Shown in pieces: positions 1 to 61,113 of a stretch of DNA of 61,113 nucleotides. Under the pieces are notes generated by a model. It worked only from the letters and a program-made list of their open reading frames with translations. It was not told the DNA's origin and did no database searches. A program made the translations under genes and the position numbers. The number at the start of each line of letters is the position of its first letter. Within the stretch, counting starts at the first letter, position 1. Location of the stretch: the IMG/VR virus record IMGVR_UViG_3300032050_000141, positions 1 to 61,113 of that record; one strand, written 5' to 3'. The DNA comes from a virus. Taxonomy: Duplodnaviria; Caudoviricetes.

Positions 1-127
1 GCGCCGACATAGGCTGACAGCACGATTCCGCCCGGAATCACGATATCGGCCAACGCTCGACCCGGCAGGGAACCCGCCTTTTTCGGGACAGGAACCGTCC
101 GGGGATAGAATCCCGGCTTCCGGGAAC
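1..127 (+). repeat. Terminal direct repeat, left copy (probable assembler k-mer overlap)
   Basis: Identical to 60987-61113; 127 is a standard maximum k-mer; an ORF reads through it. Confidence 0.95.
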
Positions 128-251
128 ACCCCCGGGACTGCGCCGCTGCCACTTCTGCCCGCAGCCGGGCAATCTCTTGAAGCGCCGCGGCGTAGTCGGC
201 CGGATTGTGGGGAACCGGAGCCGCCGGGGCGGCATTGCTAACCCTTGCCAT
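1..251 (-). CDS. 5' part of a 141-aa hypothetical protein that wraps the circular junction (continues 60986 to 60812)
   Basis: Manual translation from ATG at 251 (GGAGG 8 nt upstream): MARVSNAAPAAP...LQEIARLRAEVAAAQ...GRALADIVIPGG, in frame with the listed ORF 60812..61039. Confidence 0.8.
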   Translation of the reverse strand, partial: MARVSNAAPAAPVPHNPADYAAALQEIARLRAEVAAAQSRGCSRKPGFYPRTVPVPKKAGSLPGRALADIVIPGGIVLSAYVG

Positions 252-296
252 TGCATCATCCTCCCGAAACACTCTGCGGTGGAAACAGCCGGCCAC

Positions 297-337
297 CGCT
301 CCGGCACAATGCTCTCGCCGGGGCGCCGCCAGCATGG
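297..337 (-). promoter_or_regulatory. Conserved early-gene hairpin element, copy A
   Basis: Core CGCCCCGGCGAG at 325-314, CCATG 12 nt upstream, stem cgccccggc/gccggagcg; precedes ATG 251. Confidence 0.7.
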
Positions 338-405
338 CGGATTGCCCACTAGCATTAGCCTAGTGCGGAATTGCCCGGAATAGGGCGATATGGCCACGAA
401 TGTAG

Positions 406-448
406 TGGCGTTGGGTCCGTGTTTGGGCCGTTTGTAGCGTTTGGCCCG
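406..448 (+). repeat. Degenerate GCGTTNGGYCCG repeats
   Basis: gcgttgggtccg 408-419, gtttgggccg 421-430, gcgtttggcccg 437-448; 14-mer 406-419 identical to 1424-1437. Confidence 0.55.
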
Positions 449-461
449 TATTTGACGGGTT

Positions 462-502
462 GCCATGAGCGCCATGGCCCGATTGCCGATGGCGCTCATG
501 GC
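462..502. other. Perfect 14-bp inverted repeat downstream of the 511..759 gene
   Basis: gccatgagcgccat / atggcgctcatggc. Confidence 0.7.
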
Positions 503-510
503 CCCTTGTG

Positions 511-759
511 TCAGCCCGCCTTGGCCCGCTTGGCCACCTTGGCCGTGATGGGCGTTGTCAGCCCGTCCGGCGTGGTAACCGTGACCGCCTTGATGTTGGC
601 GGGGTTGAACTTCCTCCCGTTGACGCTGAAGCCGCATCGCAGGAGTTGCTGGGCAATGCCGAACACGCGGTCACTGTGCCGCAGGTGAATGGCATACGGG
701 AACAGGCCGCGCTTGGGGACAATCGAGATGGTGGACATGTTGGTCACGATCGTGGACAT
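511..759 (-). CDS. Hypothetical basic early protein (82 aa)
   Basis: ATG 759 preceded by GGAGG; MSTIVTNM...KRAKAG. Confidence 0.75.
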   Translation of the reverse strand: MSTIVTNMSTISIVPKRGLFPYAIHLRHSDRVFGIAQQLLRCGFSVNGRKFNPANIKAVTVTTPDGLTTPITAKVAKRAKAG

Positions 760-798
760 GGGAACCTCCGTTGGGAAAGGGAATCGAACATCGAACGT

Positions 799-852
799 TA
801 GCCGGGACGCCGCCCCGGCAAGACACACTCGCCGGGGCGGCTTTGCCATGGG
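799..852 (-). promoter_or_regulatory. Conserved early-gene hairpin element, copy B
   Basis: Core at 839-828; 11-bp perfect stem gccgccccggc/gccggggcggc (809-841); precedes ATG 759. Confidence 0.75.
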
Positions 853-1212
853 CTATTGGCTATCGGCGTTGGCCGTGGTTTCGCCGGATGGCAACCACTG
901 GGAGCATCTGCGGAGAAACATGGAGCAGATGGGAAGGGCCTTGGTCAGCGGAACCCGGTGCGTCCAGCAATGACGCAACAGGTCAAACAGCAGAACCCTT
1001 GGGGCGTGGCATGAATCCCGGTCATGGGCATTGCAACGCTCAAGAGCCACCATTGCCCCGGTGTGATAGGCCGCCAACAGTTCCAGCATGGTTTCGACGT
1101 ACAAGTCTTCGCTGAACTTGTACGGCGTTTCGTTGTTGACCGGCCAATGCCCCTCTCCGTGCAACTCGGCATCGAGGCAAGAACCGTGATACAGCCTTTG
1201 AAACTCTGACAT
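853..1212 (-). CDS. Hypothetical early protein
   Basis: ATG 1212 after GGAGG; MSEFQRLYHG... Confidence 0.7.
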   Translation of the reverse strand: MSEFQRLYHGSCLDAELHGEGHWPVNNETPYKFSEDLYVETMLELLAAYHTGAMVALERCNAHDRDSCHAPRVLLFDLLRHCWTHRVPLTKALPICSMFLRRCSQWLPSGETTANADSQ

Positions 1213-1240
1213 ATCGACCTCCGTGGTAATAGACAACCGC

Positions 1241-1294
1241 TAGCCGGGACACGCCCCGGCCAACATGCTCTCGCCGGGGCGGCTTTGCCATGGG
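1241..1294 (-). promoter_or_regulatory. Conserved early-gene hairpin element, copy C
   Basis: Core at 1281-1270; shares tagccgggac and ctcgccggggcggctttgccatggg with copy B; precedes ATG 1212. Confidence 0.75.
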
Positions 1295-1377
1295 GCCCAT
1301 CAAAGACCTGTACCAGTAGCCCGGACCTGTAACTGGTACTGGTTCTTGACTCTGGACTGCGGCGATTGGCCGGTCGG

Positions 1378-1437
1378 GCGTTAGGCCCGCATGGGCGTTG
1401 GGCCCGTGGCCGCTTGGCCCGCATGGCGTTGGGTCCG
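1378..1437 (+). repeat. Four tandem degenerate 12-mers at 15-17 bp spacing at the divergence centre
   Basis: gcgttaggcccg 1378, gcgttgggcccg 1395, ccgcttggcccg 1410, gcgttgggtccg 1426. Confidence 0.65.
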
Positions 1438-1450
1438 CTATTGGCTATCG

Positions 1451-1509
1451 GCTATGGCCGAGGCGCCCCGGCGAGTGTGTCCCGGGGCCCGGCGCCGTGC
1501 CGGGGCCGC
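1451..1509 (+). promoter_or_regulatory. Conserved early-gene hairpin element, copy D
   Basis: ctatggccgagg-CGCCCCGGCGAG-tgt (core 1464-1475); precedes ATG 1534. Confidence 0.75.
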
Positions 1510-1533
1510 ATTGCGTCAATGGCGAGGGTTTCT

Positions 1534-1719
1534 ATGGTCTGGCGAATGGTCTTAACGACGGTGAGCCACGAAGGCATTGTGGCGGTGGCGATTCGCAGGT
1601 TTCCGACCAAGGCTATGGCCGAGGAGTGTGGGGAAACGGCGCTGGATGCAGTCAATCGGGAGTTCGTGAAGCACGCCGATTACGAGATCGAGCAAATCTC
1701 CGAGGAGGTGCCACGGTGA
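1534..1719 (+). CDS. Hypothetical protein (61 aa)
   Basis: ATG after GAGG; GTGA overlap with next gene. Confidence 0.65.
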   Translation: MVWRMVLTTVSHEGIVAVAIRRFPTKAMAEECGETALDAVNREFVKHADYEIEQISEEVPR

Positions 1720-1925
1720 ATTGCCCTTATTGCGGAAACGCAATTCCCAAGGAGCGGGTCAAGATTCTGCGGGCTACTGGACGGGCCATGTGCTGCGTCA
1801 AGTGTTCCGCCGAAACGCCCCGGTTAGTGCTGATGGAGTACGGGCACAAGACCGCTGGTTATGCGGTGATCGTGCCACGCGGGTCTGAGCAGCGTGCGTT
1901 GCGCTGCTACCGCAGGTCGCGTTAG
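1716..1925 (+). CDS. DksA/TraR-type C4 zinc-finger protein
   Basis: CPYCGNAIPKER...CVKC pattern; GAGGAGG upstream of GTG. Confidence 0.7.
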   Translation: MNCPYCGNAIPKERVKILRATGRAMCCVKCSAETPRLVLMEYGHKTAGYAVIVPRGSEQRALRCYRRSR

Positions 1926-1943
1926 TTCAGGGGAGTCTTTGAC

Positions 1944-2369
1944 ATGTTTGACCATCTGGTTCGGTTGGTGTTTCAGCGCTTGCTCACGGTCCGCCCCCTT
2001 CTGGAGGAGATCAAGGAGCAGCAGATCGAGGTTCGTCGCATGCCCATCGGTGCCGGCATGCCGCAGGAGTTCAATCGGGCCTTCGCCGGCTTGATGTGGA
2101 GCGTGGAGCGGCTGGGCATGCTGCTGAACGAGGAGGTGCCCATGGAGGACACCGAGGTGATGACCAATCCGATCGTGACGGGCTACATCGTGCAGTTCAC
2201 GCCGGAAGACAGCGAGTCCCATAGCACGCAGTTCGCTGGTCCGTTCCTTTCGCAGGAGGACGCCAAGGACTGGATCGAGAACAACCACTTTGGCGAGGGT
2301 TGTGACTATTACGGGACCACGCAGATCATCGAGATCAGCACCGATCCCAGCGAGATTGATGTTCGCTAA
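1944..2369 (+). CDS. Hypothetical acidic protein
   Basis: 141-aa ORF, GGGAG RBS. Confidence 0.7.
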   Translation: MFDHLVRLVFQRLLTVRPLLEEIKEQQIEVRRMPIGAGMPQEFNRAFAGLMWSVERLGMLLNEEVPMEDTEVMTNPIVTGYIVQFTPEDSESHSTQFAGPFLSQEDAKDWIENNHFGEGCDYYGTTQIIEISTDPSEIDVR

Positions 2370-2371
2370 TC

Positions 2372-2429
2372 GCTATGGCGGCGGCGCCCCGGCGAGTGTC
2401 CCCCGGGGCCCGGCAACGTCGCCGGGCCC
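2372..2429 (+). promoter_or_regulatory. Conserved early-gene hairpin element, copy E
   Basis: ctatggcggcgg-CGCCCCGGCGAG-tgt (core 2385-2396) then gggcccggc/gccgggccc; precedes ATG 2468. Confidence 0.75.
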
Positions 2430-2467
2430 ATTCCGGTTGATTCCCTTGTTTCAGGAGGTTCTTTCCC

Positions 2468-2842
2468 ATGTCCGATGACATTCTGGCCCGTTTGCGTGAG
2501 ATGGCTGGCAGTGCCGGTGAGCCCAAGGTGGAGGCGAAGCCCAAGGCCGTGGCGCCCAAGGCCGCGAAGCCGAAGGCAGAACCCGCCCCGGTGGCGGTGG
2601 TCGAGCCGGAACCCGTGACGGAGCCGGTCCCGGGTTTTGGTGTGGCGAAGTCCGCAGTTCTGGCACCGGTGGTGGTGCTGGACGATGGCACCACGTTCTC
2701 CAACCTGCGCGGTGCCAAGGTCTGCTGGGTTTCGCCCGATGCGGAGGAGATCGAGGAGTCCGACCTCGACTGCGGCATCGAGATCGGTGACCTGCTGACC
2801 CTGCGGGACGCGGTGCAGACCATCCTGCGGATCGTCGGCTGA
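2468..2842 (+). CDS. Hypothetical protein, Ala/Pro/Lys-rich N-terminus
   Basis: 124-aa ORF, AGGAGG RBS. Confidence 0.75.
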   Translation: MSDDILARLREMAGSAGEPKVEAKPKAVAPKAAKPKAEPAPVAVVEPEPVTEPVPGFGVAKSAVLAPVVVLDDGTTFSNLRGAKVCWVSPDAEEIEESDLDCGIEIGDLLTLRDAVQTILRIVG

Positions 2843-2867
2843 TACGTGAACGTCGGTGCATCTTGAC

Positions 2868-2915
2868 CGCCGGTGGCGAGTACGGGAGGCTCGCCACCGG
2901 CGTTTCCTTATTCTT
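2868..2915 (+). terminator. Intrinsic terminator-like hairpin
   Basis: 13-bp perfect stem cgccggtggcgag/ctcgccaccggcg followed by TTTCCTTATTCTT. Confidence 0.6.
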
Positions 2916-2918
2916 CCC

Positions 2919-3848
2919 ATGTCCCAAGAAAGGACTGTTCAAATGGCCAGTGGTCCCAATCCCAAGTCGGCCGTGATGATCGCCACCGTCGGGTGTGTGG
3001 CGTTCTGGACGGCGTTTCGTGTTCTGCGTCAGCGGGTGATCGACGCCTTGGCGAAGGTGGGCGTTACGGCAGTGCCGCCCATCGACTTCTATGACGCGCT
3101 TGTCGAAACCGGCAAGAACGTCATCGACGCCGCCAACCTGCGTCAGCGGAAGTGCCCCATCAAGCCCGACTCGCTGTCGCGGACTGGTGTGGGCGTGGAG
3201 TTCTATCAGACGTTCAAGGGCGACAAGCAGAACCAGCGTGAGTTCTTGTTCTCCCTCGGCGTGGATGACAAGAACACGGTGTTCGTGATTCAGGTCGGCG
3301 TGAACCCTGCGTTGCAGGCATTCTTCGCCAATCCGCAGGTCGATGCCATCCTGAACACGCTGTACCAGAAGCATCTGGAGTACATGCCCAGCCGGGATGT
3401 CACCGATGCTCTGGTTGGTCTGATCGCCAGCCAGAAGGGTATCCCAATGAAGCAGACCGGCGGGGTCTACTTCGTGCCTGACTGTGCTATCTCTGCCGTG
3501 GACTCTGTGTTCCACGACCTGAACGCCGCCGGTTGCCGCTGCACCCTGCTGAAGCAGGACTTGCGGAACAACCCGGAACTGGTGAAGCAGGTCTTGGAGG
3601 CCACCAACGATTCGCTGGTGGAGGAGTGCCAGAAGATGAACGATGTCATGCAGGACATCATCGACAATGACAAGGCTCCCCGTGCCAACGGCATGGCAAC
3701 GAGGATGCAGCAGTTGGGCGAGTTCGCCCGGCTCGCGGAGTATTACGAGGAGCAGTTCGGCACCAACTTGCAGGCCGCACGTTCCGCCCTGTCCAAGTCG
3801 TTTGAACTCATTGCGGAACTGCAAATCCGCAAGTCGGCCGGCAAGTGA
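2919..3848 (+). CDS. DUF6744/DUF3150-like protein (start 2919 or 2943)
   Basis: GGVYFVP motif, helical C-terminus, position upstream of AAA+VWA pair. Confidence 0.55.
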   Translation: MSQERTVQMASGPNPKSAVMIATVGCVAFWTAFRVLRQRVIDALAKVGVTAVPPIDFYDALVETGKNVIDAANLRQRKCPIKPDSLSRTGVGVEFYQTFKGDKQNQREFLFSLGVDDKNTVFVIQVGVNPALQAFFANPQVDAILNTLYQKHLEYMPSRDVTDALVGLIASQKGIPMKQTGGVYFVPDCAISAVDSVFHDLNAAGCRCTLLKQDLRNNPELVKQVLEATNDSLVEECQKMNDVMQDIIDNDKAPRANGMATRMQQLGEFARLAEYYEEQFGTNLQAARSALSKSFELIAELQIRKSAGK

Positions 3849-3860
3849 TGTTTCCCTATC

Positions 3861-3923
3861 GCTATGGGCGGCGGCGCCCCGGCGAGTGTCTTCCGGGCCC
3901 GGCACGGTGCCGGCCCGGCACGG
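3861..3923 (+). promoter_or_regulatory. Conserved early-gene hairpin element, copy F
   Basis: ctatgggcggcgg-CGCCCCGGCGAG-tgt (core 3875-3886); precedes ATG 3956. Confidence 0.75.
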
Positions 3924-3955
3924 TTCGGTTCTCTGTCAATGGGGAGTGATTTCAG

Positions 3956-5056
3956 ATGAGCAGTCTGTTGAATCTGCCGTACTACGTTGCGGCACAGGTT
4001 GGTGTACCGTCCATGGCGTGGGGCGGTACTGGTGTGGCGAAGACCGCCTCAATCGAGGCTTGTGCGGTGGCTGCGGGTAAGGTGTTCCACGCCTTCCTGC
4101 CCACCCACCACCTGCCCGAGGAGATGACCGGCATGCCGGCCGTCTACCGGGAGGAGAACATGGTGCGGATGGTTCCGCTGGACGAGATGCACGACCTGAC
4201 CCTTCCGGATCGGTGGTGGCATCTGGACGAGGCGAACACGGGTTCTTCGATGATGCGTGCCGTCACGCTGTCCATCGTGAACCCCACCGAGCGGCGTATC
4301 GGCCGGCTCACGTTCGCCCCGGACTTGATCGTGACCGCTGCCGCCAACCCGCCGGAGATCGCACCTAATGCGACCCCGTTTGAGGGTTCGGTGCTGAACC
4401 GGTTCTTCCACTGGAAGTGGGAGACTCCGGTGCAGGACTTCCTGACCGGGATCGAAACGGGTGTTTACCCGAAGCCGTCGATCCCCGTGGTCAAGAACAG
4501 CAGCATCGGTGAGATGGCATGGGGCCGCAAGATTCGGTTGTTCTTGGAGAGCAAGCCGGACTTCGTGGAAACCAAGCAGGTCGAGCCGGACGCCTTGTCG
4601 TTCCCCAGTCTGCGGCAGTGGGCCTACGTGAAGAAGGGCTGTGCTGGACTGGACTCGGTGGGTGCTGACCCCAAGGTCTACGTGAAGTTCGTCAGTGGCT
4701 GCGTCGGCCAGACCGCCGCGACCCTGTTCGTGCAGTTCGCACAGGCCATGGACTTGTACTCGGCCCGTGAGGTGATGGAGGGGAAGGCCACGGTCAACTT
4801 CAACGACAAGTTGGACCGGCTGTTCCAACTGCCGTCGGCACTCATCTTCCACGCCCAAATGGCGAAGGACGAGGGTGCCCTGACCGATGACATGGTGGAC
4901 CGTGCGTTCATCGTGTTGCTGACCCTTGGCGAGAAGGGCATGGTCGATGCGGTGAAGCAGCCGCTGTCCGCCATCGCCCTCATCAAGCCCGGCTACCGTC
5001 CGCCGCAGCAGTACCGTGAGCGGTTCGGTTCGCTGCTGTCGCAGATCATGGCTTGA
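3956..5056 (+). CDS. MoxR/dynein-related AAA+ ATPase
   Basis: Walker A GGTGVAKT, Walker B WHLDEAN, sensor AAANP, arginine finger NRF. Confidence 0.85.
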   Translation: MSSLLNLPYYVAAQVGVPSMAWGGTGVAKTASIEACAVAAGKVFHAFLPTHHLPEEMTGMPAVYREENMVRMVPLDEMHDLTLPDRWWHLDEANTGSSMMRAVTLSIVNPTERRIGRLTFAPDLIVTAAANPPEIAPNATPFEGSVLNRFFHWKWETPVQDFLTGIETGVYPKPSIPVVKNSSIGEMAWGRKIRLFLESKPDFVETKQVEPDALSFPSLRQWAYVKKGCAGLDSVGADPKVYVKFVSGCVGQTAATLFVQFAQAMDLYSAREVMEGKATVNFNDKLDRLFQLPSALIFHAQMAKDEGALTDDMVDRAFIVLLTLGEKGMVDAVKQPLSAIALIKPGYRPPQQYRERFGSLLSQIMA

Positions 5057-5079
5057 TTCTTCGTGTCGATTCACTCCCC

Positions 5080-5121
5080 GCCGTGGGGCGTAGTGGTGGA
5101 AACACCGCTGCGCCCCACGGC
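5080..5121 (+). other. Long intergenic RNA hairpin with GAAA tetraloop
   Basis: gccgtggggcgtagtggtg-GAAA-caccgctgcgccccacggc, with G-U pairs on + strand. Confidence 0.65.
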
Positions 5122-5148
5122 ACTCTCTAACGCAGAAAGGTTTCTCGC

Positions 5149-6504
5149 ATGCCGACGATTGCCAAACTGCCGCCGCATATCATCGCGGTGAGCAAGGCCA
5201 AGGAAATGGCCCAACAGTGGATGAAGTATCTCGGCGGGTATCTGGAGGGATGCCCGACCATCTTCGATTCCCGCGTCCCGACCATGGGCGTGGACTCCGA
5301 CGGCAGGTTGTACATCAACCCGCAGTGGGTGGATCAGTGGTCCGTGGAGCAGAATGCCTACGTTCTGCTGCACGAAATGTGCCACAACCTGCTGAACCAT
5401 GCGGAGCGCCGGTTGCAGGCCATCCCCAACGCCAACCCGCAGCAGTTGGAGTGTTGGAACGTGGCCGCAGACCTGTGCATTCAGCAGGTGCTGGAGGAAT
5501 GGGACCAGTACCGTCCGCGTCCATCCGTGGAGATTCGGGATTACGTTGGCGTCCCCGGCATGGTGCCCGGCCTCTCGACCGAGCGGTACTACGGAATCCT
5601 GTGGAACAACGGGAATCCGCAGCAGCCCAAGGGCAAGCAGCCCGGCGGCCAACCCGGCAATCAGCCCGGTCAGCCCGGTCAGGGTGGGCAGGATGACGAT
5701 GACCAGCAGCCCGGCAATGGCGGCAGTGGTGGCGGCACGCCAGTCCCGCCCAAGTCCAAGCAGCCACACGGTCAGTCCGGCTCCGCGTCCGATGGCGTGA
5801 AGCAGGACTACGAACTGGAGTCCGACCTGACCAGTACGGCCACCAACATGGCCAGACTGGAGGACGTTCGCCAGCAGATGGAGGACGATGGCAGCGTCGG
5901 CAAGGGCTCCGGCATGGGGCAACTGCGGCAGTCACTGAACGTGCGGCTCCGGCGTCAGCCCGATCCGTTCGACCAGTTGAAAGCCATCGTTGGCAAGGAA
6001 GTCTCCGCGACAGTGGGAGCGGACGAGTACACCTACCGTCGGCTGTCCCGCATGCAGCAGCATCCGGACCACCCGATGCGTGGCGTAATCAAGGTCAGCC
6101 CGGAGTGCGTCATTGTGCTGGACACATCTGGCTCAATGGGTGCCGGGCCACGGGGCGAACGTGTGTCCCGTGCGTTGACTGCCATTGCCCAAGGTGTGCG
6201 TCGGTTGCAGAACCCCCGCGTTATCTCATGGGACGATGGGCTGCGTGGCGACAAGCGGTGTGCAAGTATCCGGGATTTCCAGTGGGTTGGCGGTGGCGGC
6301 ACCGGCATGGAGGACGCCATCGAAATGGCCGACAAGAAGTACCGGCCGGATTGCATCGTGCTTGTCACGGACTGCGGTACGGGATGGCCGGAGAAGCCGA
6401 CCCGGGCCCGATTGGTTGTGGCTGCGGTGGCAATGGACACGAAGCCGCCGAAGTGGGCACGGGTTGTTGATCTCACGAAGGAGGTCAACGCTTATGTCGG
6501 TTGA
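5149..6504 (+). CDS. DUF2201-type metallopeptidase + VWA domain protein
   Basis: LLHEMCH (HExxH), WNVAADL, Q/G/P-rich linker, MIDAS VLDTSGSM, GGGGT, VTD. Confidence 0.85.
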   Translation: MPTIAKLPPHIIAVSKAKEMAQQWMKYLGGYLEGCPTIFDSRVPTMGVDSDGRLYINPQWVDQWSVEQNAYVLLHEMCHNLLNHAERRLQAIPNANPQQLECWNVAADLCIQQVLEEWDQYRPRPSVEIRDYVGVPGMVPGLSTERYYGILWNNGNPQQPKGKQPGGQPGNQPGQPGQGGQDDDDQQPGNGGSGGGTPVPPKSKQPHGQSGSASDGVKQDYELESDLTSTATNMARLEDVRQQMEDDGSVGKGSGMGQLRQSLNVRLRRQPDPFDQLKAIVGKEVSATVGADEYTYRRLSRMQQHPDHPMRGVIKVSPECVIVLDTSGSMGAGPRGERVSRALTAIAQGVRRLQNPRVISWDDGLRGDKRCASIRDFQWVGGGGTGMEDAIEMADKKYRPDCIVLVTDCGTGWPEKPTRARLVVAAVAMDTKPPKWARVVDLTKEVNAYVG

Positions 6505-6567
6505 TGAAGTCGCGTTCTTGATAGCACTCATTGGCATTGGCTTGTATCTCACAAACGGGAGGCCAAG

Positions 6568-6990
6568 GTGACGAAGAAAGCAGAGTACGTGGTTCGCAAT
6601 GCTCTCCGTGACTGGCGTAGCAGAGCGAACCAGATGGTTCGGAACTGCCTGCGAAGGCTACGAAAGGAGGGGATCACGCCAACGCAGCCGGGCGTCAATG
6701 ATTATCTCGCGGCTACCGAAACCGTGGAGATGTATTTGCGAACGGAACTGCACGATCTCGTAGCAGAGTGGGAGCAGAAGCGGTCCAACTACGAACCGCT
6801 GTTCTCGATGCCGCCGGCTCGGCGTAAGACGGCGGCACCAGCGAAACCCCTAACGCTGGTCGAGCGTAGGGCAGTGGCCGCAAAGGCCAAGGTTGTTCAG
6901 TGGCAGCGCAAGCAGAAACTTGCGGCCACGAAGGTACGGCAGTACCGCAAGAAGGTTTCCTACTACACCAAGAAAGGTGTGATCCGATGA
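6568..6990 (+). CDS. Hypothetical basic protein
   Basis: 140-aa ORF, GGAGG upstream. Confidence 0.7.
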   Translation: MTKKAEYVVRNALRDWRSRANQMVRNCLRRLRKEGITPTQPGVNDYLAATETVEMYLRTELHDLVAEWEQKRSNYEPLFSMPPARRKTAAPAKPLTLVERRAVAAKAKVVQWQRKQKLAATKVRQYRKKVSYYTKKGVIR

Positions 6991-8108
6991 GCCTCATGTA
7001 CCGTGTTCAGCCCGCAGTCTCTGTGCTAGTGGGCCGCCCCAAGACGGACCCGCAGATCGTCAGTCCGCAGAACTTTCTCACTAACTTCGGGCTGCATCAG
7101 TCAAAGCCCGAGTCGGAGCAGGCTCTGCGACAGTGCCCGGAACTTGTGCGTCTGGCTATTGCCTCCCACTATACATGGTGGTTCTTGGCACGGGCCCACT
7201 CGGCAGTGGTTCGCACGTTCGCCCATGCTTTCATGGCGGCGTGCAAGTCTCCGTGTGTTGCCATTTGTCAGGCATATAGCCCGGAAATCAACAACGGTCT
7301 GGCGGGAGCCGGCATCGTTTGCAATTCCCGTGGCTACGGCAATGCGGTTTACCCCGTCATGGCGTACCGAGTGCTGCATTTCTTTGGCCGGTACCTGCAA
7401 GATGCCGGGGCCAATGGGCCCAACGCCAACCTCATGCAGAAGAAAGACTGGGCGGCTTGGCTGCGTCCCGGTATGCGTGCCTACTCTGACCACCGTGGAA
7501 CGCAACACGACATGGCAGTGGGCACGGTCGGCAAAGTTGATATGGACGATTACGATACGGCAGACCGGGAGGGTGTTCTGGTTCGCTCGTCCGCCTCACG
7601 GTGGAAAGCGTACAAACACGGTGCTATCACTGCCCTGCAACCGTTCTTCTCTGGCGAACTGGTGCCGGCCGGGTATGACATGACCCCGTTCACCGGGTTC
7701 ACTATGTTCCGGGCGTGCGAGGTTCCCAAGTTGTGGATTCAGAAGCCCCGGTCCAAGCGACTGGTTGCCATGATCCCACGGTGCCTTGCATACGGGATGG
7801 AGCAGGTCGGTGAGGAACTGCCTTACGCCGTGCGGTACGTGCATGAGAGCGATGCGTGGAACCGTGCGGTGAGGAAGCAAATCAACCACTACATCGAGAA
7901 CCGCGAGCATGCCGCAATGATCGCCATGTCCAAGCGGGACTCGATCGTGGCGTGGCTCAACCAGTACGACGCGATTGCCACAGTCCACTATGCCATGCCG
8001 CAGGTGGAGGGGCGGAACGTGTGCATGGATGAGTCCAACATCGAGTTCACTGCGGCGAAGGAAGTCCACTTGCAGTTCCCCGGCCTGTGCGAAAACAACC
8101 TCGGATAA
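6987..8108 (+). CDS. Hypothetical protein
   Basis: Long ORF, ATGA coupling at 6987. Confidence 0.75.
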   Translation: MSLMYRVQPAVSVLVGRPKTDPQIVSPQNFLTNFGLHQSKPESEQALRQCPELVRLAIASHYTWWFLARAHSAVVRTFAHAFMAACKSPCVAICQAYSPEINNGLAGAGIVCNSRGYGNAVYPVMAYRVLHFFGRYLQDAGANGPNANLMQKKDWAAWLRPGMRAYSDHRGTQHDMAVGTVGKVDMDDYDTADREGVLVRSSASRWKAYKHGAITALQPFFSGELVPAGYDMTPFTGFTMFRACEVPKLWIQKPRSKRLVAMIPRCLAYGMEQVGEELPYAVRYVHESDAWNRAVRKQINHYIENREHAAMIAMSKRDSIVAWLNQYDAIATVHYAMPQVEGRNVCMDESNIEFTAAKEVHLQFPGLCENNLG

Positions 8109-8119
8109 GGAGCAGACCC

Positions 8120-9142
8120 ATGCAGTTCAACGATTACCTCACCCACTACCAACTGGCGAAGGCCGGGGAAATGGGCAATGACTTTGCGAGAGGGTTGCGG
8201 AACATCACGCCACGGGAGTTCTTCGTGGGGTACGTGCATCGGCTGGACGAAATCAGCCGGGCAAAGTTCGGCAAACCCATCGAGCAGGTTGACCCATTTA
8301 CCCCGGCCATGCTGACTATGGAAACGGAGTGGCATGAAGCCGGTCGGCCTTACTACAACCTGTGGCCCAGCATCATTCCGGCGTTGACCAAACTCCACAT
8401 GGACGCGGACTCATCGTTCTTCCGTCTGCCGCTGGATCAACTGCTGATTCGACTCCCCGTCAATGACAACTCGCTGTCGTGGGAGTGGCAGGGAAAACCC
8501 TACAGCGTTAGGGCCGTTCTCTGTGGCAACGTGCAGTTGATTACCGAAGTCAACGGCAAGGCAATGTCAGGGTGGGCTGGCAAGCAAGATCCTGCGTTGA
8601 TGAAGCGTGGCATCGCAATGTGGATCGACGCCCACGAACCACTGCCAGATGCCTATGCTGGGCTCGCCTCAAACAGGCTGCACCGCATGATGTACAAGCA
8701 TGTCGTGTGCGAGGAGGGAAAGTCCATCGAGTGGTCGTTTGACAACATCCCCGCTCACGATTCGGCGGACGTTGGCGTCAACTACCCTGACCAAGTGGTG
8801 CGGGACGTTGCCCGCATCGTGTGTACTCTCTGCCTCATGGCCGAGGACAAAGATTTGGTCGAGCCTATTGTGTTGCGGTCAGACGAGGATAAGTTTGATC
8901 GCACTGGCGACCTTGGGCTGGTGACCAAGGCCATCCGTCGCGGCAACTACGGATTCAACGTGGGCCGCAACATCGAGTGCGTTCCGCATGTTCGTTCTGC
9001 ATCGCCCGCCGCCCTGTACTGGACGGGTCCGGGCCGCAAAGTTCCTCGCATTCGGTTCCGCCGTGGAACCGTGGTTCATCGTAAGCGGTTGGCGTCGGTG
9101 CCGACCGGGTTCCTTGACATGGAGAAGGGAGAGTCGCAATGA
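8120..9142 (+). CDS. Conserved phage hypothetical protein
   Basis: TAAGGAG RBS; C-terminal PHVR...YWTGPGR..PRIR motif seen in many phage early proteins. Confidence 0.75.
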   Translation: MQFNDYLTHYQLAKAGEMGNDFARGLRNITPREFFVGYVHRLDEISRAKFGKPIEQVDPFTPAMLTMETEWHEAGRPYYNLWPSIIPALTKLHMDADSSFFRLPLDQLLIRLPVNDNSLSWEWQGKPYSVRAVLCGNVQLITEVNGKAMSGWAGKQDPALMKRGIAMWIDAHEPLPDAYAGLASNRLHRMMYKHVVCEEGKSIEWSFDNIPAHDSADVGVNYPDQVVRDVARIVCTLCLMAEDKDLVEPIVLRSDEDKFDRTGDLGLVTKAIRRGNYGFNVGRNIECVPHVRSASPAALYWTGPGRKVPRIRFRRGTVVHRKRLASVPTGFLDMEKGESQ

Positions 9143-9501
9143 AGCGTCGTTGTTTGGTCAGTAAAGAGGTGGAGTACACGGACAACAAGGCCGGCGAGTT
9201 GCTGGCGTTGATGCGTGCCGGGTTCAACGTGCAGTGGCTGGACGGGGGCGTGCCCCGGCCGCTGATGCCGGTCATCCCGGCGGCTCGCCCCTCTAGTAAT
9301 GGAGAGGCGACGATCGAGCGGCGGCAGCGTCGGGGCCGGAGGCGGGTCAACCTCACGCCGCAGGAGGTCACCGAACTGGTGGCCCTGCGGAAGAAGGGCT
9401 GCGCCACCCGGACGTTGGCGAGGAAGTTCAAGATGAGCGTGAGCGGCGTGCGTAACGCCCTGCATCGTGCCACCAAGGGGAAGGGAGGGGAGTCCGAGTG
9501 A
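9139..9501 (+). CDS. Helix-turn-helix DNA-binding protein
   Basis: LTPQEVTELVALRKKG..TRTLARKFKMSVSGVRNAL. Confidence 0.7.
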   Translation: MKRRCLVSKEVEYTDNKAGELLALMRAGFNVQWLDGGVPRPLMPVIPAARPSSNGEATIERRQRRGRRRVNLTPQEVTELVALRKKGCATRTLARKFKMSVSGVRNALHRATKGKGGESE

Positions 9502-9836
9502 AGCCTGCCGTCGAGCGTGTGACTGGATTGTTCCACGGGCTGTCGGCGCGTGAGTTGGCATTGCTAACTCACGTTGCCCGCAGCATCGAGGCAACAGGGG
9601 TCCAGCCTACGTACCGTGACATCCAGAAGTTCATGGGCTACAAGTCCACGAACTCTGTCATGTCTATCATCCAGCGCCTCTTAATGCGGGGAGTGATATG
9701 GGAGACTACTGGTCACGGCTTCGCGTTCGACTGGAAGGCGTACCTTGGGGCTGCGAAATGCGGGACTGTGAGAGGGAAACGATCCGCGTCCTTGAGCAAA
9801 TCGCTACCCGAGAGGTGCGTGGCAGAAGGACGCTGA
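9498..9836 (+). CDS. LexA-like winged-helix DNA-binding protein (no peptidase domain)
   Basis: GVQPTYRDIQKFMGYKSTNSVMSIIQRLLMRGVI matches LexA N-domain pattern. Confidence 0.75.
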   Translation: MKPAVERVTGLFHGLSARELALLTHVARSIEATGVQPTYRDIQKFMGYKSTNSVMSIIQRLLMRGVIWETTGHGFAFDWKAYLGAAKCGTVRGKRSASLSKSLPERCVAEGR

Positions 9837-10156
9837 CCACTGACCAGTGCCGGGACTTGTGCCGCATGTACGAGGCCGACCCTCTGTACGTGAGGTACGT
9901 GTTCCCGAAGGATTTGCAGCAGGCGTTGGGGCTGTACGGAAACCGGAAGCGGAACGTGCAGATGAATGCCCTGCTAATTTCCTACCTGTTCCGTGCGGCA
10001 GAGGGTTTGGTCGCACTGAACGTGGGCAGGAAGATGGCGTTTGGGCTGTTGGCCATGCTGGATTTCGATACCCGGGCGCGTGCCCTACGGATGGCCGGCA
10101 AGTGGAGAAGGCAAAGGGAGAGAGAACGCGATGAGCAAGAGGAGGGCGGCAGGTAA
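9758..10156 (+). CDS. Hypothetical protein
   Basis: ORF in coupled gene string. Confidence 0.55.
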   Translation: MRDCERETIRVLEQIATREVRGRRTLTTDQCRDLCRMYEADPLYVRYVFPKDLQQALGLYGNRKRNVQMNALLISYLFRAAEGLVALNVGRKMAFGLLAMLDFDTRARALRMAGKWRRQRERERDEQEEGGR

Positions 10157-10400
10157 GAAGGCAAGGCCACAGGCCATGCCGTTCTTTAACCTGCGGCTGA
10201 ATGAGGAAGACCTGTCGCACCTGCGATGGCTCTTGGAGGGGGACTGCCAGATGAACCGCGAGTTCATGCAGGAACCCATCAAGGGGAAGAAGTCGCTGGA
10301 GGATTGGGTCATAGCCCGGGACATGCTGTGCTACAGCGCCCGGGTCATCGCCATGATCGACAAGGTGTGCCCGCAGATTGCGAAGCGGGCAGCGAAGTGA
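10131..10400 (+). CDS. Hypothetical protein
   Basis: ORF MSKRRAAGKK..., followed by terminator. Confidence 0.6.
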   Translation: MSKRRAAGKKARPQAMPFFNLRLNEEDLSHLRWLLEGDCQMNREFMQEPIKGKKSLEDWVIARDMLCYSARVIAMIDKVCPQIAKRAAK

Positions 10401-10409
10401 TGAGCAATC

Positions 10410-10452
10410 GGGGCGGGGGTCACGATGGCGTGGCTCCCGCCCCTTTCTTTTT
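10410..10452 (+). terminator. Rho-independent terminator
   Basis: ggggcgggggtcacg/cgtggctcccgcccc stem followed by TTTCTTTTT. Confidence 0.8.
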
Positions 10453-10473
10453 CCCCAACTAAAGGAGAGTCCG

Positions 10474-11241
10474 ATGAGCCGGGCGTTTCTTTACGGCAGA
10501 CACAGCACCGACAAGCAGGAGTTGACGGAGGATGTCCAGCGTGACCTGTGCATGCGGTACTTCAAGCAGGAGTTGGAGCCGGATGGCGTGACGCTGGCGC
10601 CGCCCGGCTGGTTCTACGATGAGGCACTGACTTCAGCCATTATGTTCGGGGAGCGGGAGCAGGGGCGTATCGTCCTCGCTTCGCTCCAGCCGGGCGACCA
10701 TTTGGTGGTGGCGAAGTGGCATCGGCCGTTCCGTTCTGTCAGGGACGGGGAGAATACGCTGCACCAGTTGTCCCTGCGGAACGTGCAGTTCCATGCGGTG
10801 GACTTTCCCATCGACACGACCAAGGCCCACGGCAGGTTTGTGCGTCGGGTGACGATGGCGGCTGACCAGTTGTGGCGTGAGGTTTCGCAGGAGTCGGTGC
10901 GGGAAACGATTGCCTACCGCAAGTCGCTCGGCCTGCCGTTCAGCCGGGGCGTGCCGATTGGATGGAAGGCAGTCGGTCGCCGGCCCCGGCGGGTATTCAA
11001 GGTAGACATGCAGGAGCGGGCACTGGCCGACCACATCTGTCGGCTCTATGCTGGCGGCATGTCGATGGAAGCCATCGCACTGTGGGGTTATTCGCAAACC
11101 CAGTTCCCCAACAAGCGGCAGTTCAAGAGCCGGGAGGCTGTGAAGTGGGTCATCAACGCCCACTCCACCGGGTTCCCGAAGATCACTGGGTACAAGACCC
11201 TGCGTCGGGCAATCAAACTAGGGCAGATTGGACTCTGCTGA
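10474..11241 (+). CDS. Serine recombinase (resolvase domain plus short recombinase-like C-terminus)
   Basis: YGRHSTDKQ catalytic motif, GDHLVVAKWHRPFRS, PIGW; AAGGAG RBS. Confidence 0.8.
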   Translation: MSRAFLYGRHSTDKQELTEDVQRDLCMRYFKQELEPDGVTLAPPGWFYDEALTSAIMFGEREQGRIVLASLQPGDHLVVAKWHRPFRSVRDGENTLHQLSLRNVQFHAVDFPIDTTKAHGRFVRRVTMAADQLWREVSQESVRETIAYRKSLGLPFSRGVPIGWKAVGRRPRRVFKVDMQERALADHICRLYAGGMSMEAIALWGYSQTQFPNKRQFKSREAVKWVINAHSTGFPKITGYKTLRRAIKLGQIGLC

Positions 11242-11739
11242 TCGAAGCCTGTCGATAGCCTCACGCACCCGCTTGGCTATGGTCCGTGGGTCAAGCCCTT
11301 GCTCCAGACCCAGTTGCTCTAACGTCACTGCCTCAATGAGCCGGTCTTCTAACAGCGTCCGATCGTAGGCAGACAACATGCGGATTGCCTTGAGAGCCCG
11401 CATTTCCTGACGGGTTCTGTGCCCTGCCGGCTCGGGGTCCAGAATCTTCTCGACCGTCACGTACCTCCCGTCCTGCCTCGCCTGCGTCAGCACCTCCCGG
11501 TACAAAGCGTGCCGTATTGCAGACCCGAAGTAGGTTGTTGGCTGGGACTTCTCTGGCTTATACGTGGTCGCCGCCATGACGATGGCGTGCATGGCCACGC
11601 TCTCCAAGTCCACCCGCCTCGCACTCTGGCGTAGGTCCGGGTTCCTCTTGAGGAACGATGCTATTGCCGGCTTGCAGAACCGCAGGCTTTCTTCCGCCAT
11701 GCGCTGCTGTGCTGCCGTCAGTCGCCGGCGTTTTCTCAT
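11218..11739 (-). CDS. Sigma-70-like factor (region 2 + region 4 HTH)
   Basis: DLESVAMHAIVMAATTYKPEKSQPTTY...IRHAL and TLEQLGLEQGLDPRTIAKRVREAIDRLR. Confidence 0.75.
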   Translation of the reverse strand: MRKRRRLTAAQQRMAEESLRFCKPAIASFLKRNPDLRQSARRVDLESVAMHAIVMAATTYKPEKSQPTTYFGSAIRHALYREVLTQARQDGRYVTVEKILDPEPAGHRTRQEMRALKAIRMLSAYDRTLLEDRLIEAVTLEQLGLEQGLDPRTIAKRVREAIDRLRSAESNLP

Positions 11740-11993
11740 TTATCGTTGGAGAGTCTGATGAGCGTGTCCAGTTTCTCCCCGATGTTCACTAACTCATTGG
11801 CCTGCCGCTCTTGGGCATTGGTGATCTTCTGCACCACCGAGAAGTGGGCGTCGAGCAGTGGCTGCACAACGTCGTGCTTCGCCCAGTACAGGACGAACAG
11901 CAGCACCACCACCGGGATGCCGAAGCGTTCCGCTACCCGGTAAAAGAACTCCCAGTGCGGAGTTACCGGGGGGTGGTCGCCGGCAGCGGGCAC
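11736..11993 (-). CDS. Holin-like membrane protein (start uncertain)
   Basis: RFGIPVVVLLFVLYW TM segment then coiled-coil; nearest canonical start GTG 11993. Confidence 0.55.
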   Translation of the reverse strand: MPAAGDHPPVTPHWEFFYRVAERFGIPVVVLLFVLYWAKHDVVQPLLDAHFSVVQKITNAQERQANELVNIGEKLDTLIRLSNDK

Positions 11994-12163
11994 TTGCCCG
12001 TGGTACACGCCGGCGCTGGCGGTGCCTGCACCTGCTGTTTGGAAGGAGAGGGTTGGGGCTCCGGCTTCGGACGAGTGGATGCCGCTATGCCCGCTTGAAC
12101 CGCCATGTCGATCTGCCATGCCAGCACCACCAGTTGAAGGAGAACCAAGCCAAACCGTTTCAT
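11963..12163 (-). CDS. Small secreted/membrane protein with CTTGKCP motif
   Basis: MKRFGLVLLQLVVLAW signal; ATGA coupling. Confidence 0.65.
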   Translation of the reverse strand: MKRFGLVLLQLVVLAWQIDMAVQAGIAASTRPKPEPQPSPSKQQVQAPPAPACTTGKCPLPATTPR

Positions 12164-13161
12164 ACGATGCCCCCAAGTCCCCAGTCGGGGAGTCTGTTTG
12201 CTGGCCAACCCTTGCTTGGACCGACAGCCACCATGTATCGGTCCTTGAAGTCCTCCCATCGTGCCCAAAAAGAACCGGGCGGAATCTTGTGCGGCGTCCC
12301 ATGCACGGCGTCGGGGCCGGACAGGTAGTTTGCTGGCCAACTGTTCTGGATAAGCAGCAGCCCGCACCCATACTTGCTGACGGTTTCGGGGCGATCGTCC
12401 GCTGCCGTCGCCGCCATTGCGTGGGCCCACGAATCGCGTGGGTTCAGGGCACACACGCCCCAGTCATCACGCTTGTCAACGAACGCCTCGCTGCCGCACG
12501 TTGACAGGGCGTAGCCATTGGCCAGCATGTCCCGGGCCTGCTCCCACGTTTTCACTACCGTGGCGTTGGAGCAGATATGCCTGCGGCAAACCTCTTGCAC
12601 GTTCTCTGGTGGAGGGCTGGCACCCCACCGCCCCTCGGTGCTGACGTTGTATTCCGTCAGGTTTATCCCAATCTCGGGGTAGTTCTGACGCAGCAACAGC
12701 CCGCACTTCTCGATGAGAACTTGGGCGGCGGCAGAGCATTGCCACCCATCGCTACCGTGACCACGGAACCAATAGATTCCCTCTGTGCTGGCAACGCCAT
12801 TGGCAATTGCTGTTTTGGAAACGGTGGGGATAGCAAACCGCTCCTCGTTTTGGCCGTACAGAACGTAGGCGCAGTACGAAGTCAGGGCCGCATTGCGACT
12901 CGACCACGCCACGCATGAGCCACGCTTCTGGTATCCGCCCGGGAAGCAGCCCGGGTACAGGATCGTGGCTGCGGAGTAGGTCAGCCAGAGTTTGCCGGCA
13001 CCGCTGTTGCGGAGCCCGTAGTCATCGCACGCATCGCCGGCGTCGGCGTACCCGCCGTGGGCCGTGAGGAATGAGGCCAGTTCGGCATCGGCCTTGGGGT
13101 CTGGAACAAACCCCTTGAGCCTGCCGCTCTCGTAATCCAGAACGATCTGCGGCTTGCTCAT
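12160..13161 (-). CDS. Papain-like (C1 family) cysteine peptidase
   Basis: QKRGSCVAWS (Gln/Cys), WAHAM (His), IQNSW (Asn), GSFW. Confidence 0.8.
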   Translation of the reverse strand: MSKPQIVLDYESGRLKGFVPDPKADAELASFLTAHGGYADAGDACDDYGLRNSGAGKLWLTYSAATILYPGCFPGGYQKRGSCVAWSSRNAALTSYCAYVLYGQNEERFAIPTVSKTAIANGVASTEGIYWFRGHGSDGWQCSAAAQVLIEKCGLLLRQNYPEIGINLTEYNVSTEGRWGASPPPENVQEVCRRHICSNATVVKTWEQARDMLANGYALSTCGSEAFVDKRDDWGVCALNPRDSWAHAMAATAADDRPETVSKYGCGLLLIQNSWPANYLSGPDAVHGTPHKIPPGSFWARWEDFKDRYMVAVGPSKGWPANRLPDWGLGGIV

Positions 13162-13574
13162 TTCAGGGAGGCGCTGATGTCGAGGAAGGTCTGTGCAGCC
13201 TGTTGCTGCAAGGCCGGATTCAGCGGGATGTCCGCGTCACCAATGCCCCTGTTGACCTCCCCCTCCAACGCCTCCCTCAACCCCGGGTACTTGCCCGGTT
13301 GGTTGTCGAACACGCCACGCCACACCACCAGCAATGCAGCACGGTGGGCACGGCGGATAGATGCAGTGTCAGTAAACACCGGCTCGTCTGCCGGGTTGGC
13401 TTGGATAGCACGGCCAATGATTGCGTAGCCGTCCGATATTCCAGACCTTTCTGCGGCAGTCATCTTCCGTGCGTATGCCGCGAGTCCGGCCATGGGTTTG
13501 GCCGCAGACTCGGGCGGCTGTCGCACCACAAAGTAGCCGACGCCAATCAGCAGGCACAGCAGCAGCCGGTTCAT
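13158..13574 (-). CDS. Membrane-anchored hypothetical protein
   Basis: MNRLLLCLLIGVGYFVV N-terminal TM. Confidence 0.7.
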   Translation of the reverse strand: MNRLLLCLLIGVGYFVVRQPPESAAKPMAGLAAYARKMTAAERSGISDGYAIIGRAIQANPADEPVFTDTASIRRAHRAALLVVWRGVFDNQPGKYPGLREALEGEVNRGIGDADIPLNPALQQQAAQTFLDISASLK

Positions 13575-13852
13575 TTCTTCGGGCCCCCGCCAAGGAGTTC
13601 CCAAATCAATTCGCGGCAGAGTTTCAGGGCGGCGGCTTGGTCTGGCATGGACTCCAGTTCGGACTGGAGAACCATGAGCCGGATGACCCAATGCTCCCGG
13701 TGGCTGGCCGAGTCAGGCTTATGCAGGCCCGGCAGGAAGGGGAACTTCAGGCCACGGGCCGCCGCCCTCGCTGCGGTCAGCAGCAGAGGGCCGGCGGCCA
13801 CGACTGCGATGCAGCCGATCACGATGTAGTCGGTGGGCGTCAGCGTCAGCAT
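13571..13852 (-). CDS. Membrane protein
   Basis: YIVIGCIAVVAAGPLLL TM. Confidence 0.7.
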   Translation of the reverse strand: MLTLTPTDYIVIGCIAVVAAGPLLLTAARAAARGLKFPFLPGLHKPDSASHREHWVIRLMVLQSELESMPDQAAALKLCRELIWELLGGGPKK

Positions 13853-13853
13853 G

Positions 13854-14153
13854 TCACACCTGCGGTGCGGGAGCCGGGGTCGGGGCTGGAGTCGGCCGGT
13901 TCAGGGCCTTGTCCAGAACGTCTGCCAGATAGTCTAGCAGTTGTGCCCCCGCCGGCGTGAGCAATACCGCACGCAGGTGGTTCAGCAGGTCGTTGTCGAT
14001 GCCCGTCGGGGTCTTGGCTGCGAGGAAGTCCAGCAGGTCGAGAGCCCGATACACCCGATCCTTCCCCGGCGTGGCCGTGGAAATGGCGATCAAGTGGTTG
14101 AGAACTGGGGACCACTGGAGAAGGATGGTGATTTTTTGCGCGACAGATGGCAT
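13854..14153 (-). CDS. Hypothetical protein (TPTGIDND motif, lysis-cassette type)
   Basis: ATG 14153; amphipathic helices. Confidence 0.6.
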   Translation of the reverse strand: MPSVAQKITILLQWSPVLNHLIAISTATPGKDRVYRALDLLDFLAAKTPTGIDNDLLNHLRAVLLTPAGAQLLDYLADVLDKALNRPTPAPTPAPAPQV

Positions 14154-14527
14154 GGTTCGTACTTCCCGAAGATGAGGCCGGATTTCTCCCTGTTTATGGG
14201 AGGCTTGGCCCGGGTTTCCGCATGCCGTAACAGCCCTGTTTTCGCGTATTCCTCGTCCAGTTCTAGGGTTTCGCAGGCCGACCGGAAGGTAATGATTCCG
14301 GTGCCGTTGTTCATCCAGCGAAGGGCAGTCTGCCTTTGGGTGGCGTTCTGTTTTCGGTCGTGGTGGTGGCAGTGCAGGAGGTTGGCTGTACGCAACAGCA
14401 TCATGGCGCACAGGGAACGCCAGATGCCGGCCAGTTCGTCGCGGTTGAACGGAGATAGTTCCGCGTCAATGACCTGCTCCATTGCGGGGTCCAGAACCTC
14501 CACCTCCACCTCCAGTTCGTCCTCCAT
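14090..14527 (-). CDS. Hypothetical protein
   Basis: 145-aa ORF; ITFRSACETLELD motif. Confidence 0.65.
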   Translation of the reverse strand: MEDELEVEVEVLDPAMEQVIDAELSPFNRDELAGIWRSLCAMMLLRTANLLHCHHHDRKQNATQRQTALRWMNNGTGIITFRSACETLELDEEYAKTGLLRHAETRAKPPINREKSGLIFGKYEPCHLSRKKSPSFSSGPQFSTT

Positions 14528-14810
14528 GCTTCGCTTCCTCCAGCGATCGAATGTGAAACTGCAAGTACCACAACGCTTTCTTCAAATCGGGCAGCGGGTC
14601 CGGGCTCTTGAGCCCTGCCCTCCACACGTATTTGATAACGTTGCCAAGCGAAAAACAGAACCCGCTTGTGATGGTGATGGCCTCTATCCCGGACGGGTGG
14701 GCCGTGTAGTGAGCGGGGTGGTTCACCTGCTCGTTCTTGATGTCCGTTGACTCCTCCTCTTTGAAGTTTCTGGAGAACTTCCAGAGGGACGGCTGCGGTT
14801 CAAATGGCAT
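14466..14810 (-). CDS. DUF3310 (SaV-like) protein
   Basis: VNHPAHYT..GIEAI...FSLGNVIKYVWRAGLK...DLKKALWYL. Confidence 0.85.
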   Translation of the reverse strand: MPFEPQPSLWKFSRNFKEEESTDIKNEQVNHPAHYTAHPSGIEAITITSGFCFSLGNVIKYVWRAGLKSPDPLPDLKKALWYLQFHIRSLEEAKHGGRTGGGGGGSGPRNGAGH

Positions 14811-14943
14811 GGCTCAAAACTCCTCCCGTTCGTCAGGCAACTGGCAACTATCTGATTGGCTAGGCTTGCGCAGCGGCAGAGCAATGAAGCATCGCTGGCC
14901 TTTGCGTCGGGCTCGGTCGAGAAGCCATGCAATAAAAGGAACG

Positions 14944-15246
14944 TCACTCGCCTCGGTATTCCTTGGTGATTCGGGCGAGGATAGACCAGAAGACGGCATC
15001 GTGGACATCCTCCCCGTCATACGGAACCGGGCATTCGTGCCGCAGTACGTGAGCCCATTCCTCCAGCAGAGTCTCGGACATCATGTGTTCCGATGCCTTG
15101 CTGATTTTGATGCTTGCCTTTTCGCTTGTTACGTGACACAGGCCGTGCATCCCCGGCAGGCTGGCCACCACCCTCACCCTGACTGGCGTTCGCGTGGGGA
15201 AGTGGCGGCGAAGCCAACGCAGCACCTTGCGCAACATCGTAGGCAT
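14944..15246 (-). CDS. Minimal zincin-like protein (EExxH variant)
   Basis: HGLC...IKI...ETLLEEWAHVL...HDAVFW. Confidence 0.55.
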   Translation of the reverse strand: MPTMLRKVLRWLRRHFPTRTPVRVRVVASLPGMHGLCHVTSEKASIKISKASEHMMSETLLEEWAHVLRHECPVPYDGEDVHDAVFWSILARITKEYRGE

Positions 15247-15565
15247 GGACGAGTCTCGGCAAATCCGAAAGCCGAATGGTCAGCAGCCACCCCACCGGAC
15301 TACGGTTTGTCCGATGGAGTAGGACCGGGCACCGGCGCCCGCACTGCTCCGTGGCTTTCTTCATGGTTTTTGGTACGGACAGGGCCTGAACCCGCTTCAC
15401 CTCCACCCACAAACTCGGAGCCTCCGTGATTCGCAGGTCGGCGCTGTCCTCGGAGTTGCCGCAATGCTGGGCGGTTCTCCCGCAATTCCAGCCAAACGTT
15501 GTCCGCAGCACTTCTGCGGCTTCCAGTTCCCCGACCTTCCCCTTCCGCCGGCTGTTTATGGCCAT
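15017..15565 (-). CDS. Holliday-junction resolvase-like PD-(D/E)XK nuclease
   Basis: NSRRKGKVGELE, ADL, WVEVKR, PVLLHR. Confidence 0.75.
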   Translation of the reverse strand: MAINSRRKGKVGELEAAEVLRTTFGWNCGRTAQHCGNSEDSADLRITEAPSLWVEVKRVQALSVPKTMKKATEQCGRRCPVLLHRTNRSPVGWLLTIRLSDLPRLVHAYDVAQGAALASPPLPHANASQGEGGGQPAGDARPVSRNKRKGKHQNQQGIGTHDVRDSAGGMGSRTAARMPGSV

Positions 15566-15945
15566 GGGTCACCCCCGTTCCTGCGTCGGTCATCGAGAAA
15601 CTTCTTGGGAATCGGCTCGGGTTCGTAGGGCAACGCCTTCCTGCGGCGAAGCGAAGCCAACTTCTCAACGTCCACGTACCCGTCAACTTCTTCTTTGGCC
15701 GTGAGGCACGCCCCCTTCGGTATATCGCCGTAGTCGGGGAGTTTGTTGTGGACCGCGTGGTGGCAGCGGCAGCACAGAGCAAGGTAGTTCTCTGGAATGT
15801 TCTTTCTTCCAGCCCCGCCCACGATATGGTGGAGTTCCATCCACCGCCCCTTTCGCATGCTGGGCCAGTGGCAGATGGCGCACCGGTCGTTCAGAAGCAT
15901 GTATTCGTGGGGGTCTAGGATTTCTTCCGGCTGTTCATTGCTCAT
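15556..15945 (-). CDS. HNH endonuclease
   Basis: CAIC...ELHHI...NYLALCCRCHHAVH. Confidence 0.8.
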   Translation of the reverse strand: MSNEQPEEILDPHEYMLLNDRCAICHWPSMRKGRWMELHHIVGGAGRKNIPENYLALCCRCHHAVHNKLPDYGDIPKGACLTAKEEVDGYVDVEKLASLRRRKALPYEPEPIPKKFLDDRRRNGGDPWP

Positions 15946-16384
15946 CGCGCCGCGCCCATCCATTGGTGTCGGGGTTTCGCGTGTACCGCACCACCTTCTT
16001 GCCGCCCAGCCAGTTAGCGATGGCTTCCACCTCGTCGGAGAACACGGCTACGCTGTCGCCCGGCAGGGTGACGCTGTTCATCAGCACGGCCATGCACGCA
16101 GAAGCCAGATGCTTGCGGCGGAAATCCCTGTGAACGAAAGCCTCGATGGCGGGGATGCCTTGCCATAGATATACGCTGGCCCAGCCGATCGGCACGATGT
16201 CGAAGTCATCGTCCAGTTCGCAGACCGCGTAGACCAGATCGTCAGGCATGCTCTCGCAGATGCCGTCGTTGGCAACGTCGGTCAGCCAGCCAAAGTGGAC
16301 CGACTCGCCGTTGGTTAGCCCAGTCATTCCTTGAGCAAGGAATGGCGGCAGGTCACTTCCCTTGAACGTCTGTATGTTCAGCAT
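15935..16384 (-). CDS. GNAT-family acetyltransferase
   Basis: PIGWAS...AFVHRDFRRKHLAS resembles acetyl-CoA binding motif A. Confidence 0.65.
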   Translation of the reverse strand: MLNIQTFKGSDLPPFLAQGMTGLTNGESVHFGWLTDVANDGICESMPDDLVYAVCELDDDFDIVPIGWASVYLWQGIPAIEAFVHRDFRRKHLASACMAVLMNSVTLPGDSVAVFSDEVEAIANWLGGKKVVRYTRNPDTNGWARRDEQ

Positions 16385-16619
16385 GCTCTCCGCACCACTG
16401 GTCTTCCTTGATGACCGGCCACTCTCCGTTGAGCGCGTCGTGCATGACGAACTGCGGGGGGTTCCGCAGGCACCGGCCGAACTTCTTCTCATGCTTGTCC
16501 GCGATCCGCTCCCAAAACTTGCAGGTCTTGCAGCATGGGTTCGTAACCGCAGCAATCACTGAACTTCCTTTCACCGGCCAGTCTACGGACTTGTCAAGAT
16601 CGGACCCGAGTCTCGCCAT
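16353..16619 (-). CDS. Small Cys-rich metal-binding protein
   Basis: CKTCKFW...GRCLRNPP...WP...WCGEH. Confidence 0.7.
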   Translation of the reverse strand: MARLGSDLDKSVDWPVKGSSVIAAVTNPCCKTCKFWERIADKHEKKFGRCLRNPPQFVMHDALNGEWPVIKEDQWCGEHAEHTDVQGK

Positions 16620-17068
16620 TACTTCCTCTCACAGGTGGGTCACGATATTGGGGAATCTAAACTTTCGGCCTGACGCCAGTAGGCTCAAACTTCCAAGAGT
16701 TTTGCCGGGCATCTACACCCGCGAAATCATCGACAAATCCCTGCACAGGTTCCCTTGGGTGAGGGCAGACCGACTCCCCATGTTAATGGAGAGTCGGCCC
16801 TGACAGGCACCCTTCGGAGCCGGGCAAGATCGGGCAGTGCGTGTTGGTTACGGGGTTCACTGGCCTTCAAACCTTCGCCCCGTGTGGAGGAACCCCATGG
16901 TTCTTTGCTTCCCCGGCTGGAGTCGGCAGCGTGCCGGGCTTATCCCACAGAACGCTGGATTACCCCGTGTCCCGGGGTGGGTCCATGCGTGGTGCCCCCT
17001 CTCGTCGCACGCCCGCAGGCGCCGGTTGGCGGGGAGCCGAACTTCAGGCCATCCGTGGCGAACTGGGC
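16620..17068 (-). other. ~450-bp non-coding, hairpin-rich island (candidate ncRNA or origin)
   Basis: No credible ORF in an otherwise coupled gene string; stems at 16762-16801 and 16852-16896. Confidence 0.45.
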
Positions 17069-18637
17069 CTATCTCATCCCTGTGCGGCGGCGGGCAATCT
17101 CCCCCTGCACCGCTTCCAGAACCCTCCGGTCCCGGCATTCAGACTTGTTGACTAGCCACCAGAGGTAGGGCGTAGGCACGGCCTCTATCTTCTGGCGCTT
17201 GTACCGGCCAAACGGCATGTGGGTGATGGGCGGGCGGCGATCACGCCCCTCCGCTGCCGCCATCATGTCGCGTTCGTAATTCCCGAATCGAGCATGCCCG
17301 ACCATGCCGGCCCGCTTGCTCCATTCAAGGCGCTCGCGCGCGTGCTGCTCTTTGGCCTCGGCCTCGCGCTCGGCCTCGATGATCGGGTCGAGGGCTGCGG
17401 CCGGCAGGGCGCCGGACCCCTCCTGCTTCTTCCTGACCCTAGCCATCAACTTCCGATCGAGGTTGGGCTGGAGAACGTCGAGGCTACTGCACAGGTCGTT
17501 ATGCCTAGACGAGTCCGTGATATCGAAGACTTCAAAGAATGGCTTGGCCGAGCCTTCGATAGCCTTTCGTCTGGCCTCGGGTCCAGACCAGCCGTCAACC
17601 ACGCCTGCCAGCGGTCTGGTGCCACGACCAAACATCTGGACGTATTTGGCCTTCGACCGTGTTGGCTTGGCGATGAACAGTTTCCTTACTGGGGGAAAGT
17701 CCCAGCCAAGGGTTAGGCATCCCACGTTCAGAACAATGTTGACGGTGCCGTCCTCAAAATCATTCAGGTGCCCACGCCGCTCGACATCATCCATCTGCGA
17801 GTGAACGATGGCCGACTGGAGCCCGCGTCGGGTGAGGTTGTCCCGCAGGGCTTCGGCTTGAAATATCCCTTGGCAGAAGACAACAGAGGGCTCGCCGTCG
17901 TGGTGCTGCTCGACCAGCGATGCGATCTCCTGCACAGTTTGCTCCTGTGCCATGATCCTCGCCAGTTCCTCGGCGTTGTAGTCCCCGAACTTCGCCCCTT
18001 TCAGGCGTGGCATGGAGAGGTCTATGCTCTCGATCACTGACATCCAGACCTTGGCTGGGACAAGCCAGCCGTCGCGGGTGGCGTCGGCAATGGGGTAGTA
18101 GAAACCCACGTTGCCGTAGAACGAGGTGAGCGGGTCGCCGCTCGCACGCTCTGGACTCGCGGTCAGCCCGACCAACCTGACCCTTCCCTGCGTCAGGTTG
18201 GTGAGCATTTCCAGTGCGCGTTTGGAGAAGTTCGTGTGAACTTCATCCACGATGATGAGGTCTACTGTGTCGATGTAACGCTCCCATCGCTTTCGTGAAA
18301 GCAGGGATGCGTAGCACGCGACCGTGACCTTCTCGTCGGAACGTAGTCCCCCCTGTTCGACGCCGCACTCAATGCCCCGGCTTCGCAGCCGCTGGGCCGT
18401 CTGCCCAACCAGTTGAATCAGCGGGGCGATGAACAACGCCCCCTTCGTGCATTCCCGGATCAGTTCCGCAGCGATCTCTGTTTTCCCGGTTCCAGTAGCA
18501 AGGACCGCCAGTGTCTTGCCGCTTGCATCCAGCGCCATCTTGATGCCGGCGATGGCGTCCCGCTGGTACGGACGCAGGTGTATGGGCTGCGGCTTGCCAG
18601 TCGGGAACAGCGTGCATTGCGTTTCGGCTCCGGTCAT
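17069..18637 (-). CDS. Superfamily II DEAH helicase with C-terminal DUF3820-like domain
   Basis: ATGTGKT, DEVH, TASPER, GWDFP, QMFGRGTR; MPFGRYK...VPTPYLWWL. Confidence 0.9.
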   Translation of the reverse strand: MTGAETQCTLFPTGKPQPIHLRPYQRDAIAGIKMALDASGKTLAVLATGTGKTEIAAELIRECTKGALFIAPLIQLVGQTAQRLRSRGIECGVEQGGLRSDEKVTVACYASLLSRKRWERYIDTVDLIIVDEVHTNFSKRALEMLTNLTQGRVRLVGLTASPERASGDPLTSFYGNVGFYYPIADATRDGWLVPAKVWMSVIESIDLSMPRLKGAKFGDYNAEELARIMAQEQTVQEIASLVEQHHDGEPSVVFCQGIFQAEALRDNLTRRGLQSAIVHSQMDDVERRGHLNDFEDGTVNIVLNVGCLTLGWDFPPVRKLFIAKPTRSKAKYVQMFGRGTRPLAGVVDGWSGPEARRKAIEGSAKPFFEVFDITDSSRHNDLCSSLDVLQPNLDRKLMARVRKKQEGSGALPAAALDPIIEAEREAEAKEQHARERLEWSKRAGMVGHARFGNYERDMMAAAEGRDRRPPITHMPFGRYKRQKIEAVPTPYLWWLVNKSECRDRRVLEAVQGEIARRRTGMR

Positions 18638-18666
18638 CCGCGACTCCCTTCGCTGTAGTTACTGGC

Positions 18667-18918
18667 TTACCTACCCTGCCCGCCCCTCGTCCCCACCCAT
18701 CTGCTCTGGCGGATTTCCGGGGTCCAATCCCTCTGGACTTCCAGCGTTGCCCTTTTTATTTCGGCGGGACTTGGGTCTTTTGGCCCGTTTCCCATCAACC
18801 CCGCTGCCTTGAACTCGGCCACCATCTGCTGCACCGTGATCCCGTGCCTCGCCGCCACCGTCCCCATCTTGTGCCGGCGGCACTCCTCCCAAAGTGTCAT
18901 CACCTTCTGGTCTTGCAT
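18667..18918 (-). CDS. Small hypothetical protein, possible HTH
   Basis: VAARHGIT; DPSPAEI...WT. Confidence 0.6.
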   Translation of the reverse strand: MQDQKVMTLWEECRRHKMGTVAARHGITVQQMVAEFKAAGLMGNGPKDPSPAEIKRATLEVQRDWTPEIRQSRWVGTRGGQGR

Positions 18919-19150
18919 CGGGCTCCTTCCCTTCTGGAACTACAGGTAATCCCAGCGTTGCCCGCAACATGTCCATCTCTGCGAACAACGCACGAACGTC
19001 ATCGCGGTTCCACGCCAGTGCCTCGGCCACGACCTTGTAGGTGTCCTCGTCAAACCGCAGTTTGTCTGGAGATCGCAGCAGCAAGTCTGCAACCTCGGCC
19101 ACCATCAGCATTCTCTGCTTTGCCTTGATGTATGTTTCGCCCTGCATCAT
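18671..19150 (-). CDS. Hypothetical protein (C-terminus overprints next gene)
   Basis: ATGA coupling to ERF gene. Confidence 0.55.
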   Translation of the reverse strand: MMQGETYIKAKQRMLMVAEVADLLLRSPDKLRFDEDTYKVVAEALAWNRDDVRALFAEMDMLRATLGLPVVPEGKEPDARPEGDDTLGGVPPAQDGDGGGEARDHGAADGGRVQGSGVDGKRAKRPKSRRNKKGNAGSPEGLDPGNPPEQMGGDEGRAG

Positions 19151-19770
19151 TGCTGTTTCTCCTTTGCCTTGGAGAGCCGGGCGATGGCAGCGTCACGGGC
19201 CTTCTCTGCTTGAGCGTGCCGTGCGTTTGACAGGTTCAAGTCAAGCACCCGCTGCCACAACGCCTGCACGCGATCGGCCGTTGGGGCCTGTGCGAACGCC
19301 GTCTTGATGGCGGCAAGGTCGGGGCCCGGGTCACCCTGCGGCGGCACTCCCGCTTCGGCGTCCGAATCGGGAATGTCCTCCCCGTCGCTTGCATCATCCA
19401 CCGACAGGCACAGAATCCGGGCGTACCCCAGCCGGGCCATGTAGGTGCAGAACGAATGCGTGTGCTGCGGATTGGGGAAGAACGGAATCGGAATCGTGCT
19501 GACCGTGAACTCCCCCTTGCAGGACAGCCTCGTCACCAGAATCATGGACTTGTCCTCGTTAACCATGAACGTCTGACGCACGCTCAACCCATGCTTGGCA
19601 AGGGCCGGCTTGGTGGCGTCCTCCATGGCGGACAGGTCAGCGAACATGCCGTAGGGGCCTTCCCGATTGCGGCGAACCTTCTTGAACTCGCCCTGTGCTT
19701 TTGCCAGAGCCTCGTCCAACACCTCGGACGTTGCGCTGCACTCTTGGTAAACATACGTGGGCCTGCTCAT
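19147..19770 (-). CDS. ERF-family ssDNA annealing protein
   Basis: ALAKAQGEF...FADL...PALAKHGL...TRL...GE...TYMAR. Confidence 0.8.
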   Translation of the reverse strand: MSRPTYVYQECSATSEVLDEALAKAQGEFKKVRRNREGPYGMFADLSAMEDATKPALAKHGLSVRQTFMVNEDKSMILVTRLSCKGEFTVSTIPIPFFPNPQHTHSFCTYMARLGYARILCLSVDDASDGEDIPDSDAEAGVPPQGDPGPDLAAIKTAFAQAPTADRVQALWQRVLDLNLSNARHAQAEKARDAAIARLSKAKEKQQ

Positions 19771-20594
19771 TACCAACCCCTCCCTTTGATGAATGCCCGA
19801 CTGGGCATCTCGATGACTTCGCCGTACCCCCGTGGTGACCACCAATCGAGGGCACGACGCTGATCCAATTCCCGCAGCAATTCGTCCACCTGCCGCTCCG
19901 CTAGACGCATGACTTCCGGTGGCAGAACCATGACGGCACAGTGATACGGGTACGTGTTGCTGGTAGCAATGAAGTGCAGGGGCTTCTTGGGCCACCCCGC
20001 CGCCTCGGCAGCAAATCCGTAGAGGGCGGCTTGCAGGTGGTACTTCCACTCCTTGCATTCGTAGTCGAACGTGGAGGCTGGGTCAGCGGCGCGAGTTGTC
20101 TTCAGGTCATAGAAGACTTCAGCCGTGGCACCATCCACCCGACACCGACAGCCATGGCCATTGCGAGTGAACTTGATGTTGAACTCGGCATCCGCCCGCT
20201 GGGCCAACAGTTCCGCAGACGCAGGGTTCGCCAGTATCTCGTCGGTCTGCGGCTTCAACTTGGCGGCGTCGGCCGGGCTGATCGGGATGGCGTCGGCGGG
20301 GAGGTTGGAGAGCCATGATTGCGCTGCCTTGCCGAACTGCCCGGTGGCCGTCACCGCATCGGCCGGAGCGATCTCAACTCGCTTCCAGAATGCGTCAGGT
20401 CCGACTTCGTGCCACAGGTGCAGCAGCGTGCCGTATGAGAGTGAAGCACTCTCTTTGGACGGTGCGGTTTTCAGCACGAACCTCTGGTGGTACGCGCGAG
20501 GACTGGTTGCCAGTTCCTTCAGTTGGGACGCACTGGTTTCAGGCCAGCCGTGGTATTCATGCGCCGGCTCATGGCTGATGCTGAACGGGTCCAT
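19770..20594 (-). CDS. RecE/ExoVIII-like PD-(D/E)XK exonuclease
   Basis: SASQLK, YGTLLH, CRCRVD, YDLKTT, YHLQAALY. Confidence 0.85.
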   Translation of the reverse strand: MDPFSISHEPAHEYHGWPETSASQLKELATSPRAYHQRFVLKTAPSKESASLSYGTLLHLWHEVGPDAFWKRVEIAPADAVTATGQFGKAAQSWLSNLPADAIPISPADAAKLKPQTDEILANPASAELLAQRADAEFNIKFTRNGHGCRCRVDGATAEVFYDLKTTRAADPASTFDYECKEWKYHLQAALYGFAAEAAGWPKKPLHFIATSNTYPYHCAVMVLPPEVMRLAERQVDELLRELDQRRALDWWSPRGYGEVIEMPSRAFIKGRGW

Positions 20595-20663
20595 CCGTGC
20601 CTCCCTCTAGGGCTGGGGCGACAGGATACAGACCGAACCCGATCTGTCAATGGGTCGCTCGGG

Positions 20664-20912
20664 TCAGCACTTCCACGCCCGCAAACTCTTGTTGATCCGC
20701 GAGTTGGGATCGTTCGCCGTCTTCTTGCTGGTCAGTTTGCGTTTCATCCCACGCATGCGTGCGCAGAACGATCGCTTGCGAGGGCCACCCTCTGGCTGCG
20801 GGGCCTTGAGGTTGCCGCCAGTCTCCTTATTGTAGGACGCCCTGCCCTTGGCGTTGAGCCCGCCATCGGGGTCTTTGCCTTCCTTCCTCTGCCACGCCGG
20901 AGTCTTGCTCAC
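20664..20912 (-). CDS. DUF6321-like small basic phage protein
   Basis: AWQRKEGK..GGLNAKGRASY...RKRSFCARM...DPNSRINKSLRAWKC. Confidence 0.8.
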   Translation of the reverse strand: MSKTPAWQRKEGKDPDGGLNAKGRASYNKETGGNLKAPQPEGGPRKRSFCARMRGMKRKLTSKKTANDPNSRINKSLRAWKC

Positions 20913-21064
20913 GACTTGCTCTCCTTGAGTGCCTGTTCAGTCGGGGCCCCCTTCGATCCGGGCCTCCGCATTTTCTCTCCAGAACCCTTGGCGATCCGTT
21001 CTCGTTTGGCGTGAATGTTCGCCCACAAGCCCGGCTTTCGGAGTTTACGTATGGTGTCGCTCAT
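20909..21064 (-). CDS. Widespread small basic phage protein (51 aa; not in ORF track)
   Basis: Manual translation MSDTIRKLRKPGLWANIHAKRERIAKGSGEKMRRPGSKGAPTEQALKESKS. Confidence 0.75.
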   Translation of the reverse strand: MSDTIRKLRKPGLWANIHAKRERIAKGSGEKMRRPGSKGAPTEQALKESKS

Positions 21065-24000
21065 TGTCCGAATGGTCCCAGTGCCATGAGTTGCCGCATC
21101 CGCTCTTGTCTTCGCTGACGATCCCGCAGTTTCAGTGCTTCTTCAGCCTTCTCCTGCGATAGTGCATACAGTTTGCGATCCCGTGGCGTCATCGTCGGCT
21201 GCAATGCCTCGGGGATATACGCCTTCTGGAACGTGTACGTGATCGGGTCGAGTTCGCGTCCGATCTGACGCTGGATGTCGTTGAGTTCCTGCGCGGCGGC
21301 CTGCGTGTTGACCTTAAATCCGGTGGACACGTTGAGCCCGGCCTTGGCGAGGCGAGCCCCAAAACTCTCGATACGCGGGTCTGCCAGCGTGCCGGCAAAC
21401 GCCATCGGCACCTGCGTTCCGGGGATGAGTCCGGCCAAAACCTTGGCCGCCGGCGAAAGTCCTCGCGGGTCGCCGGTTGCGGCGGTGTACACACGATCTG
21501 CGGGCGTCGTTGTTTCGTCCAGCGGACGGTCGAAGAACAGGTCGCGGCCGGTAGCCAAGGACATGAACCCCTGAAGCGGCGGTGCCATCTGGCTGGCGAG
21601 ATTGTTGACAGTACCCTGCACGCCGTATGGGTCGAACAAATTCAGAACGTCGATGCCGGGCAGGTCGATGTCCGTGATGTAATGCTTCGTGTCTGGCTGC
21701 GTCAGCCCGAGCATGTCCGTGAGGGCGTCGGGCATGCGGACAGCGAACTTCTGCCGCAGTTGCTCCGTGATGTAGTTGTCCTCGTCCGACTCCTGAATCG
21801 TGTTGCTGGCCCGGATCATCTGGCCATACGCACCACCCGGACGCTCCATCAGCGACTCGATAGCGTACTTCCCGATGCGGCTGTTATAAGCCCACCACGG
21901 GAAGATCGTTCTCATCCACTTGCGTTCAGTAAGGGTAAGAGACTGATAATCTACGAGCGCCCGCTTTACCCTATCCGCAGCCTCGGCTGGACTAACGCCC
22001 TGCTGAAGCAGATGAATAAAAGTCCCGAGCCTTCCCACAGAGTCCACGGTGTCGTTGATTGTGGAACTTGCCCGCAGGATGGGGTTCTGCGTGTCGTACT
22101 GGTCGGTCACCCCATAGATAGAGCCGAAGTTCTTGATGCGTTGGGACAGCGGGGTCGTGGCGTCTGGCACCAGTTCGGCCAAACCCTTGCCTACGGAGAT
22201 GGGTGTCGAGCCCGGGATCAACTGGCCCATCTCGCCGGACCGGGCGCTTGACAGGAGTTCGCTGGACTGGAGCCCCGACAGCACGCCGTTGCCGCCGACA
22301 TCCATGATGAACGCGTCTTTGACGGCATCGTCCGCCAGACCGGAATAACGCGGAATCGAACGAAGCGCCTGCATCGCTCCGGCGTAGTCACCGTTGACGA
22401 TCTTGCTGGCGTTCCACATCGCCGCCAGTTGCTTCGGCCCATTTCCTGTTTCAAGAAACCCGCTGACAGCGTTACTGTAGGCATCTCTGACAAAGCGCCG
22501 TGGGGTTGCGAGGACGAATCCCTTAAACAGTTTCGTCCATCCATCAAGGAACCCGGCGACTTCCTTCTGTGCCGCAGGGGCAGCATAGAAGTCCGCGACC
22601 TTTTGGAGCCGGCGAACCACCCGCTCTGGCACAGAGTATTTCGACAGGTCGATCTGGTCTGGCGCAACGCCAGTAGACTTGCTGATGGCGTTCTTCAACG
22701 CCATCGCGGCTTCGTCCTTCACCTTGCCGTCGCCGCTCTGGAACCCTGCCCTTGTTCCGATCTCGTCCCACGACTCTGCGAGGTTGCGATACCGGCCGAC
22801 TTGCTGGGTCTTTGCTCCCTCGACCGCAGCCTCTGACAGGGATTCCAACAGGAAGATAGCCCGAGACTTGTTAACTTCGTGGCCGATGATGCGGCGAGCC
22901 TGCGTGTTGGCCGGGTGGGCCGCAAACACCGGCGTTCCTTCAGGCAAGTCTTGGGCACGCCGCACCATGGTGCGGGCAATCTTTAGAACCTGCGCGTTCG
23001 GCCCGTTGATGACTGTGTTGTTCGGTCCGGGCCGGGCCACCGGATTGCCGATGGCTTCGGTCGGATACTTGTTCTTGAACCAGTCCATGATGACGGTCGC
23101 GGCTTGATCGTCCGTCACGCCGGAGTTGGGCTTGGAATACTCGATGATCTCTGGAAGCAGGCTGATCTGCCGCAGGTCATCGGTGCCGCCCGGAGTCTTC
23201 AGGTAGTCTCGCCTGCCGTAAGCCTCGGCCTCGCTGGCGTCATACAAGAGCCGGCCGGTCCCTTGTTCGGCTTCGTCAAACGTGAACTCGTCGCCGTATC
23301 GGGGGTTGTATTTGGTGCCGTACTCGTCCTTGTAGAAGTTGCCGGTCAGCCCCATGGCATTGCGTTCTGCAAACTGCCGGTTACTGATCTGCTCCCACGA
23401 ATTGAGCCACGGCTGGAGCCCCGGCGTCATGGCGAGAATTTGTTTGTCCGTTGCTGTACCGTGCCCCTCGACAAGCCTCACCAGCATGTCGTTCCCTTGC
23501 GGACTAAAGAGCGTTTCCGCCCCCAGTAGGCCCTTTGCTGCGGGCGGCAGGGCAATCTTTGTCAGCAGCAGGTTGTGTCGCGTGGCTTCTGTCTGGCCGC
23601 GAACCCGATACATGTCTTCCAGCGTGTTGGCCCGGAGTGCAGCAATCTGTTCGCCGGTGTCCACTGCCCCGCCGCTGGCCTTGGAGAACAGGCCGGTAGC
23701 GAGCCGGCCGGGGTAGGAGAAGCGAGCGCGGGCGCCAAGGTAATCCATGGCGTCCATCACTTTGCCTGCGCCGGGCGGCGTGAAGGCCATGTTGACCGGC
23801 CCGACGTTCAGTCCGAACATCCCGCCAAGCGTCTGATCTTTGAGCCTTTGGTATTCCTGAACGCTACCGAGTTTCGTCGTGACATTCCGCAGAGCCTCTG
23901 CCGGGTCCGAGGATGCGTTGACAACATCCTCCAGCGTGACCTTGCTTTGGGCCAGCCGCTGTCCGACGGGCGTGACCGCTTGATAATTTCCCGATGTCTT

Positions 24001-24576
24001 CGGTACGTAGTTCTTCTCAAACAGGCCCTTAATGTATTGGCCCCGCATTGTGTTTTCGGCAGCATCGGTGCCGTATTTTCGGGCGTATGCAACCGGGGCG
24101 TTCTTGAGAACGCCGGCATGCTTGGCTGCGGCGCCGGCCTTTGTCATCGCCCCGATGGGGCCGGATAACCAAAACAATGGGTCAGTAACGATCTCGGTTG
24201 CGAGCCCCGCCGCCGTCCGCAAGTATGGGTTCTGCGGAGCGATGCCGGCGCTGTCCAGAAGTTCGACGCCGCTGGTTCTGGCATCGTTGTCAAAGTTGAA
24301 CCCGCTGTTGGGATTGCCTGCCAGATAGCCACGGGCGATTGCGCCCGGAGTGTCCAGAACAAGCCCGAGGCTTTCTATGAACTGGCCGGATTGCTTGGCT
24401 AGTTCACGAAGCCAGTATGTTTCTTCCTCTGGCGTCAGCCCCCGCCCGCCGCCCTGCCCGCCGGTGGCCTTCTCAATGCCCGGGAGCGAGAGCGCGCGCG
24501 AGGATAAGGAGACAGCGGCCGGGTTGAGAGTAGGCAGGGAAACCCTGCCGGCCGCGTCCATGACGGTGGGGATCAT
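21061..24576 (-). CDS. Large internal virion / ejection protein
   Basis: 1171 aa, helical, C-terminal AADRVKRALVDY...FPWWAY typical of podoviral ejection proteins. Confidence 0.65.
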   Translation of the reverse strand: MIPTVMDAAGRVSLPTLNPAAVSLSSRALSLPGIEKATGGQGGGRGLTPEEETYWLRELAKQSGQFIESLGLVLDTPGAIARGYLAGNPNSGFNFDNDARTSGVELLDSAGIAPQNPYLRTAAGLATEIVTDPLFWLSGPIGAMTKAGAAAKHAGVLKNAPVAYARKYGTDAAENTMRGQYIKGLFEKNYVPKTSGNYQAVTPVGQRLAQSKVTLEDVVNASSDPAEALRNVTTKLGSVQEYQRLKDQTLGGMFGLNVGPVNMAFTPPGAGKVMDAMDYLGARARFSYPGRLATGLFSKASGGAVDTGEQIAALRANTLEDMYRVRGQTEATRHNLLLTKIALPPAAKGLLGAETLFSPQGNDMLVRLVEGHGTATDKQILAMTPGLQPWLNSWEQISNRQFAERNAMGLTGNFYKDEYGTKYNPRYGDEFTFDEAEQGTGRLLYDASEAEAYGRRDYLKTPGGTDDLRQISLLPEIIEYSKPNSGVTDDQAATVIMDWFKNKYPTEAIGNPVARPGPNNTVINGPNAQVLKIARTMVRRAQDLPEGTPVFAAHPANTQARRIIGHEVNKSRAIFLLESLSEAAVEGAKTQQVGRYRNLAESWDEIGTRAGFQSGDGKVKDEAAMALKNAISKSTGVAPDQIDLSKYSVPERVVRRLQKVADFYAAPAAQKEVAGFLDGWTKLFKGFVLATPRRFVRDAYSNAVSGFLETGNGPKQLAAMWNASKIVNGDYAGAMQALRSIPRYSGLADDAVKDAFIMDVGGNGVLSGLQSSELLSSARSGEMGQLIPGSTPISVGKGLAELVPDATTPLSQRIKNFGSIYGVTDQYDTQNPILRASSTINDTVDSVGRLGTFIHLLQQGVSPAEAADRVKRALVDYQSLTLTERKWMRTIFPWWAYNSRIGKYAIESLMERPGGAYGQMIRASNTIQESDEDNYITEQLRQKFAVRMPDALTDMLGLTQPDTKHYITDIDLPGIDVLNLFDPYGVQGTVNNLASQMAPPLQGFMSLATGRDLFFDRPLDETTTPADRVYTAATGDPRGLSPAAKVLAGLIPGTQVPMAFAGTLADPRIESFGARLAKAGLNVSTGFKVNTQAAAQELNDIQRQIGRELDPITYTFQKAYIPEALQPTMTPRDRKLYALSQEKAEEALKLRDRQRRQERMRQLMALGPFGQ

Positions 24577-25001
24577 TACTGCGCTCGCATGGCGGGCCTC
24601 GCCGCCCCGCCGAGAATGCCAGTTCCTTGAGCCATCCTGCCGGACGTTCCCTTCATTCGCTCCAGCACGCGAGACAGGGACGCGCTAGTGCCAGCGGCCT
24701 GACTGCCGCCCATTGACGGCACCCCCGGCGGGGGCTCCGGAGCCTTCGGCGGGTAACCCTTGAACGCACTGGAGGGAATGGGCATGTCTGACACGCTCGA
24801 CCCAAGTCCGCCGTGTTCTCCCCATGCCGCAGACAATGCGTTCCCGAACGTGCCGCTGTTGAGGGACCGAATCATTTCCTCTTGCTGGGCCTGCCGTATC
24901 CTTTGCTCGGCTTCTCTTTCCTCGCGCTGGTTGATGGCAAACGCCAGTTTGGCCCCGCGATTAGCGTTGACGTTGTGCAGGTAAGCAGACAGCAGGCCCA
25001 T
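24576..25001 (-). CDS. Putative internal virion protein
   Basis: Low-complexity ORF in ejection cluster. Confidence 0.55.
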   Translation of the reverse strand: MGLLSAYLHNVNANRGAKLAFAINQREEREAEQRIRQAQQEEMIRSLNSGTFGNALSAAWGEHGGLGSSVSDMPIPSSAFKGYPPKAPEPPPGVPSMGGSQAAGTSASLSRVLERMKGTSGRMAQGTGILGGAARPAMRAQ

Positions 25002-25004
25002 GAT

Positions 25005-26060
25005 TCATTCCCACGGCGACTGGAAGTACGCAGAGGCGGCGGCCAAAGCGTTGAGATAGTCCCGCATCTCGGGGTCGTTGGCTTGATTCAGTGCGGTGTT
25101 AAGCCGCATTCCCAGCGTGTTGATGTACTGCCGACGCTCGTAAACGTCGCGCGGATTCTTCGGCTGGAACGGGTGCAGGTAGGCCATGCTGCGCTGAACT
25201 GCGAGTGCCGTTTCGGGCGGCGCTTGGGCCAGCCCGTTGTGCTGCGCCAACACGCTGCGAGCCCTCAGGTAGATAGCATTGGCAGCGTTCTCTCGCCCAA
25301 TCCTTGCGTACTCCTGCGGGGCAAACGGCACGTTGTCTTTGTCTTTGAGGTGCTGCCCAAGAATCGCTTGCGCAGACGATTCATACGACTGCCAGTCGCC
25401 CTGCTCCAGAGCCCTCTGAAGCACGGGGTCTAGTTGTCCCAAGGCCCCACCAAGGCCCTCTTTGCTTTTCTGGTCAAACGCCTGAACATCCCGGTTGGCC
25501 TGCGCTGCCAAAACGTTGATGCCCTCCATGCCTTGCCGCAGGGCAGTCATTTCGTATGGGTCGCGTGTCGCCGCAATCCTCGCGGAGTAGCCCTCCAGTT
25601 GTCTCTTGTATCGGGCAAGGTCGCGGTGGGCCGGCGAGGGGTAGACATCCTCGGGCTCGTCCATGTCGTTTGTGCCGCCCTGCACCACAGGGTCGCGGCC
25701 GTCGATCGAGTCGGTGCGGCTGTAGTCCAAGTCGGGTGCGTCGGCGTCGGTGGCCATCATCCGGGCCGGGTACTTCAGGGCGGGCTTGCCCTTGTAGTCA
25801 TGCCGGGCACTGCGACCGCCGGACAGCGAAGCAAACGCCGGCTTCGGCTCGTCGCTCTCTCCGATGACGCCCTGCGTGTTGGGCCTCCACCGTGGGGCAA
25901 ATGGCCCAGTCTCTTTGAGTTCGTCGGGCACGTAGTCCTGCACCGACTCCATGGCTTCTTGGTACGTGACTGGCGGGTTCTGCCCAAAACGCAGGAGTGT
26001 GGGAATTAAGCCCCGTCCGCGATGGCGACGTTCTGCGAAATTGGAAAAAAAGTCTGCCAT
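25005..26060 (-). CDS. Putative internal virion protein
   Basis: 351-aa ORF in ejection cluster. Confidence 0.6.
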   Translation of the reverse strand: MADFFSNFAERRHRGRGLIPTLLRFGQNPPVTYQEAMESVQDYVPDELKETGPFAPRWRPNTQGVIGESDEPKPAFASLSGGRSARHDYKGKPALKYPARMMATDADAPDLDYSRTDSIDGRDPVVQGGTNDMDEPEDVYPSPAHRDLARYKRQLEGYSARIAATRDPYEMTALRQGMEGINVLAAQANRDVQAFDQKSKEGLGGALGQLDPVLQRALEQGDWQSYESSAQAILGQHLKDKDNVPFAPQEYARIGRENAANAIYLRARSVLAQHNGLAQAPPETALAVQRSMAYLHPFQPKNPRDVYERRQYINTLGMRLNTALNQANDPEMRDYLNALAAASAYFQSPWE

Positions 26061-26088
26061 TGGGCCACCCGTGTTTTTGCTCTGCCTA

Positions 26089-26096
26089 TTTTATGG
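26089..26096 (-). promoter_or_regulatory. Candidate late promoter CCATAAAA
   Basis: Intergenic; same motif at 14192, 27753, 35443, 57594, 60405. Confidence 0.45.
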
Positions 26097-26137
26097 AACC
26101 TATTTCCCCGTTTCCGACTACGGGATTGGGGGCGTTG

Positions 26138-26572
26138 CTAGCCAATCGTGGCCCACCTGCCGCCACCTGCTGACGAGAAGTACACGGCGATGACTGCCAT
26201 TGGCGCGGAAAACGTGCGAGTCAAAAAAACTGGGCCCAAGCCCCATTGCAGCGTCAGGGTGTTGCTGCCAGTGTTGACAAACGTAATTTGCATGCCGAGC
26301 GTGCCAGAGTTCCCCAAGTCGATTGTCGTAGCGCCAAGCCCGCCGGAAATAATGCTGTTGGTGTTTACTAGCACCGTGCGCCCTTCAAGGGACGAGATGG
26401 ACTGACTGGCATACGTAACAGGTGGCACCGGGTACACCAGCGAGGCCACCGTTCCGTCAGACTTGCGGTAGTAAAGGGCGCGGTCCGCTTCGTTGACTGC
26501 GATCTCGCCGGTCACCAGCGATCCGGGGACGGCCGAGGCCGTGGTAGAACGGCGAATCTTGATCGTGGCCAT
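26138..26572 (-). CDS. Short fibre-associated protein
   Basis: MATIKIRRS...PGSLVTGEIAVN N-terminus paralogous to the adjacent fibre. Confidence 0.65.
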   Translation of the reverse strand: MATIKIRRSTTASAVPGSLVTGEIAVNEADRALYYRKSDGTVASLVYPVPPVTYASQSISSLEGRTVLVNTNSIISGGLGATTIDLGNSGTLGMQITFVNTGSNTLTLQWGLGPVFLTRTFSAPMAVIAVYFSSAGGGRWATIG

Positions 26573-26575
26573 GGG

Positions 26576-27730
26576 CTAGAACGTGCCACCGTCGATGGTG
26601 GAACTCGGGGCCAGATAGTCGGTGTCGAGGACAGCGGCAGAATACGCCGTGCCGTTGCCCTTGACCAATCCGTTTATCGCCGTGGTCAGGCCAGTTCCGC
26701 CGTAAGCAATGCCGATGGCCGTGGCATTCCACGTACCGGTCGTGACCGTACCGAGCGTGGTGATCGTGTTCTGCCCGGCATAGTTGCCCGGCACGCCGCC
26801 GCCGCTGAACTGTGCGAACGACAGCGATGTCGTGCCGAGCGTAATCGGGGCGATGGTGTTGCACACCCACCCCGTCGCACCGAGCGTGGTCCCCTCCTCC
26901 ACAAAGGTAAACATGCCCGGAGTAACCTCGGCGCTGGAGTCAGCATCCGTGGCCCGCGACCATGATCCAGCCGCCACAACGTAGATGCCGTTGGCGGATG
27001 CAGCGGTCTGGTTCTTGACCAGCACGCGATCGCCAGCCGAGACAGCGATGCCGTCGATCGTCTGCGTGCCCGACAGCGTGATGTTGGCCGTGGTGGCCAC
27101 TCGCACGCTGGCTTTCACATCCAGCCCGGACCGGGCTGCGTCCACGTATGCCTTGGTGGCTGCGTCTTGGGCGTTGGTGGGATCGACCAAGTTGGTGATC
27201 GCAAACCCACCCATGCTGTAGTTGCCGGTGGCAGTGGCGTGGACGTTGAGCGGGTTGGTCCGGACCTGCGTGTCGAAGTCCGAAATCTTGGCCGCCGTAA
27301 GCGTGGGGATGTCTGCGGCAACGAGGGCCCGGAATGACGGCGTGCCGGCACTGCCGTTGGGTGCGGCCCACACGCTGTTGGCGGACTGGCTGGTAAACCC
27401 GGCAATCACGCCGGCTTGAGCCCTGACATGCGCCGTGGTGGCCACGGTCGTGCTGCTATCGGTGGTGGCCGGAGTGGTGGCCGTAGCGCTAGAGCCCAGC
27501 GCCACGGTGCTGGAGAACGTCTTGGCTCCGGTGATTGTCTGCGTTCCAGCGAGGCCGACGAACGCACCAGTGCCGCCGATGGCGTTAATGGTGGTGGCAG
27601 AGCCGCCGGCGCCGCCAGTGCCAACGCCGATGTAGAGGATGTTCGTGCCCTCGGTGAACGCCAGTTCAGCGTTGGCGAGGGTCGTGGGCGCCGTCGATCC
27701 AGTGGACCGCTTGATGCGAATTGTGGCCAT
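26576..27730 (-). CDS. Tail/head fibre protein
   Basis: IRIKRS..AP..LANAELA, DAATKAYVD, SVRVATTANITLSGTQTIDG..GDRVLVKNQT..NGIY, IDGGTF. Confidence 0.8.
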   Translation of the reverse strand: MATIRIKRSTGSTAPTTLANAELAFTEGTNILYIGVGTGGAGGSATTINAIGGTGAFVGLAGTQTITGAKTFSSTVALGSSATATTPATTDSSTTVATTAHVRAQAGVIAGFTSQSANSVWAAPNGSAGTPSFRALVAADIPTLTAAKISDFDTQVRTNPLNVHATATGNYSMGGFAITNLVDPTNAQDAATKAYVDAARSGLDVKASVRVATTANITLSGTQTIDGIAVSAGDRVLVKNQTAASANGIYVVAAGSWSRATDADSSAEVTPGMFTFVEEGTTLGATGWVCNTIAPITLGTTSLSFAQFSGGGVPGNYAGQNTITTLGTVTTGTWNATAIGIAYGGTGLTTAINGLVKGNGTAYSAAVLDTDYLAPSSTIDGGTF

Positions 27731-27761
27731 GTTTTCCTCGGGGTTGCCGTATTGTTATGGG

Positions 27762-27950
27762 CTAGAAATTGCCGCCGTCTACCAGCGTTTCGCCAGAAAC
27801 TCCCGATTTAACGAGGTTCCTGACGGTCGTGCGGTACTGGCTGTAGGTCGTGACTCCGTTGACCGTGGCCGCCTGAATCACGGGCACCGACGCGGCGTCT
27901 GGTTCGGGATTTGGGTTGTCAGCGAGTTCGCTGATTTTGCGGTCTGCCAT
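27762..27950 (-). CDS. Small fibre-module protein
   Basis: MADRKISEL N-terminus, DGGNF C-terminus. Confidence 0.65.
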   Translation of the reverse strand: MADRKISELADNPNPEPDAASVPVIQAATVNGVTTYSQYRTTVRNLVKSGVSGETLVDGGNF

Positions 27951-27953
27951 GGC

Positions 27954-28094
27954 CTATTCCAGCGCAAGGTAACCAGCGCCGTCCTCCAACGCGATGAAAA
28001 ACGAATCCTCCCACAACAGCCGCCCGTCCTGCGGGGCTGGTGCCGCCGTGTCAAAAATGCCCGGCGGAAACAGGAATGCGAGCGCTAGGGTCAT
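27954..28094 (-). CDS. Small fibre-module protein (46 aa; not in ORF track)
   Basis: Manual translation MTLALAFLFPPG...LLWEDSFFIALEDGAGYLALE. Confidence 0.6.
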   Translation of the reverse strand: MTLALAFLFPPGIFDTAAPAPQDGRLLWEDSFFIALEDGAGYLALE

Positions 28095-28096
28095 GG

Positions 28097-28363
28097 CTAC
28101 CCCCTGCGGCGGCCGGGCGGCGGGGCATCCATGCGGATCGGAGGCCGTGCCGGCTTGGGCGCAGGCTTGGCCGGCGGCGACCGCAACTCCATCGGGCTCG
28201 GGGCGCCAGTCTCGACTGCGGCGCGGGGCGGCGGCATCTCGCCCATCGTCACGCCGGGCATGTCGATGTCGGTGTCGAACCGCTGCCGCTGCGGGCTGGG
28301 CTCAACCCTCCGGCTGCGGATCATGGAGCGAATTCGGTCTTCGGGTCGGCTGCGTGGAAGCAT
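28097..28363 (-). CDS. Pro/Arg-rich hypothetical protein
   Basis: Fills gap in minus-strand string. Confidence 0.5.
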   Translation of the reverse strand: MLPRSRPEDRIRSMIRSRRVEPSPQRQRFDTDIDMPGVTMGEMPPPRAAVETGAPSPMELRSPPAKPAPKPARPPIRMDAPPPGRRRG

Positions 28364-28372
28364 GGGATGTTC

Positions 28373-28705
28373 CTATGTTTTGAGCATAACGACGGCACTG
28401 AACGGAGAAGCCGCCACGCCACGCACGTATGTACAAGCATACAGTTCGGGCGGTGCAATGTACACCCGGCCAGCCGCCACGGCGGTTGTTGCTGCGCTTC
28501 CGCTTGGCAGGATAACGGGGTAGTACGGTCCGGCATCCATGCTGGACGCATACCATGAGATGGTGGTGGACGTTGCCGTGGGTGGGCACACGAACGCGAA
28601 CGCCGCACTATTCGCCATGCAAATAGTGTCGCTGGACCCCACGCTGGCAGCGAAGGCTACCGCGCTGGGGTTGACAGGCGCCGATCGTTCGATCCTCGTT
28701 GCCAC
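28373..28705 (-). CDS. Small beta-rich structural protein
   Basis: 110 aa; similar layout to 28709..29053. Confidence 0.65.
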   Translation of the reverse strand: MATRIERSAPVNPSAVAFAASVGSSDTICMANSAAFAFVCPPTATSTTISWYASSMDAGPYYPVILPSGSAATTAVAAGRVYIAPPELYACTYVRGVAASPFSAVVMLKT

Positions 28706-28708
28706 AAA

Positions 28709-29053
28709 CTACCCCTTGGTAACAACACGAACCACGGCGGTCCCCGAACTCAACACCATCAAGACATGACGGGCCGCGAACAGGCCGTCCGGCAGTGCAA
28801 AGCACTGGCCTGCGGCTGTGATGACCTGCGTGATCGGGTTGCCATCCTTGTCCACCAAGGCATAGGAGTCGGTAAGTTTTCCGTCCGCCTTGGCGTAGAA
28901 CGAGATCGTGATGCTGCCCGCCGCGCTTTTGCTGTCCACCATCAGCAGCGCCCCGGCGTCAGTGGACAGGGAAAACCCGCCGGTTGTGCTGACGCTCGCG
29001 GTCAGCGTGATGGGGTCGCAGATGTTTCCAAGCCGAACGATTGTCGTTGCCAT
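28709..29053 (-). CDS. Small beta-rich structural protein
   Basis: 114 aa; ISFYA...LPDGLFAA vs ISWYA...APPELYAC in neighbour. Confidence 0.65.
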   Translation of the reverse strand: MATTIVRLGNICDPITLTASVSTTGGFSLSTDAGALLMVDSKSAAGSITISFYAKADGKLTDSYALVDKDGNPITQVITAAGQCFALPDGLFAARHVLMVLSSGTAVVRVVTKG

Positions 29054-29061
29054 TGTCTTTC

Positions 29062-31230
29062 CTAGCGTGAGGGCCGGTCGTTATTTGGGACCATGGGTAG
29101 AGAAAGGGTCTGTCCGCGACCGCTCATCGGACGAGACAGGCGGTCGAGCGCGGCCCTGTAGTTGGTCGCGTAGTCTACGTTGTCGTTGTCGTTGTCCTGC
29201 TGATCGCCCGGCTCGCCGCTGCCGTACATCACCTGCTTGCCGGCCTCGCGGAGGGCGCCGCCCTCGCCGGCAATTCCTCCCTGACCAACAAGGCCGCCCT
29301 TGCTGTTCATCAGATACTTCAGGGTCGCGGCAGTCAGGAGAGTTCTCGGGTTAGTCAGGAACCTGCTGGCTTTGCCAGCCATTCCGCCGTCGGCCCCACT
29401 GAACAAGTTTGTCAATTCGGGGCTAATGAGGCCCAGCCTTGCCGGCTGATCGCCCTGCGCAGGCGTGCCAAGCAGGGCGCGGATGATGCGCTCGCCGCGC
29501 GGACCGCGCGGGCCACCACCGCCCCCACCCCCACCGCCGGCATTGAGCGTTCCATCGCTGTTCCGCCACTGCACTGGAGCGCCTGCCGCCGCAACGCCGC
29601 CCTGAATGTTGGCGCCAACGTCCATGACCTGCGGGGGCACTGGGGCTGCGTCCACCGTTTGGGTGGCCAGTCGAACGTTGGGATCATCTGCCGCACTCTC
29701 AAACCCCGGTGGCATCTCAAGCCTGCCCGTTGGCGCAGGGGCTGGCGGAACATCCGGCGAGAACCGTGTCTGCACTGGCATGCCCGGCCCAAACGTGGCC
29801 ATCTGGAGTTGGGTGTAGATGTCTGACCCGTATGGGTTGGCGGCCGTTGGCATCTCCAGAGGGCCGGCGTCAACAAGCCCGGCGGTCGGCTGGGTCGTGG
29901 CGGCGGCCTCGACGGGCGGGCCCTGCCGATACTGCGGGGGGAATAAGGCATCTCCTGCCGCTGCCTCTGCCGCCGCTTGACGAAGCCGTGGCGGGAACAG
30001 TGCGTCACCAACCGCAGCCTCGGCAGCGGCGACCTGCTGGTCACGAAGGCTTCTAAGGATTCCCTGCTGCGGAGAGGGGGCGGCCGGCTGCGTGGCGTCC
30101 GCAGTCAGGCCGGAGGTGGGACTGCCGGTCGGCTGGCTGCGAGCCTGTGCGGCCATCCGAACCATCTGCTCGTCATCCATCCTTGCCAGAACCGAATCTG
30201 GAATACCGGCGTTTGACAAGAATTTGTACGCATCCTCTGGCCGCGACATGCCGGAGTACATGCGAATCTGATCTTGAATTGACATCGGGACGCCATCCGC
30301 CGCCGGAGTCGGCATGGCGTTTGGGTCGCTGGCACGCTCGATCGCATCCATGATGGGCGTGCGAAGCGAGTCGGCCACCTGCTGTGCGTCCGGCTGGGCA
30401 GCGGGCTGTTCGCCAGTCAGGCCCAACTGCCGCTTTACATCTTCAACGGTAAGCCGGTATTGCTCGTCCGACATGTTGCGGATGTCATCGTCAGTAAAGC
30501 CGTAGTCAACAAGCATCTGCTCATCCGCCCCGGCGGCATGAATTTCTCGCATGCGTTCGGGGGACAGTTCATACGCACTATCATCCGCCTCCGTAGCAAC
30601 CGTGTTGGCGTCGGGAGTTGTTTGGGCTGGGGCGGTGCTTGCCTGTTGGGCGGCAAACTCCGGAAACTTGTCCGGCCGTTCCCGGATGGCCATGGAAAGA
30701 GAGTCCTCGGTGGACATCTCAAAAATCTGGTCTTCCGAATACCCGGCTTCAGCAAGAGCCTCATAGACTCGCTGGAACATGTTCTTCTGCTCGCCGCCAA
30801 CGGGGGCAGCGGGGACTGGAGTCGGGGCGTCGGGCTCCGGAAGGTCGTTGACAGCCTCGACTGGGGCGGCCTCTGGTGCCGGCAGGTTATTGGGTGGCAC
30901 CTCGGCTGCACGCGCAGGCGGGGCCACGCCCTGCATAAACGGCGAAACGTCCACCCCACGGCTGGACATTCCCGCGACAATCTCCTGCGGGTCCATGCCG
31001 TCTTGCAGCATCTTCTCGATGGAACGAGTGATGTCTGGCGGCGACCCGGTGATTTGCTCCAGTTCCTTGTACGTGGACGCCAGTGCGTCAAACACGCTGT
31101 TCGGCGTGACGGCAGGGGCTCCCGGGGCTGCGGGTGTCGCCGGGGTGGATGGGGTACTCGGAGTCTGCGGAGCGTCAGTGCCCTTTTTGCCGCGACGAAC
31201 CGTGCCGGGATTCTTGGGATTGCGTGCCAT
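29062..31230 (-). CDS. Putative internal virion protein, acidic Pro/Ala-rich
   Basis: 722 aa; repeated short helical unit (AGYSEDQIFEMS / YGFTDDDIRNMS / AGIPDSVLARMD). Confidence 0.65.
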   Translation of the reverse strand: MARNPKNPGTVRRGKKGTDAPQTPSTPSTPATPAAPGAPAVTPNSVFDALASTYKELEQITGSPPDITRSIEKMLQDGMDPQEIVAGMSSRGVDVSPFMQGVAPPARAAEVPPNNLPAPEAAPVEAVNDLPEPDAPTPVPAAPVGGEQKNMFQRVYEALAEAGYSEDQIFEMSTEDSLSMAIRERPDKFPEFAAQQASTAPAQTTPDANTVATEADDSAYELSPERMREIHAAGADEQMLVDYGFTDDDIRNMSDEQYRLTVEDVKRQLGLTGEQPAAQPDAQQVADSLRTPIMDAIERASDPNAMPTPAADGVPMSIQDQIRMYSGMSRPEDAYKFLSNAGIPDSVLARMDDEQMVRMAAQARSQPTGSPTSGLTADATQPAAPSPQQGILRSLRDQQVAAAEAAVGDALFPPRLRQAAAEAAAGDALFPPQYRQGPPVEAAATTQPTAGLVDAGPLEMPTAANPYGSDIYTQLQMATFGPGMPVQTRFSPDVPPAPAPTGRLEMPPGFESAADDPNVRLATQTVDAAPVPPQVMDVGANIQGGVAAAGAPVQWRNSDGTLNAGGGGGGGGGPRGPRGERIIRALLGTPAQGDQPARLGLISPELTNLFSGADGGMAGKASRFLTNPRTLLTAATLKYLMNSKGGLVGQGGIAGEGGALREAGKQVMYGSGEPGDQQDNDNDNVDYATNYRAALDRLSRPMSGRGQTLSLPMVPNNDRPSR

Positions 31231-31232
31231 GT

Positions 31233-33908
31233 TTATTTAGTCAGTCCTGTAACAGGGCTAATCGTGGTGAATCGCCGGCCGGGTGGGGGTGCGGGGGCGT
31301 CGTTGTCCCATGGGTTTCCGAGGCGGGGGATGGGATTGAACTCCTTGCCCTGTTTTTCCATGAAAGTTTGCAGTGATTTCATGTAGTTTGTGGTCGGCGG
31401 CATGAGCCGAGGCGCACCGGATTCGTCGGCGTATTTGAGCCTTCCGGCCTTATCTCGGGCATAAATAGGCAAACGCTCGTACACCTCCATGGATCGCCGG
31501 ACCATCTCCTTGACGCGAGCGAACGTATTGGGGTCGGTGTCCTCTGCCATCTGCATGATGGTTCTGGCCAGCACGTTCGGCGTAAGCCGGCCGAAATATA
31601 CCTCCCCGTCATCGGGGTCATAAAACAGGTATTTGCCACGCCAGAAAGGAACTTCCTCATCTAGAGGGAAGATGCCTCCCTGCTGGATGGAACGCTGGAC
31701 GAACTCCAGTGCGTTCTGCTTGCGGATTGCCCGGTACTTTGTGGGAACGTCTGCCCACGGGTCATACCGCTCTTTGTTGGGCTTGCCGGCCGCAGCCTCG
31801 GCAGGCTGGTCAACCAGACCCTCGGTGGCTCTGGCGGAACGATCCCGCAAGACCTTGGGGACAAACTTGGACTTGCCATCGAGAATGTTGGCCAACTGCT
31901 CCCGAAACCGCGTTAACCTTCCCCGGCCTTGGGCAAGGAACCTACGGCGCTCCCAAGCCTTGATGTCGTTGTCAACCTGCTCCCGCATGATGATGGGCCC
32001 GCCACCTTTGACGGGCTTCATAATCTCGCGGACTTGGGCTACTACTTCGGGGTAGTCTTCTTCCATCGCAGTCAGCCCGGACTTCCGTAGCGACATGTCG
32101 ATGCGGCGCTTGCCGCGTTGCAGCGGGATTTTCTCGTCAATCAGTGCGAGGGCCGCCGAAATCTCCGGGCCCTGCACGCCATACGCAGCCCTGTCTCCCG
32201 TGCTGCCGGCAGACTTGGCCTTCAGTGCCTCGCGGGCGGCCTTCTTCTCGGCCCGCGACATGCTCTTGTAGTTGGCCGGGAGGTCTTCGACAGCGATTCG
32301 TTTGTTGAGCGGGCCGACCGTGGTAGATACGGCTGGCAACTGCGGAACAAACTGCTCGCCCGTTATTCGTGCGAGGGCGTCAATATTGTCGGCCTGCTTG
32401 ACCAACGCCTTGTACGAGGGCGGAACGTTGTTCGGCCGGTTTTCGTGATAGAACTTGCGGGCTTGATCGTAGCCAAGCAAGTGCGTCAGGCTTGTGGTGA
32501 AATCCCGACGCCCCATCGGCGCCAGCGGATCGCGTGGTGCGAGTTCCAGTCCGGGCTGCGCATCCAAGGACTCCGGGTCCATGAACCGGAAATCACGCAG
32601 TCGCTCGATGAGGGACTTCCTGCGTTCTGGCTGAAGGATCGCTCGTTCCGCCGGCGTTGGCGGCGGTATCGCGGCAGGAGCGGCGGTCGCCCGCTGGACA
32701 GTCTGCGGCCCGCCGGCGAGTATTTCGATTGTTCTCTTGGGGGCGGCCTTCGGGGCGCTGGGCTTGGGGGCGGCGTCAAACGAAGCCAGATGCTCCGCAG
32801 CCATAGCCTGTGCGGAGGCCAGCCTGCGTTGAGCGGCGGCCAGTTCCTGCGGCCCACTCGCAGTGCTTACCGCAGCCTCGGCCCTAGCAACAACCTGCTG
32901 CATGTCGGCGGCGGCCGACTCTCTGGCGAGCGCCCGCATGGCGTCAGAGTTGTCGAGCGCGGCCTTAATGCCCTTGCCCTTGGCACTGTTTGGGCCGCCA
33001 ACCCGAATGAGTTCGGATTGCTTTCGGGCCATCTCGCGTTCGATGTAGATGTTGGCGATGCGCGGGTCGCCGGCTGACTGCGGTGCAGGCGCTGCGGCTG
33101 GGGCAGTCTCCTCAAGCAGGACTCGATATCCACGGCTGATCTGATCGTCCGTCCAATCCTGCCCCGGCTCGGGCAGAACAACAGCCCTGTCGCCCTTTTG
33201 GACGGGCGGCTTTGGCCGTTCTGTGCTAACCGGCTGACGAGTCTTGGGGGCCGGCTGTGCAAGCGGCGGACGGCGTGGCGGGGATGCGGGCGCCGGCGCG
33301 GGAACGTCCGGGGCAGGCGCTGGGGTGGACAGGCCAACGAGCGTGCGGGCGGTGTTCTGGCTGATTCCGGCGTTGCGGAATGCCTCTGTAACCGCAGCGG
33401 GCTTGTCTGCAAGGAGTTGAAGAAATCCGTTTCTGCCTAATTGTGAAACGGTGCCGGCAGGCAGTCGCGCGGACTCCAGAATGAACGCTGCCCGCGCGGG
33501 GTCTTGTGGGATGATCTCCTCAAACGCCAGCCGATACGGCTCCAGAATGTTCTCGTTCGGAGCCTTGGCGTGTTCTAGGTCTGCCCGCTGCAAGTTTTCT
33601 GCAAACTGCCGGACCGCCGCCTTGGCGTTGCCGCCCTCGCCCAGCGTAATGTCCAAGCCAGACATCGCTTCGGCCACGCTTTGGGCGACCGTGCTGGTCG
33701 TGGCTTCGTCCCGCGACCGCCGCCACTCATCCCGGAACATCTCGGGATCGAACAGTTTCCCGCCGCCGGCGCCACCACCGGCCAGCGACTGGTCTGGATC
33801 GTTCGGCGCCCGCGACACCGACACGGGCTGGCGGGGCTCGGGCTTCTTCGGCGCTGGATTAAGCGGCGAACCCTTGGGCAGTTTCGCTCGCGCGGGAACG
33901 CGGCCCAT
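31233..33908 (-). CDS. Putative internal virion protein
   Basis: 891-aa Pro/Ala/Arg-rich ORF. Confidence 0.65.
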   Translation of the reverse strand: MGRVPARAKLPKGSPLNPAPKKPEPRQPVSVSRAPNDPDQSLAGGGAGGGKLFDPEMFRDEWRRSRDEATTSTVAQSVAEAMSGLDITLGEGGNAKAAVRQFAENLQRADLEHAKAPNENILEPYRLAFEEIIPQDPARAAFILESARLPAGTVSQLGRNGFLQLLADKPAAVTEAFRNAGISQNTARTLVGLSTPAPAPDVPAPAPASPPRRPPLAQPAPKTRQPVSTERPKPPVQKGDRAVVLPEPGQDWTDDQISRGYRVLLEETAPAAAPAPQSAGDPRIANIYIEREMARKQSELIRVGGPNSAKGKGIKAALDNSDAMRALARESAAADMQQVVARAEAAVSTASGPQELAAAQRRLASAQAMAAEHLASFDAAPKPSAPKAAPKRTIEILAGGPQTVQRATAAPAAIPPPTPAERAILQPERRKSLIERLRDFRFMDPESLDAQPGLELAPRDPLAPMGRRDFTTSLTHLLGYDQARKFYHENRPNNVPPSYKALVKQADNIDALARITGEQFVPQLPAVSTTVGPLNKRIAVEDLPANYKSMSRAEKKAAREALKAKSAGSTGDRAAYGVQGPEISAALALIDEKIPLQRGKRRIDMSLRKSGLTAMEEDYPEVVAQVREIMKPVKGGGPIIMREQVDNDIKAWERRRFLAQGRGRLTRFREQLANILDGKSKFVPKVLRDRSARATEGLVDQPAEAAAGKPNKERYDPWADVPTKYRAIRKQNALEFVQRSIQQGGIFPLDEEVPFWRGKYLFYDPDDGEVYFGRLTPNVLARTIMQMAEDTDPNTFARVKEMVRRSMEVYERLPIYARDKAGRLKYADESGAPRLMPPTTNYMKSLQTFMEKQGKEFNPIPRLGNPWDNDAPAPPPGRRFTTISPVTGLTK

Positions 33909-34231
33909 TACGCCTTGCCCTTGTTTTTCTTCTTGCTGCCGTATCGCTTGGCCACGGCGCGCGGCATGTCGCTAGGCTCGACGGGCGGTGCGTTGCCGGG
34001 CCGGGTGCTGTCCGCCAAGTCCGCGCGGGCCTCGCGGTCCTCGTCCGCCTCCTTGCTCATCTCGTCATCGTCCTCGTCCTCGTCTTCGGTGGCGAGGCGG
34101 CGTTGATGCAGGGGCATGGAGGAGAAGCGCTGCCCGGCATCCGCCTCTGCCAGCATTCTGGCAAGCGCCGACTTAGTGAAGTCCTTGTACTCGACTACGC
34201 GGGGCTTGGCGGATTCTTTGTGGCTGGACAT
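33908..34231 (-). CDS. Hypothetical charged protein
   Basis: AGGAG RBS; acidic tract, basic tail. Confidence 0.65.
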   Translation of the reverse strand: MSSHKESAKPRVVEYKDFTKSALARMLAEADAGQRFSSMPLHQRRLATEDEDEDDDEMSKEADEDREARADLADSTRPGNAPPVEPSDMPRAVAKRYGSKKKNKGKA

Positions 34232-34240
34232 GAAAATCTC

Positions 34241-34759
34241 CTAACTTACGAAATATTTGGCTACAAGCCCGAGCCCCTTGGCCCAGTTGTTCATGGTGTT
34301 CGCCTTGTTTTCGGCGTTCCGCTGGCGGTTGGCGATGTCGTTGTCCTTCGCCAACTTTCGCATGTCGAGCGATTCGTTCTGCCGGAGTGTTCGCAGGCTG
34401 ATGTCGGCGTCTTGATTGAAGCCACGCTGCATCAGCAACAGATCGCGTATGCCGGCCTGTTCAGCCGCAGAGCCTGTTTCGTAGTCGAACTGGGCGTTGG
34501 CGACAGATCGCTGGTAATCGCCAAGCGGCTTCATGGCCTCGGCGTATCCCTTGGCTCTCTCGGTGTCTGCCGTCACGCCTCGCATGTATTTGTTCGCGGC
34601 CCCTCCGGCGCCCACTCCAGTGAACGACCGCTGCACGCCACGCTCGTTGCCGGCAAACTCGGCCTGCGCCATGCCGCTGCTGCGCAGCCGGCGAACCAGA
34701 TCGCCGGACGCGACAATTGGGCCGAAGTATGTCTGCGGAAATGAGCCGTTGGAATACAT
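34241..34759 (-). CDS. Putative ejection/pilot protein
   Basis: Helical Q/A/N-rich, position after tail genes. Confidence 0.55.
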   Translation of the reverse strand: MYSNGSFPQTYFGPIVASGDLVRRLRSSGMAQAEFAGNERGVQRSFTGVGAGGAANKYMRGVTADTERAKGYAEAMKPLGDYQRSVANAQFDYETGSAAEQAGIRDLLLMQRGFNQDADISLRTLRQNESLDMRKLAKDNDIANRQRNAENKANTMNNWAKGLGLVAKYFVS

Positions 34760-34764
34760 GGTGA

Positions 34765-35442
34765 TTACCGCATGTTCCCGCTGTACAGGTTGCGCAGGAG
34801 TCCGCGATTAGAACCAAGTCGCGGCGCCTCGGCGCTGTAGGCAGCACCGCCACGGTAGCCGCTGCCGGCGGCGAGGATGTCTCCGGAGGTGATGCCTTCG
34901 ATCGGACTGGACCCATGCTGGGCCTTGAGGGCAGCGTACCGCTCGGCTTGCGTGGGGCCGTAAGCAATGTCCATGACCGGTTCGTATGCGGCAGACGCAA
35001 ATCCGGTAAGCGTGTTAACCCAAAAGTCCTGCTTGGCACGCTTCATGTATGCGTCGATGTTGGCGCGTGACCTTTGGTAGGCGGCGTCCTGCTTGGAAAT
35101 CTCCGTCCGCTTCTGCGTGTCGAGGGTTTCGTTTGCAACCCGTAACTGCGTATCCATCGCGCCCGCCTTGACCTGTGACTCTCGGCGCGACTGAACGTCT
35201 TGGGCCCTTGCCTTGACGGCTTTCTGCTGGTACTCCGCACTGTCGAGGTCGAACTGGTTGCGAATCTGCCCCGATGCGTCATCGGACAGGGCTCTGGCAA
35301 ACGCCGATCGGCTGGCATTTGGTCCCGAGTAGGCCGCCGGAACCTGCGATACGCCACGCACAAGCCCGGCCGTGAACGGAGATTCCGTTCGGATGTTGCT
35401 GCCGTAGTTGTCTTTGGGCTGTTTTGGGAACATGGTCGCCAT
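34765..35442 (-). CDS. Putative ejection/pilot protein
   Basis: Helical, position after tail genes. Confidence 0.55.
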   Translation of the reverse strand: MATMFPKQPKDNYGSNIRTESPFTAGLVRGVSQVPAAYSGPNASRSAFARALSDDASGQIRNQFDLDSAEYQQKAVKARAQDVQSRRESQVKAGAMDTQLRVANETLDTQKRTEISKQDAAYQRSRANIDAYMKRAKQDFWVNTLTGFASAAYEPVMDIAYGPTQAERYAALKAQHGSSPIEGITSGDILAAGSGYRGGAAYSAEAPRLGSNRGLLRNLYSGNMR

Positions 35443-35468
35443 GTTTATGGGCAGTTTGCCGGAGGATT

Positions 35469-36623
35469 CTACGTTTTAATGTAGTAGTACACAGCCATGT
35501 TTTTCGGCCGAGTTTCGGTGTCGCCGCCCCCATTGATGGTCACGACATGCTGGTGGGTGCCGGCATATTCCGAATATGTGGTGGCATTGGCGTTCGGGCC
35601 GCCCTCATAGCCGTATGGCTCCGGCGCTCCGGCGTTATAGGACACGACGATTCCGTGACGGTGAGCGCCTGTTTCGTCTGTGATTCCAGTAAATCCGTTG
35701 CTGGGAAGCGCCGTGCGATGGGCCTGACGGGCGCCGATAGCCCCCGAAACAGCGGCTGTATCTACCCCGTGCGTGCCAAAGCCGCGAAGGAAATGTCCGC
35801 GAAAGTCCGGAACGTTGAAGTTGCTGCCGCTTCCGCCGTAGGAGTACCCGATGACGTTGAACAGGGCCAAATAGTTGTCGGTGAGGTAGGAGCCGCCGTT
35901 GCACAGCAGCCATCCGGACGGCTGCGTGAGAACGTTGGCGAACGCCATCACGGCACCAGCGGGCACAGCCCAGTTGGTTGGGGATGTGGTCACCGACCCG
36001 TCGATCCAGCCCAGCACGTTTCCTATTGTTCCGTCTGCTAGCACAACGCCGAGGGTTTGGAGAGTCCGAACGACCAACTCCAGCGTGGTCTGTTGGGCGT
36101 CTTCTGTGATAGTGCCGGTTACCAGCCCCTGTGGCGACTGCACCACCAGCGGAACGGCGTCCACTGACTTGGTGGACTGGTTGATTCGGAGATGCGAGCC
36201 GGTCTTGGCACCAAGTTTCATGCTGACGGTGGCAACGGCCGCTTCCGAGATGACTTGGTTCTCGACGTTGATGTAGTCGCCGCCGGCCACGGCGTTCTTG
36301 GAGAGCGGCGGCACGGGCGTGACGGGCTGCGAATCCTTGTATGGATGATCGTCCGGAGCCCCGGCGAACTGACCGGGGCTGGACTGGAGCCGCGCCTGAT
36401 ACGGGGCCTCGCTGGAGTAATCCAGATTCGTCAGCAGGTACTTTCGGGTGTCGCTGTCGATGAGCCGCAACTGGTCGCGGGGTGTTGCGTCCGCGATGTC
36501 TCGGGATTGCGAGAACTGCGGAGTAGCGGCATTGGCTATGGCGTTGGCGATTACGCGGCTGGCCGCTGGCGTAATGCCGCCGTCAATGAGGGCCTGAATC
36601 AGCGCGTTGTTGTCAACCGCCAT
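35469..36623 (-). CDS. Tail fibre protein with tail-collar domain
   Basis: PAGAVMAFA...PSGWLLCNG...YLALFNVIGYSYGG...FNVPDFRGHFLRG; ETRPKNMAVYYYIK. Confidence 0.85.
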   Translation of the reverse strand: MAVDNNALIQALIDGGITPAASRVIANAIANAATPQFSQSRDIADATPRDQLRLIDSDTRKYLLTNLDYSSEAPYQARLQSSPGQFAGAPDDHPYKDSQPVTPVPPLSKNAVAGGDYINVENQVISEAAVATVSMKLGAKTGSHLRINQSTKSVDAVPLVVQSPQGLVTGTITEDAQQTTLELVVRTLQTLGVVLADGTIGNVLGWIDGSVTTSPTNWAVPAGAVMAFANVLTQPSGWLLCNGGSYLTDNYLALFNVIGYSYGGSGSNFNVPDFRGHFLRGFGTHGVDTAAVSGAIGARQAHRTALPSNGFTGITDETGAHRHGIVVSYNAGAPEPYGYEGGPNANATTYSEYAGTHQHVVTINGGGDTETRPKNMAVYYYIKT

Positions 36624-39600
36624 TGTCCAGAACCCCGTTCACTTCCAGCCCGTACAGCAGCACCTCTGATGGGGCCGAGTCTGCGGTTCCTGCCAGCACA
36701 GAAGGCCCGCTCAACTCGACGGCAACATGCCTGTCTGCGCCGCCCATGTCGGAGTAGTTGCGGCCGGCAAACTGGGCTTTGGCCACGCCGGTTGACAGCC
36801 CCAGCGACGATCGGGTGGAAGACATGTTGAGCCGCGTCTTCGCCCCCGTCGTGTCGTGGACGAAGCCCGTCCCACGGTCCCGGGCCATAACATTGATCCG
36901 GGGCTGCGGGGAGTTGTTGAAGAACTCCCTCAAATACAGGTCGCTGTTTGTCTCCGTTGGCCGGTAGATCACCGACACGCTGCGATCCTGCATAGCGTCC
37001 TTGGTGTTGGCGTTGCCGTCGTTCACCAGTTCCATTGCTCCGGTCCGCACGGCGTATGGGACGCTGACTTGCGTGAAGTCCCCGCTGGCTTGGTACAGGT
37101 CGTGACACACAGCCGACGCGGTGGCTGTTGTTCCAGACGGAGGCGGCGCAATCGTGAGGGTGACAGCAGGGTTCAGCACGCCCGCCGTCACCACGCCGTA
37201 CCCGAAGCCCGGCTCATCAATCAGAATTTCGCTGACGGCACCATTAACCACGACCGCCGTAAAACTGGCGCCACAACCATTTTGTCCAGAAGCAACCGTG
37301 ACTTCCGGGGCCGCCTTGTAGCCGGACCCGCCGTTGGTCACAGTCACGCTCTTGAGTGAACGGTACGTGTAGTCTCGCAGCCCGCCCTCGCGGTACAGGT
37401 CGCCATCGACGGCCCCGTACACCACACGGTCTTGCTCGGTGAATGACCGGCGGTAGTTGATTGCGCACGTCAAACCATTTGGCCATGATTCGGTCCACCA
37501 AGTCTTCAGGTCGATGTGGTAGCAGAACGCCATGTTGGGGGACGTTGCGTTAGACCCCTTGGTCACTACGAATGCCCGCAGGATGCTGTTCCGCTGGTCT
37601 ACCTTGACGAAGAACTTCTTCCGATAATTCAGGTCGAGCAGTCCGAGGTCGAAGTAGTTGCGGATGGGGTCCGACAGGCTCTCGACATTACCAGACCGCT
37701 CCATCACGTAGATGCCGCGCTCGTCCATGGCGTACACGCGGTCATCAAACATGTCATAGCAGCCCTGCGAAAGCATGCCGCGATTGGCCAACAACTGGAT
37801 GCTGGCATCCACCGTGGGGTCGGTGTTGTAGGACAATCCGTAACAGTGGCTGTTCTGCATGCACAGGAGGTATGTGGCATACGGAATCAGACCGACCAGC
37901 GAATCAGTGGTCTTCTGGTTGTTCTGGATGGCGATTTCGTTCTCTGCTGGGCAGGACTCAAACTCGTCAAACTCCGAGAAAAACACGCTGTTTGCGTTTT
38001 CGCCGCTGGTGCTGACGGCATACCAAAGCCGGTCGCCGTAGGCCGCACACACCGACATGTCGTTGCGGGGAACCCCGAATCGGTAGGCATTCAGCCCGCC
38101 GTTTGGCAGAACCACCGGCATGGCGGCATAGAACGGACGGTTCGGGTTGAACAGGTCTTCGTCGGTCATCGTGTCCGAGCCCACGATGTTCACCGAATTG
38201 CCGGCCACCTTGCCGTATTGCTCCAGCCTGTAGAACACCAGAGACTCGTCACCGCTGGTTCTGAAAAACTCCACTACCGTGGCGCGGCTTGGGGGCTGCA
38301 CTCCCGACAGGTTCCACACCATCTGCGTGGGCCTCGGCACGGCGGCAAACTGCGTCGTGTCAACGTCCGTAATTGGCGAGAAGTTGGAGTAGAAGATCGG
38401 CTTGGTCATGTCCCGGACGATGGCCGGGGCCGTGCCAGTCACGGTGGCGGCGGCCGACAGCGTGATGGTGCTGCCGGAGATCGACACGATTTTGGCCATG
38501 AACGGCACGTTGTCGGACTCGATGACGATTCCCGGGGCCAGCCCGACAGTGTTCGACACGGTGGCCGTGGTGCTGCCGCTCGTCGTGGTGATGTTTGGCC
38601 GCGAGAGTTCGGTCATTGACCAGTCCGCAAACCGATAGGCACACCGATACGTGCCCCGCATAGCGGGACGCATCACGGGGATCAGTTTGGCTGTCTGCGA
38701 ATCGGCCGTAATAAGCGGCGACTGCGTGAACCCGCTGCCGCCGTTCGTGATGTTGATGGCCGAAATAGTTCCGTTGGACACCACTGGGTCCAGCGTCAGG
38801 CCGTACCCGTTGCCCGAGTATTTCAACTGCGGCGTGCCGTAGTAGTTGGTGCCTGCGCTCGAAATCTGCACGCTGGTGATAGAGGTCGTGGTGGCCGGCT
38901 GCGTAATCTGCCGGGCCGTGAACGTGTACGTGTAGCCATCGGTGAACGTGGCTGACGATGGCGGCGATGTGTTTTCGCTGCGCTGCCGCAGCGTGAACGC
39001 AGCCGTGTCGCCCGTCAGGAAGTTGCTGCCCGGGATCGACACTGTTGGTGTCCCAAGCACCGCCCCCGGCGGCCCCTGCTGCCCGTCAACGAGAGTGTTG
39101 GCCCAAAAGTAAAGCCGCTGCCGGTACTGGCTAAACGTTTTTGTGAACCGCGCCGGATTAAACGTCTGCTGGTACTCTGCCGTGTAGGTTGGAGCGGCAG
39201 GGTTTTTGTCAATGTTGGCCCACGCTACCGTGCCGCTTACGGGGTTGCCGGAGGCCGGGCGAAGAATCGAGCCGTCCGCGTGCATGGATGCGTCGGTGGT
39301 GTTGAGCGAATACCCGGTCGCCCAAAACGATGAGGCAGCGTTGATTTGGTCGAACTGAAGGGCGAAGAACGTCTGCTGCTCCATGCCGCTGCCGGGGTCG
39401 ATGACCGCAACGGTGTCCTTCGTAATGCCGGGCGAGGCTGTTCCGGGGGCCGTGCGAAAGTTGACGATGGGCCTCTTGGCCACGCCGGTTTCTGCGGCTC
39501 CGGCCGTCCACCAGCCCTTGGCGGTGTTGGTGGTAGCGGCATTGGCGGTCGGATTGGTTTCTCCCGGACGAGTGGCGCCTACCGTCCGGCGCCAACCAAC

Positions 39601-41607
39601 GTTCAGTTGGTTGTCCGCAATCCCGCTCAACCAACTGTCGGGGCAGTACAGCAGCCAGATGCGAACTGTCGGGGCCCGGTATCCGGGGTATGTCGTGTAG
39701 TTGGTGGTTGACGTTTTCTTGGCCGGCGTCAGCGTCACCTCGATATACGGCGCGCCGCCGCTGGTCTGCACGGGCACCGTGATCCACACCCACTTGTCCT
39801 CGGTGTCGGTCGCGGACTCCAGTTCCGCCCGACTTCCCGTGTAATACCGCAGCGAAATCTTGCTGTAGTCCCACGTATACAGGTCGGCATAGCGATCGTA
39901 GACCGGCCCCGGGACGTTGTTGGTGGCGCCGTATGAGCCGCGATTGATCTTGGCACGGCTATGGAAATTGACCTGAAAGTTGGGCGTGAACGCGGCAAAG
40001 AAATCGTAGTTGTTGTTCCACCACTGATAGTCGGCGTAATACCACGTTCCGTTGACGAGATCGTTTGGCCGCTGCGAGCAATCGTCTGTGTCGATGAAAT
40101 AGTCGAACGATGTGCCGGTGGCTAGCGTGGAGACTGCTGTGCCAAAGAACGCGCCGCTGGGCCTCACTGGCCACGTTGGGTCTTGCGTGGTTGCGGTCGT
40201 GACGCTGTTGGACAGCGAGCCAGTCTGCATCGAGAACGACACAAGAGCCGACGCGCCGCTGCCTACCGAAGACCCTCCCGGGGTAAGCGGGATCAGTGCC
40301 GAGTAGGTGGATGTCGTGCTATCAAACGTGGCGGTAGCGCCCTGCGTGAAGGTGAGCGTGACGGTCGCGCTGGCTGTTGCTGCCTGCGAGATAGTGACCG
40401 TGCCGGTCGTGGGGTCTACGGCCGACACCGTGGTGTTGGCGGGGATTCCCGTGCCAGTGACGCGAGCCCCAACCAGAATGCGGGACGCATTTCCAACGGA
40501 TGTCAGGGCGGTGCTGGTGTTTGTGGTCCCCGTAGCCGTGAACGTGTAGGCAATCGTCGTGGAGCCCGGGTCCACCACGTAAGCGTGCGAGAAACTGGCG
40601 TTCGTTGACCCTGTTCGGACTGGCTCGTTGAACGTCAGCGTGACCGTTCCGTTCGCGGTGGCGAGCGACGGGCTGATGGAAAAACTATTGGTAGTTGTTG
40701 TGACGCTGGCCACGACAGCGTTTGCCGGAATGCCGGTGCCGGTAACCCTCGCCCCCACCCGCACCTTGTTGATGTTCCCAACGGCGGTGATGTTAGACCC
40801 GTTTAGGGATGTGGTGCCGGTGGTGGTAAACACTGGCTCCAGCCCCTGAAGGCCGGGGTCGATGCCAATGATTCCGTATGCCCGGAACCCAACCCCCTTC
40901 ACCGAAGACTCGTCTACGGTAAGGGTGGGAGCCGTCTGGTAGCCGGAGCCGCCGTCAATGACATCGACGGCCGTGACCGATCCGCCCTGCACGATGGCCT
41001 TTAGCCGCGCGTCACGCACGCGGGCGCCGCCGCCAGTGATGACGATTGGCGGGGCGGCCCAGTACGATCCGCCGCCGTCCAGAACGTCTACCCTCTCGAT
41101 GAAGTAGCCGTTCCCACTAGGCGTAACCGATGGAGCCACGGTCGGCGCCTGCAAGCCCATGACGATGGCCTGCTTTGTAGTTCGCGGCATGGCCAGAGGG
41201 TCCACGCCGTTCCCGTGGAAGATGTAGATGCGTCCGTGCCGGTCCTCGGCAAACGATGGGCTTACCAGAGAATCGGTCGTGACAACGTATGAGGGCGAGA
41301 ATGCCCACGCGATTTCGTTGTTGGTTTCAGTTGGCGACTGATACCGAATGGTCGTTTGTGTGGCTGAAGTCCGGGAGCAAACGATGAGGTCATCGCCGGA
41401 GTTCACGCTGTTGCTGACGCGGTAGACCCCGATGATGCCGCTGTAGTCGTTGCTGGTGAAGATGGCTTCCATGCCCGGCCGCTGGCGCAACTCGCCCGGC
41501 CGCTTGATCTGGAGATTGTTGTGCCGGACCGTAGCCCCCGGCGGCAAAACATAGGGGCTGATTGCGGTGGCGAGGCCCTTCCAGTTGTCGATCCTGACGC
41601 CCGGCAT
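36613..41607 (-). CDS. Large tail nozzle / stabilisation protein with inserted beta-repeat domains
   Basis: Start MPGVRIDNWKGL (41607); propeller-like C-terminal part (RLWYA, VFFSE); GGSGY..AP.VT and VGARVTGTGIPAN repeats. Confidence 0.7.
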   Translation of the reverse strand: MPGVRIDNWKGLATAISPYVLPPGATVRHNNLQIKRPGELRQRPGMEAIFTSNDYSGIIGVYRVSNSVNSGDDLIVCSRTSATQTTIRYQSPTETNNEIAWAFSPSYVVTTDSLVSPSFAEDRHGRIYIFHGNGVDPLAMPRTTKQAIVMGLQAPTVAPSVTPSGNGYFIERVDVLDGGGSYWAAPPIVITGGGARVRDARLKAIVQGGSVTAVDVIDGGSGYQTAPTLTVDESSVKGVGFRAYGIIGIDPGLQGLEPVFTTTGTTSLNGSNITAVGNINKVRVGARVTGTGIPANAVVASVTTTTNSFSISPSLATANGTVTLTFNEPVRTGSTNASFSHAYVVDPGSTTIAYTFTATGTTNTSTALTSVGNASRILVGARVTGTGIPANTTVSAVDPTTGTVTISQAATASATVTLTFTQGATATFDSTTSTYSALIPLTPGGSSVGSGASALVSFSMQTGSLSNSVTTATTQDPTWPVRPSGAFFGTAVSTLATGTSFDYFIDTDDCSQRPNDLVNGTWYYADYQWWNNNYDFFAAFTPNFQVNFHSRAKINRGSYGATNNVPGPVYDRYADLYTWDYSKISLRYYTGSRAELESATDTEDKWVWITVPVQTSGGAPYIEVTLTPAKKTSTTNYTTYPGYRAPTVRIWLLYCPDSWLSGIADNQLNVGWRRTVGATRPGETNPTANAATTNTAKGWWTAGAAETGVAKRPIVNFRTAPGTASPGITKDTVAVIDPGSGMEQQTFFALQFDQINAASSFWATGYSLNTTDASMHADGSILRPASGNPVSGTVAWANIDKNPAAPTYTAEYQQTFNPARFTKTFSQYRQRLYFWANTLVDGQQGPPGAVLGTPTVSIPGSNFLTGDTAAFTLRQRSENTSPPSSATFTDGYTYTFTARQITQPATTTSITSVQISSAGTNYYGTPQLKYSGNGYGLTLDPVVSNGTISAINITNGGSGFTQSPLITADSQTAKLIPVMRPAMRGTYRCAYRFADWSMTELSRPNITTTSGSTTATVSNTVGLAPGIVIESDNVPFMAKIVSISGSTITLSAAATVTGTAPAIVRDMTKPIFYSNFSPITDVDTTQFAAVPRPTQMVWNLSGVQPPSRATVVEFFRTSGDESLVFYRLEQYGKVAGNSVNIVGSDTMTDEDLFNPNRPFYAAMPVVLPNGGLNAYRFGVPRNDMSVCAAYGDRLWYAVSTSGENANSVFFSEFDEFESCPAENEIAIQNNQKTTDSLVGLIPYATYLLCMQNSHCYGLSYNTDPTVDASIQLLANRGMLSQGCYDMFDDRVYAMDERGIYVMERSGNVESLSDPIRNYFDLGLLDLNYRKKFFVKVDQRNSILRAFVVTKGSNATSPNMAFCYHIDLKTWWTESWPNGLTCAINYRRSFTEQDRVVYGAVDGDLYREGGLRDYTYRSLKSVTVTNGGSGYKAAPEVTVASGQNGCGASFTAVVVNGAVSEILIDEPGFGYGVVTAGVLNPAVTLTIAPPPSGTTATASAVCHDLYQASGDFTQVSVPYAVRTGAMELVNDGNANTKDAMQDRSVSVIYRPTETNSDLYLREFFNNSPQPRINVMARDRGTGFVHDTTGAKTRLNMSSTRSSLGLSTGVAKAQFAGRNYSDMGGADRHVAVELSGPSVLAGTADSAPSEVLLYGLEVNGVLDNGG

Positions 41608-41609
41608 GG

Positions 41610-42743
41610 TCACCCCACATCCGGCAGAAGCGGCGAGTAGTAGCCCATGGTGCGGGGCGTCGGGTACTGCCTCCGGACGCGGCCGGCGGCCGGGCTGATG
41701 GTGTCGTTCTCCATTGCCAGCCGCAGGTCGCGGTTGAGGACGGCTGCGGCTTGGTTTGCATCCTTGCCGACCAGCCGGGCGTACCACATTTCGGTGGCAG
41801 ACAGGATGGCCGTGTACATCGTGGGGCTCGCGTCGATGATGCTGGAGATGGCGTACTTGACGTTTGTCATGGCCGGCAGCGCCGTGTCCACGGTCAGCGT
41901 GGTGTCATTGACTCGCTCGACCACACGCCGCTCATGCACAAATGGGTTCAGGGCGCCAATTGGGTCGGCGTCCGTGCTGGCGGTCCCGAAGCGAATGACG
42001 GCGCCTTCAAGGTCTGGCGGCAGGGTTGTTCCAGAGAACGTCACCGTAGTGAAGTTGGGGCTGGCCACGGTCGCCGTTCCGGCCCGGCAGGACGGCTCAT
42101 AGCCCATGAGTTTGATGGGCAGCGGGGTGTAGCGGTACAGGTAGTACACGACCGTGCCGTTGGTGGGCACGCCCACGAATCGGATTTGCCACCGCTGCGG
42201 GTCGGTGTCGCTCCGCATAACCGTGTAGTAGTAGGGCTCGCCGGCGCCACGGGTGTTGATCTGGAGTTGCTGCCACTCCTGCGGCTGGATGTAGCAGTAC
42301 AGAGTGCCGACGGTTTCGGTGATGAGCCCGTCCACATCCTTCAGGTTTGCCGGCAGGTCATAAAACGTCTGCGCCAGCACCGTTACGTTGGAGCCGTCTG
42401 CAACAGCGGGGCGGTCGAGCGTGACTTGATTACCGCTGACTGACACGATCCGAGGCGCCATGCTGAAGTAGCCATTGGCCCCAAAGATCACCAGCCTCCC
42501 CTTCACGAACCCTGTGGCACTGGCCACCGTGATGACGGGGCTTCCACTGACGATGGTCGCCGTGGTGCTGACTTGGTTGGTCGTGAACGTGCCCTCGGTG
42601 GTGTGCCAAAGCCAGTCGCGTGTCTGATAGATGTCCCGGCAGGCGCTGACAACGGCCGTGCGGACAGCCCGATGCTCCCCGTCCTGCGCACCGCCACCGG
42701 TCGCGGTCAGCAGAAAATCCACAACATCTTGTGCTGTGTTCAT
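41610..42743 (-). CDS. Head-tail adaptor (tail tubular protein A-like)
   Basis: Position after portal; RDWLWH, YDLPANL, GEPYYY. Confidence 0.65.
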   Translation of the reverse strand: MNTAQDVVDFLLTATGGGAQDGEHRAVRTAVVSACRDIYQTRDWLWHTTEGTFTTNQVSTTATIVSGSPVITVASATGFVKGRLVIFGANGYFSMAPRIVSVSGNQVTLDRPAVADGSNVTVLAQTFYDLPANLKDVDGLITETVGTLYCYIQPQEWQQLQINTRGAGEPYYYTVMRSDTDPQRWQIRFVGVPTNGTVVYYLYRYTPLPIKLMGYEPSCRAGTATVASPNFTTVTFSGTTLPPDLEGAVIRFGTASTDADPIGALNPFVHERRVVERVNDTTLTVDTALPAMTNVKYAISSIIDASPTMYTAILSATEMWYARLVGKDANQAAAVLNRDLRLAMENDTISPAAGRVRRQYPTPRTMGYYSPLLPDVG

Positions 42744-43402
42744 GCCTTCGGCCTCTTGTACCCGTACTTGTCCTTCACCATCTCCCGGAGGTCTTTATCC
42801 TTCATCTTGCTGGCCTTGGGGTTGTGAGCCCGCTCGGCCGCCATCATCTGATTGGTCAGGCGTGCAGACAGCCGCTTCCTCTTGGGGGGCGGCATGGCAA
42901 CACCCTTGTGATCCACGATCCCCTGAATCGTCAGGTTGCGCTCGCGGGCAACCTTCTTGATGTCAGCGACCGAATCAACCCATGCGGCCGGGTCGCGGTG
43001 GCCACGCTTGTCTGCGAGCCCGCTCATGTAGTACCGACCACTTACGTTGATACCGGATGCCCGTGCCTCGCGCAGGATGCGGTCCGCGTGATCCTTGGGC
43101 ATATCGTCCAGCCACTCTTGATTGGTTCTTCCCTGCATTAACGCCCGGTCCGTTCCCCTGACTCCGGGCGGCTGTTGGAGGGCGCACATCTCCGCGAACC
43201 TCGGCGTCTGTCCGTCGGACAGCATACGCAAATACCTCTCCTGCACATCCCTGCCGGCGAGAGCGATGCTTGCGGGAATTTCGACGGGCGTGGGCTTTGA
43301 GGTATCGCACGGCCCGGAGCAATCCGGCGAGGTTGTCGCCAAATCTGGCGAGGGCTGCGTTGCATCCAGTACAGAGGAGTCCACGGATGACATTCGTTTC
43401 AT
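42740..43402 (-). CDS. Conserved hypothetical protein after portal (start uncertain)
   Basis: Protein-like sequence from VEIPASI onward; ATGA coupling to adaptor. Confidence 0.65.
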   Translation of the reverse strand: MKRMSSVDSSVLDATQPSPDLATTSPDCSGPCDTSKPTPVEIPASIALAGRDVQERYLRMLSDGQTPRFAEMCALQQPPGVRGTDRALMQGRTNQEWLDDMPKDHADRILREARASGINVSGRYYMSGLADKRGHRDPAAWVDSVADIKKVARERNLTIQGIVDHKGVAMPPPKRKRLSARLTNQMMAAERAHNPKASKMKDKDLREMVKDKYGYKRPKA

Positions 43403-43547
43403 GGCAGTGGTCTACACAGACGCGGCGATTGCTGTTGCATATCTCGCATCTACCGTTGTTTCTGGACGCAATCCGGTCGAATGCGGCCTGACTAATCCGG
43501 TAGCGGCTCCAGAAATTGTGCCACCGCTTCCGTTGTTTGGCGTCCAC
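42975..43547 (-). CDS. Endonuclease VII-family (homing-type) nuclease
   Basis: RYRI...GRCEIC...VDHCHETNVIRGLLCTGCNAALARFGDN...AVRYL. Confidence 0.9.
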   Translation of the reverse strand: MDAKQRKRWHNFWSRYRISQAAFDRIASRNNGRCEICNSNRRVCVDHCHETNVIRGLLCTGCNAALARFGDNLAGLLRAVRYLKAHARRNSRKHRSRRQGCAGEVFAYAVRRTDAEVRGDVRPPTAARSQGNGPGVNAGKNQSRVAGRYAQGSRGPHPARGTGIRYQRKWSVLHERARRQAWPPRPGRMG

Positions 43548-45568
43548 TACGCCGGGCCCGGGGGCGGCGGGGGCTCCGTTCCCTCCCCGCCCGCCGCTGC
43601 CTGCTCACCGGGGGGAGGACCGGGTGGCGGCGCGGCGGGCGGGGGCGGGGGTGGAGGTATCAAGTAGGCGGACGGGTCGATGTCGAGGGATTCGGCCCAG
43701 TCCCGCATGAGGGCGTTGTACGGGTCTACCATCCCGGCACTGACCAGCCCCGAAACGATGGGGCCAAGCGTCTGCACGGCCATCTGCATCTGCTCCACCC
43801 GAGTGGCCTTGTTGGGCTTGCGGGCGCTTCCGGCCTCGATGCGGTAGATGAAGTCCCGGGTGAGGGAAATCAAGTCCATGCCGGCGACGTTCTGCTTCCA
43901 CGCAATGGCGCCAATGGGCCCAAGGACCGGAACAACGTCCTCTGCTTCCAGCAGCCACCGGGCCGCCAACGCCTCCCGGCGAGCCAGCAGCGACATGGCG
44001 TCTTCCAGTTGGTTCGCCATGTTGTCTGGACGAACGCTCACGTTCTCTTGTTTGATCTGCGCTTCGCTGGCACTCCTGAAGGAACTTCTGGAGTAGCCGT
44101 AGACGAGTTCCGACAGGCCCGTGCGGTGGGCAAACAGGTCTGACACGGCGCTGATGATGTCCCACAAATCCTTCGTGACTTGCGGCATCTGGAACACGGA
44201 CATGATGTCGTTGACGCCACGACCAAGGAGTTCGGAAATCTCGATGATCTTGAACCCGCCCTCGGACGGGGCGAGGATTTGATCCTTGATCGTCTGGTCT
44301 GCCGCCTTCTGGACGGCAATCATTGTCTCGCACGACGTTGCAATACGGGTGGCCGCGAACGACATCGCCCAGTTCAGTAGGCGAAGTTCTCCGATAGCGG
44401 GCCGGATGTGGGAGATCGGGTAGGAGTAGCCCGGTTTCCAGTGGAACCAGAGCGGCGTGAACGGCCAGCCAAAGTGGTCGCAGTAGAACGGGATGGGCCA
44501 CGCGGTCTTGGCGAGAAGTTCGGCCGGCAGCGCACCGGTCCCGTCATCGCCGCCCTGCATTGCTTGTTCCAGCAGTGCCGGCGGCATGTTGAGGGGATAG
44601 TCCATGCCCTCGCAGATGACCACGTAGCAGTATTTGCCCAGTTGGTCGAAGACGCCACGATGCTCTTTGGGGGCGTTCTTGAAGCGGTCGCCCATGCCGC
44701 ATTTCGACCAAATCTTGTAGATCGTGACGAGATCGTTGGTCGTTTCGATGTTTCCCTTGGATCGCTTGCTCTTGGGCTCGCGGTCCAGTTTCACCTCGGC
44801 GTTGTTGTTCTGGTGCTTCCGAAGTTCTTCCTCGTCAATGCCGTATTCCTCGGCCACCTGCTCCAGCGGCAGCACGCACTTGCGGGCACACCAGAGGATG
44901 TCATCCATGTTGTCCCAGTCGGGGTCCATGAGGAAGTTGTCTACGGTGTCATAGAAACTTCCGACCATCCGGACCGGCGGGGTTTGGCCGTCGCTGGTGG
45001 TGTCGAGCGTGACCATCTCGGTCCACATCACGCTCATGCCCTTGATAAGGGCTTCTCGCACCCACTTCTGGCCTTGCTTCTTCAGGTCGAGTTCTTGCGG
45101 GGTCCAGTTCAGATACTTCTCCAGCAACATCGCAGTGCCGCGCCGCTGCTCTTTCATCTGCGACTCTTGCAGTGCCATCTGCAAGATTTGCTGCTGCTCC
45201 GGCGGCAGCATTCGCGGGTCCATTCCCGGCTGCGGGAAGATGCCCAGCGTTTCCGGGGGCAGGTCCGGATGCTCCATGACCGACACGGTTCGGACCGGAT
45301 TGCGGTGGTACATCACTGCGCCATAGATGTCCACCAGTTCAAAAACCTTGTTCACCTGTATACGAAAATTAGGCGGGGCGATGCTGGAGTTGTAGCCCTT
45401 CTCCCCTCGCGCATAGGAGTCCCGCCACATCCAGTTATGTTCCCCGTCAAAGAACATGCTGGCTTCCTTCGCGTCTTCCGTGAAGGGCCGCTTGTACTTC
45501 CCGGCAGCGTTCAGTTTCTTGACCCACGTTTGGGTCAACTGCCGAAGCAGATCACTTACTGCCGACAT
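43547..45568 (-). CDS. Portal protein
   Basis: 673 aa, next to terminase; P22/T7-like features (FLMDP, TGLSE..G, SASEAQIKQ, IEAGS), Pro-rich tail. Confidence 0.8.
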   Translation of the reverse strand: MSAVSDLLRQLTQTWVKKLNAAGKYKRPFTEDAKEASMFFDGEHNWMWRDSYARGEKGYNSSIAPPNFRIQVNKVFELVDIYGAVMYHRNPVRTVSVMEHPDLPPETLGIFPQPGMDPRMLPPEQQQILQMALQESQMKEQRRGTAMLLEKYLNWTPQELDLKKQGQKWVREALIKGMSVMWTEMVTLDTTSDGQTPPVRMVGSFYDTVDNFLMDPDWDNMDDILWCARKCVLPLEQVAEEYGIDEEELRKHQNNNAEVKLDREPKSKRSKGNIETTNDLVTIYKIWSKCGMGDRFKNAPKEHRGVFDQLGKYCYVVICEGMDYPLNMPPALLEQAMQGGDDGTGALPAELLAKTAWPIPFYCDHFGWPFTPLWFHWKPGYSYPISHIRPAIGELRLLNWAMSFAATRIATSCETMIAVQKAADQTIKDQILAPSEGGFKIIEISELLGRGVNDIMSVFQMPQVTKDLWDIISAVSDLFAHRTGLSELVYGYSRSSFRSASEAQIKQENVSVRPDNMANQLEDAMSLLARREALAARWLLEAEDVVPVLGPIGAIAWKQNVAGMDLISLTRDFIYRIEAGSARKPNKATRVEQMQMAVQTLGPIVSGLVSAGMVDPYNALMRDWAESLDIDPSAYLIPPPPPPPAAPPPGPPPGEQAAAGGEGTEPPPPPGPA

Positions 45569-45884
45569 TGGTCAGCCTCTCCTTGGCGGCAAGGAACGAC
45601 GCCGCGCTGGCGGCCTTGTAGACAGCCTGCGTTATCGGGGCGTAGTCCCACACACCGAGGTCGCCCCAGCCATGGTCGCCATGGATTGCGGGGTCATCCT
45701 TGTGGTGGACCGAAGGTCGATCGACCCAGCCGTGGGGTGTAAAAGTCAGAATCCGGACCGTCGAGTCACCGGGCTGCTGGATCACGAACCCGATCGTCGG
45801 GTTGCTGAACGAGTGGATGTCCGTGCTGAACAGCACGATGTCACCAATCGCCGGCTGGGGCATCGACCAAGGCGTGTTAGCCAT
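45552..45884 (-). CDS. Hypothetical protein
   Basis: GGAGG RBS; PAIGDIVLF...SVHHKDDP...GVWDY. Confidence 0.7.
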   Translation of the reverse strand: MANTPWSMPQPAIGDIVLFSTDIHSFSNPTIGFVIQQPGDSTVRILTFTPHGWVDRPSVHHKDDPAIHGDHGWGDLGVWDYAPITQAVYKAASAASFLAAKERLTNVGSK

Positions 45885-47568
45885 ATCCTCCTCCATAGGT
45901 TGGGCCCAAATTTACATACCCGCCTTCTTCCTCGCCAAGCCTTTTCTTGCGGCGATCAAGCCATTTGACCCACCAAGGCTCGGATTCGGGGCGTGCGGGA
46001 GGTTCGTGGTAGCGGGGCCGGTACGCACACAGGTACTCCATGCACTGGACTATGTGGCACTCGCCTCTGGTATTGGGAGCGTCGGTCACCACGGCCACGC
46101 CGGACACGTAGTTGACCTTCTTCCTGTACCGCTTGATTTCTCGCTCCAAGTCTGGAACAGCGTTCTTCAGCACCCGCAATAGGGGAGTTCCGGTCTTCGC
46201 GCGAATATGCAGGCTGACGCGGGTGGCCTCGGTGCGGGCCGGGATGTCATCACAGCCAGCAAGAAAACTGGAGCCCGTGATCTCCGACCGGATGCCCCGC
46301 TGGATCAGTTGCTCGGTGTATTGCTCGCTCGGGAGCCGGCCAGACCCGATGTCTCGGATGCGGGCACCGTGGGCGTCGATGATGAACGCATGGAAATGGT
46401 GGTCGCGGACCTTTTCTTGGAACTTCTCCCCAAATACCGAGGCGTTGCACTGCCGCAAATACAGTTGGTCATAGAGCAGGAACATGCTCTCGTCTGGCGG
46501 CACGGCCACGAACAGCACGGCGGTGACGGTGTGGCCGGGGTCGATGATCGCGTACCGCGTCCAGTTGCTGGGAATCTGGCCGTTCTCCAGTTCCTCCCGG
46601 TTAAATCCGTGGATGGACATGTCGAAGTTGGGGTACATCAACACGGAATCCGTGATGAAGTCGCCTTCGGCACGCTGCCGCAGAACGTCAGGCCCGATCG
46701 CCGCCCACCGGGCGATGGACTTCTGCTTCTCGGTTTCGTTCAGGTAGGGGTTGTCCAAGAACCGCAACTTGAACAGCCGGATGGCGGACTTCTCACCGTG
46801 CAGGGCTTCCTGTTCCTCGGCTCGTTCCTTGAGCCCAATCAGTGCGTTGTTGGTGCTATGTGGCATAGCCGACCAGCACAGCCGTCCACGGCGGTCCACT
46901 ATGCGTCCCTGCATTTCAGGAACCCAGTTCTCGTTATTGATGTCCTCGTCTATATGAACACGGTCGGCACTGAACCCTTGTACGGGATCGCCCTCACTGC
47001 TGAAGAAGTAAATCGTCCACCCAGTATGGAGCGTGCATTGCTGTATGTAACGGGCAGACTTTAATACCCACGACTTGGATTTAACGAGCCGCTTCGGGAT
47101 CAACTCCGGCGCCGGCCGGGCCTCCCACCTGCGGTCTTCGTCGGTGGCGGGGTTGAAGACCCTCCACTCCCCAGTCTGCAAATCCTTGATGATCTTGAAT
47201 GCGCCCGGAAGAAACAGGGACGGGTACACGACCAGACCGATGTGCTTCCAGTCCTTCCCGATGATGACCAGAACGCCATCATTGGTGGGGTATTTCTTGA
47301 AGGGGTCTTGCCCCGTCACGGCGCGGGCGTCTTCCACGAACGTGGACAGGGACTTGCCGGAGCGGTTGCCGCCGATGACGAGGATTTCACTCGCCGGGCA
47401 CCGATGAATCTCCTCCTGCGCTGGGGTCGGCTGATAGAGTTTCAGCCCCTCCAGTTGCCGTTCCTTCAGTTCGTTCTGGAGTTCCTTGATCTTGTCCAGT
47501 TGGTGCTGGGACAGGTTCGGAATCTTGGGAATCTTCGGGGGATTCGCCTTCGGATGACGGCTTGGCAT
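45877..47568 (-). CDS. terL: Terminase large subunit
   Basis: Walker A GGNRSGKS, Walker B VHIDE, DNPYL, nuclease IDPG. Confidence 0.9.
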   Translation of the reverse strand: MPSRHPKANPPKIPKIPNLSQHQLDKIKELQNELKERQLEGLKLYQPTPAQEEIHRCPASEILVIGGNRSGKSLSTFVEDARAVTGQDPFKKYPTNDGVLVIIGKDWKHIGLVVYPSLFLPGAFKIIKDLQTGEWRVFNPATDEDRRWEARPAPELIPKRLVKSKSWVLKSARYIQQCTLHTGWTIYFFSSEGDPVQGFSADRVHIDEDINNENWVPEMQGRIVDRRGRLCWSAMPHSTNNALIGLKERAEEQEALHGEKSAIRLFKLRFLDNPYLNETEKQKSIARWAAIGPDVLRQRAEGDFITDSVLMYPNFDMSIHGFNREELENGQIPSNWTRYAIIDPGHTVTAVLFVAVPPDESMFLLYDQLYLRQCNASVFGEKFQEKVRDHHFHAFIIDAHGARIRDIGSGRLPSEQYTEQLIQRGIRSEITGSSFLAGCDDIPARTEATRVSLHIRAKTGTPLLRVLKNAVPDLEREIKRYRKKVNYVSGVAVVTDAPNTRGECHIVQCMEYLCAYRPRYHEPPARPESEPWWVKWLDRRKKRLGEEEGGYVNLGPTYGGGYG

Positions 47569-48064
47569 CTATCAGCACCCGCTGGGATAGGACGGCGAGC
47601 CGGAATCGCTCTTGCAGTTCGGTTTCAAGTTCGTCCTCGGTCCAGAGGGTAAGCGGCTTCTTGGCCCCGCCGCTATCCACGTTGCTCTGAATGAGCCGGC
47701 AAATCGTTTCCAGCACCTTGTTTCTGGTGCTGGTCCCGGGCTTTGCATCGTAATACTGCTTCACCATGATGGCGGCAAACCCCGACACGCCGCCGAAGTA
47801 TTCGCAAACCTTCTCCACTAACTCGGCCGAATGCGGGATATTGGACCCGCCGGCTTGGGCCAACTTGGCGTACAGGTCTACGCCAGAAGCCTCGATCTTC
47901 TTCAGGGCATTTGCCCGCTTGGCCTTCTCCTTGGCCCTCTGGTGCCTCCGCTGGGCCTTGTGGCAGGACAGGCAGACGTTAGTGAGCCCGTCCTTCTTGT
48001 GCCAATAGAAATGCTCCCGGTCTGGCGGGAACAGCGTACCACAATGGATACATGGCTGTGACAT
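47387..48064 (-). CDS. Probable terminase small subunit (N-terminal Zn finger)
   Basis: Immediately upstream of terL; CIHC...CLSC; WTEDELE motif. Confidence 0.5.
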   Translation of the reverse strand: MSQPCIHCGTLFPPDREHFYWHKKDGLTNVCLSCHKAQRRHQRAKEKAKRANALKKIEASGVDLYAKLAQAGGSNIPHSAELVEKVCEYFGGVSGFAAIMVKQYYDAKPGTSTRNKVLETICRLIQSNVDSGGAKKPLTLWTEDELETELQERFRLAVLSQRVLIDAKPSSEGESPEDSQDSEPVPAPTGQDQGTPERTEGTATGGAETLSADPSAGGDSSVPGE

Positions 48065-48073
48065 GCCCGGGAA

Positions 48074-48112
48074 TGATAACAGCCCGCCGAGGTTTCCCCC
48101 AGCGGGCTGTAT
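48074..48112 (-). terminator. Terminator-like hairpin after capsid genes
   Basis: acagcccgctggggGAAAcctcggcgggctgt followed by TATCATT. Confidence 0.6.
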
Positions 48113-48138
48113 CGTGTCACAAGTCTGGTCCGTGCGGA

Positions 48139-48744
48139 TCAGATTTCGTCGGAGTGGAGGTTGGCCCGGACGAGGGCACCGGCGGTGCCGCCGACCGAAG
48201 AACCGGCGATCTGGCTGGCGACCGTGGCGCCGGCGGACTTCGTGGTCACCCGGCCAGCGGTGCCCGTCACCTCGATGGCGGCGCCGGCCGCGATGGCCGT
48301 ACCGCTGGACTGGATCGAGGTCGGACCCTTGACCACCAGCCACACGATGTCGTTCGGGCGAACGTCCTCGGTGAGGTACTCGTCCAGAACGCCAATCGAA
48401 CGGCCATCCGTGTTCACGTTGGTCGCCGTGGCGACCGCCGAGAACTCCGTCATCGGGCCGTTGTTGGCGTCAGGACCGGCCGTCGAGGCCGTCGAGAAGG
48501 CGTACACCTTCCCGGCGTCGGCACTCGTCAGGTTGGTCGCACCGGTGTACCGGGCCGCCACGCAGTAGACGAGGCGGTTGCTGTTCCGGACACCCGTGGA
48601 AGGGTTAACGTCCTGAAACACCTTGACCTGCCCGACCAGTTCACGGCCCGCGACCGGCTTGCCGGCGCTATCAACGTCAATCGACTCTTGGTTGAGAAGC
48701 GTGCTACCGCGCCGCCAGCCCGGATCAGAGAAAATCGTGGACAT
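48139..48744 (-). CDS. Capsid decoration/cement protein
   Basis: Directly after major capsid; CAGGAG RBS; beta-rich, WLVVKGP. Confidence 0.65.
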   Translation of the reverse strand: MSTIFSDPGWRRGSTLLNQESIDVDSAGKPVAGRELVGQVKVFQDVNPSTGVRNSNRLVYCVAARYTGATNLTSADAGKVYAFSTASTAGPDANNGPMTEFSAVATATNVNTDGRSIGVLDEYLTEDVRPNDIVWLVVKGPTSIQSSGTAIAAGAAIEVTGTAGRVTTKSAGATVASQIAGSSVGGTAGALVRANLHSDEI

Positions 48745-48775
48745 GACTACTCCTGTGGAGTGATGGTTATTGGGA

Positions 48776-49942
48776 TCAAGCCGCGCTGGGAGCCGTGACG
48801 GGAGCCAGCAGGAAGAAGTTCCTCGGGCTCTTGAAACGCATGTTCCCGAGGGTGGAACAGGCGTACCTGTACGACTGCGTTTCCTCGGAGAAGTACGGCC
48901 CCTCGGCCATGAACAACTGGTTCTCCAGACACCGGAGTTCCATGTTGCCGATCGACAGGCCGAACCCGAGGCCGGGCGGAACGGCCGCCTCATGGCAAAT
49001 CTCGCAGCCGTCCTGTTCAAACACATCCGAGTAGCCAAACGACCGGAGGCCGTTCTCGCGGGTCACGATCGCCCGCTCCTTGCTCTCCAGTTGGTTCAGG
49101 TACTGGATAAACAACTTCCGATCAAGGACAACCATGTCGATCTGGCTCTCCTTGCTGTCGTTGCGCTTGCACTGGACGATGCCCTCACGGGTCGCCTGAA
49201 TGCAGTTCTCGGCCCAAGTACGCTTGTTCTTGAAGCCCGAGGCGTTGTAGTTGACGATGATGGGAGAATAGAAATCAAATTCAGGATCGACTGCGACATC
49301 GGGGAACGTGCCGGTGGTGGCGTTGAGCCGGCCACCGCCGTAATAGCCCAACTCCGTCGAGAGCCCGGCGTAGGTGTCCTTCGGGTAGCCGAAGCGATCC
49401 GCCGTGCCGCCCTTGTAGGTGCCGGACGCGGTGGTGTCGTTCTGCTTCACGCTCGGGCCATCCTCGTCAATCGTGCCGTCGTAGCCGAGGAACGAGAGGG
49501 CGCCGTGGAAGAAGTTCTCGTTGCCGGGGGCGTTACCGTCCACGTAGGGCTGGTAGGACAGGTACTGCTCCAGAGACTCCTGAAGCCGCTGCGCCATCTG
49601 CGAGGCGACGTTGACGAGGGCTTCCTTGCCACGGTTCTCCAGCAACTCGCGCCGGTAGATGCTGTCCGTGGTCGTAAACCCACGCCACGGGAGTTCAGCC
49701 CGCTTCCACATGTTGATGCGGCTGAATGTCCGAGGCGTGTCCCCGGTATTGCCCGTTACCGGAGCGTTGCGGTAGCGAACGTTCCAGTCAAAGCCTCGTC
49801 CAGACTGGTTCATCAGAATGTTGCCGGACGCCTCCAGCATCGTGAAGACCTTGAACCGCCGAAACACGGCGATTTCTTCTTCCCGCGTATGCTGGACGAT
49901 CGTTGTGGCAATTGCGCGAGCCCAGTCGGTTGGCGAAGCCAT
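48776..49942 (-). CDS. Major capsid protein
   Basis: 388 aa after scaffold; very strong C/G3 codon bias; HK97-like layout. Confidence 0.8.
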   Translation of the reverse strand: MASPTDWARAIATTIVQHTREEEIAVFRRFKVFTMLEASGNILMNQSGRGFDWNVRYRNAPVTGNTGDTPRTFSRINMWKRAELPWRGFTTTDSIYRRELLENRGKEALVNVASQMAQRLQESLEQYLSYQPYVDGNAPGNENFFHGALSFLGYDGTIDEDGPSVKQNDTTASGTYKGGTADRFGYPKDTYAGLSTELGYYGGGRLNATTGTFPDVAVDPEFDFYSPIIVNYNASGFKNKRTWAENCIQATREGIVQCKRNDSKESQIDMVVLDRKLFIQYLNQLESKERAIVTRENGLRSFGYSDVFEQDGCEICHEAAVPPGLGFGLSIGNMELRCLENQLFMAEGPYFSEETQSYRYACSTLGNMRFKSPRNFFLLAPVTAPSAA

Positions 49943-49973
49943 GGTTTTGATAACCCTTTCGTGTCAGTCGGGA

Positions 49974-51029
49974 TCAGTCGGGAAGACCTTGAAGATTGGA
50001 GTACATCCGTTCTGCAAAGGTCATAGGCTTTTGGGGGACTCTTGACTCGGGGGCGGGATTGGCTCGTCGCGTTGCGGTTCTGGACGCCTGCTGTCGCAGG
50101 TACTCCATGTTGCGTTGGGCCGAATCCTGTTGTTGCGGAACTGCCTGCGGGACAGCGGGCGCCGCTTGCGGCGGTGCCTGCTGGACTCGCGGCTGCATGG
50201 CCTGCTGGAGATTGGACAGTGCCAACTCTCGCTCGACCATTGCTGTCGCGTAGTCCCAACGAGCCTTGGCACCCTTGATGCCGAGGCCCCTTGCGTCCTC
50301 AATGAATTTCTGGACTAGAAGTCCCTCTCTGGATACATTCCCCTGCTGATCGTACAGCCAATCGCGGTTTTCGGCCTCAATTTGCTGTACAAGGGACTCC
50401 TCCTTGTACCCCGACAACTGACTTTCTGCGATTTCTTTGGCCCGATCGGCCACGATTTTCTCGATCATGGGGCCGAGAGCCCCCTGCGGATCGTTCAGAA
50501 ACTTCTGTGCGAAGTCGGCTTTGTAGGCTTGGTAGGCCGCCAACTGGTGCTGGGCGTCTAGCGGAGCCCCTTCGGCAATAACCTCTCGGCCGTTTTGGTC
50601 GCGGACGAGGTACTGCTTGTATGCGTCGTTGACCTTGGGCGGGTTCCACCACGCCTGCTCCTGCTGCGGGGCAGACTGCTGGACGGGGGCCTGCTGCGGG
50701 GCGGACCGGGACTGAAGCCACTGCTGGTACATCTCCCGGTTGGAGAGGTACTCGGAAGCCGCCGGCACGATGGACTGGTACTGCTGGAGGGCCCGGACGG
50801 CCTGCTGCTCCCGCTGCATCGACTGATACAGCCGGCCGGCAATCTCTTGGTCTGGAACGTTCTGGAACTGCGGCAACTGGCGGAACGCGGCGAATGCGTC
50901 CTGCTGTGCCTGCGTGGCCTGCTGGCTGGCTTCTGGCGCCGGGGCTGTATCAGCCTGCGGCTCCGAAGACTGCTCTGGAACGTCGGGCAGAACTTCGTCG
51001 GCAACTTCGGCGGATGAGTCGGTGTCCAT
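49974..51029 (-). CDS. Capsid scaffolding protein
   Basis: Acidic N-terminus, Q/A-rich helical body, directly upstream of capsid. Confidence 0.7.
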   Translation of the reverse strand: MDTDSSAEVADEVLPDVPEQSSEPQADTAPAPEASQQATQAQQDAFAAFRQLPQFQNVPDQEIAGRLYQSMQREQQAVRALQQYQSIVPAASEYLSNREMYQQWLQSRSAPQQAPVQQSAPQQEQAWWNPPKVNDAYKQYLVRDQNGREVIAEGAPLDAQHQLAAYQAYKADFAQKFLNDPQGALGPMIEKIVADRAKEIAESQLSGYKEESLVQQIEAENRDWLYDQQGNVSREGLLVQKFIEDARGLGIKGAKARWDYATAMVERELALSNLQQAMQPRVQQAPPQAAPAVPQAVPQQQDSAQRNMEYLRQQASRTATRRANPAPESRVPQKPMTFAERMYSNLQGLPD

Positions 51030-51095
51030 GGTTTTCTCCCGGGTGCCTAGATTTGCGGCTACGCGAGCCCGGCCATCAAGCCGCTTTTATTGCGG

Positions 51096-52292
51096 CTAAT
51101 TAGACAGCGCGTCAGACAGTTGCTGCCCCGTGCTGGCGACGGTGGCGCAGTTGGCGAGGCGGCCCCCCGAAAACGCGCCGAGAGCAGTCTCCACGTTGGC
51201 CTGCGTGAGGATGGCCGTGCCCGTGGTGTTATCCACGGGGACGCCGAGAGCGACCGAGCCAGCCGCAGGGACAGCCATCGTGCCGGTAGAGTTGCCGCCG
51301 TTGTAGACCGTGCCTGAACGTACATTCGACGCGGCTGGCATGAGGCCGCTCGCGTTTGCATCCACCAAAGTTTTTTTTGTGGTTCCGAAGCGATAGAGGA
51401 TGGCGACATTTGTAGGCTTGTCCGCGAAACGTATCAGTCCGCTGGTTGGACTTGCCCCTAAATCACCGTACTCAATTTCGTCTACCGTCGCTGTTCCGCC
51501 GGTGTGCGACACTCCAACGCCAGTGCTGTTCGCCGCACCCCTCGCCCTAGTAGCCGTGAGCGAAGCCCCCGCAACAGTCACGGCCGCGCCAGCCGCGACG
51601 TTGCCCGTCGCCGTGCCGACGATAGTGGCCGAGCCACCGGCTGTCCCAACCCCGACGCCAAATGCGTTTGTCGCCGCCCCGCCTGTTACGTTCCCAGTGA
51701 TATTGGCGGTGTTGTTTGATGTGCTTACGCCCACACCCGTAGCGCCGCCGGTCACGTTCCCGGTAATGTTGATGATGTTGCCGTTGGCGACACTACCGAC
51801 TCCCTGCCCGCCAGCGCCGCCAGACACGTTCCCGGTGATGTTGAACGTGACGTTTGCGCAATCTATGTGCAGGGCATTTCCGGCCGTCCCGCCCGTGATA
51901 GACCCGGTAATGTTTACTGTTGACCCATTTGCCATCCACCGGAATAGATTTGCACCGCCAGCCGTGAGATTGCCAATCAGCGAAAACGACGCCAACCCCC
52001 CGATCGTCTGAATCATGCCGTTTGCGCCATTGCCGGTGTTGTTGAGGTTTGCCGTCAGTGTCAACCCCGACGCCATCACGGTTAGAATGCCGCCCGGCGT
52101 GGCACCGCCAGTCGAATCGGAGCGAATCTCGCCAACCGTCATGCTGACGTTGAGGTTGCCGCTGAAGCCGTTTAGCACCAGCGTGTCGGCACTTGTAAAC
52201 GAAGGAAACAAGTCTGCGGCCGTGCCTGTCGGCGTGGTCGCCCAGATGGCCGCGTTGACGTTGCCGTTCGCTCGCGCGTAGTACGTCGGCAT
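51096..52292 (-). CDS. Gly/Thr/Asn-rich beta-solenoid fibre / receptor-binding protein
   Basis: Repeated NITGNVTGG; YYARANGN start; PAASNVRSGTVY C-terminal repeats. Confidence 0.7.
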   Translation of the reverse strand: MPTYYARANGNVNAAIWATTPTGTAADLFPSFTSADTLVLNGFSGNLNVSMTVGEIRSDSTGGATPGGILTVMASGLTLTANLNNTGNGANGMIQTIGGLASFSLIGNLTAGGANLFRWMANGSTVNITGSITGGTAGNALHIDCANVTFNITGNVSGGAGGQGVGSVANGNIINITGNVTGGATGVGVSTSNNTANITGNVTGGAATNAFGVGVGTAGGSATIVGTATGNVAAGAAVTVAGASLTATRARGAANSTGVGVSHTGGTATVDEIEYGDLGASPTSGLIRFADKPTNVAILYRFGTTKKTLVDANASGLMPAASNVRSGTVYNGGNSTGTMAVPAAGSVALGVPVDNTTGTAILTQANVETALGAFSGGRLANCATVASTGQQLSDALSN

Positions 52293-52293
52293 C

Positions 52294-52581
52294 TCACCAC
52301 CCCTTGCTTGCGATGAACTGCCCCAGCGCCGCCGTCATGGCCTGCACGCACGCCTGCTCCTGCTCGCTCTGGAGTTCCGCGAGCCGCCCGCGATAGACCG
52401 TGTAGGCCGCTGCGTCTGCCGTCACTACGCCAGCCTCCGCGTCGATCCGCGTGGGGATAACCCGCATGGCGATGGACATATCTCGCTCGCCTGCGGCGTT
52501 GTAAGCACTCGTCACGGCGAGGTTCACGCTGAGTCGGTCGTAAGTTTGGCCGTCGATCACTACTGGGTTCGCGCTCTGCAT
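52294..52581 (-). CDS. Fibre-associated small protein
   Basis: TAGGAG RBS; 95 aa. Confidence 0.65.
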   Translation of the reverse strand: MQSANPVVIDGQTYDRLSVNLAVTSAYNAAGERDMSIAMRVIPTRIDAEAGVVTADAAAYTVYRGRLAELQSEQEQACVQAMTAALGQFIASKGW

Positions 52582-52589
52582 GATTGCTC

Positions 52590-53183
52590 CTATGAGTATG
52601 TGGCCGTGAGTCGGTCATCCCACGCCACGTTGGTAGCCGTCGCCGTCGAACTGATGGCACCGGCAGAGGTCAGGATTGTGCGGCGTATTTTCCACACGCT
52701 CGCGGAAGTCGCGGAGCCAGACGCGGCGCGCCCAATGTACGAGGTTGAGCCAACGGTGTCGGAGCGGACGGAAACGGCAGCGGCAGCGGCGACTGCGGCA
52801 CCGAAGTCCGTGATGTCGGCGGCAACGTGGGTATGGGCGCTGGGCGGGAAGGTCGCCGGCTTGTCGGTGAGGTCGTTCCACGAACTCACTCCACCACCGC
52901 CCCCCTGCGAGGCACTAGCCACGGCGGCGAGGTACGTGGCCTCGTCCAGTTCCTCCATGGCCTCGCTGGCGAGCAACGGCACGATGGCGGCAATGATGGT
53001 GGTGTACCCCACGATCCCATCGTCTACGGCCAGCAGCACCCGGCGGTAGGAGTCCCGTGGGGCGTGCAGGGGTGTCTGCACCACGCTTTTGCCGAGTGCG
53101 TTGGGATAGCCCAGTTGCGAATCCAGCCGCTCCCGCAGGCTTTCGTAGGTGGCCTCGGCAGTGATGAAATAACGCTGGCTCAT
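52590..53183 (-). CDS. Fibre-module protein
   Basis: WNDLTDKPATFPPSAHTH, YIGRA...WKIRR...WDDRLT. Confidence 0.7.
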   Translation of the reverse strand: MSQRYFITAEATYESLRERLDSQLGYPNALGKSVVQTPLHAPRDSYRRVLLAVDDGIVGYTTIIAAIVPLLASEAMEELDEATYLAAVASASQGGGGGVSSWNDLTDKPATFPPSAHTHVAADITDFGAAVAAAAAVSVRSDTVGSTSYIGRAASGSATSASVWKIRRTILTSAGAISSTATATNVAWDDRLTATYS

Positions 53184-53719
53184 TGGGCCCACTTGGCTTG
53201 CAAGTACCGGGTGACTGCCGCTGCTTGGTCAGCAGTCAGGGAGGACGAATACACCAGAATCTCCCCTACTAGCCCGGCGTAGAACGACTGGAGGGCCCCG
53301 TTCGACCACGCGGCGCCGACCCGGCTGTCCACCCACGACGGGTTGTTTTGGCCCGCTCCCGAGCCACTAGCCGTGACGATGCCGCTGGTTGATGGCGCCA
53401 GCGAGAACGACTGCGATCCGTTGGCCGCGATGTAGAGCAGCGTCTTGTTGCTGGTGGGCTGGCACACGGCAAATGCGTGCCACGCTGACAGGGCGATGGG
53501 CGGCAGGGCGAAGTTGTCGTTGATGCCGTCGAAGAACAACGCCGGCTTGCCGCCGATCGTGCCGGTGAGGGCTGGCTGGTTGTTAGTAGCGACCTGCGAG
53601 GCATTGCGCCCAAGGCCGGACTTGTCGGCCCACGCCCCGAGAGAAGGAGCGTCCGATGCGTCCAGCCACAAAGCAAGGTTGCCGATGGACCGTGGGTCCA
53701 GCCGACGAACGCGAATCAC
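53180..53719 (-). CDS. Compact LamG/concanavalin-like protein
   Basis: LALWLDAS..WADKSG..FDGIND..GEILVY..YLQAKW. Confidence 0.7.
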   Translation of the reverse strand: MIRVRRLDPRSIGNLALWLDASDAPSLGAWADKSGLGRNASQVATNNQPALTGTIGGKPALFFDGINDNFALPPIALSAWHAFAVCQPTSNKTLLYIAANGSQSFSLAPSTSGIVTASGSGAGQNNPSWVDSRVGAAWSNGALQSFYAGLVGEILVYSSSLTADQAAAVTRYLQAKWAQ

Positions 53720-54543
53720 AGGACTCTCCAGCGGTTGATGGCGCTGTGGTAGACCAACGTTGCCGACCCGCCGTCCGCGTAGAGAATGACGTTGCTGCTG
53801 AACGGCGAACGAAACCGGTTGGCCGCCGAACTGGATGCCGACTCATGGGCCAGCGTGATGGCAGCACCGCCCGAGGCGTTGGCGTTCATCAGCAGCACAA
53901 CGAATCCGTCCGGGATGCCCGTGGCAGAAAGCCCGGTGATGGTCACGGCGGCAGAGGAAGTTACGTAGAGAACGTCGGCCCTGCCCGGGTTCCAGTCGTT
54001 CTGGCCAGCGGACAAGGCCGCCGGCGACACACACACCGGAGCCGGGTAGTCGGCGCCGGTGCTGCGGTGCGAAGCAGCGTGGCTGGCTGGGGTCCGGCTG
54101 TCAGTGAGCCGGGTGTCCGAACCCAAGACCACCTCCGCTGCCGCAGCGTTGCCTGCGGCAGGGGCATTTCGGCTGGCGGCGGTGCCGGCATCGGTGACGT
54201 TGGCCAGAACATGCGTGTGACCCGTGGCCGAGGCCCCAATAGATGCCGGTGTGATGGCGTCCGTGCCTCCTGTCGCGTGGGACGCGGCATGGGCGGTGGG
54301 GGTCCGGCTGTTGGTCAGGCGGCTGTCAGAAGTGGCCACGGCCCCGATGGACGCGGGCGTGATCGCATCGGTGCCGCCGGTGGCGTGGGACGCAGAGTGC
54401 GCGGCCGGCGGGCCGCCGCCGAGGGCGGCAATGGCACCGAGGGTCACCTTGTTGGTGACCGACTGGTCGGAGCGGTCGGCCGGAACCACGGAGTCCGCGA
54501 AGGCTGATCCGGACGGCAGTGCTGAAATAGTGGTGTCTGGCAT
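53716..54543 (-). CDS. Fibre protein with HAASH repeats
   Basis: MPDTTISALP start; HxASHATGGTDAITPASIGA twice; DSRLT/DTRLT. Confidence 0.7.
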   Translation of the reverse strand: MPDTTISALPSGSAFADSVVPADRSDQSVTNKVTLGAIAALGGGPPAAHSASHATGGTDAITPASIGAVATSDSRLTNSRTPTAHAASHATGGTDAITPASIGASATGHTHVLANVTDAGTAASRNAPAAGNAAAAEVVLGSDTRLTDSRTPASHAASHRSTGADYPAPVCVSPAALSAGQNDWNPGRADVLYVTSSAAVTITGLSATGIPDGFVVLLMNANASGGAAITLAHESASSSAANRFRSPFSSNVILYADGGSATLVYHSAINRWRVL

Positions 54544-54677
54544 CAGTATTTGGCCGTGAGTTGGCTACCTGACTGGGTGGCAAGGTTGGAACCAGAGATG
54601 GTCTTCAACATGTATGTGGTGCGCGCGGCCGAAACAGAGGCAGTTTTCGGGGCCAGCGTTTTCTTGTCGATCGGCAT
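54543..54677 (-). CDS. Small fibre-module protein (44 aa; not in ORF track)
   Basis: Manual translation MPIDKKTLAPK...LKTISGSNLATQSGSQLTAKY; AGGAGG RBS. Confidence 0.6.
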   Translation of the reverse strand: MPIDKKTLAPKTASVSAARTTYMLKTISGSNLATQSGSQLTAKY

Positions 54678-54680
54678 GTT

Positions 54681-56375
54681 TTACCTCCTCTGGCCAGTAA
54701 ACGGCGACGGCAAATTACGCTCAATCTGGAGTTCGCCTGCCGGGTGGCTGGCTCGGTAATAATCCAGAAGCGACTGGATTTGATTGCCCTGCCGGGACTT
54801 GAAGGCATTGAAGTCCTGCCGGTACTGCCCGCCGTCGCCGGGCATTCCGGGGCTGTCCGACACATTGCTCTTGCCGAACGGCGAGAAGTAGCCTGCCAGA
54901 CTGCCTTCGTTATAGGCCGAATAGAGTGAAGCCCCGAACGGCTGTTCTGTCAGTTGGTCATTGGCCAAATCCCAGCCGGCAGACCTTGAAACGTCCAGTG
55001 CGGTGCCGGGGATTAGTCCAAGCAAACCACCGGTTGCGCCATCTTGGGCTATGTTTCTGGCCGCTGTTTTGGCCGCACTTTTCAGGATGTTAGAGGGCAG
55101 GCTGGCTCCCATGGTGCCAAGCGTGATGGTGTCGAGGCTGTATGCCGGGGCCGTGGCTAAAGCATTCCAAGCCGGTGATGGGAACGAGTATTTCTTAACG
55201 TCCATTGCCGTGCCGGGCATGAACTTGTTGTACTGCTCCTGCCACAGCGGGTACTCGTCAATCATCCGCTGGTGGGTTTCGCTGGATAGCCTGCGGAGCC
55301 CTTCCTGTGCCGCCCGGGTTTGCTCCGGGTCGCCGCCCTCTGGAACAATCGGCACCTCCCTGCTGACGAGAGCCCCGAGGCGGGACAAGTCTCGCCCCTG
55401 TTCGCCGCCCCACATGCCGGGGTCGCGCAAGAACAGCGTAATGTTTTCGTCGGAGTTGGAAAGCACGTTCGCCCGGTCCTCGCTAACGCGGGCCATGCCA
55501 ACGTCATTGAGGTAGGAGTACGGCCAGTAGTATCCGCCCTCCAGAGAACTTCTGTACTGCCCCTCCTGCTGGCCGCGATCCGCCATGCGGTCCCAGTACA
55601 GTGCCTCCATCTGCCGAGCCTCCACAGGGCTTTCGATGGAATGGAGGTTTCGTAGGTAAGAGAGATGCCGGATGCCGGCCCCGGGGTCGCTGGTGGGGTC
55701 AACGTTGCGGAATAGGTTTACCGGGTTGCCGACGTTTATCATCCCGCCGGCTGCGAGATAGTTGCCCATCGGGTTGAAGATCGGCAACTTCAGTGCGGGG
55801 TCATCCTCCAAAGCCCCAAGCAGCGTGTAGGCCCGAAGGGCATCCAGTTGGTTGTCGAGCCCAGCGCTCGTCATAAACCGCCCGTCTTGGAACCAGTCCT
55901 TGCGGCGGCCAGCCCGCTGGCTCAAGGTCTGTCCGGCAAACGAACGGTTGGCGGTGCTTCCAGTTCCATCCTCCGGATCACCAACCGGGGACTGCCCCTT
56001 CAGTTCCTGAAGCAGGGAGCGTGCCATCTGGACTTGGTAGGGGTTGCCCAACTTGGCCCCGGTCATGTGGCTGAAGATGTTTTCCAGCCCGGCCTCGACC
56101 TGTTCCGGGGTCATGCTCAAGCCGGCGGCCTCGGCCTGCCCTGCGATCTTCTGCCGCAGAAACTCTGCCGGCGTTATCCGGGGAGAGTCCGGAGAACCGG
56201 TGTTGATCGAAGGCCGGTTGTAGAACGCATCCCGTGCCCGCCGCCCGTAGTCCTCGTTGACGGCCCCCGTGTAGAAGTCGGTGATCGGGCGAGGCTGGAC
56301 GTTTTCCATGCCACCGAAGCCGCCAGCGGCATTGGCATACGCATCGGCTCCGGGGACGAAATCATTCCACGCCAT
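54681..56375 (-). CDS. Putative internal virion protein
   Basis: 564-aa ORF, Gly/Ala-rich amphipathic C-terminal part. Confidence 0.6.
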   Translation of the reverse strand: MAWNDFVPGADAYANAAGGFGGMENVQPRPITDFYTGAVNEDYGRRARDAFYNRPSINTGSPDSPRITPAEFLRQKIAGQAEAAGLSMTPEQVEAGLENIFSHMTGAKLGNPYQVQMARSLLQELKGQSPVGDPEDGTGSTANRSFAGQTLSQRAGRRKDWFQDGRFMTSAGLDNQLDALRAYTLLGALEDDPALKLPIFNPMGNYLAAGGMINVGNPVNLFRNVDPTSDPGAGIRHLSYLRNLHSIESPVEARQMEALYWDRMADRGQQEGQYRSSLEGGYYWPYSYLNDVGMARVSEDRANVLSNSDENITLFLRDPGMWGGEQGRDLSRLGALVSREVPIVPEGGDPEQTRAAQEGLRRLSSETHQRMIDEYPLWQEQYNKFMPGTAMDVKKYSFPSPAWNALATAPAYSLDTITLGTMGASLPSNILKSAAKTAARNIAQDGATGGLLGLIPGTALDVSRSAGWDLANDQLTEQPFGASLYSAYNEGSLAGYFSPFGKSNVSDSPGMPGDGGQYRQDFNAFKSRQGNQIQSLLDYYRASHPAGELQIERNLPSPFTGQRR

Positions 56376-56378
56376 GAT

Positions 56379-57197
56379 CTAACCTCCGGTCAGGCCGGAC
56401 AGAGGAGTTGGCTGCTGCTGCGGCTCTTGGGCGCCACCACCGGACATCAGCAGCGGAAGAAGGACGCTGTAGTACCAGTCCGGTCTGGTTGGCGGCTTGA
56501 ACGGGAAATCTACCGTTTTCATTCCGCCGTATGGAACAACGTCGCCGTCGATAGCCACCGGCCTGTATTCATCGCCGGGCAGGAAGCCCAAGTTTCCAAT
56601 GTGATCGTCGTGCCACCTCCACCCCTGCCGCTCGATAGCCTTCAGGAGCGTGTCGGTGTGCTGCGGGTCAGAGGGGCCCCATGTGGGATGGTTCAGGATG
56701 GCCCGGGGCTGGATTACGACATCCAGCCCGTCATGCCGCCGGTGCGACGGCACGGTATCGTCCATGACGGCAGGAATTTCCATCTGGTGGGTGGGGGCGG
56801 CAACACCCCACACGCCCTGCGGAACCCGCGCGTCCTGCCACGTTGAGCCGAGGTCGGCCAGTTTCACCACGTTGTCGCCGGCACTGAACGTGGTTTTGAA
56901 CGCACCAGCACGGGGAAGATCGTTGACGCCAAACTCGTCAAACCCCTGAATGCCCAACGACTCCAGTTGTTTCTGGAGGTTCCACAGGAACTCCCTGTCG
57001 TGGACGATTCCATGGAGCAGGGGGTTGGCGTTTCTGACGTTGCCGGTCGTTCCCAGCGCCACGCCTTGAGAAACGGCGTCTTGGATGTTCCGCCGCAGCC
57101 ATTCGTCACCACCTGAACTGGCGTGTACCGCAGGCGGGCGGGGTGGCGTGCTGGCTGGCGCGGGGGCTTTAACCCGCCTCGGCATGCGTCCGGCCAT
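56379..57197 (-). CDS. Protein-kinase-like (PKL) fold protein
   Basis: AGAFKTTF..DNVVKL (G-loop and Lys), WHDDHIGNLG (catalytic loop), AIDGD (DFG-equivalent). Confidence 0.6.
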   Translation of the reverse strand: MAGRMPRRVKAPAPASTPPRPPAVHASSGGDEWLRRNIQDAVSQGVALGTTGNVRNANPLLHGIVHDREFLWNLQKQLESLGIQGFDEFGVNDLPRAGAFKTTFSAGDNVVKLADLGSTWQDARVPQGVWGVAAPTHQMEIPAVMDDTVPSHRRHDGLDVVIQPRAILNHPTWGPSDPQHTDTLLKAIERQGWRWHDDHIGNLGFLPGDEYRPVAIDGDVVPYGGMKTVDFPFKPPTRPDWYYSVLLPLLMSGGGAQEPQQQPTPLSGLTGG

Positions 57198-57565
57198 TAC
57201 TTACCCCTCCACTGGTCTTGCCAGTGCAGAAGGGCCATGCGGTTCTCCTTCCGCTTCCGCCACCACTCGATGAGAATGATGATGAGTTCGTACAGCAGGG
57301 CCGACAGGATCGTGGCCCAAATGAACCCAAACTCGCGGTCACCGTAGGCCAGATGCAGGTGCCGCTTACTGGACTTCATCAAGTCCCGAATGGCCGTGGC
57401 CTCGGCCTTGGAGTCGCCGGTGGCCAGAGCGAACTGTTCGTCCGGCCACTCCTGCACTACCACGGAGATGCAGTCGAAGACCCTCTCCTTGCCTGCCAGA
57501 TACTTCCGTAGGGGAAGTTGCTGCCAGATTTCTTCCTGAAACTTGCGGTACGCCGGATCGACCAT
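57197..57565 (-). CDS. Membrane protein
   Basis: FIWATILSALLYELIIILIEWW TM. Confidence 0.7.
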   Translation of the reverse strand: MVDPAYRKFQEEIWQQLPLRKYLAGKERVFDCISVVVQEWPDEQFALATGDSKAEATAIRDLMKSSKRHLHLAYGDREFGFIWATILSALLYELIIILIEWWRKRKENRMALLHWQDQWRGK

Positions 57566-57593
57566 CGAGGGGGAATCTCCTTGGACTCTCCCC

Positions 57594-57601
57594 TTTTATG
57601 G
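57594..57601 (-). promoter_or_regulatory. Candidate late promoter CCATAAAA
   Basis: Intergenic, at the head of the virion gene block. Confidence 0.45.
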
Positions 57602-57611
57602 TCAAACCAGC

Positions 57612-58004
57612 CTACCAAGGCTCGTTTCTGGATCGGGCGGGCTGTCGCTGCGGCTGACGCTGTGCCGGCTCGTCGGTTTCCTCACGCTCCTGCTTGGAGC
57701 GGACCATGAGGCCGATGTCGTTGGCCACCATCCGCAGGGCAGTGCCTTCGGCACCGTCCTTCCGGGTGAATGTTTCCATGGACAACTGGCCGACAAGCAT
57801 GACCTTCATTCCCTTGCGGAAATTACCGGCGGCATCGTCCGCCAGACGGTCGAAGCACACAACGTCCAGCCACGTAGTCTCCGGTTCCTTCCCATCCCGC
57901 TTGGTCGTGCTGGCCACCGAGAAGGTAGCCATCTGCTTGCCAGTTCGGGTCTGCTTGAGTTCCGGATCGCGGCCCAAGTTACCGGTGACGGTGGCTTGGA
58001 TCAT
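57612..58004 (-). CDS. ssb: Single-stranded DNA-binding protein
   Basis: GNLGRDPELK, FSVA, TTWLDVVCF, KGMKVMLVGQL; C-terminal EPW. Confidence 0.92.
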   Translation of the reverse strand: MIQATVTGNLGRDPELKQTRTGKQMATFSVASTTKRDGKEPETTWLDVVCFDRLADDAAGNFRKGMKVMLVGQLSMETFTRKDGAEGTALRMVANDIGLMVRSKQEREETDEPAQRQPQRQPARSRNEPW

Positions 58005-58008
58005 TGGT

Positions 58009-58104
58009 TCACTTCTTCTTGCCGTAGCCGCCGGGCATCGTCTTCTTGGCCTGACTGCTCTTGCTGGATTCCGTCTTCTTGCTGCAACTGCTGGACTTGG
58101 CCAT
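58009..58104 (-). CDS. Very small basic protein (31 aa)
   Basis: MAKSSSCSKKTESSKSSQAKKTMPGGYGKKK; GAAGGA RBS. Confidence 0.5.
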   Translation of the reverse strand: MAKSSSCSKKTESSKSSQAKKTMPGGYGKKK

Positions 58105-58118
58105 GGATCATTCCTTCT

Positions 58119-58223
58119 TCAAAAGGCAGGGCGAACAAGGGTCCACATCAACATCGTCACGCCGGCGATCATTGCCAGCGCCATAACGAACAGGGCGAAG
58201 TTTTCGTCTGGATTGTGCTTCAT
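58119..58223 (-). CDS. Small single-TM protein (34 aa)
   Basis: MKHNPDENFALFVMALAMIAGVTMLMWTLVRPAF. Confidence 0.5.
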   Translation of the reverse strand: MKHNPDENFALFVMALAMIAGVTMLMWTLVRPAF

Positions 58224-58225
58224 CG

Positions 58226-58615
58226 TCAATCCGGCTTGTGCTTGGAAGAATCCCACACGCCCCCCTCCTCCTCGTCCTCCTCTGGCCCGAGGGGGATGCT
58301 CATGGGGGAAAGCGATTTCTGGAACCGCTCCAGCAAGTCAAGCAACGTCGCGGCCCGATTGGCCATCCCGGCGTCGTTCACCAGCCGGACGGCCCACTCC
58401 AGCGCATCCCGCTCCGCGTCGGTCAGCGTGGCAACGTCCCCGCTGCGAATCACGCCATCCTGAAACCGGACCAGCGAACGCAGCCGCTCGATCTCGTTGG
58501 CGGCGGTCAGGTCAGGCTCGTTCTTAATCTGGAACGTTTCCCCACGCCATCGGAGGAAATCGACAATATCCATGTCACCAATTTTGCCAACGCTTGGCAT
58601 TTTGGAGTCCTCCAT
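58226..58615 (-). CDS. Hypothetical protein
   Basis: DIVDFLR..AANEIERLR, LTDAERDALEWA..AATLLDLLER phage motifs. Confidence 0.7.
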   Translation of the reverse strand: MEDSKMPSVGKIGDMDIVDFLRWRGETFQIKNEPDLTAANEIERLRSLVRFQDGVIRSGDVATLTDAERDALEWAVRLVNDAGMANRAATLLDLLERFQKSLSPMSIPLGPEEDEEEGGVWDSSKHKPD

Positions 58616-58675
58616 GATTCCCCACCAAAGCCCCCCGGCCGGGGATGAGCGACCCGACCGGGGAGCCCGGAGGTG

Positions 58676-58888
58676 TCACCGGCAGCGTCGGCAGACACTG
58701 CGGTGACGATTGCAAGCGGTGAAGCGCTTCACAGCGCGGGCCGGGGCGGTGACCACCCGGCAGGTAGCAGCCGCCACGGCGGCGACGGGCCGGCGGCACG
58801 ACTCGGCGGTGCAGGACTCCTCGGCGTTGACCAGCGAGCAGCCAATGACACCGAGGGCGAAGGCGAGGGCGATGATGATGGAACGCAC
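58676..58888 (-). CDS. Small secreted Cys/Arg-rich protein
   Basis: Signal peptide, RRPVAAV...VVTAPARAV; AAGGAG RBS. Confidence 0.7.
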   Translation of the reverse strand: MRSIIIALAFALGVIGCSLVNAEESCTAESCRRPVAAVAAATCRVVTAPARAVKRFTACNRHRSVCRRCR

Positions 58889-58959
58889 GGGAAGACTCCT
58901 TCTTCGGGGTGATGCGAAACCCGCTGCCCGAAAATCTTTGGGCAGAGGATTGCTTCAGT

Positions 58960-59448
58960 CTAGCGGCCTGTCAAGACCCGTGCTTCGTACATGTCGATGT
59001 AGGCGTTTCCCCGCAGGGCGAACCCCCCGTTGATCGTCTGCTGGGTGATGGTCTGGTCGCACCGGAACGGGACGCAGAACAGCCCCTTGTCGTTGGCGAT
59101 CACCCGGGTTAGCAGGGTATCTTCTGGAATAAGGTACAGGAACCCGATGAGGGGAACCCGGAACATCCGGGCACACTGGCTGGCTTGGACGATCTTGTCC
59201 ATGGTGACCAGCCATTCGTTGTTGAAGTCGAAGGTCAACTGGTCGCGGGTCATGTCCCGGGACTTCTGCTCCACGATTCCACGGACCGTCCCCTCGGGGT
59301 CGATCAGCACCGCGTCGAACGGGCAGTCGGATTCTTCGGGGGTACGGGCGTAAGTCCAGCCCCCGCTGTATTTAGTCCAAATCTCGGCGGCACGCCGGGC
59401 GTATTCCAAGGACTTCTGGCCCTTCGGAGTGAGGACATCCAACCCCAT
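58960..59448 (-). CDS. PD-(D/E)XK nuclease-like protein
   Basis: CPFDAVL...GIVEQKSR. Confidence 0.65.
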   Translation of the reverse strand: MGLDVLTPKGQKSLEYARRAAEIWTKYSGGWTYARTPEESDCPFDAVLIDPEGTVRGIVEQKSRDMTRDQLTFDFNNEWLVTMDKIVQASQCARMFRVPLIGFLYLIPEDTLLTRVIANDKGLFCVPFRCDQTITQQTINGGFALRGNAYIDMYEARVLTGR

Positions 59449-59546
59449 TTTCGTGCCCTCTATTGGGTATGTACACACGCCCGGTGTAGCGTGCTTTCCC
59501 GGTGTATATGCCGGATTTTCCAGTTTCCAGAACGAGACTTGATAGC

Positions 59547-59828
59547 CTATGCGCTATCAAAAAGCCTGCGGCTGGAGTCGGCGCGGTCAGCCGGCCCGTC
59601 CGAGGTGCCGGTGCCGAGGTAGACCCAGCGATCCCTGTACGCTGGCTTTCCGTCACGCAGCCTGCCCCATGTCCGCAGTTCGTACCACTCATGCCTGACG
59701 CCTGCGGGGCGAACGGTGCAAACGCGCGCCGTTCCGTGGCAGGAAAACTCCCACATGGCTCCGTCGAACGGGCCTCCGACAACTGGTACGTCGCCGGAAC
59801 CGGATGCGAGCATGGCTTCGTACTTCAC
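59547..59828 (-). CDS. Hypothetical protein
   Basis: VGGPFDG motif common in small phage proteins. Confidence 0.6.
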   Translation of the reverse strand: MKYEAMLASGSGDVPVVGGPFDGAMWEFSCHGTARVCTVRPAGVRHEWYELRTWGRLRDGKPAYRDRWVYLGTGTSDGPADRADSSRRLFDSA

Positions 59829-60005
59829 CGCTTCGCACTCCAGTTCAGAAAGCCGCCCGGCCGGGTTCGGCCGCGTGGCTCACCGGGTTCCCCAGCCTGC
59901 CACGCACGGTTTATCTGTCCGCTGCCTGCCCGGCCGGGCGACCGAGGGGCGACCCTGCCGGGACGCCGGGTGGGAATATACAAGGGGGCGTTGTATATGC
60001 AACGG

Positions 60006-60025
60006 GGCACGTGGGGTACGTGGGG
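60006..60025 (+). repeat. 20-bp direct repeat, copy 1
   Basis: ggcacgtggggtacgtgggg, identical to 60430-60449. Confidence 0.9.
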
Positions 60026-60091
60026 CGGCAAAATTAGACCACGGCCTAACGACTTGGGGTCTGATGCCAGTAGCGGAGATTTATAGGGAAG

Positions 60092-60400
60092 TTACCGCCG
60101 GACTTCAGCCGACCGGATGGCCTTGGCCAAAAGCCGGACCTCCGGACGCCACGCAGTCCAATCGCAGGCGTGTCCCACGTAGAAGTGGCACTGGTGGCAC
60201 AGTGTTATCAGACCCTCGGGTGGCGCAAGTTCCGGACCCCCGGCGTGGACCGGCAGGATGTGGTGAACCTCAAGTTCATCGGTTGCCCCGCACGCCTGAC
60301 ACTCGGGCTCCCGCTCAAGGTGCTTCTTCCTCCAAGCACTCCACTTCCCGGAGCGGGATGCCTGAAACTCCGACCACCGTGATTTGAGCCACCGGAACAT
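60092..60400 (-). CDS. HNH endonuclease (possible packaging accessory)
   Basis: CQACG..LEVHHILP...LITLCHQCH. Confidence 0.85.
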   Translation of the reverse strand: MFRWLKSRWSEFQASRSGKWSAWRKKHLEREPECQACGATDELEVHHILPVHAGGPELAPPEGLITLCHQCHFYVGHACDWTAWRPEVRLLAKAIRSAEVRR

Positions 60401-60429
60401 GCCCTGTTATGGAGGTCATGTTTGCATTA

Positions 60430-60449
60430 GGCACGTGGGGTACGTGGGG
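60430..60449 (+). repeat. 20-bp direct repeat, copy 2
   Basis: Identical to 60006-60025. Confidence 0.9.
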
Positions 60450-60722
60450 TGCGTGTTTACGCAATGGCCTAATCACTTTGAACCTGCTGGCACTAGACGG
60501 CAACTCCCTTGACCAATACCGTCATCCCCCCAACCGAGGGGACCGGAGGTATTTGGGAAAAAATCCAGAGGTGGTACGTGGGCGTCCGAGGCCGCCCATT
60601 GGGGGTGGAGGGGGTCGGGTTGTGACGTATGTACCGGCTGGGAACGGCGTTAGAGTGTGGCCGATCGTACCATCGGCCACGGCGCCCGGCCGTCCATCGG
60701 GACGGCGTGCCGTGCGGCGCTC

Positions 60723-60766
60723 AAAATGAAACCGGGCCCGGCAGGGTTTCCCCCACCGGGCCCGGT
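60723..60766 (-). terminator. Rho-independent terminator closing the leftward early unit
   Basis: accgggcccggtggggGAAAccctgccgggcccggt followed by TTCATTTT. Confidence 0.7.
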
Positions 60767-60811
60767 CGATCGACCCCGGGCATCATGCCCGGTCCGGCAC
60801 GGTGCCGGGAA

Positions 60812-61113
60812 TCACTCGTCGGCGCCGCCCGTCCAGCGGTCCGCCATGACGCCCCGCAGCCGAGCATCGGTGAGCGCCGCCCGCATGCCGCCCCCCTCGC
60901 AGAACGCGAGGAACGGCTCGACTTCTGCGCCCCACAAGCCGAACCCCCGGGAGCCGAACCCGCCCCCGAACGTACACTTCCCGTTCGCGCCGACATAGGC
61001 TGACAGCACGATTCCGCCCGGAATCACGATATCGGCCAACGCTCGACCCGGCAGGGAACCCGCCTTTTTCGGGACAGGAACCGTCCGGGGATAGAATCCC
61101 GGCTTCCGGGAAC
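60812..61113 (-). CDS. 3' part of the junction-spanning 141-aa protein
   Basis: Open frame continuous with 251..1 through the terminal overlap. Confidence 0.8.
   Translation of the reverse strand, partial: SRKPGFYPRTVPVPKKAGSLPGRALADIVIPGGIVLSAYVGANGKCTFGGGFGSRGFGLWGAEVEPFLAFCEGGGMRAALTDARLRGVMADRWTGGADE
60987..61113 (+). repeat. Terminal direct repeat, right copy
   Basis: Identical to 1-127. Confidence 0.95.

Follow-up and report, generated by a model that had tools for sequence, protein, structure and literature searches.

Phage-specific families of early promoters with extended conservation include the T4 early promoters, T7 A1-A3, the T7 RNA polymerase promoters and the phiC31 early promoters. 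Morons are promoter-gene-terminator cassettes of lambdoid phages. Other described elements have stricter architectures: the N4 hairpin promoter is tight, with a 5-7-bp stem and a 3-nt loop kept in every copy, RNase III sites comprise about 20 bp, about two turns of duplex RNA, and attC requires a tyrosine integron integrase and bipartite R/L core sites. The stoperators of cluster A mycobacteriophages (L5 gp71) are asymmetric 13-bp sites located in promoter and short intergenic regions and co-oriented with transcription (PMC9283540).

In this study, we analyzed a window of 61,113 nucleotides, the complete 61-kb genome of a freshwater phage, in which six small early gene units are each headed by the same signal. 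An exact scan found exactly six occurrences of the 12-mer CGCCCCGGCGAG (hereafter the core; Table 1), all at the positions reported by the first-pass annotation of this DNA, and a profile search of the genome recovered precisely these six copies and nothing else. Among 11-mers the core is the most frequent in the genome. When one mismatch was allowed, there were 8 matches against 1.56 expected, a number attained by 0 of 100 shuffles; of the two additional matches, one falls on the complementary arm of copy 2 (811-822) and the other in coding sequence at 24603. All six sites are confined to about 4 kb (297-3923). A REP-like host repeat would have many copies in the host chromosome; in IMG/VR, outside this lineage, the extended motif was found only within one methyltransferase gene family and on one further contig.

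Every copy is intergenic and in the sense orientation of the next gene (6/6), gene calls being ORFs with a GGAGG-type ribosome site. The distance from the core end to the start codon is 62, 68, 57, 58, 71 and 69 nt in copies 1 to 6, respectively, that is, 57-71 nt where 58-72 nt had been annotated. The flanks described in that annotation were also present in all six copies: CYATG begins 12 nt ahead of the core (13 nt in copy 6), and (T/A)G follows it directly. The whole signal thus has about 26 bases, CYATGS-N6-CGCCCCGGCGAG-WG, and the A and T of the CYATGS box are nearly invariant. The spacer between box and core is 6 nt in 10 of the 11 copies of the window and the relative, and 7 nt only in copy 6, where a metagenome variant without base 3872 returns to 6 nt. 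In the plus-arm copies the conserved block is 45-67 nt long. The loop sequence is common to copies of the same genome and arm, which points to concerted evolution. The copies do point outward, as had been noticed, and diverge from 1213-1533, the sole strand-switch region. On both arms, every early unit has the element at its 5' boundary, and the units are often terminator-ended. Gene B on the left arm, for example, is followed by a 14-bp hairpin and then by copy 1 heading gene A. Copy 5 starts 3 nt past the gene F stop. Gene H is preceded by a strong terminator, yet it has no element.

Table 1. Copies of the header element and neighboring features, in window coordinates
Feature	Coordinates	Strand	Description
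Copy 1	275..337	-	Heads gene A (start 251); CCATGC 337-332, core 325-314, GC hairpins down to 275
Copy 2	796..851	-	Heads gene B (start 759); CCATGG 851-846, core 839-828, perfect 9-12-bp hairpin with 819-811
Copy 3	1238..1293	-	Heads gene C (start 1212); CCATGG 1293-1288, core 1281-1270, 9-bp hairpin and overlapping second hairpin
Copy 4	1452..1507	+	Heads genes D-E-F (start 1534); CTATGG 1452-1457, core 1464-1475, GC hairpins to 1507
Copy 5	2373..2428	+	Heads gene G (start 2468); CTATGG 2373-2378, core 2385-2396, GC hairpins to 2428
Copy 6	3862..3916	+	Heads ATPase gene (start 3956); CTATGG 3862-3867, 7-nt spacer, core 3875-3886, GC hairpins to 3916
Divergent control region between copies 3 and 4	1294..1451	.	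GTACCAGT/ACTGGTAC inverted repeat and four GTTGGGYCCG-like repeats
Second cluster of GTTGGGYCCG-like repeats	400..450	+	Upstream of copy 1
14-bp hairpin	468..505	-	Immediately 3' of gene B; likely terminator as read from the sequence, without T run
Canonical intrinsic terminator	2868..2902	+	3' of gene G; in relatives the stem covaries and the loop is conserved
Two hairpins	60730..60810	-	3' of gene A; the second (11-bp stem and TTTCATTTT) is a canonical terminator closing the leftward early block

What is conserved is the linear DNA sequence with its spacing; the hairpin found no support as the conserved unit. The first-pass annotation had described the core as part of a stem-loop whose pairing is kept. 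Each copy does allow such a complementary stretch to be drawn, with loops of 10-14 nt and stems of 5-12 bp. However, only copies 2 and 3, together with the orthologue of copy 3, had a core-to-downstream duplex energy better than that of 500 dinucleotide shuffles (fraction <=0.02); the fractions of the remaining four window copies were 0.31, 0.23, 0.57 and 0.97, and the described pairing is thus only partly supported. The 60-nt fold z-scores of copies 1 to 6 were -0.46, -3.43, -1.26, -0.53, -1.52 and -0.28, and the antisense strand folded just as well (-1.35, -2.45, -2.16, -0.80, -1.47 and -1.07), without strand bias. RNAalifold on 11 copies found no shared structure, only a trivial 3-bp helix within the core with 0 compensatory pairs; the invariant 5' arm leaves no room for covariation of the core hairpin within these genomes. 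Rfam gave 0 matches at the gathering score in the whole window, and the sole match in 1-4200 was unrelated (E 3.6).

Several named elements proposed at first pass were rejected. An N4- or Frpo-like hairpin promoter needs a tight hairpin, which is incompatible with the loops found here and with pairing above shuffles in 2/6 copies. The stems are also too short for an RNase III site of the T7 type. As for an integron attC, the copies have no attC-like architecture or core sites, and the sole recombinase is a serine resolvase-type enzyme of 287 aa and not an integron integrase.

No sigma-70 consensus promoter, with a TTGACA-like -35 and a TAnnnT-like -10 16-18 nt apart, was found in window 1-12000, against 2.8 expected, and a sigma-70-type promoter was rejected. 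The TAnnnT hexamer is absent from either strand of 1213-1533, 2370-2467 and 3849-3955, and the alignment of the copies contains no shared -35. CYATGS is not itself a sigma-70 -10 element because its last position lacks T. Searches of 50 stretches (49 ORFs, gene A in two pieces) against Pfam and/or PHROGs found no RNA polymerase or sigma family, a PDB sequence search with the three largest dark ORFs (1171, 891 and 722 aa) gave no match, a DxDGD motif scan found none, and the Atlas contained no RNA polymerase or sigma factor either. These family, PDB and motif searches bear out the initial impression that the phage has no recognizable RNA polymerase. A promoter of a single-subunit or multisubunit phage RNA polymerase was rejected, since no cognate enzyme is recognizable in the searched ORFs, although a very divergent one may have escaped these searches. 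The lack of a recognizable phage polymerase or sigma factor also counts against the promoter reading favored below.

The first-pass annotation had proposed comparing relatives for gene gain or loss at the motif, and gain, loss and replacement were all found there. Five such copies are kept in two close relatives. The profile counts were 6 in the window, 5 in the close relative and 0 in both the 78% and the 36% relative, which instead carry lineage-specific motifs of their own in the corresponding places. In the 36% relative a distinct 20-mer occurs exactly twice, divergent and heading the two arms; the 78% relative has its own 17-mer ahead of two orthologous right-arm genes and, on the left arm, a window-like CCATGG-N9-CCCCGGCG copy with a perfect TTGACA 14 nt upstream. 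A dedicated cis-element system, as first suggested, with lineage-specific elements at the heads of early transcription units, is supported by the lack of an Rfam match, by the absence of an evident phage RNA polymerase and by the gene turnover at the motif in relatives. None of three relatives has a counterpart of gene B, C or D. Copy 2 and gene B are both missing from the 89% relative, gene C is swapped for an unrelated gene behind the same header in a relative, one metagenome contig joins 770 to 1238 with cassette C removed, and one is missing 1261-1481 and with it the CYATGS box of copy 3 as well as that of copy 4. Judged from these sequence comparisons, the genes behind the header behave as exchangeable cassettes that are gained, lost and replaced at the elements. 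The observed cassette junctions have no single fixed crossover point. Since the phage encodes an ERF-type annealase and a PD-(D/E)XK nuclease, homologous recombination between the identical 12-45-nt repeats suffices for cassette exchange without a dedicated site, and the suggested role of the serine recombinase (10378-11241) found no support.

The explanation we favor, tentatively and at a little under an even chance, is that the element is a phage-lineage-specific promoter/operator header, which fronts small element-gene-terminator cassettes and which the host polymerase would read in a non-sigma-70 manner. The CYATGS box may act as a -10-like melting element used by host RNA polymerase, which would make a non-sigma-70-type contact or be assisted by a further host or phage factor. 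The GC-rich 6-nt spacer would be the discriminator, and transcription would start at or beside the first core bases. The early mRNAs would then all share their first 12-14 nt and continue into GC hairpins, within a leader of 70-83 nt. This common leader may contribute stability or a shared regulatory handle, and an operator possibly overlaps the promoter in the header. Copies 3 and 4 lie back to back in the sole divergent intergenic region; two promoters must exist there, yet the region has no TAnnnT, which favors the header as promoter. Moreover, identical repeats are substrates for homologous recombination, which would account for cassette gain, loss and replacement exactly at the elements.

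Like the early promoter families, the element occurs as many near-identical sense copies before early genes or small operons, and its motif is lineage-specific and conserved well past the host consensus. Unlike them, it lacks recognizable -35/-10 hexamers as well as a cognate phage polymerase or sigma factor, and conservation is highest downstream of the putative -10. These twelve invariant bases exceed ordinary promoter needs, which speaks against a promoter, as do the form of the CYATGS box, the lack of a shared -35 and the absence of an element from gene H. In the close relative, two copies are followed within 20-45 nt by T5-run hairpins, which would stop element-started transcripts unless overridden. 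The metagenome contig lacking both CYATGS boxes would make the box dispensable there, if that phage is viable. The cassettes resemble morons in being small accessory genes with their own header, often with their own terminator, whose presence varies between close relatives. They differ in that one identical header serves all cassettes, so exchange is possible through the header itself.

The excess conservation of the core could also be that of a protein-binding site. An unlikely alternative to the promoter header is a stoperator-like operator, in which a phage repressor, monomeric or two-domain, binds the asymmetric 12-14-bp core, blocking initiation at the two copies of the divergent region and, depending on orientation as in cluster A mycobacteriophages, elongation at the four copies in short intergenic gaps. 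An exact asymmetric 12-mer conserved far past promoter needs would be expected of such an operator, as would the wholesale motif replacement in more distant relatives if it reflects immunity specificity. L5-type sites likewise lie in promoter regions or short intergenic spaces, have an orientation that tracks transcription, and differ in consensus between related phages (PMC9283540), and all six copies here are intergenic and co-oriented. However, the 6 sites here all fall within 4 kb, whereas L5 has more than 20 spread over its genome, and a 13-bp site explains neither the fixed upstream CYATGS box nor the long conserved plus-arm block of this module with its downstream hairpins. No homologue of a two-domain immunity repressor was recognized; the candidate binders are an HTH_32 protein (9139-9501), which diverges faster than most neighbors (66/45/32%), and a LexA-like winged helix (9498-9836). 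Lysogeny, which this reading would call for, also found no support: the recombinase is small (287 aa) and of resolvase type, and neither the genome-collection scan nor a search of 401 genomes of one order (1 match, an already known genome) turned up a prophage relative.

Improbable to a similar degree is an RNA-level role, in which the transcribed core would be a nut/put-like or RAT-like signal controlling the next GC hairpin by attenuation or antitermination, or a 5' stabilizer or processing signal of each cistron. Behind every copy lie one or two GC hairpins whose tail is somewhat rich in T, and two of those in the close relative are canonical terminators (one with an 11-bp stem and T5 ahead of the ATPase gene, the other with a T5 tail ahead of gene A); a simple terminator scan, however, was passed by only 1/6 window copies. 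The core's complement and the 5' arm of the second hairpin overlap, partly in general and fully in copies 2 and 3, as in lambda nut, HK022 put and BglG-type RAT-terminator modules, and sense elements near the start of both divergent arms, before terminator-like hairpins, recall nutL/nutR and putL/putR. Those systems have two copies rather than six, and we found no boxA/boxB similarity, no N-, Q- or BglG-like protein and no other recognizable antiterminator. The downstream hairpin of copy 1 (GCGGTGG/CCACCGC) has one compensatory change, G-C to C-G, in a relative (GCGGTCG/CGACCGC), the one behind copy 3 persists in a shifted register, and the six folds are jointly more stable than shuffles (mean z -1.25). 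The core hairpin itself is statistically unsupported in most copies, shows no covariation in the 11 aligned copies with their invariant 5' arm, and folds equally well in antisense, and in the 78% relative its 5' arm changes from CCC to GGT without compensation while CGGC(R)AGTG is unchanged. A hairpin or single-strand promoter for an unrecognized N4-like virion-delivered or phage polymerase is highly improbable. The phage does have inverted repeats at every copy before its early genes, no sigma-70-type signals, its own SSB and several large dark proteins without family assignment (1171, 891, 722 and 1724 aa). On the other side, the hairpin is weak in 4/6 copies, the copies lie on both strands, and the searches found no polymerase motif, family match or giant virion polymerase. 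Of the large dark proteins, the one of 1171 aa resembles LPD38 polyvalent proteins, and the one of 1724 aa has matches to virion structural families. We give almost no credence to recombination as the primary function, with attC-like cassette boundaries and the serine recombinase as enzyme. The cassette differences that map to the elements and the shared loop sequences would suit it, but the strict gene co-orientation and the fixed distance to the start codon point to expression, the exchange is explained by the identical repeats and the ERF/PD-(D/E)XK pair, and the junctions lack a fixed crossover point.

Finally, the six headers might form a phage-encoded attenuation network, an idea we rate below both the operator and the leader signal. 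The shared leader core would compete with the following GC hairpin or terminator, or recruit a factor against it; one phage or host factor would read CGCCCCGGCGAG in the RNA or in the non-template DNA strand, in an ops/RfaH-like manner. This would explain both the missing sigma-70 promoters and the terminator-like hairpins behind the copies of the relative. If it is true, all early cassettes would be switched on or off together, and the header would act as an antitermination or elongation-control signal that is multi-copy, portable with the cassettes and unprecedented in phages.

The header, CYATGS-N6-core-WG ahead of the early genes, is a real, lineage-specific cis-regulatory element. Its 12-mer core, CGCCCCGGCGAG, occurs in exactly the six copies that the first-pass annotation had listed, and all six are, as described there, intergenic and in the sense orientation of the next gene. 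When one mismatch was allowed, 8 hits were found against 1.56 expected, a count reached by none of 100 shuffles, and the core gives the commonest 11-mer of the genome. Each core is preceded by the CYATGS box at a spacing of 6 nt (7 nt in copy 6) and followed by (T/A)G. A profile (PWM-type) scan of the element, as had been proposed, returned exactly the six window sites, and five sites in the close relative. Similarity extends over 45-67 nt among the plus-arm copies and over 57 nt among the minus-arm copies. Copies 2 and 4 also form an inverted repeat (822-863 versus 1440-1481; 42 nt, 79%), which includes GCTATTGGCTAT and the TGTGTC loop; copy 2, together with cassette B, appears to have arisen from the copy 4 header by inverted duplication.

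Positions of the header cores and of other features in the window
Feature	Position	Strand	Core end to start codon (nt)
Core copy 1, heading gene A	325-314	-	62
Core copy 2, heading gene B	839-828	-	68
Core copy 3, heading gene C	1281-1270	-	57
Core copy 4, heading genes D-E-F	1464-1475	+	58
Core copy 5, heading gene G	2385-2396	+	71
Core copy 6, heading the ATPase gene	3875-3886	+	69
GTTGGGYCCG-like cluster upstream of copy 1	400-450	+	
GTTGGGYCCG-like cluster upstream of copy 4	1378-1437	+	
Hairpin after gene B	468-505		
Protein E	1716-1925		
Terminator between genes G and H	2843-2942		
1171-aa ORF	21061-24576		
Portal	43547-45568		
Large terminase	45877-47568		
Major head protein	48776-49942		
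Tandem direct repeats	51675-51916 and 54067-54404		
CACGTACCCCACGTGCC, two exact copies	60006-60022 and 60430-60446	-	

A 15-mer scan of IMG/VR matched at least 118 stretches, with a single match in each of the 80 loci listed. An extended form of the motif lies within the C5 DNA methyltransferase gene of unrelated IMG/VR phages (loci L171-L181 and L185; for example, L175 2401-2460), where it codes TPWPSRPGEQQ(F/Y)(A/E)WEPPRV with the core as codons R-P-G-E, and it is identical to header copy 3 at 27 of 29 nt. Either this match is a coincidence via preferred codons or the element derived from such a gene fragment.

The window, 61,113 bp, is an entire IMG/VR virus record whose ends share a 127-bp repeat; in effect, it is the circular assembly of a tailed phage. 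Besides the structural and packaging proteins in the table, the phage encodes a helicase, an ERF-type annealase, a PD-(D/E)XK nuclease, an SSB and an HNH nuclease. Family matches were absent for most of the scanned ORFs, and the lineage is dark almost throughout. Near-identical DNA occurs in metagenome runs from 13 studies, mostly labelled freshwater; a search of the Atlas for a host clue gave none. The 1171-aa ORF has no Pfam, PHROG or PDB hits and resembles clusters bearing LPD38, a domain of large phage polyvalent proteins (Atlas score 0.95, 166 shared features). The tandem direct repeats in ORF-dense late-gene DNA, with spacings of 66-72 nt and 108-210 nt, probably encode repeated protein domains.

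Protein-based searches with the ATPase and protein H, used singly and as alignments, found three lineages of relatives only, which we name by identity. The IMG/VR protein search yielded only two close relatives (89%, ATPase identity) and one 78% relative, the metagenome protein search two 78%-type contigs, and the MAG search one 36% relative. The other 400 genomes, sampled from the order of that MAG, contained no match, and BLAST of window positions 1-8000 against phage records gave no match. The 89% relatives retain the core at five orthologous or equivalent positions, in one of which the first base is changed from C to G; an extra core copy inside a structural gene, coding KRPGEL, was taken as chance. 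The loop sequence is common to the copies of one arm within a genome and differs between the window and the 89% relative, which points to concerted evolution. In the 78% relative, GGGTCGGCAAGTGCCGG stands ahead of both right-arm orthologues; it has only CGGC(R)AGTG in common with the window motif, and the supposed 5' arm differs at three bases with no compensating change. The left arm of this relative bears a copy that resembles those of the window, CCATGG-N9-CCCCGGCG; a perfect TTGACA lies 14 nt upstream of it. A 20-mer of its own is found in the 36% relative in exactly two divergent copies, which head both arms and are each followed by a small hairpin. Thus, the places at which the motifs stand are conserved, and their sequences are specific to the lineage.

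Gain and loss of genes at the motif, anticipated in the first-pass annotation, was found among these relatives. None of the three has a counterpart of gene B, C or D; gene A is common only to the closest, and E, G, H, I and J are shared. In the 89% relative an unrelated gene replaces C behind the same header, gene B and copy 2 are absent, and the order of E and F is swapped. In metagenome contigs, a junction of 770 with 1238 removes cassette C and one of 1531 with 1812 removes gene D. Since the genes are exchangeable and several units end in hairpins, such as that after gene B and the canonical terminators of genes G and A, the early region is a string of header-gene-terminator cassettes. In the terminator between G and H (also at L125 6885-6986, in the 89% relative, and L127 788-914), the stems covary fully and the loop, T(A/G)(T)CGGGAG, is conserved; a ACGTCGGTGCAnCTTGACCGC box ahead of this terminator is conserved between the window and the 89% relative. 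Protein E (69 aa, four cysteines), which both the 89% and the 78% relatives conserve, may be an RNA-polymerase-binding factor; a TraR/DksA-like identity was rejected, the best PDB hit, the TraR zinc finger, being non-significant (E 0.3) with no Pfam support.

The core had also been described as part of a stem-loop with pairing kept in each copy. A complementary stretch can indeed be drawn after every core, but in a comparison with 500 dinucleotide shuffles the best core-to-downstream duplex came out ahead only for copies 2 and 3 (fractions 0.000 and 0.018), and not for copies 1, 4, 5 and 6 (0.31, 0.23, 0.57 and 0.97). These stretches are largely a chance product of GC-rich, CCGG-rich sequence. 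The 60-nt sense folds have z-scores of -0.28 to -3.43 (mean -1.25), the antisense strand folds equally (mean -1.55), and RNAalifold on 11 copies from the window and the relative detected neither a helix in common nor any compensatory pair. On these grounds the hairpin is not supported as the conserved unit of the header. The window matches no Rfam family, in agreement with the absence of a named element in the first reading. Some hairpins downstream of the cores are real. Behind copy 1, pairing is kept in the relative via a G-C to C-G swap, and covariation is extensive in the G/H terminator.

Leftward genes run from 1212, over the record ends, to about 11218, and rightward genes from 1534 to 11241; therefore, 1213-1533 is the single divergent control region. 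Two promoters are needed there. No sigma-70 consensus site was found in the first 12 kb and no phage polymerase or sigma factor among the scanned ORFs, and the header is, loosely clustered GTTGGGYCCG-like repeats aside, the only repeated, oriented, position-fixed signal in the region. We therefore tentatively read the header, at somewhat below an even chance, as a non-canonical promoter, perhaps combined with an operator; transcription would begin near the core, and the transcripts would share a leader rich in hairpins. However, the known -10/-35 logic is absent, 12 invariant bases follow the putative -10, gene H has no header, in the relative two copies are followed immediately by terminator-like hairpins, and one contig lacks the CYATGS box of copy 3 as well as that of copy 4. 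By eye, the spacings of sigma-54, ECF and FliA-type promoters do not fit the sequence.

A stoperator-like repressor site would agree with the asymmetry, orientation and distribution of the copies, as such sites are described in PMC9283540, but copy number and the longer module do not agree, and we regard this as unlikely. An RNA leader acting in attenuation or stability is likewise unlikely; the hairpins following the copies agree with it, and the core-hairpin statistics do not. The N4-type, RNase III and attC-like roles raised previously each fail on defining features. A leader peptide was rejected: in 10 of 11 copies the CYATGS ATG shares the reading frame of the core (MxxxPRR...), but one copy has ATT, one is out of frame, a ribosome site is absent, the downstream peptides are unrelated and synonymous sites are invariant.

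Other features lie in and near the divergent region. TAnnnT was not found on either strand of 1213-1533, a depletion that is not significant (0 versus 1.7 expected). In a 1379-nt contig of metagenome run X9 with window-identical flanks, 1260 is joined to 1482 with 13 other bases between, so that 221 bp of the divergent region are missing and the copy 3 loop is flipped; 1261-1481 is not covered by any other contig of the run. Either a genuine deletion variant or chimera formation at the hairpin may account for this join. The iteron-like GTTGGGYCCG is not above chance genome-wide (15 versus 17.6 expected), and only its clustering stands out: all three exact copies fall inside the two clusters, and the clusters recur in the relative, at about 5000-5060 and 5620-5665 of L125. 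They are candidate regulator or origin sites. A second motif, CACGTACCCCACGTGCC, whose count was reached by none of 100 shuffles, precedes the next two leftward units past the gene A terminator, and, on inspection by eye, the 330-nt non-coding stretch around it partly resembles its counterpart in the relative (about 4140-4200 of L125). It may represent a different promoter or regulator class.

The header marks every early unit and is thus a handle for mapping early transcription and for identifying the factor by which it is read; a non-canonical promoter type of an uncultured host may thereby come to light. The early region is a clean natural case of accessory early genes shuffled as header-gene-terminator cassettes. 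If the header is a true strong early promoter, it would be a portable expression signal; if it is a true repressor or elongation-control site, the stoperator principle would extend beyond actinobacteriophages.
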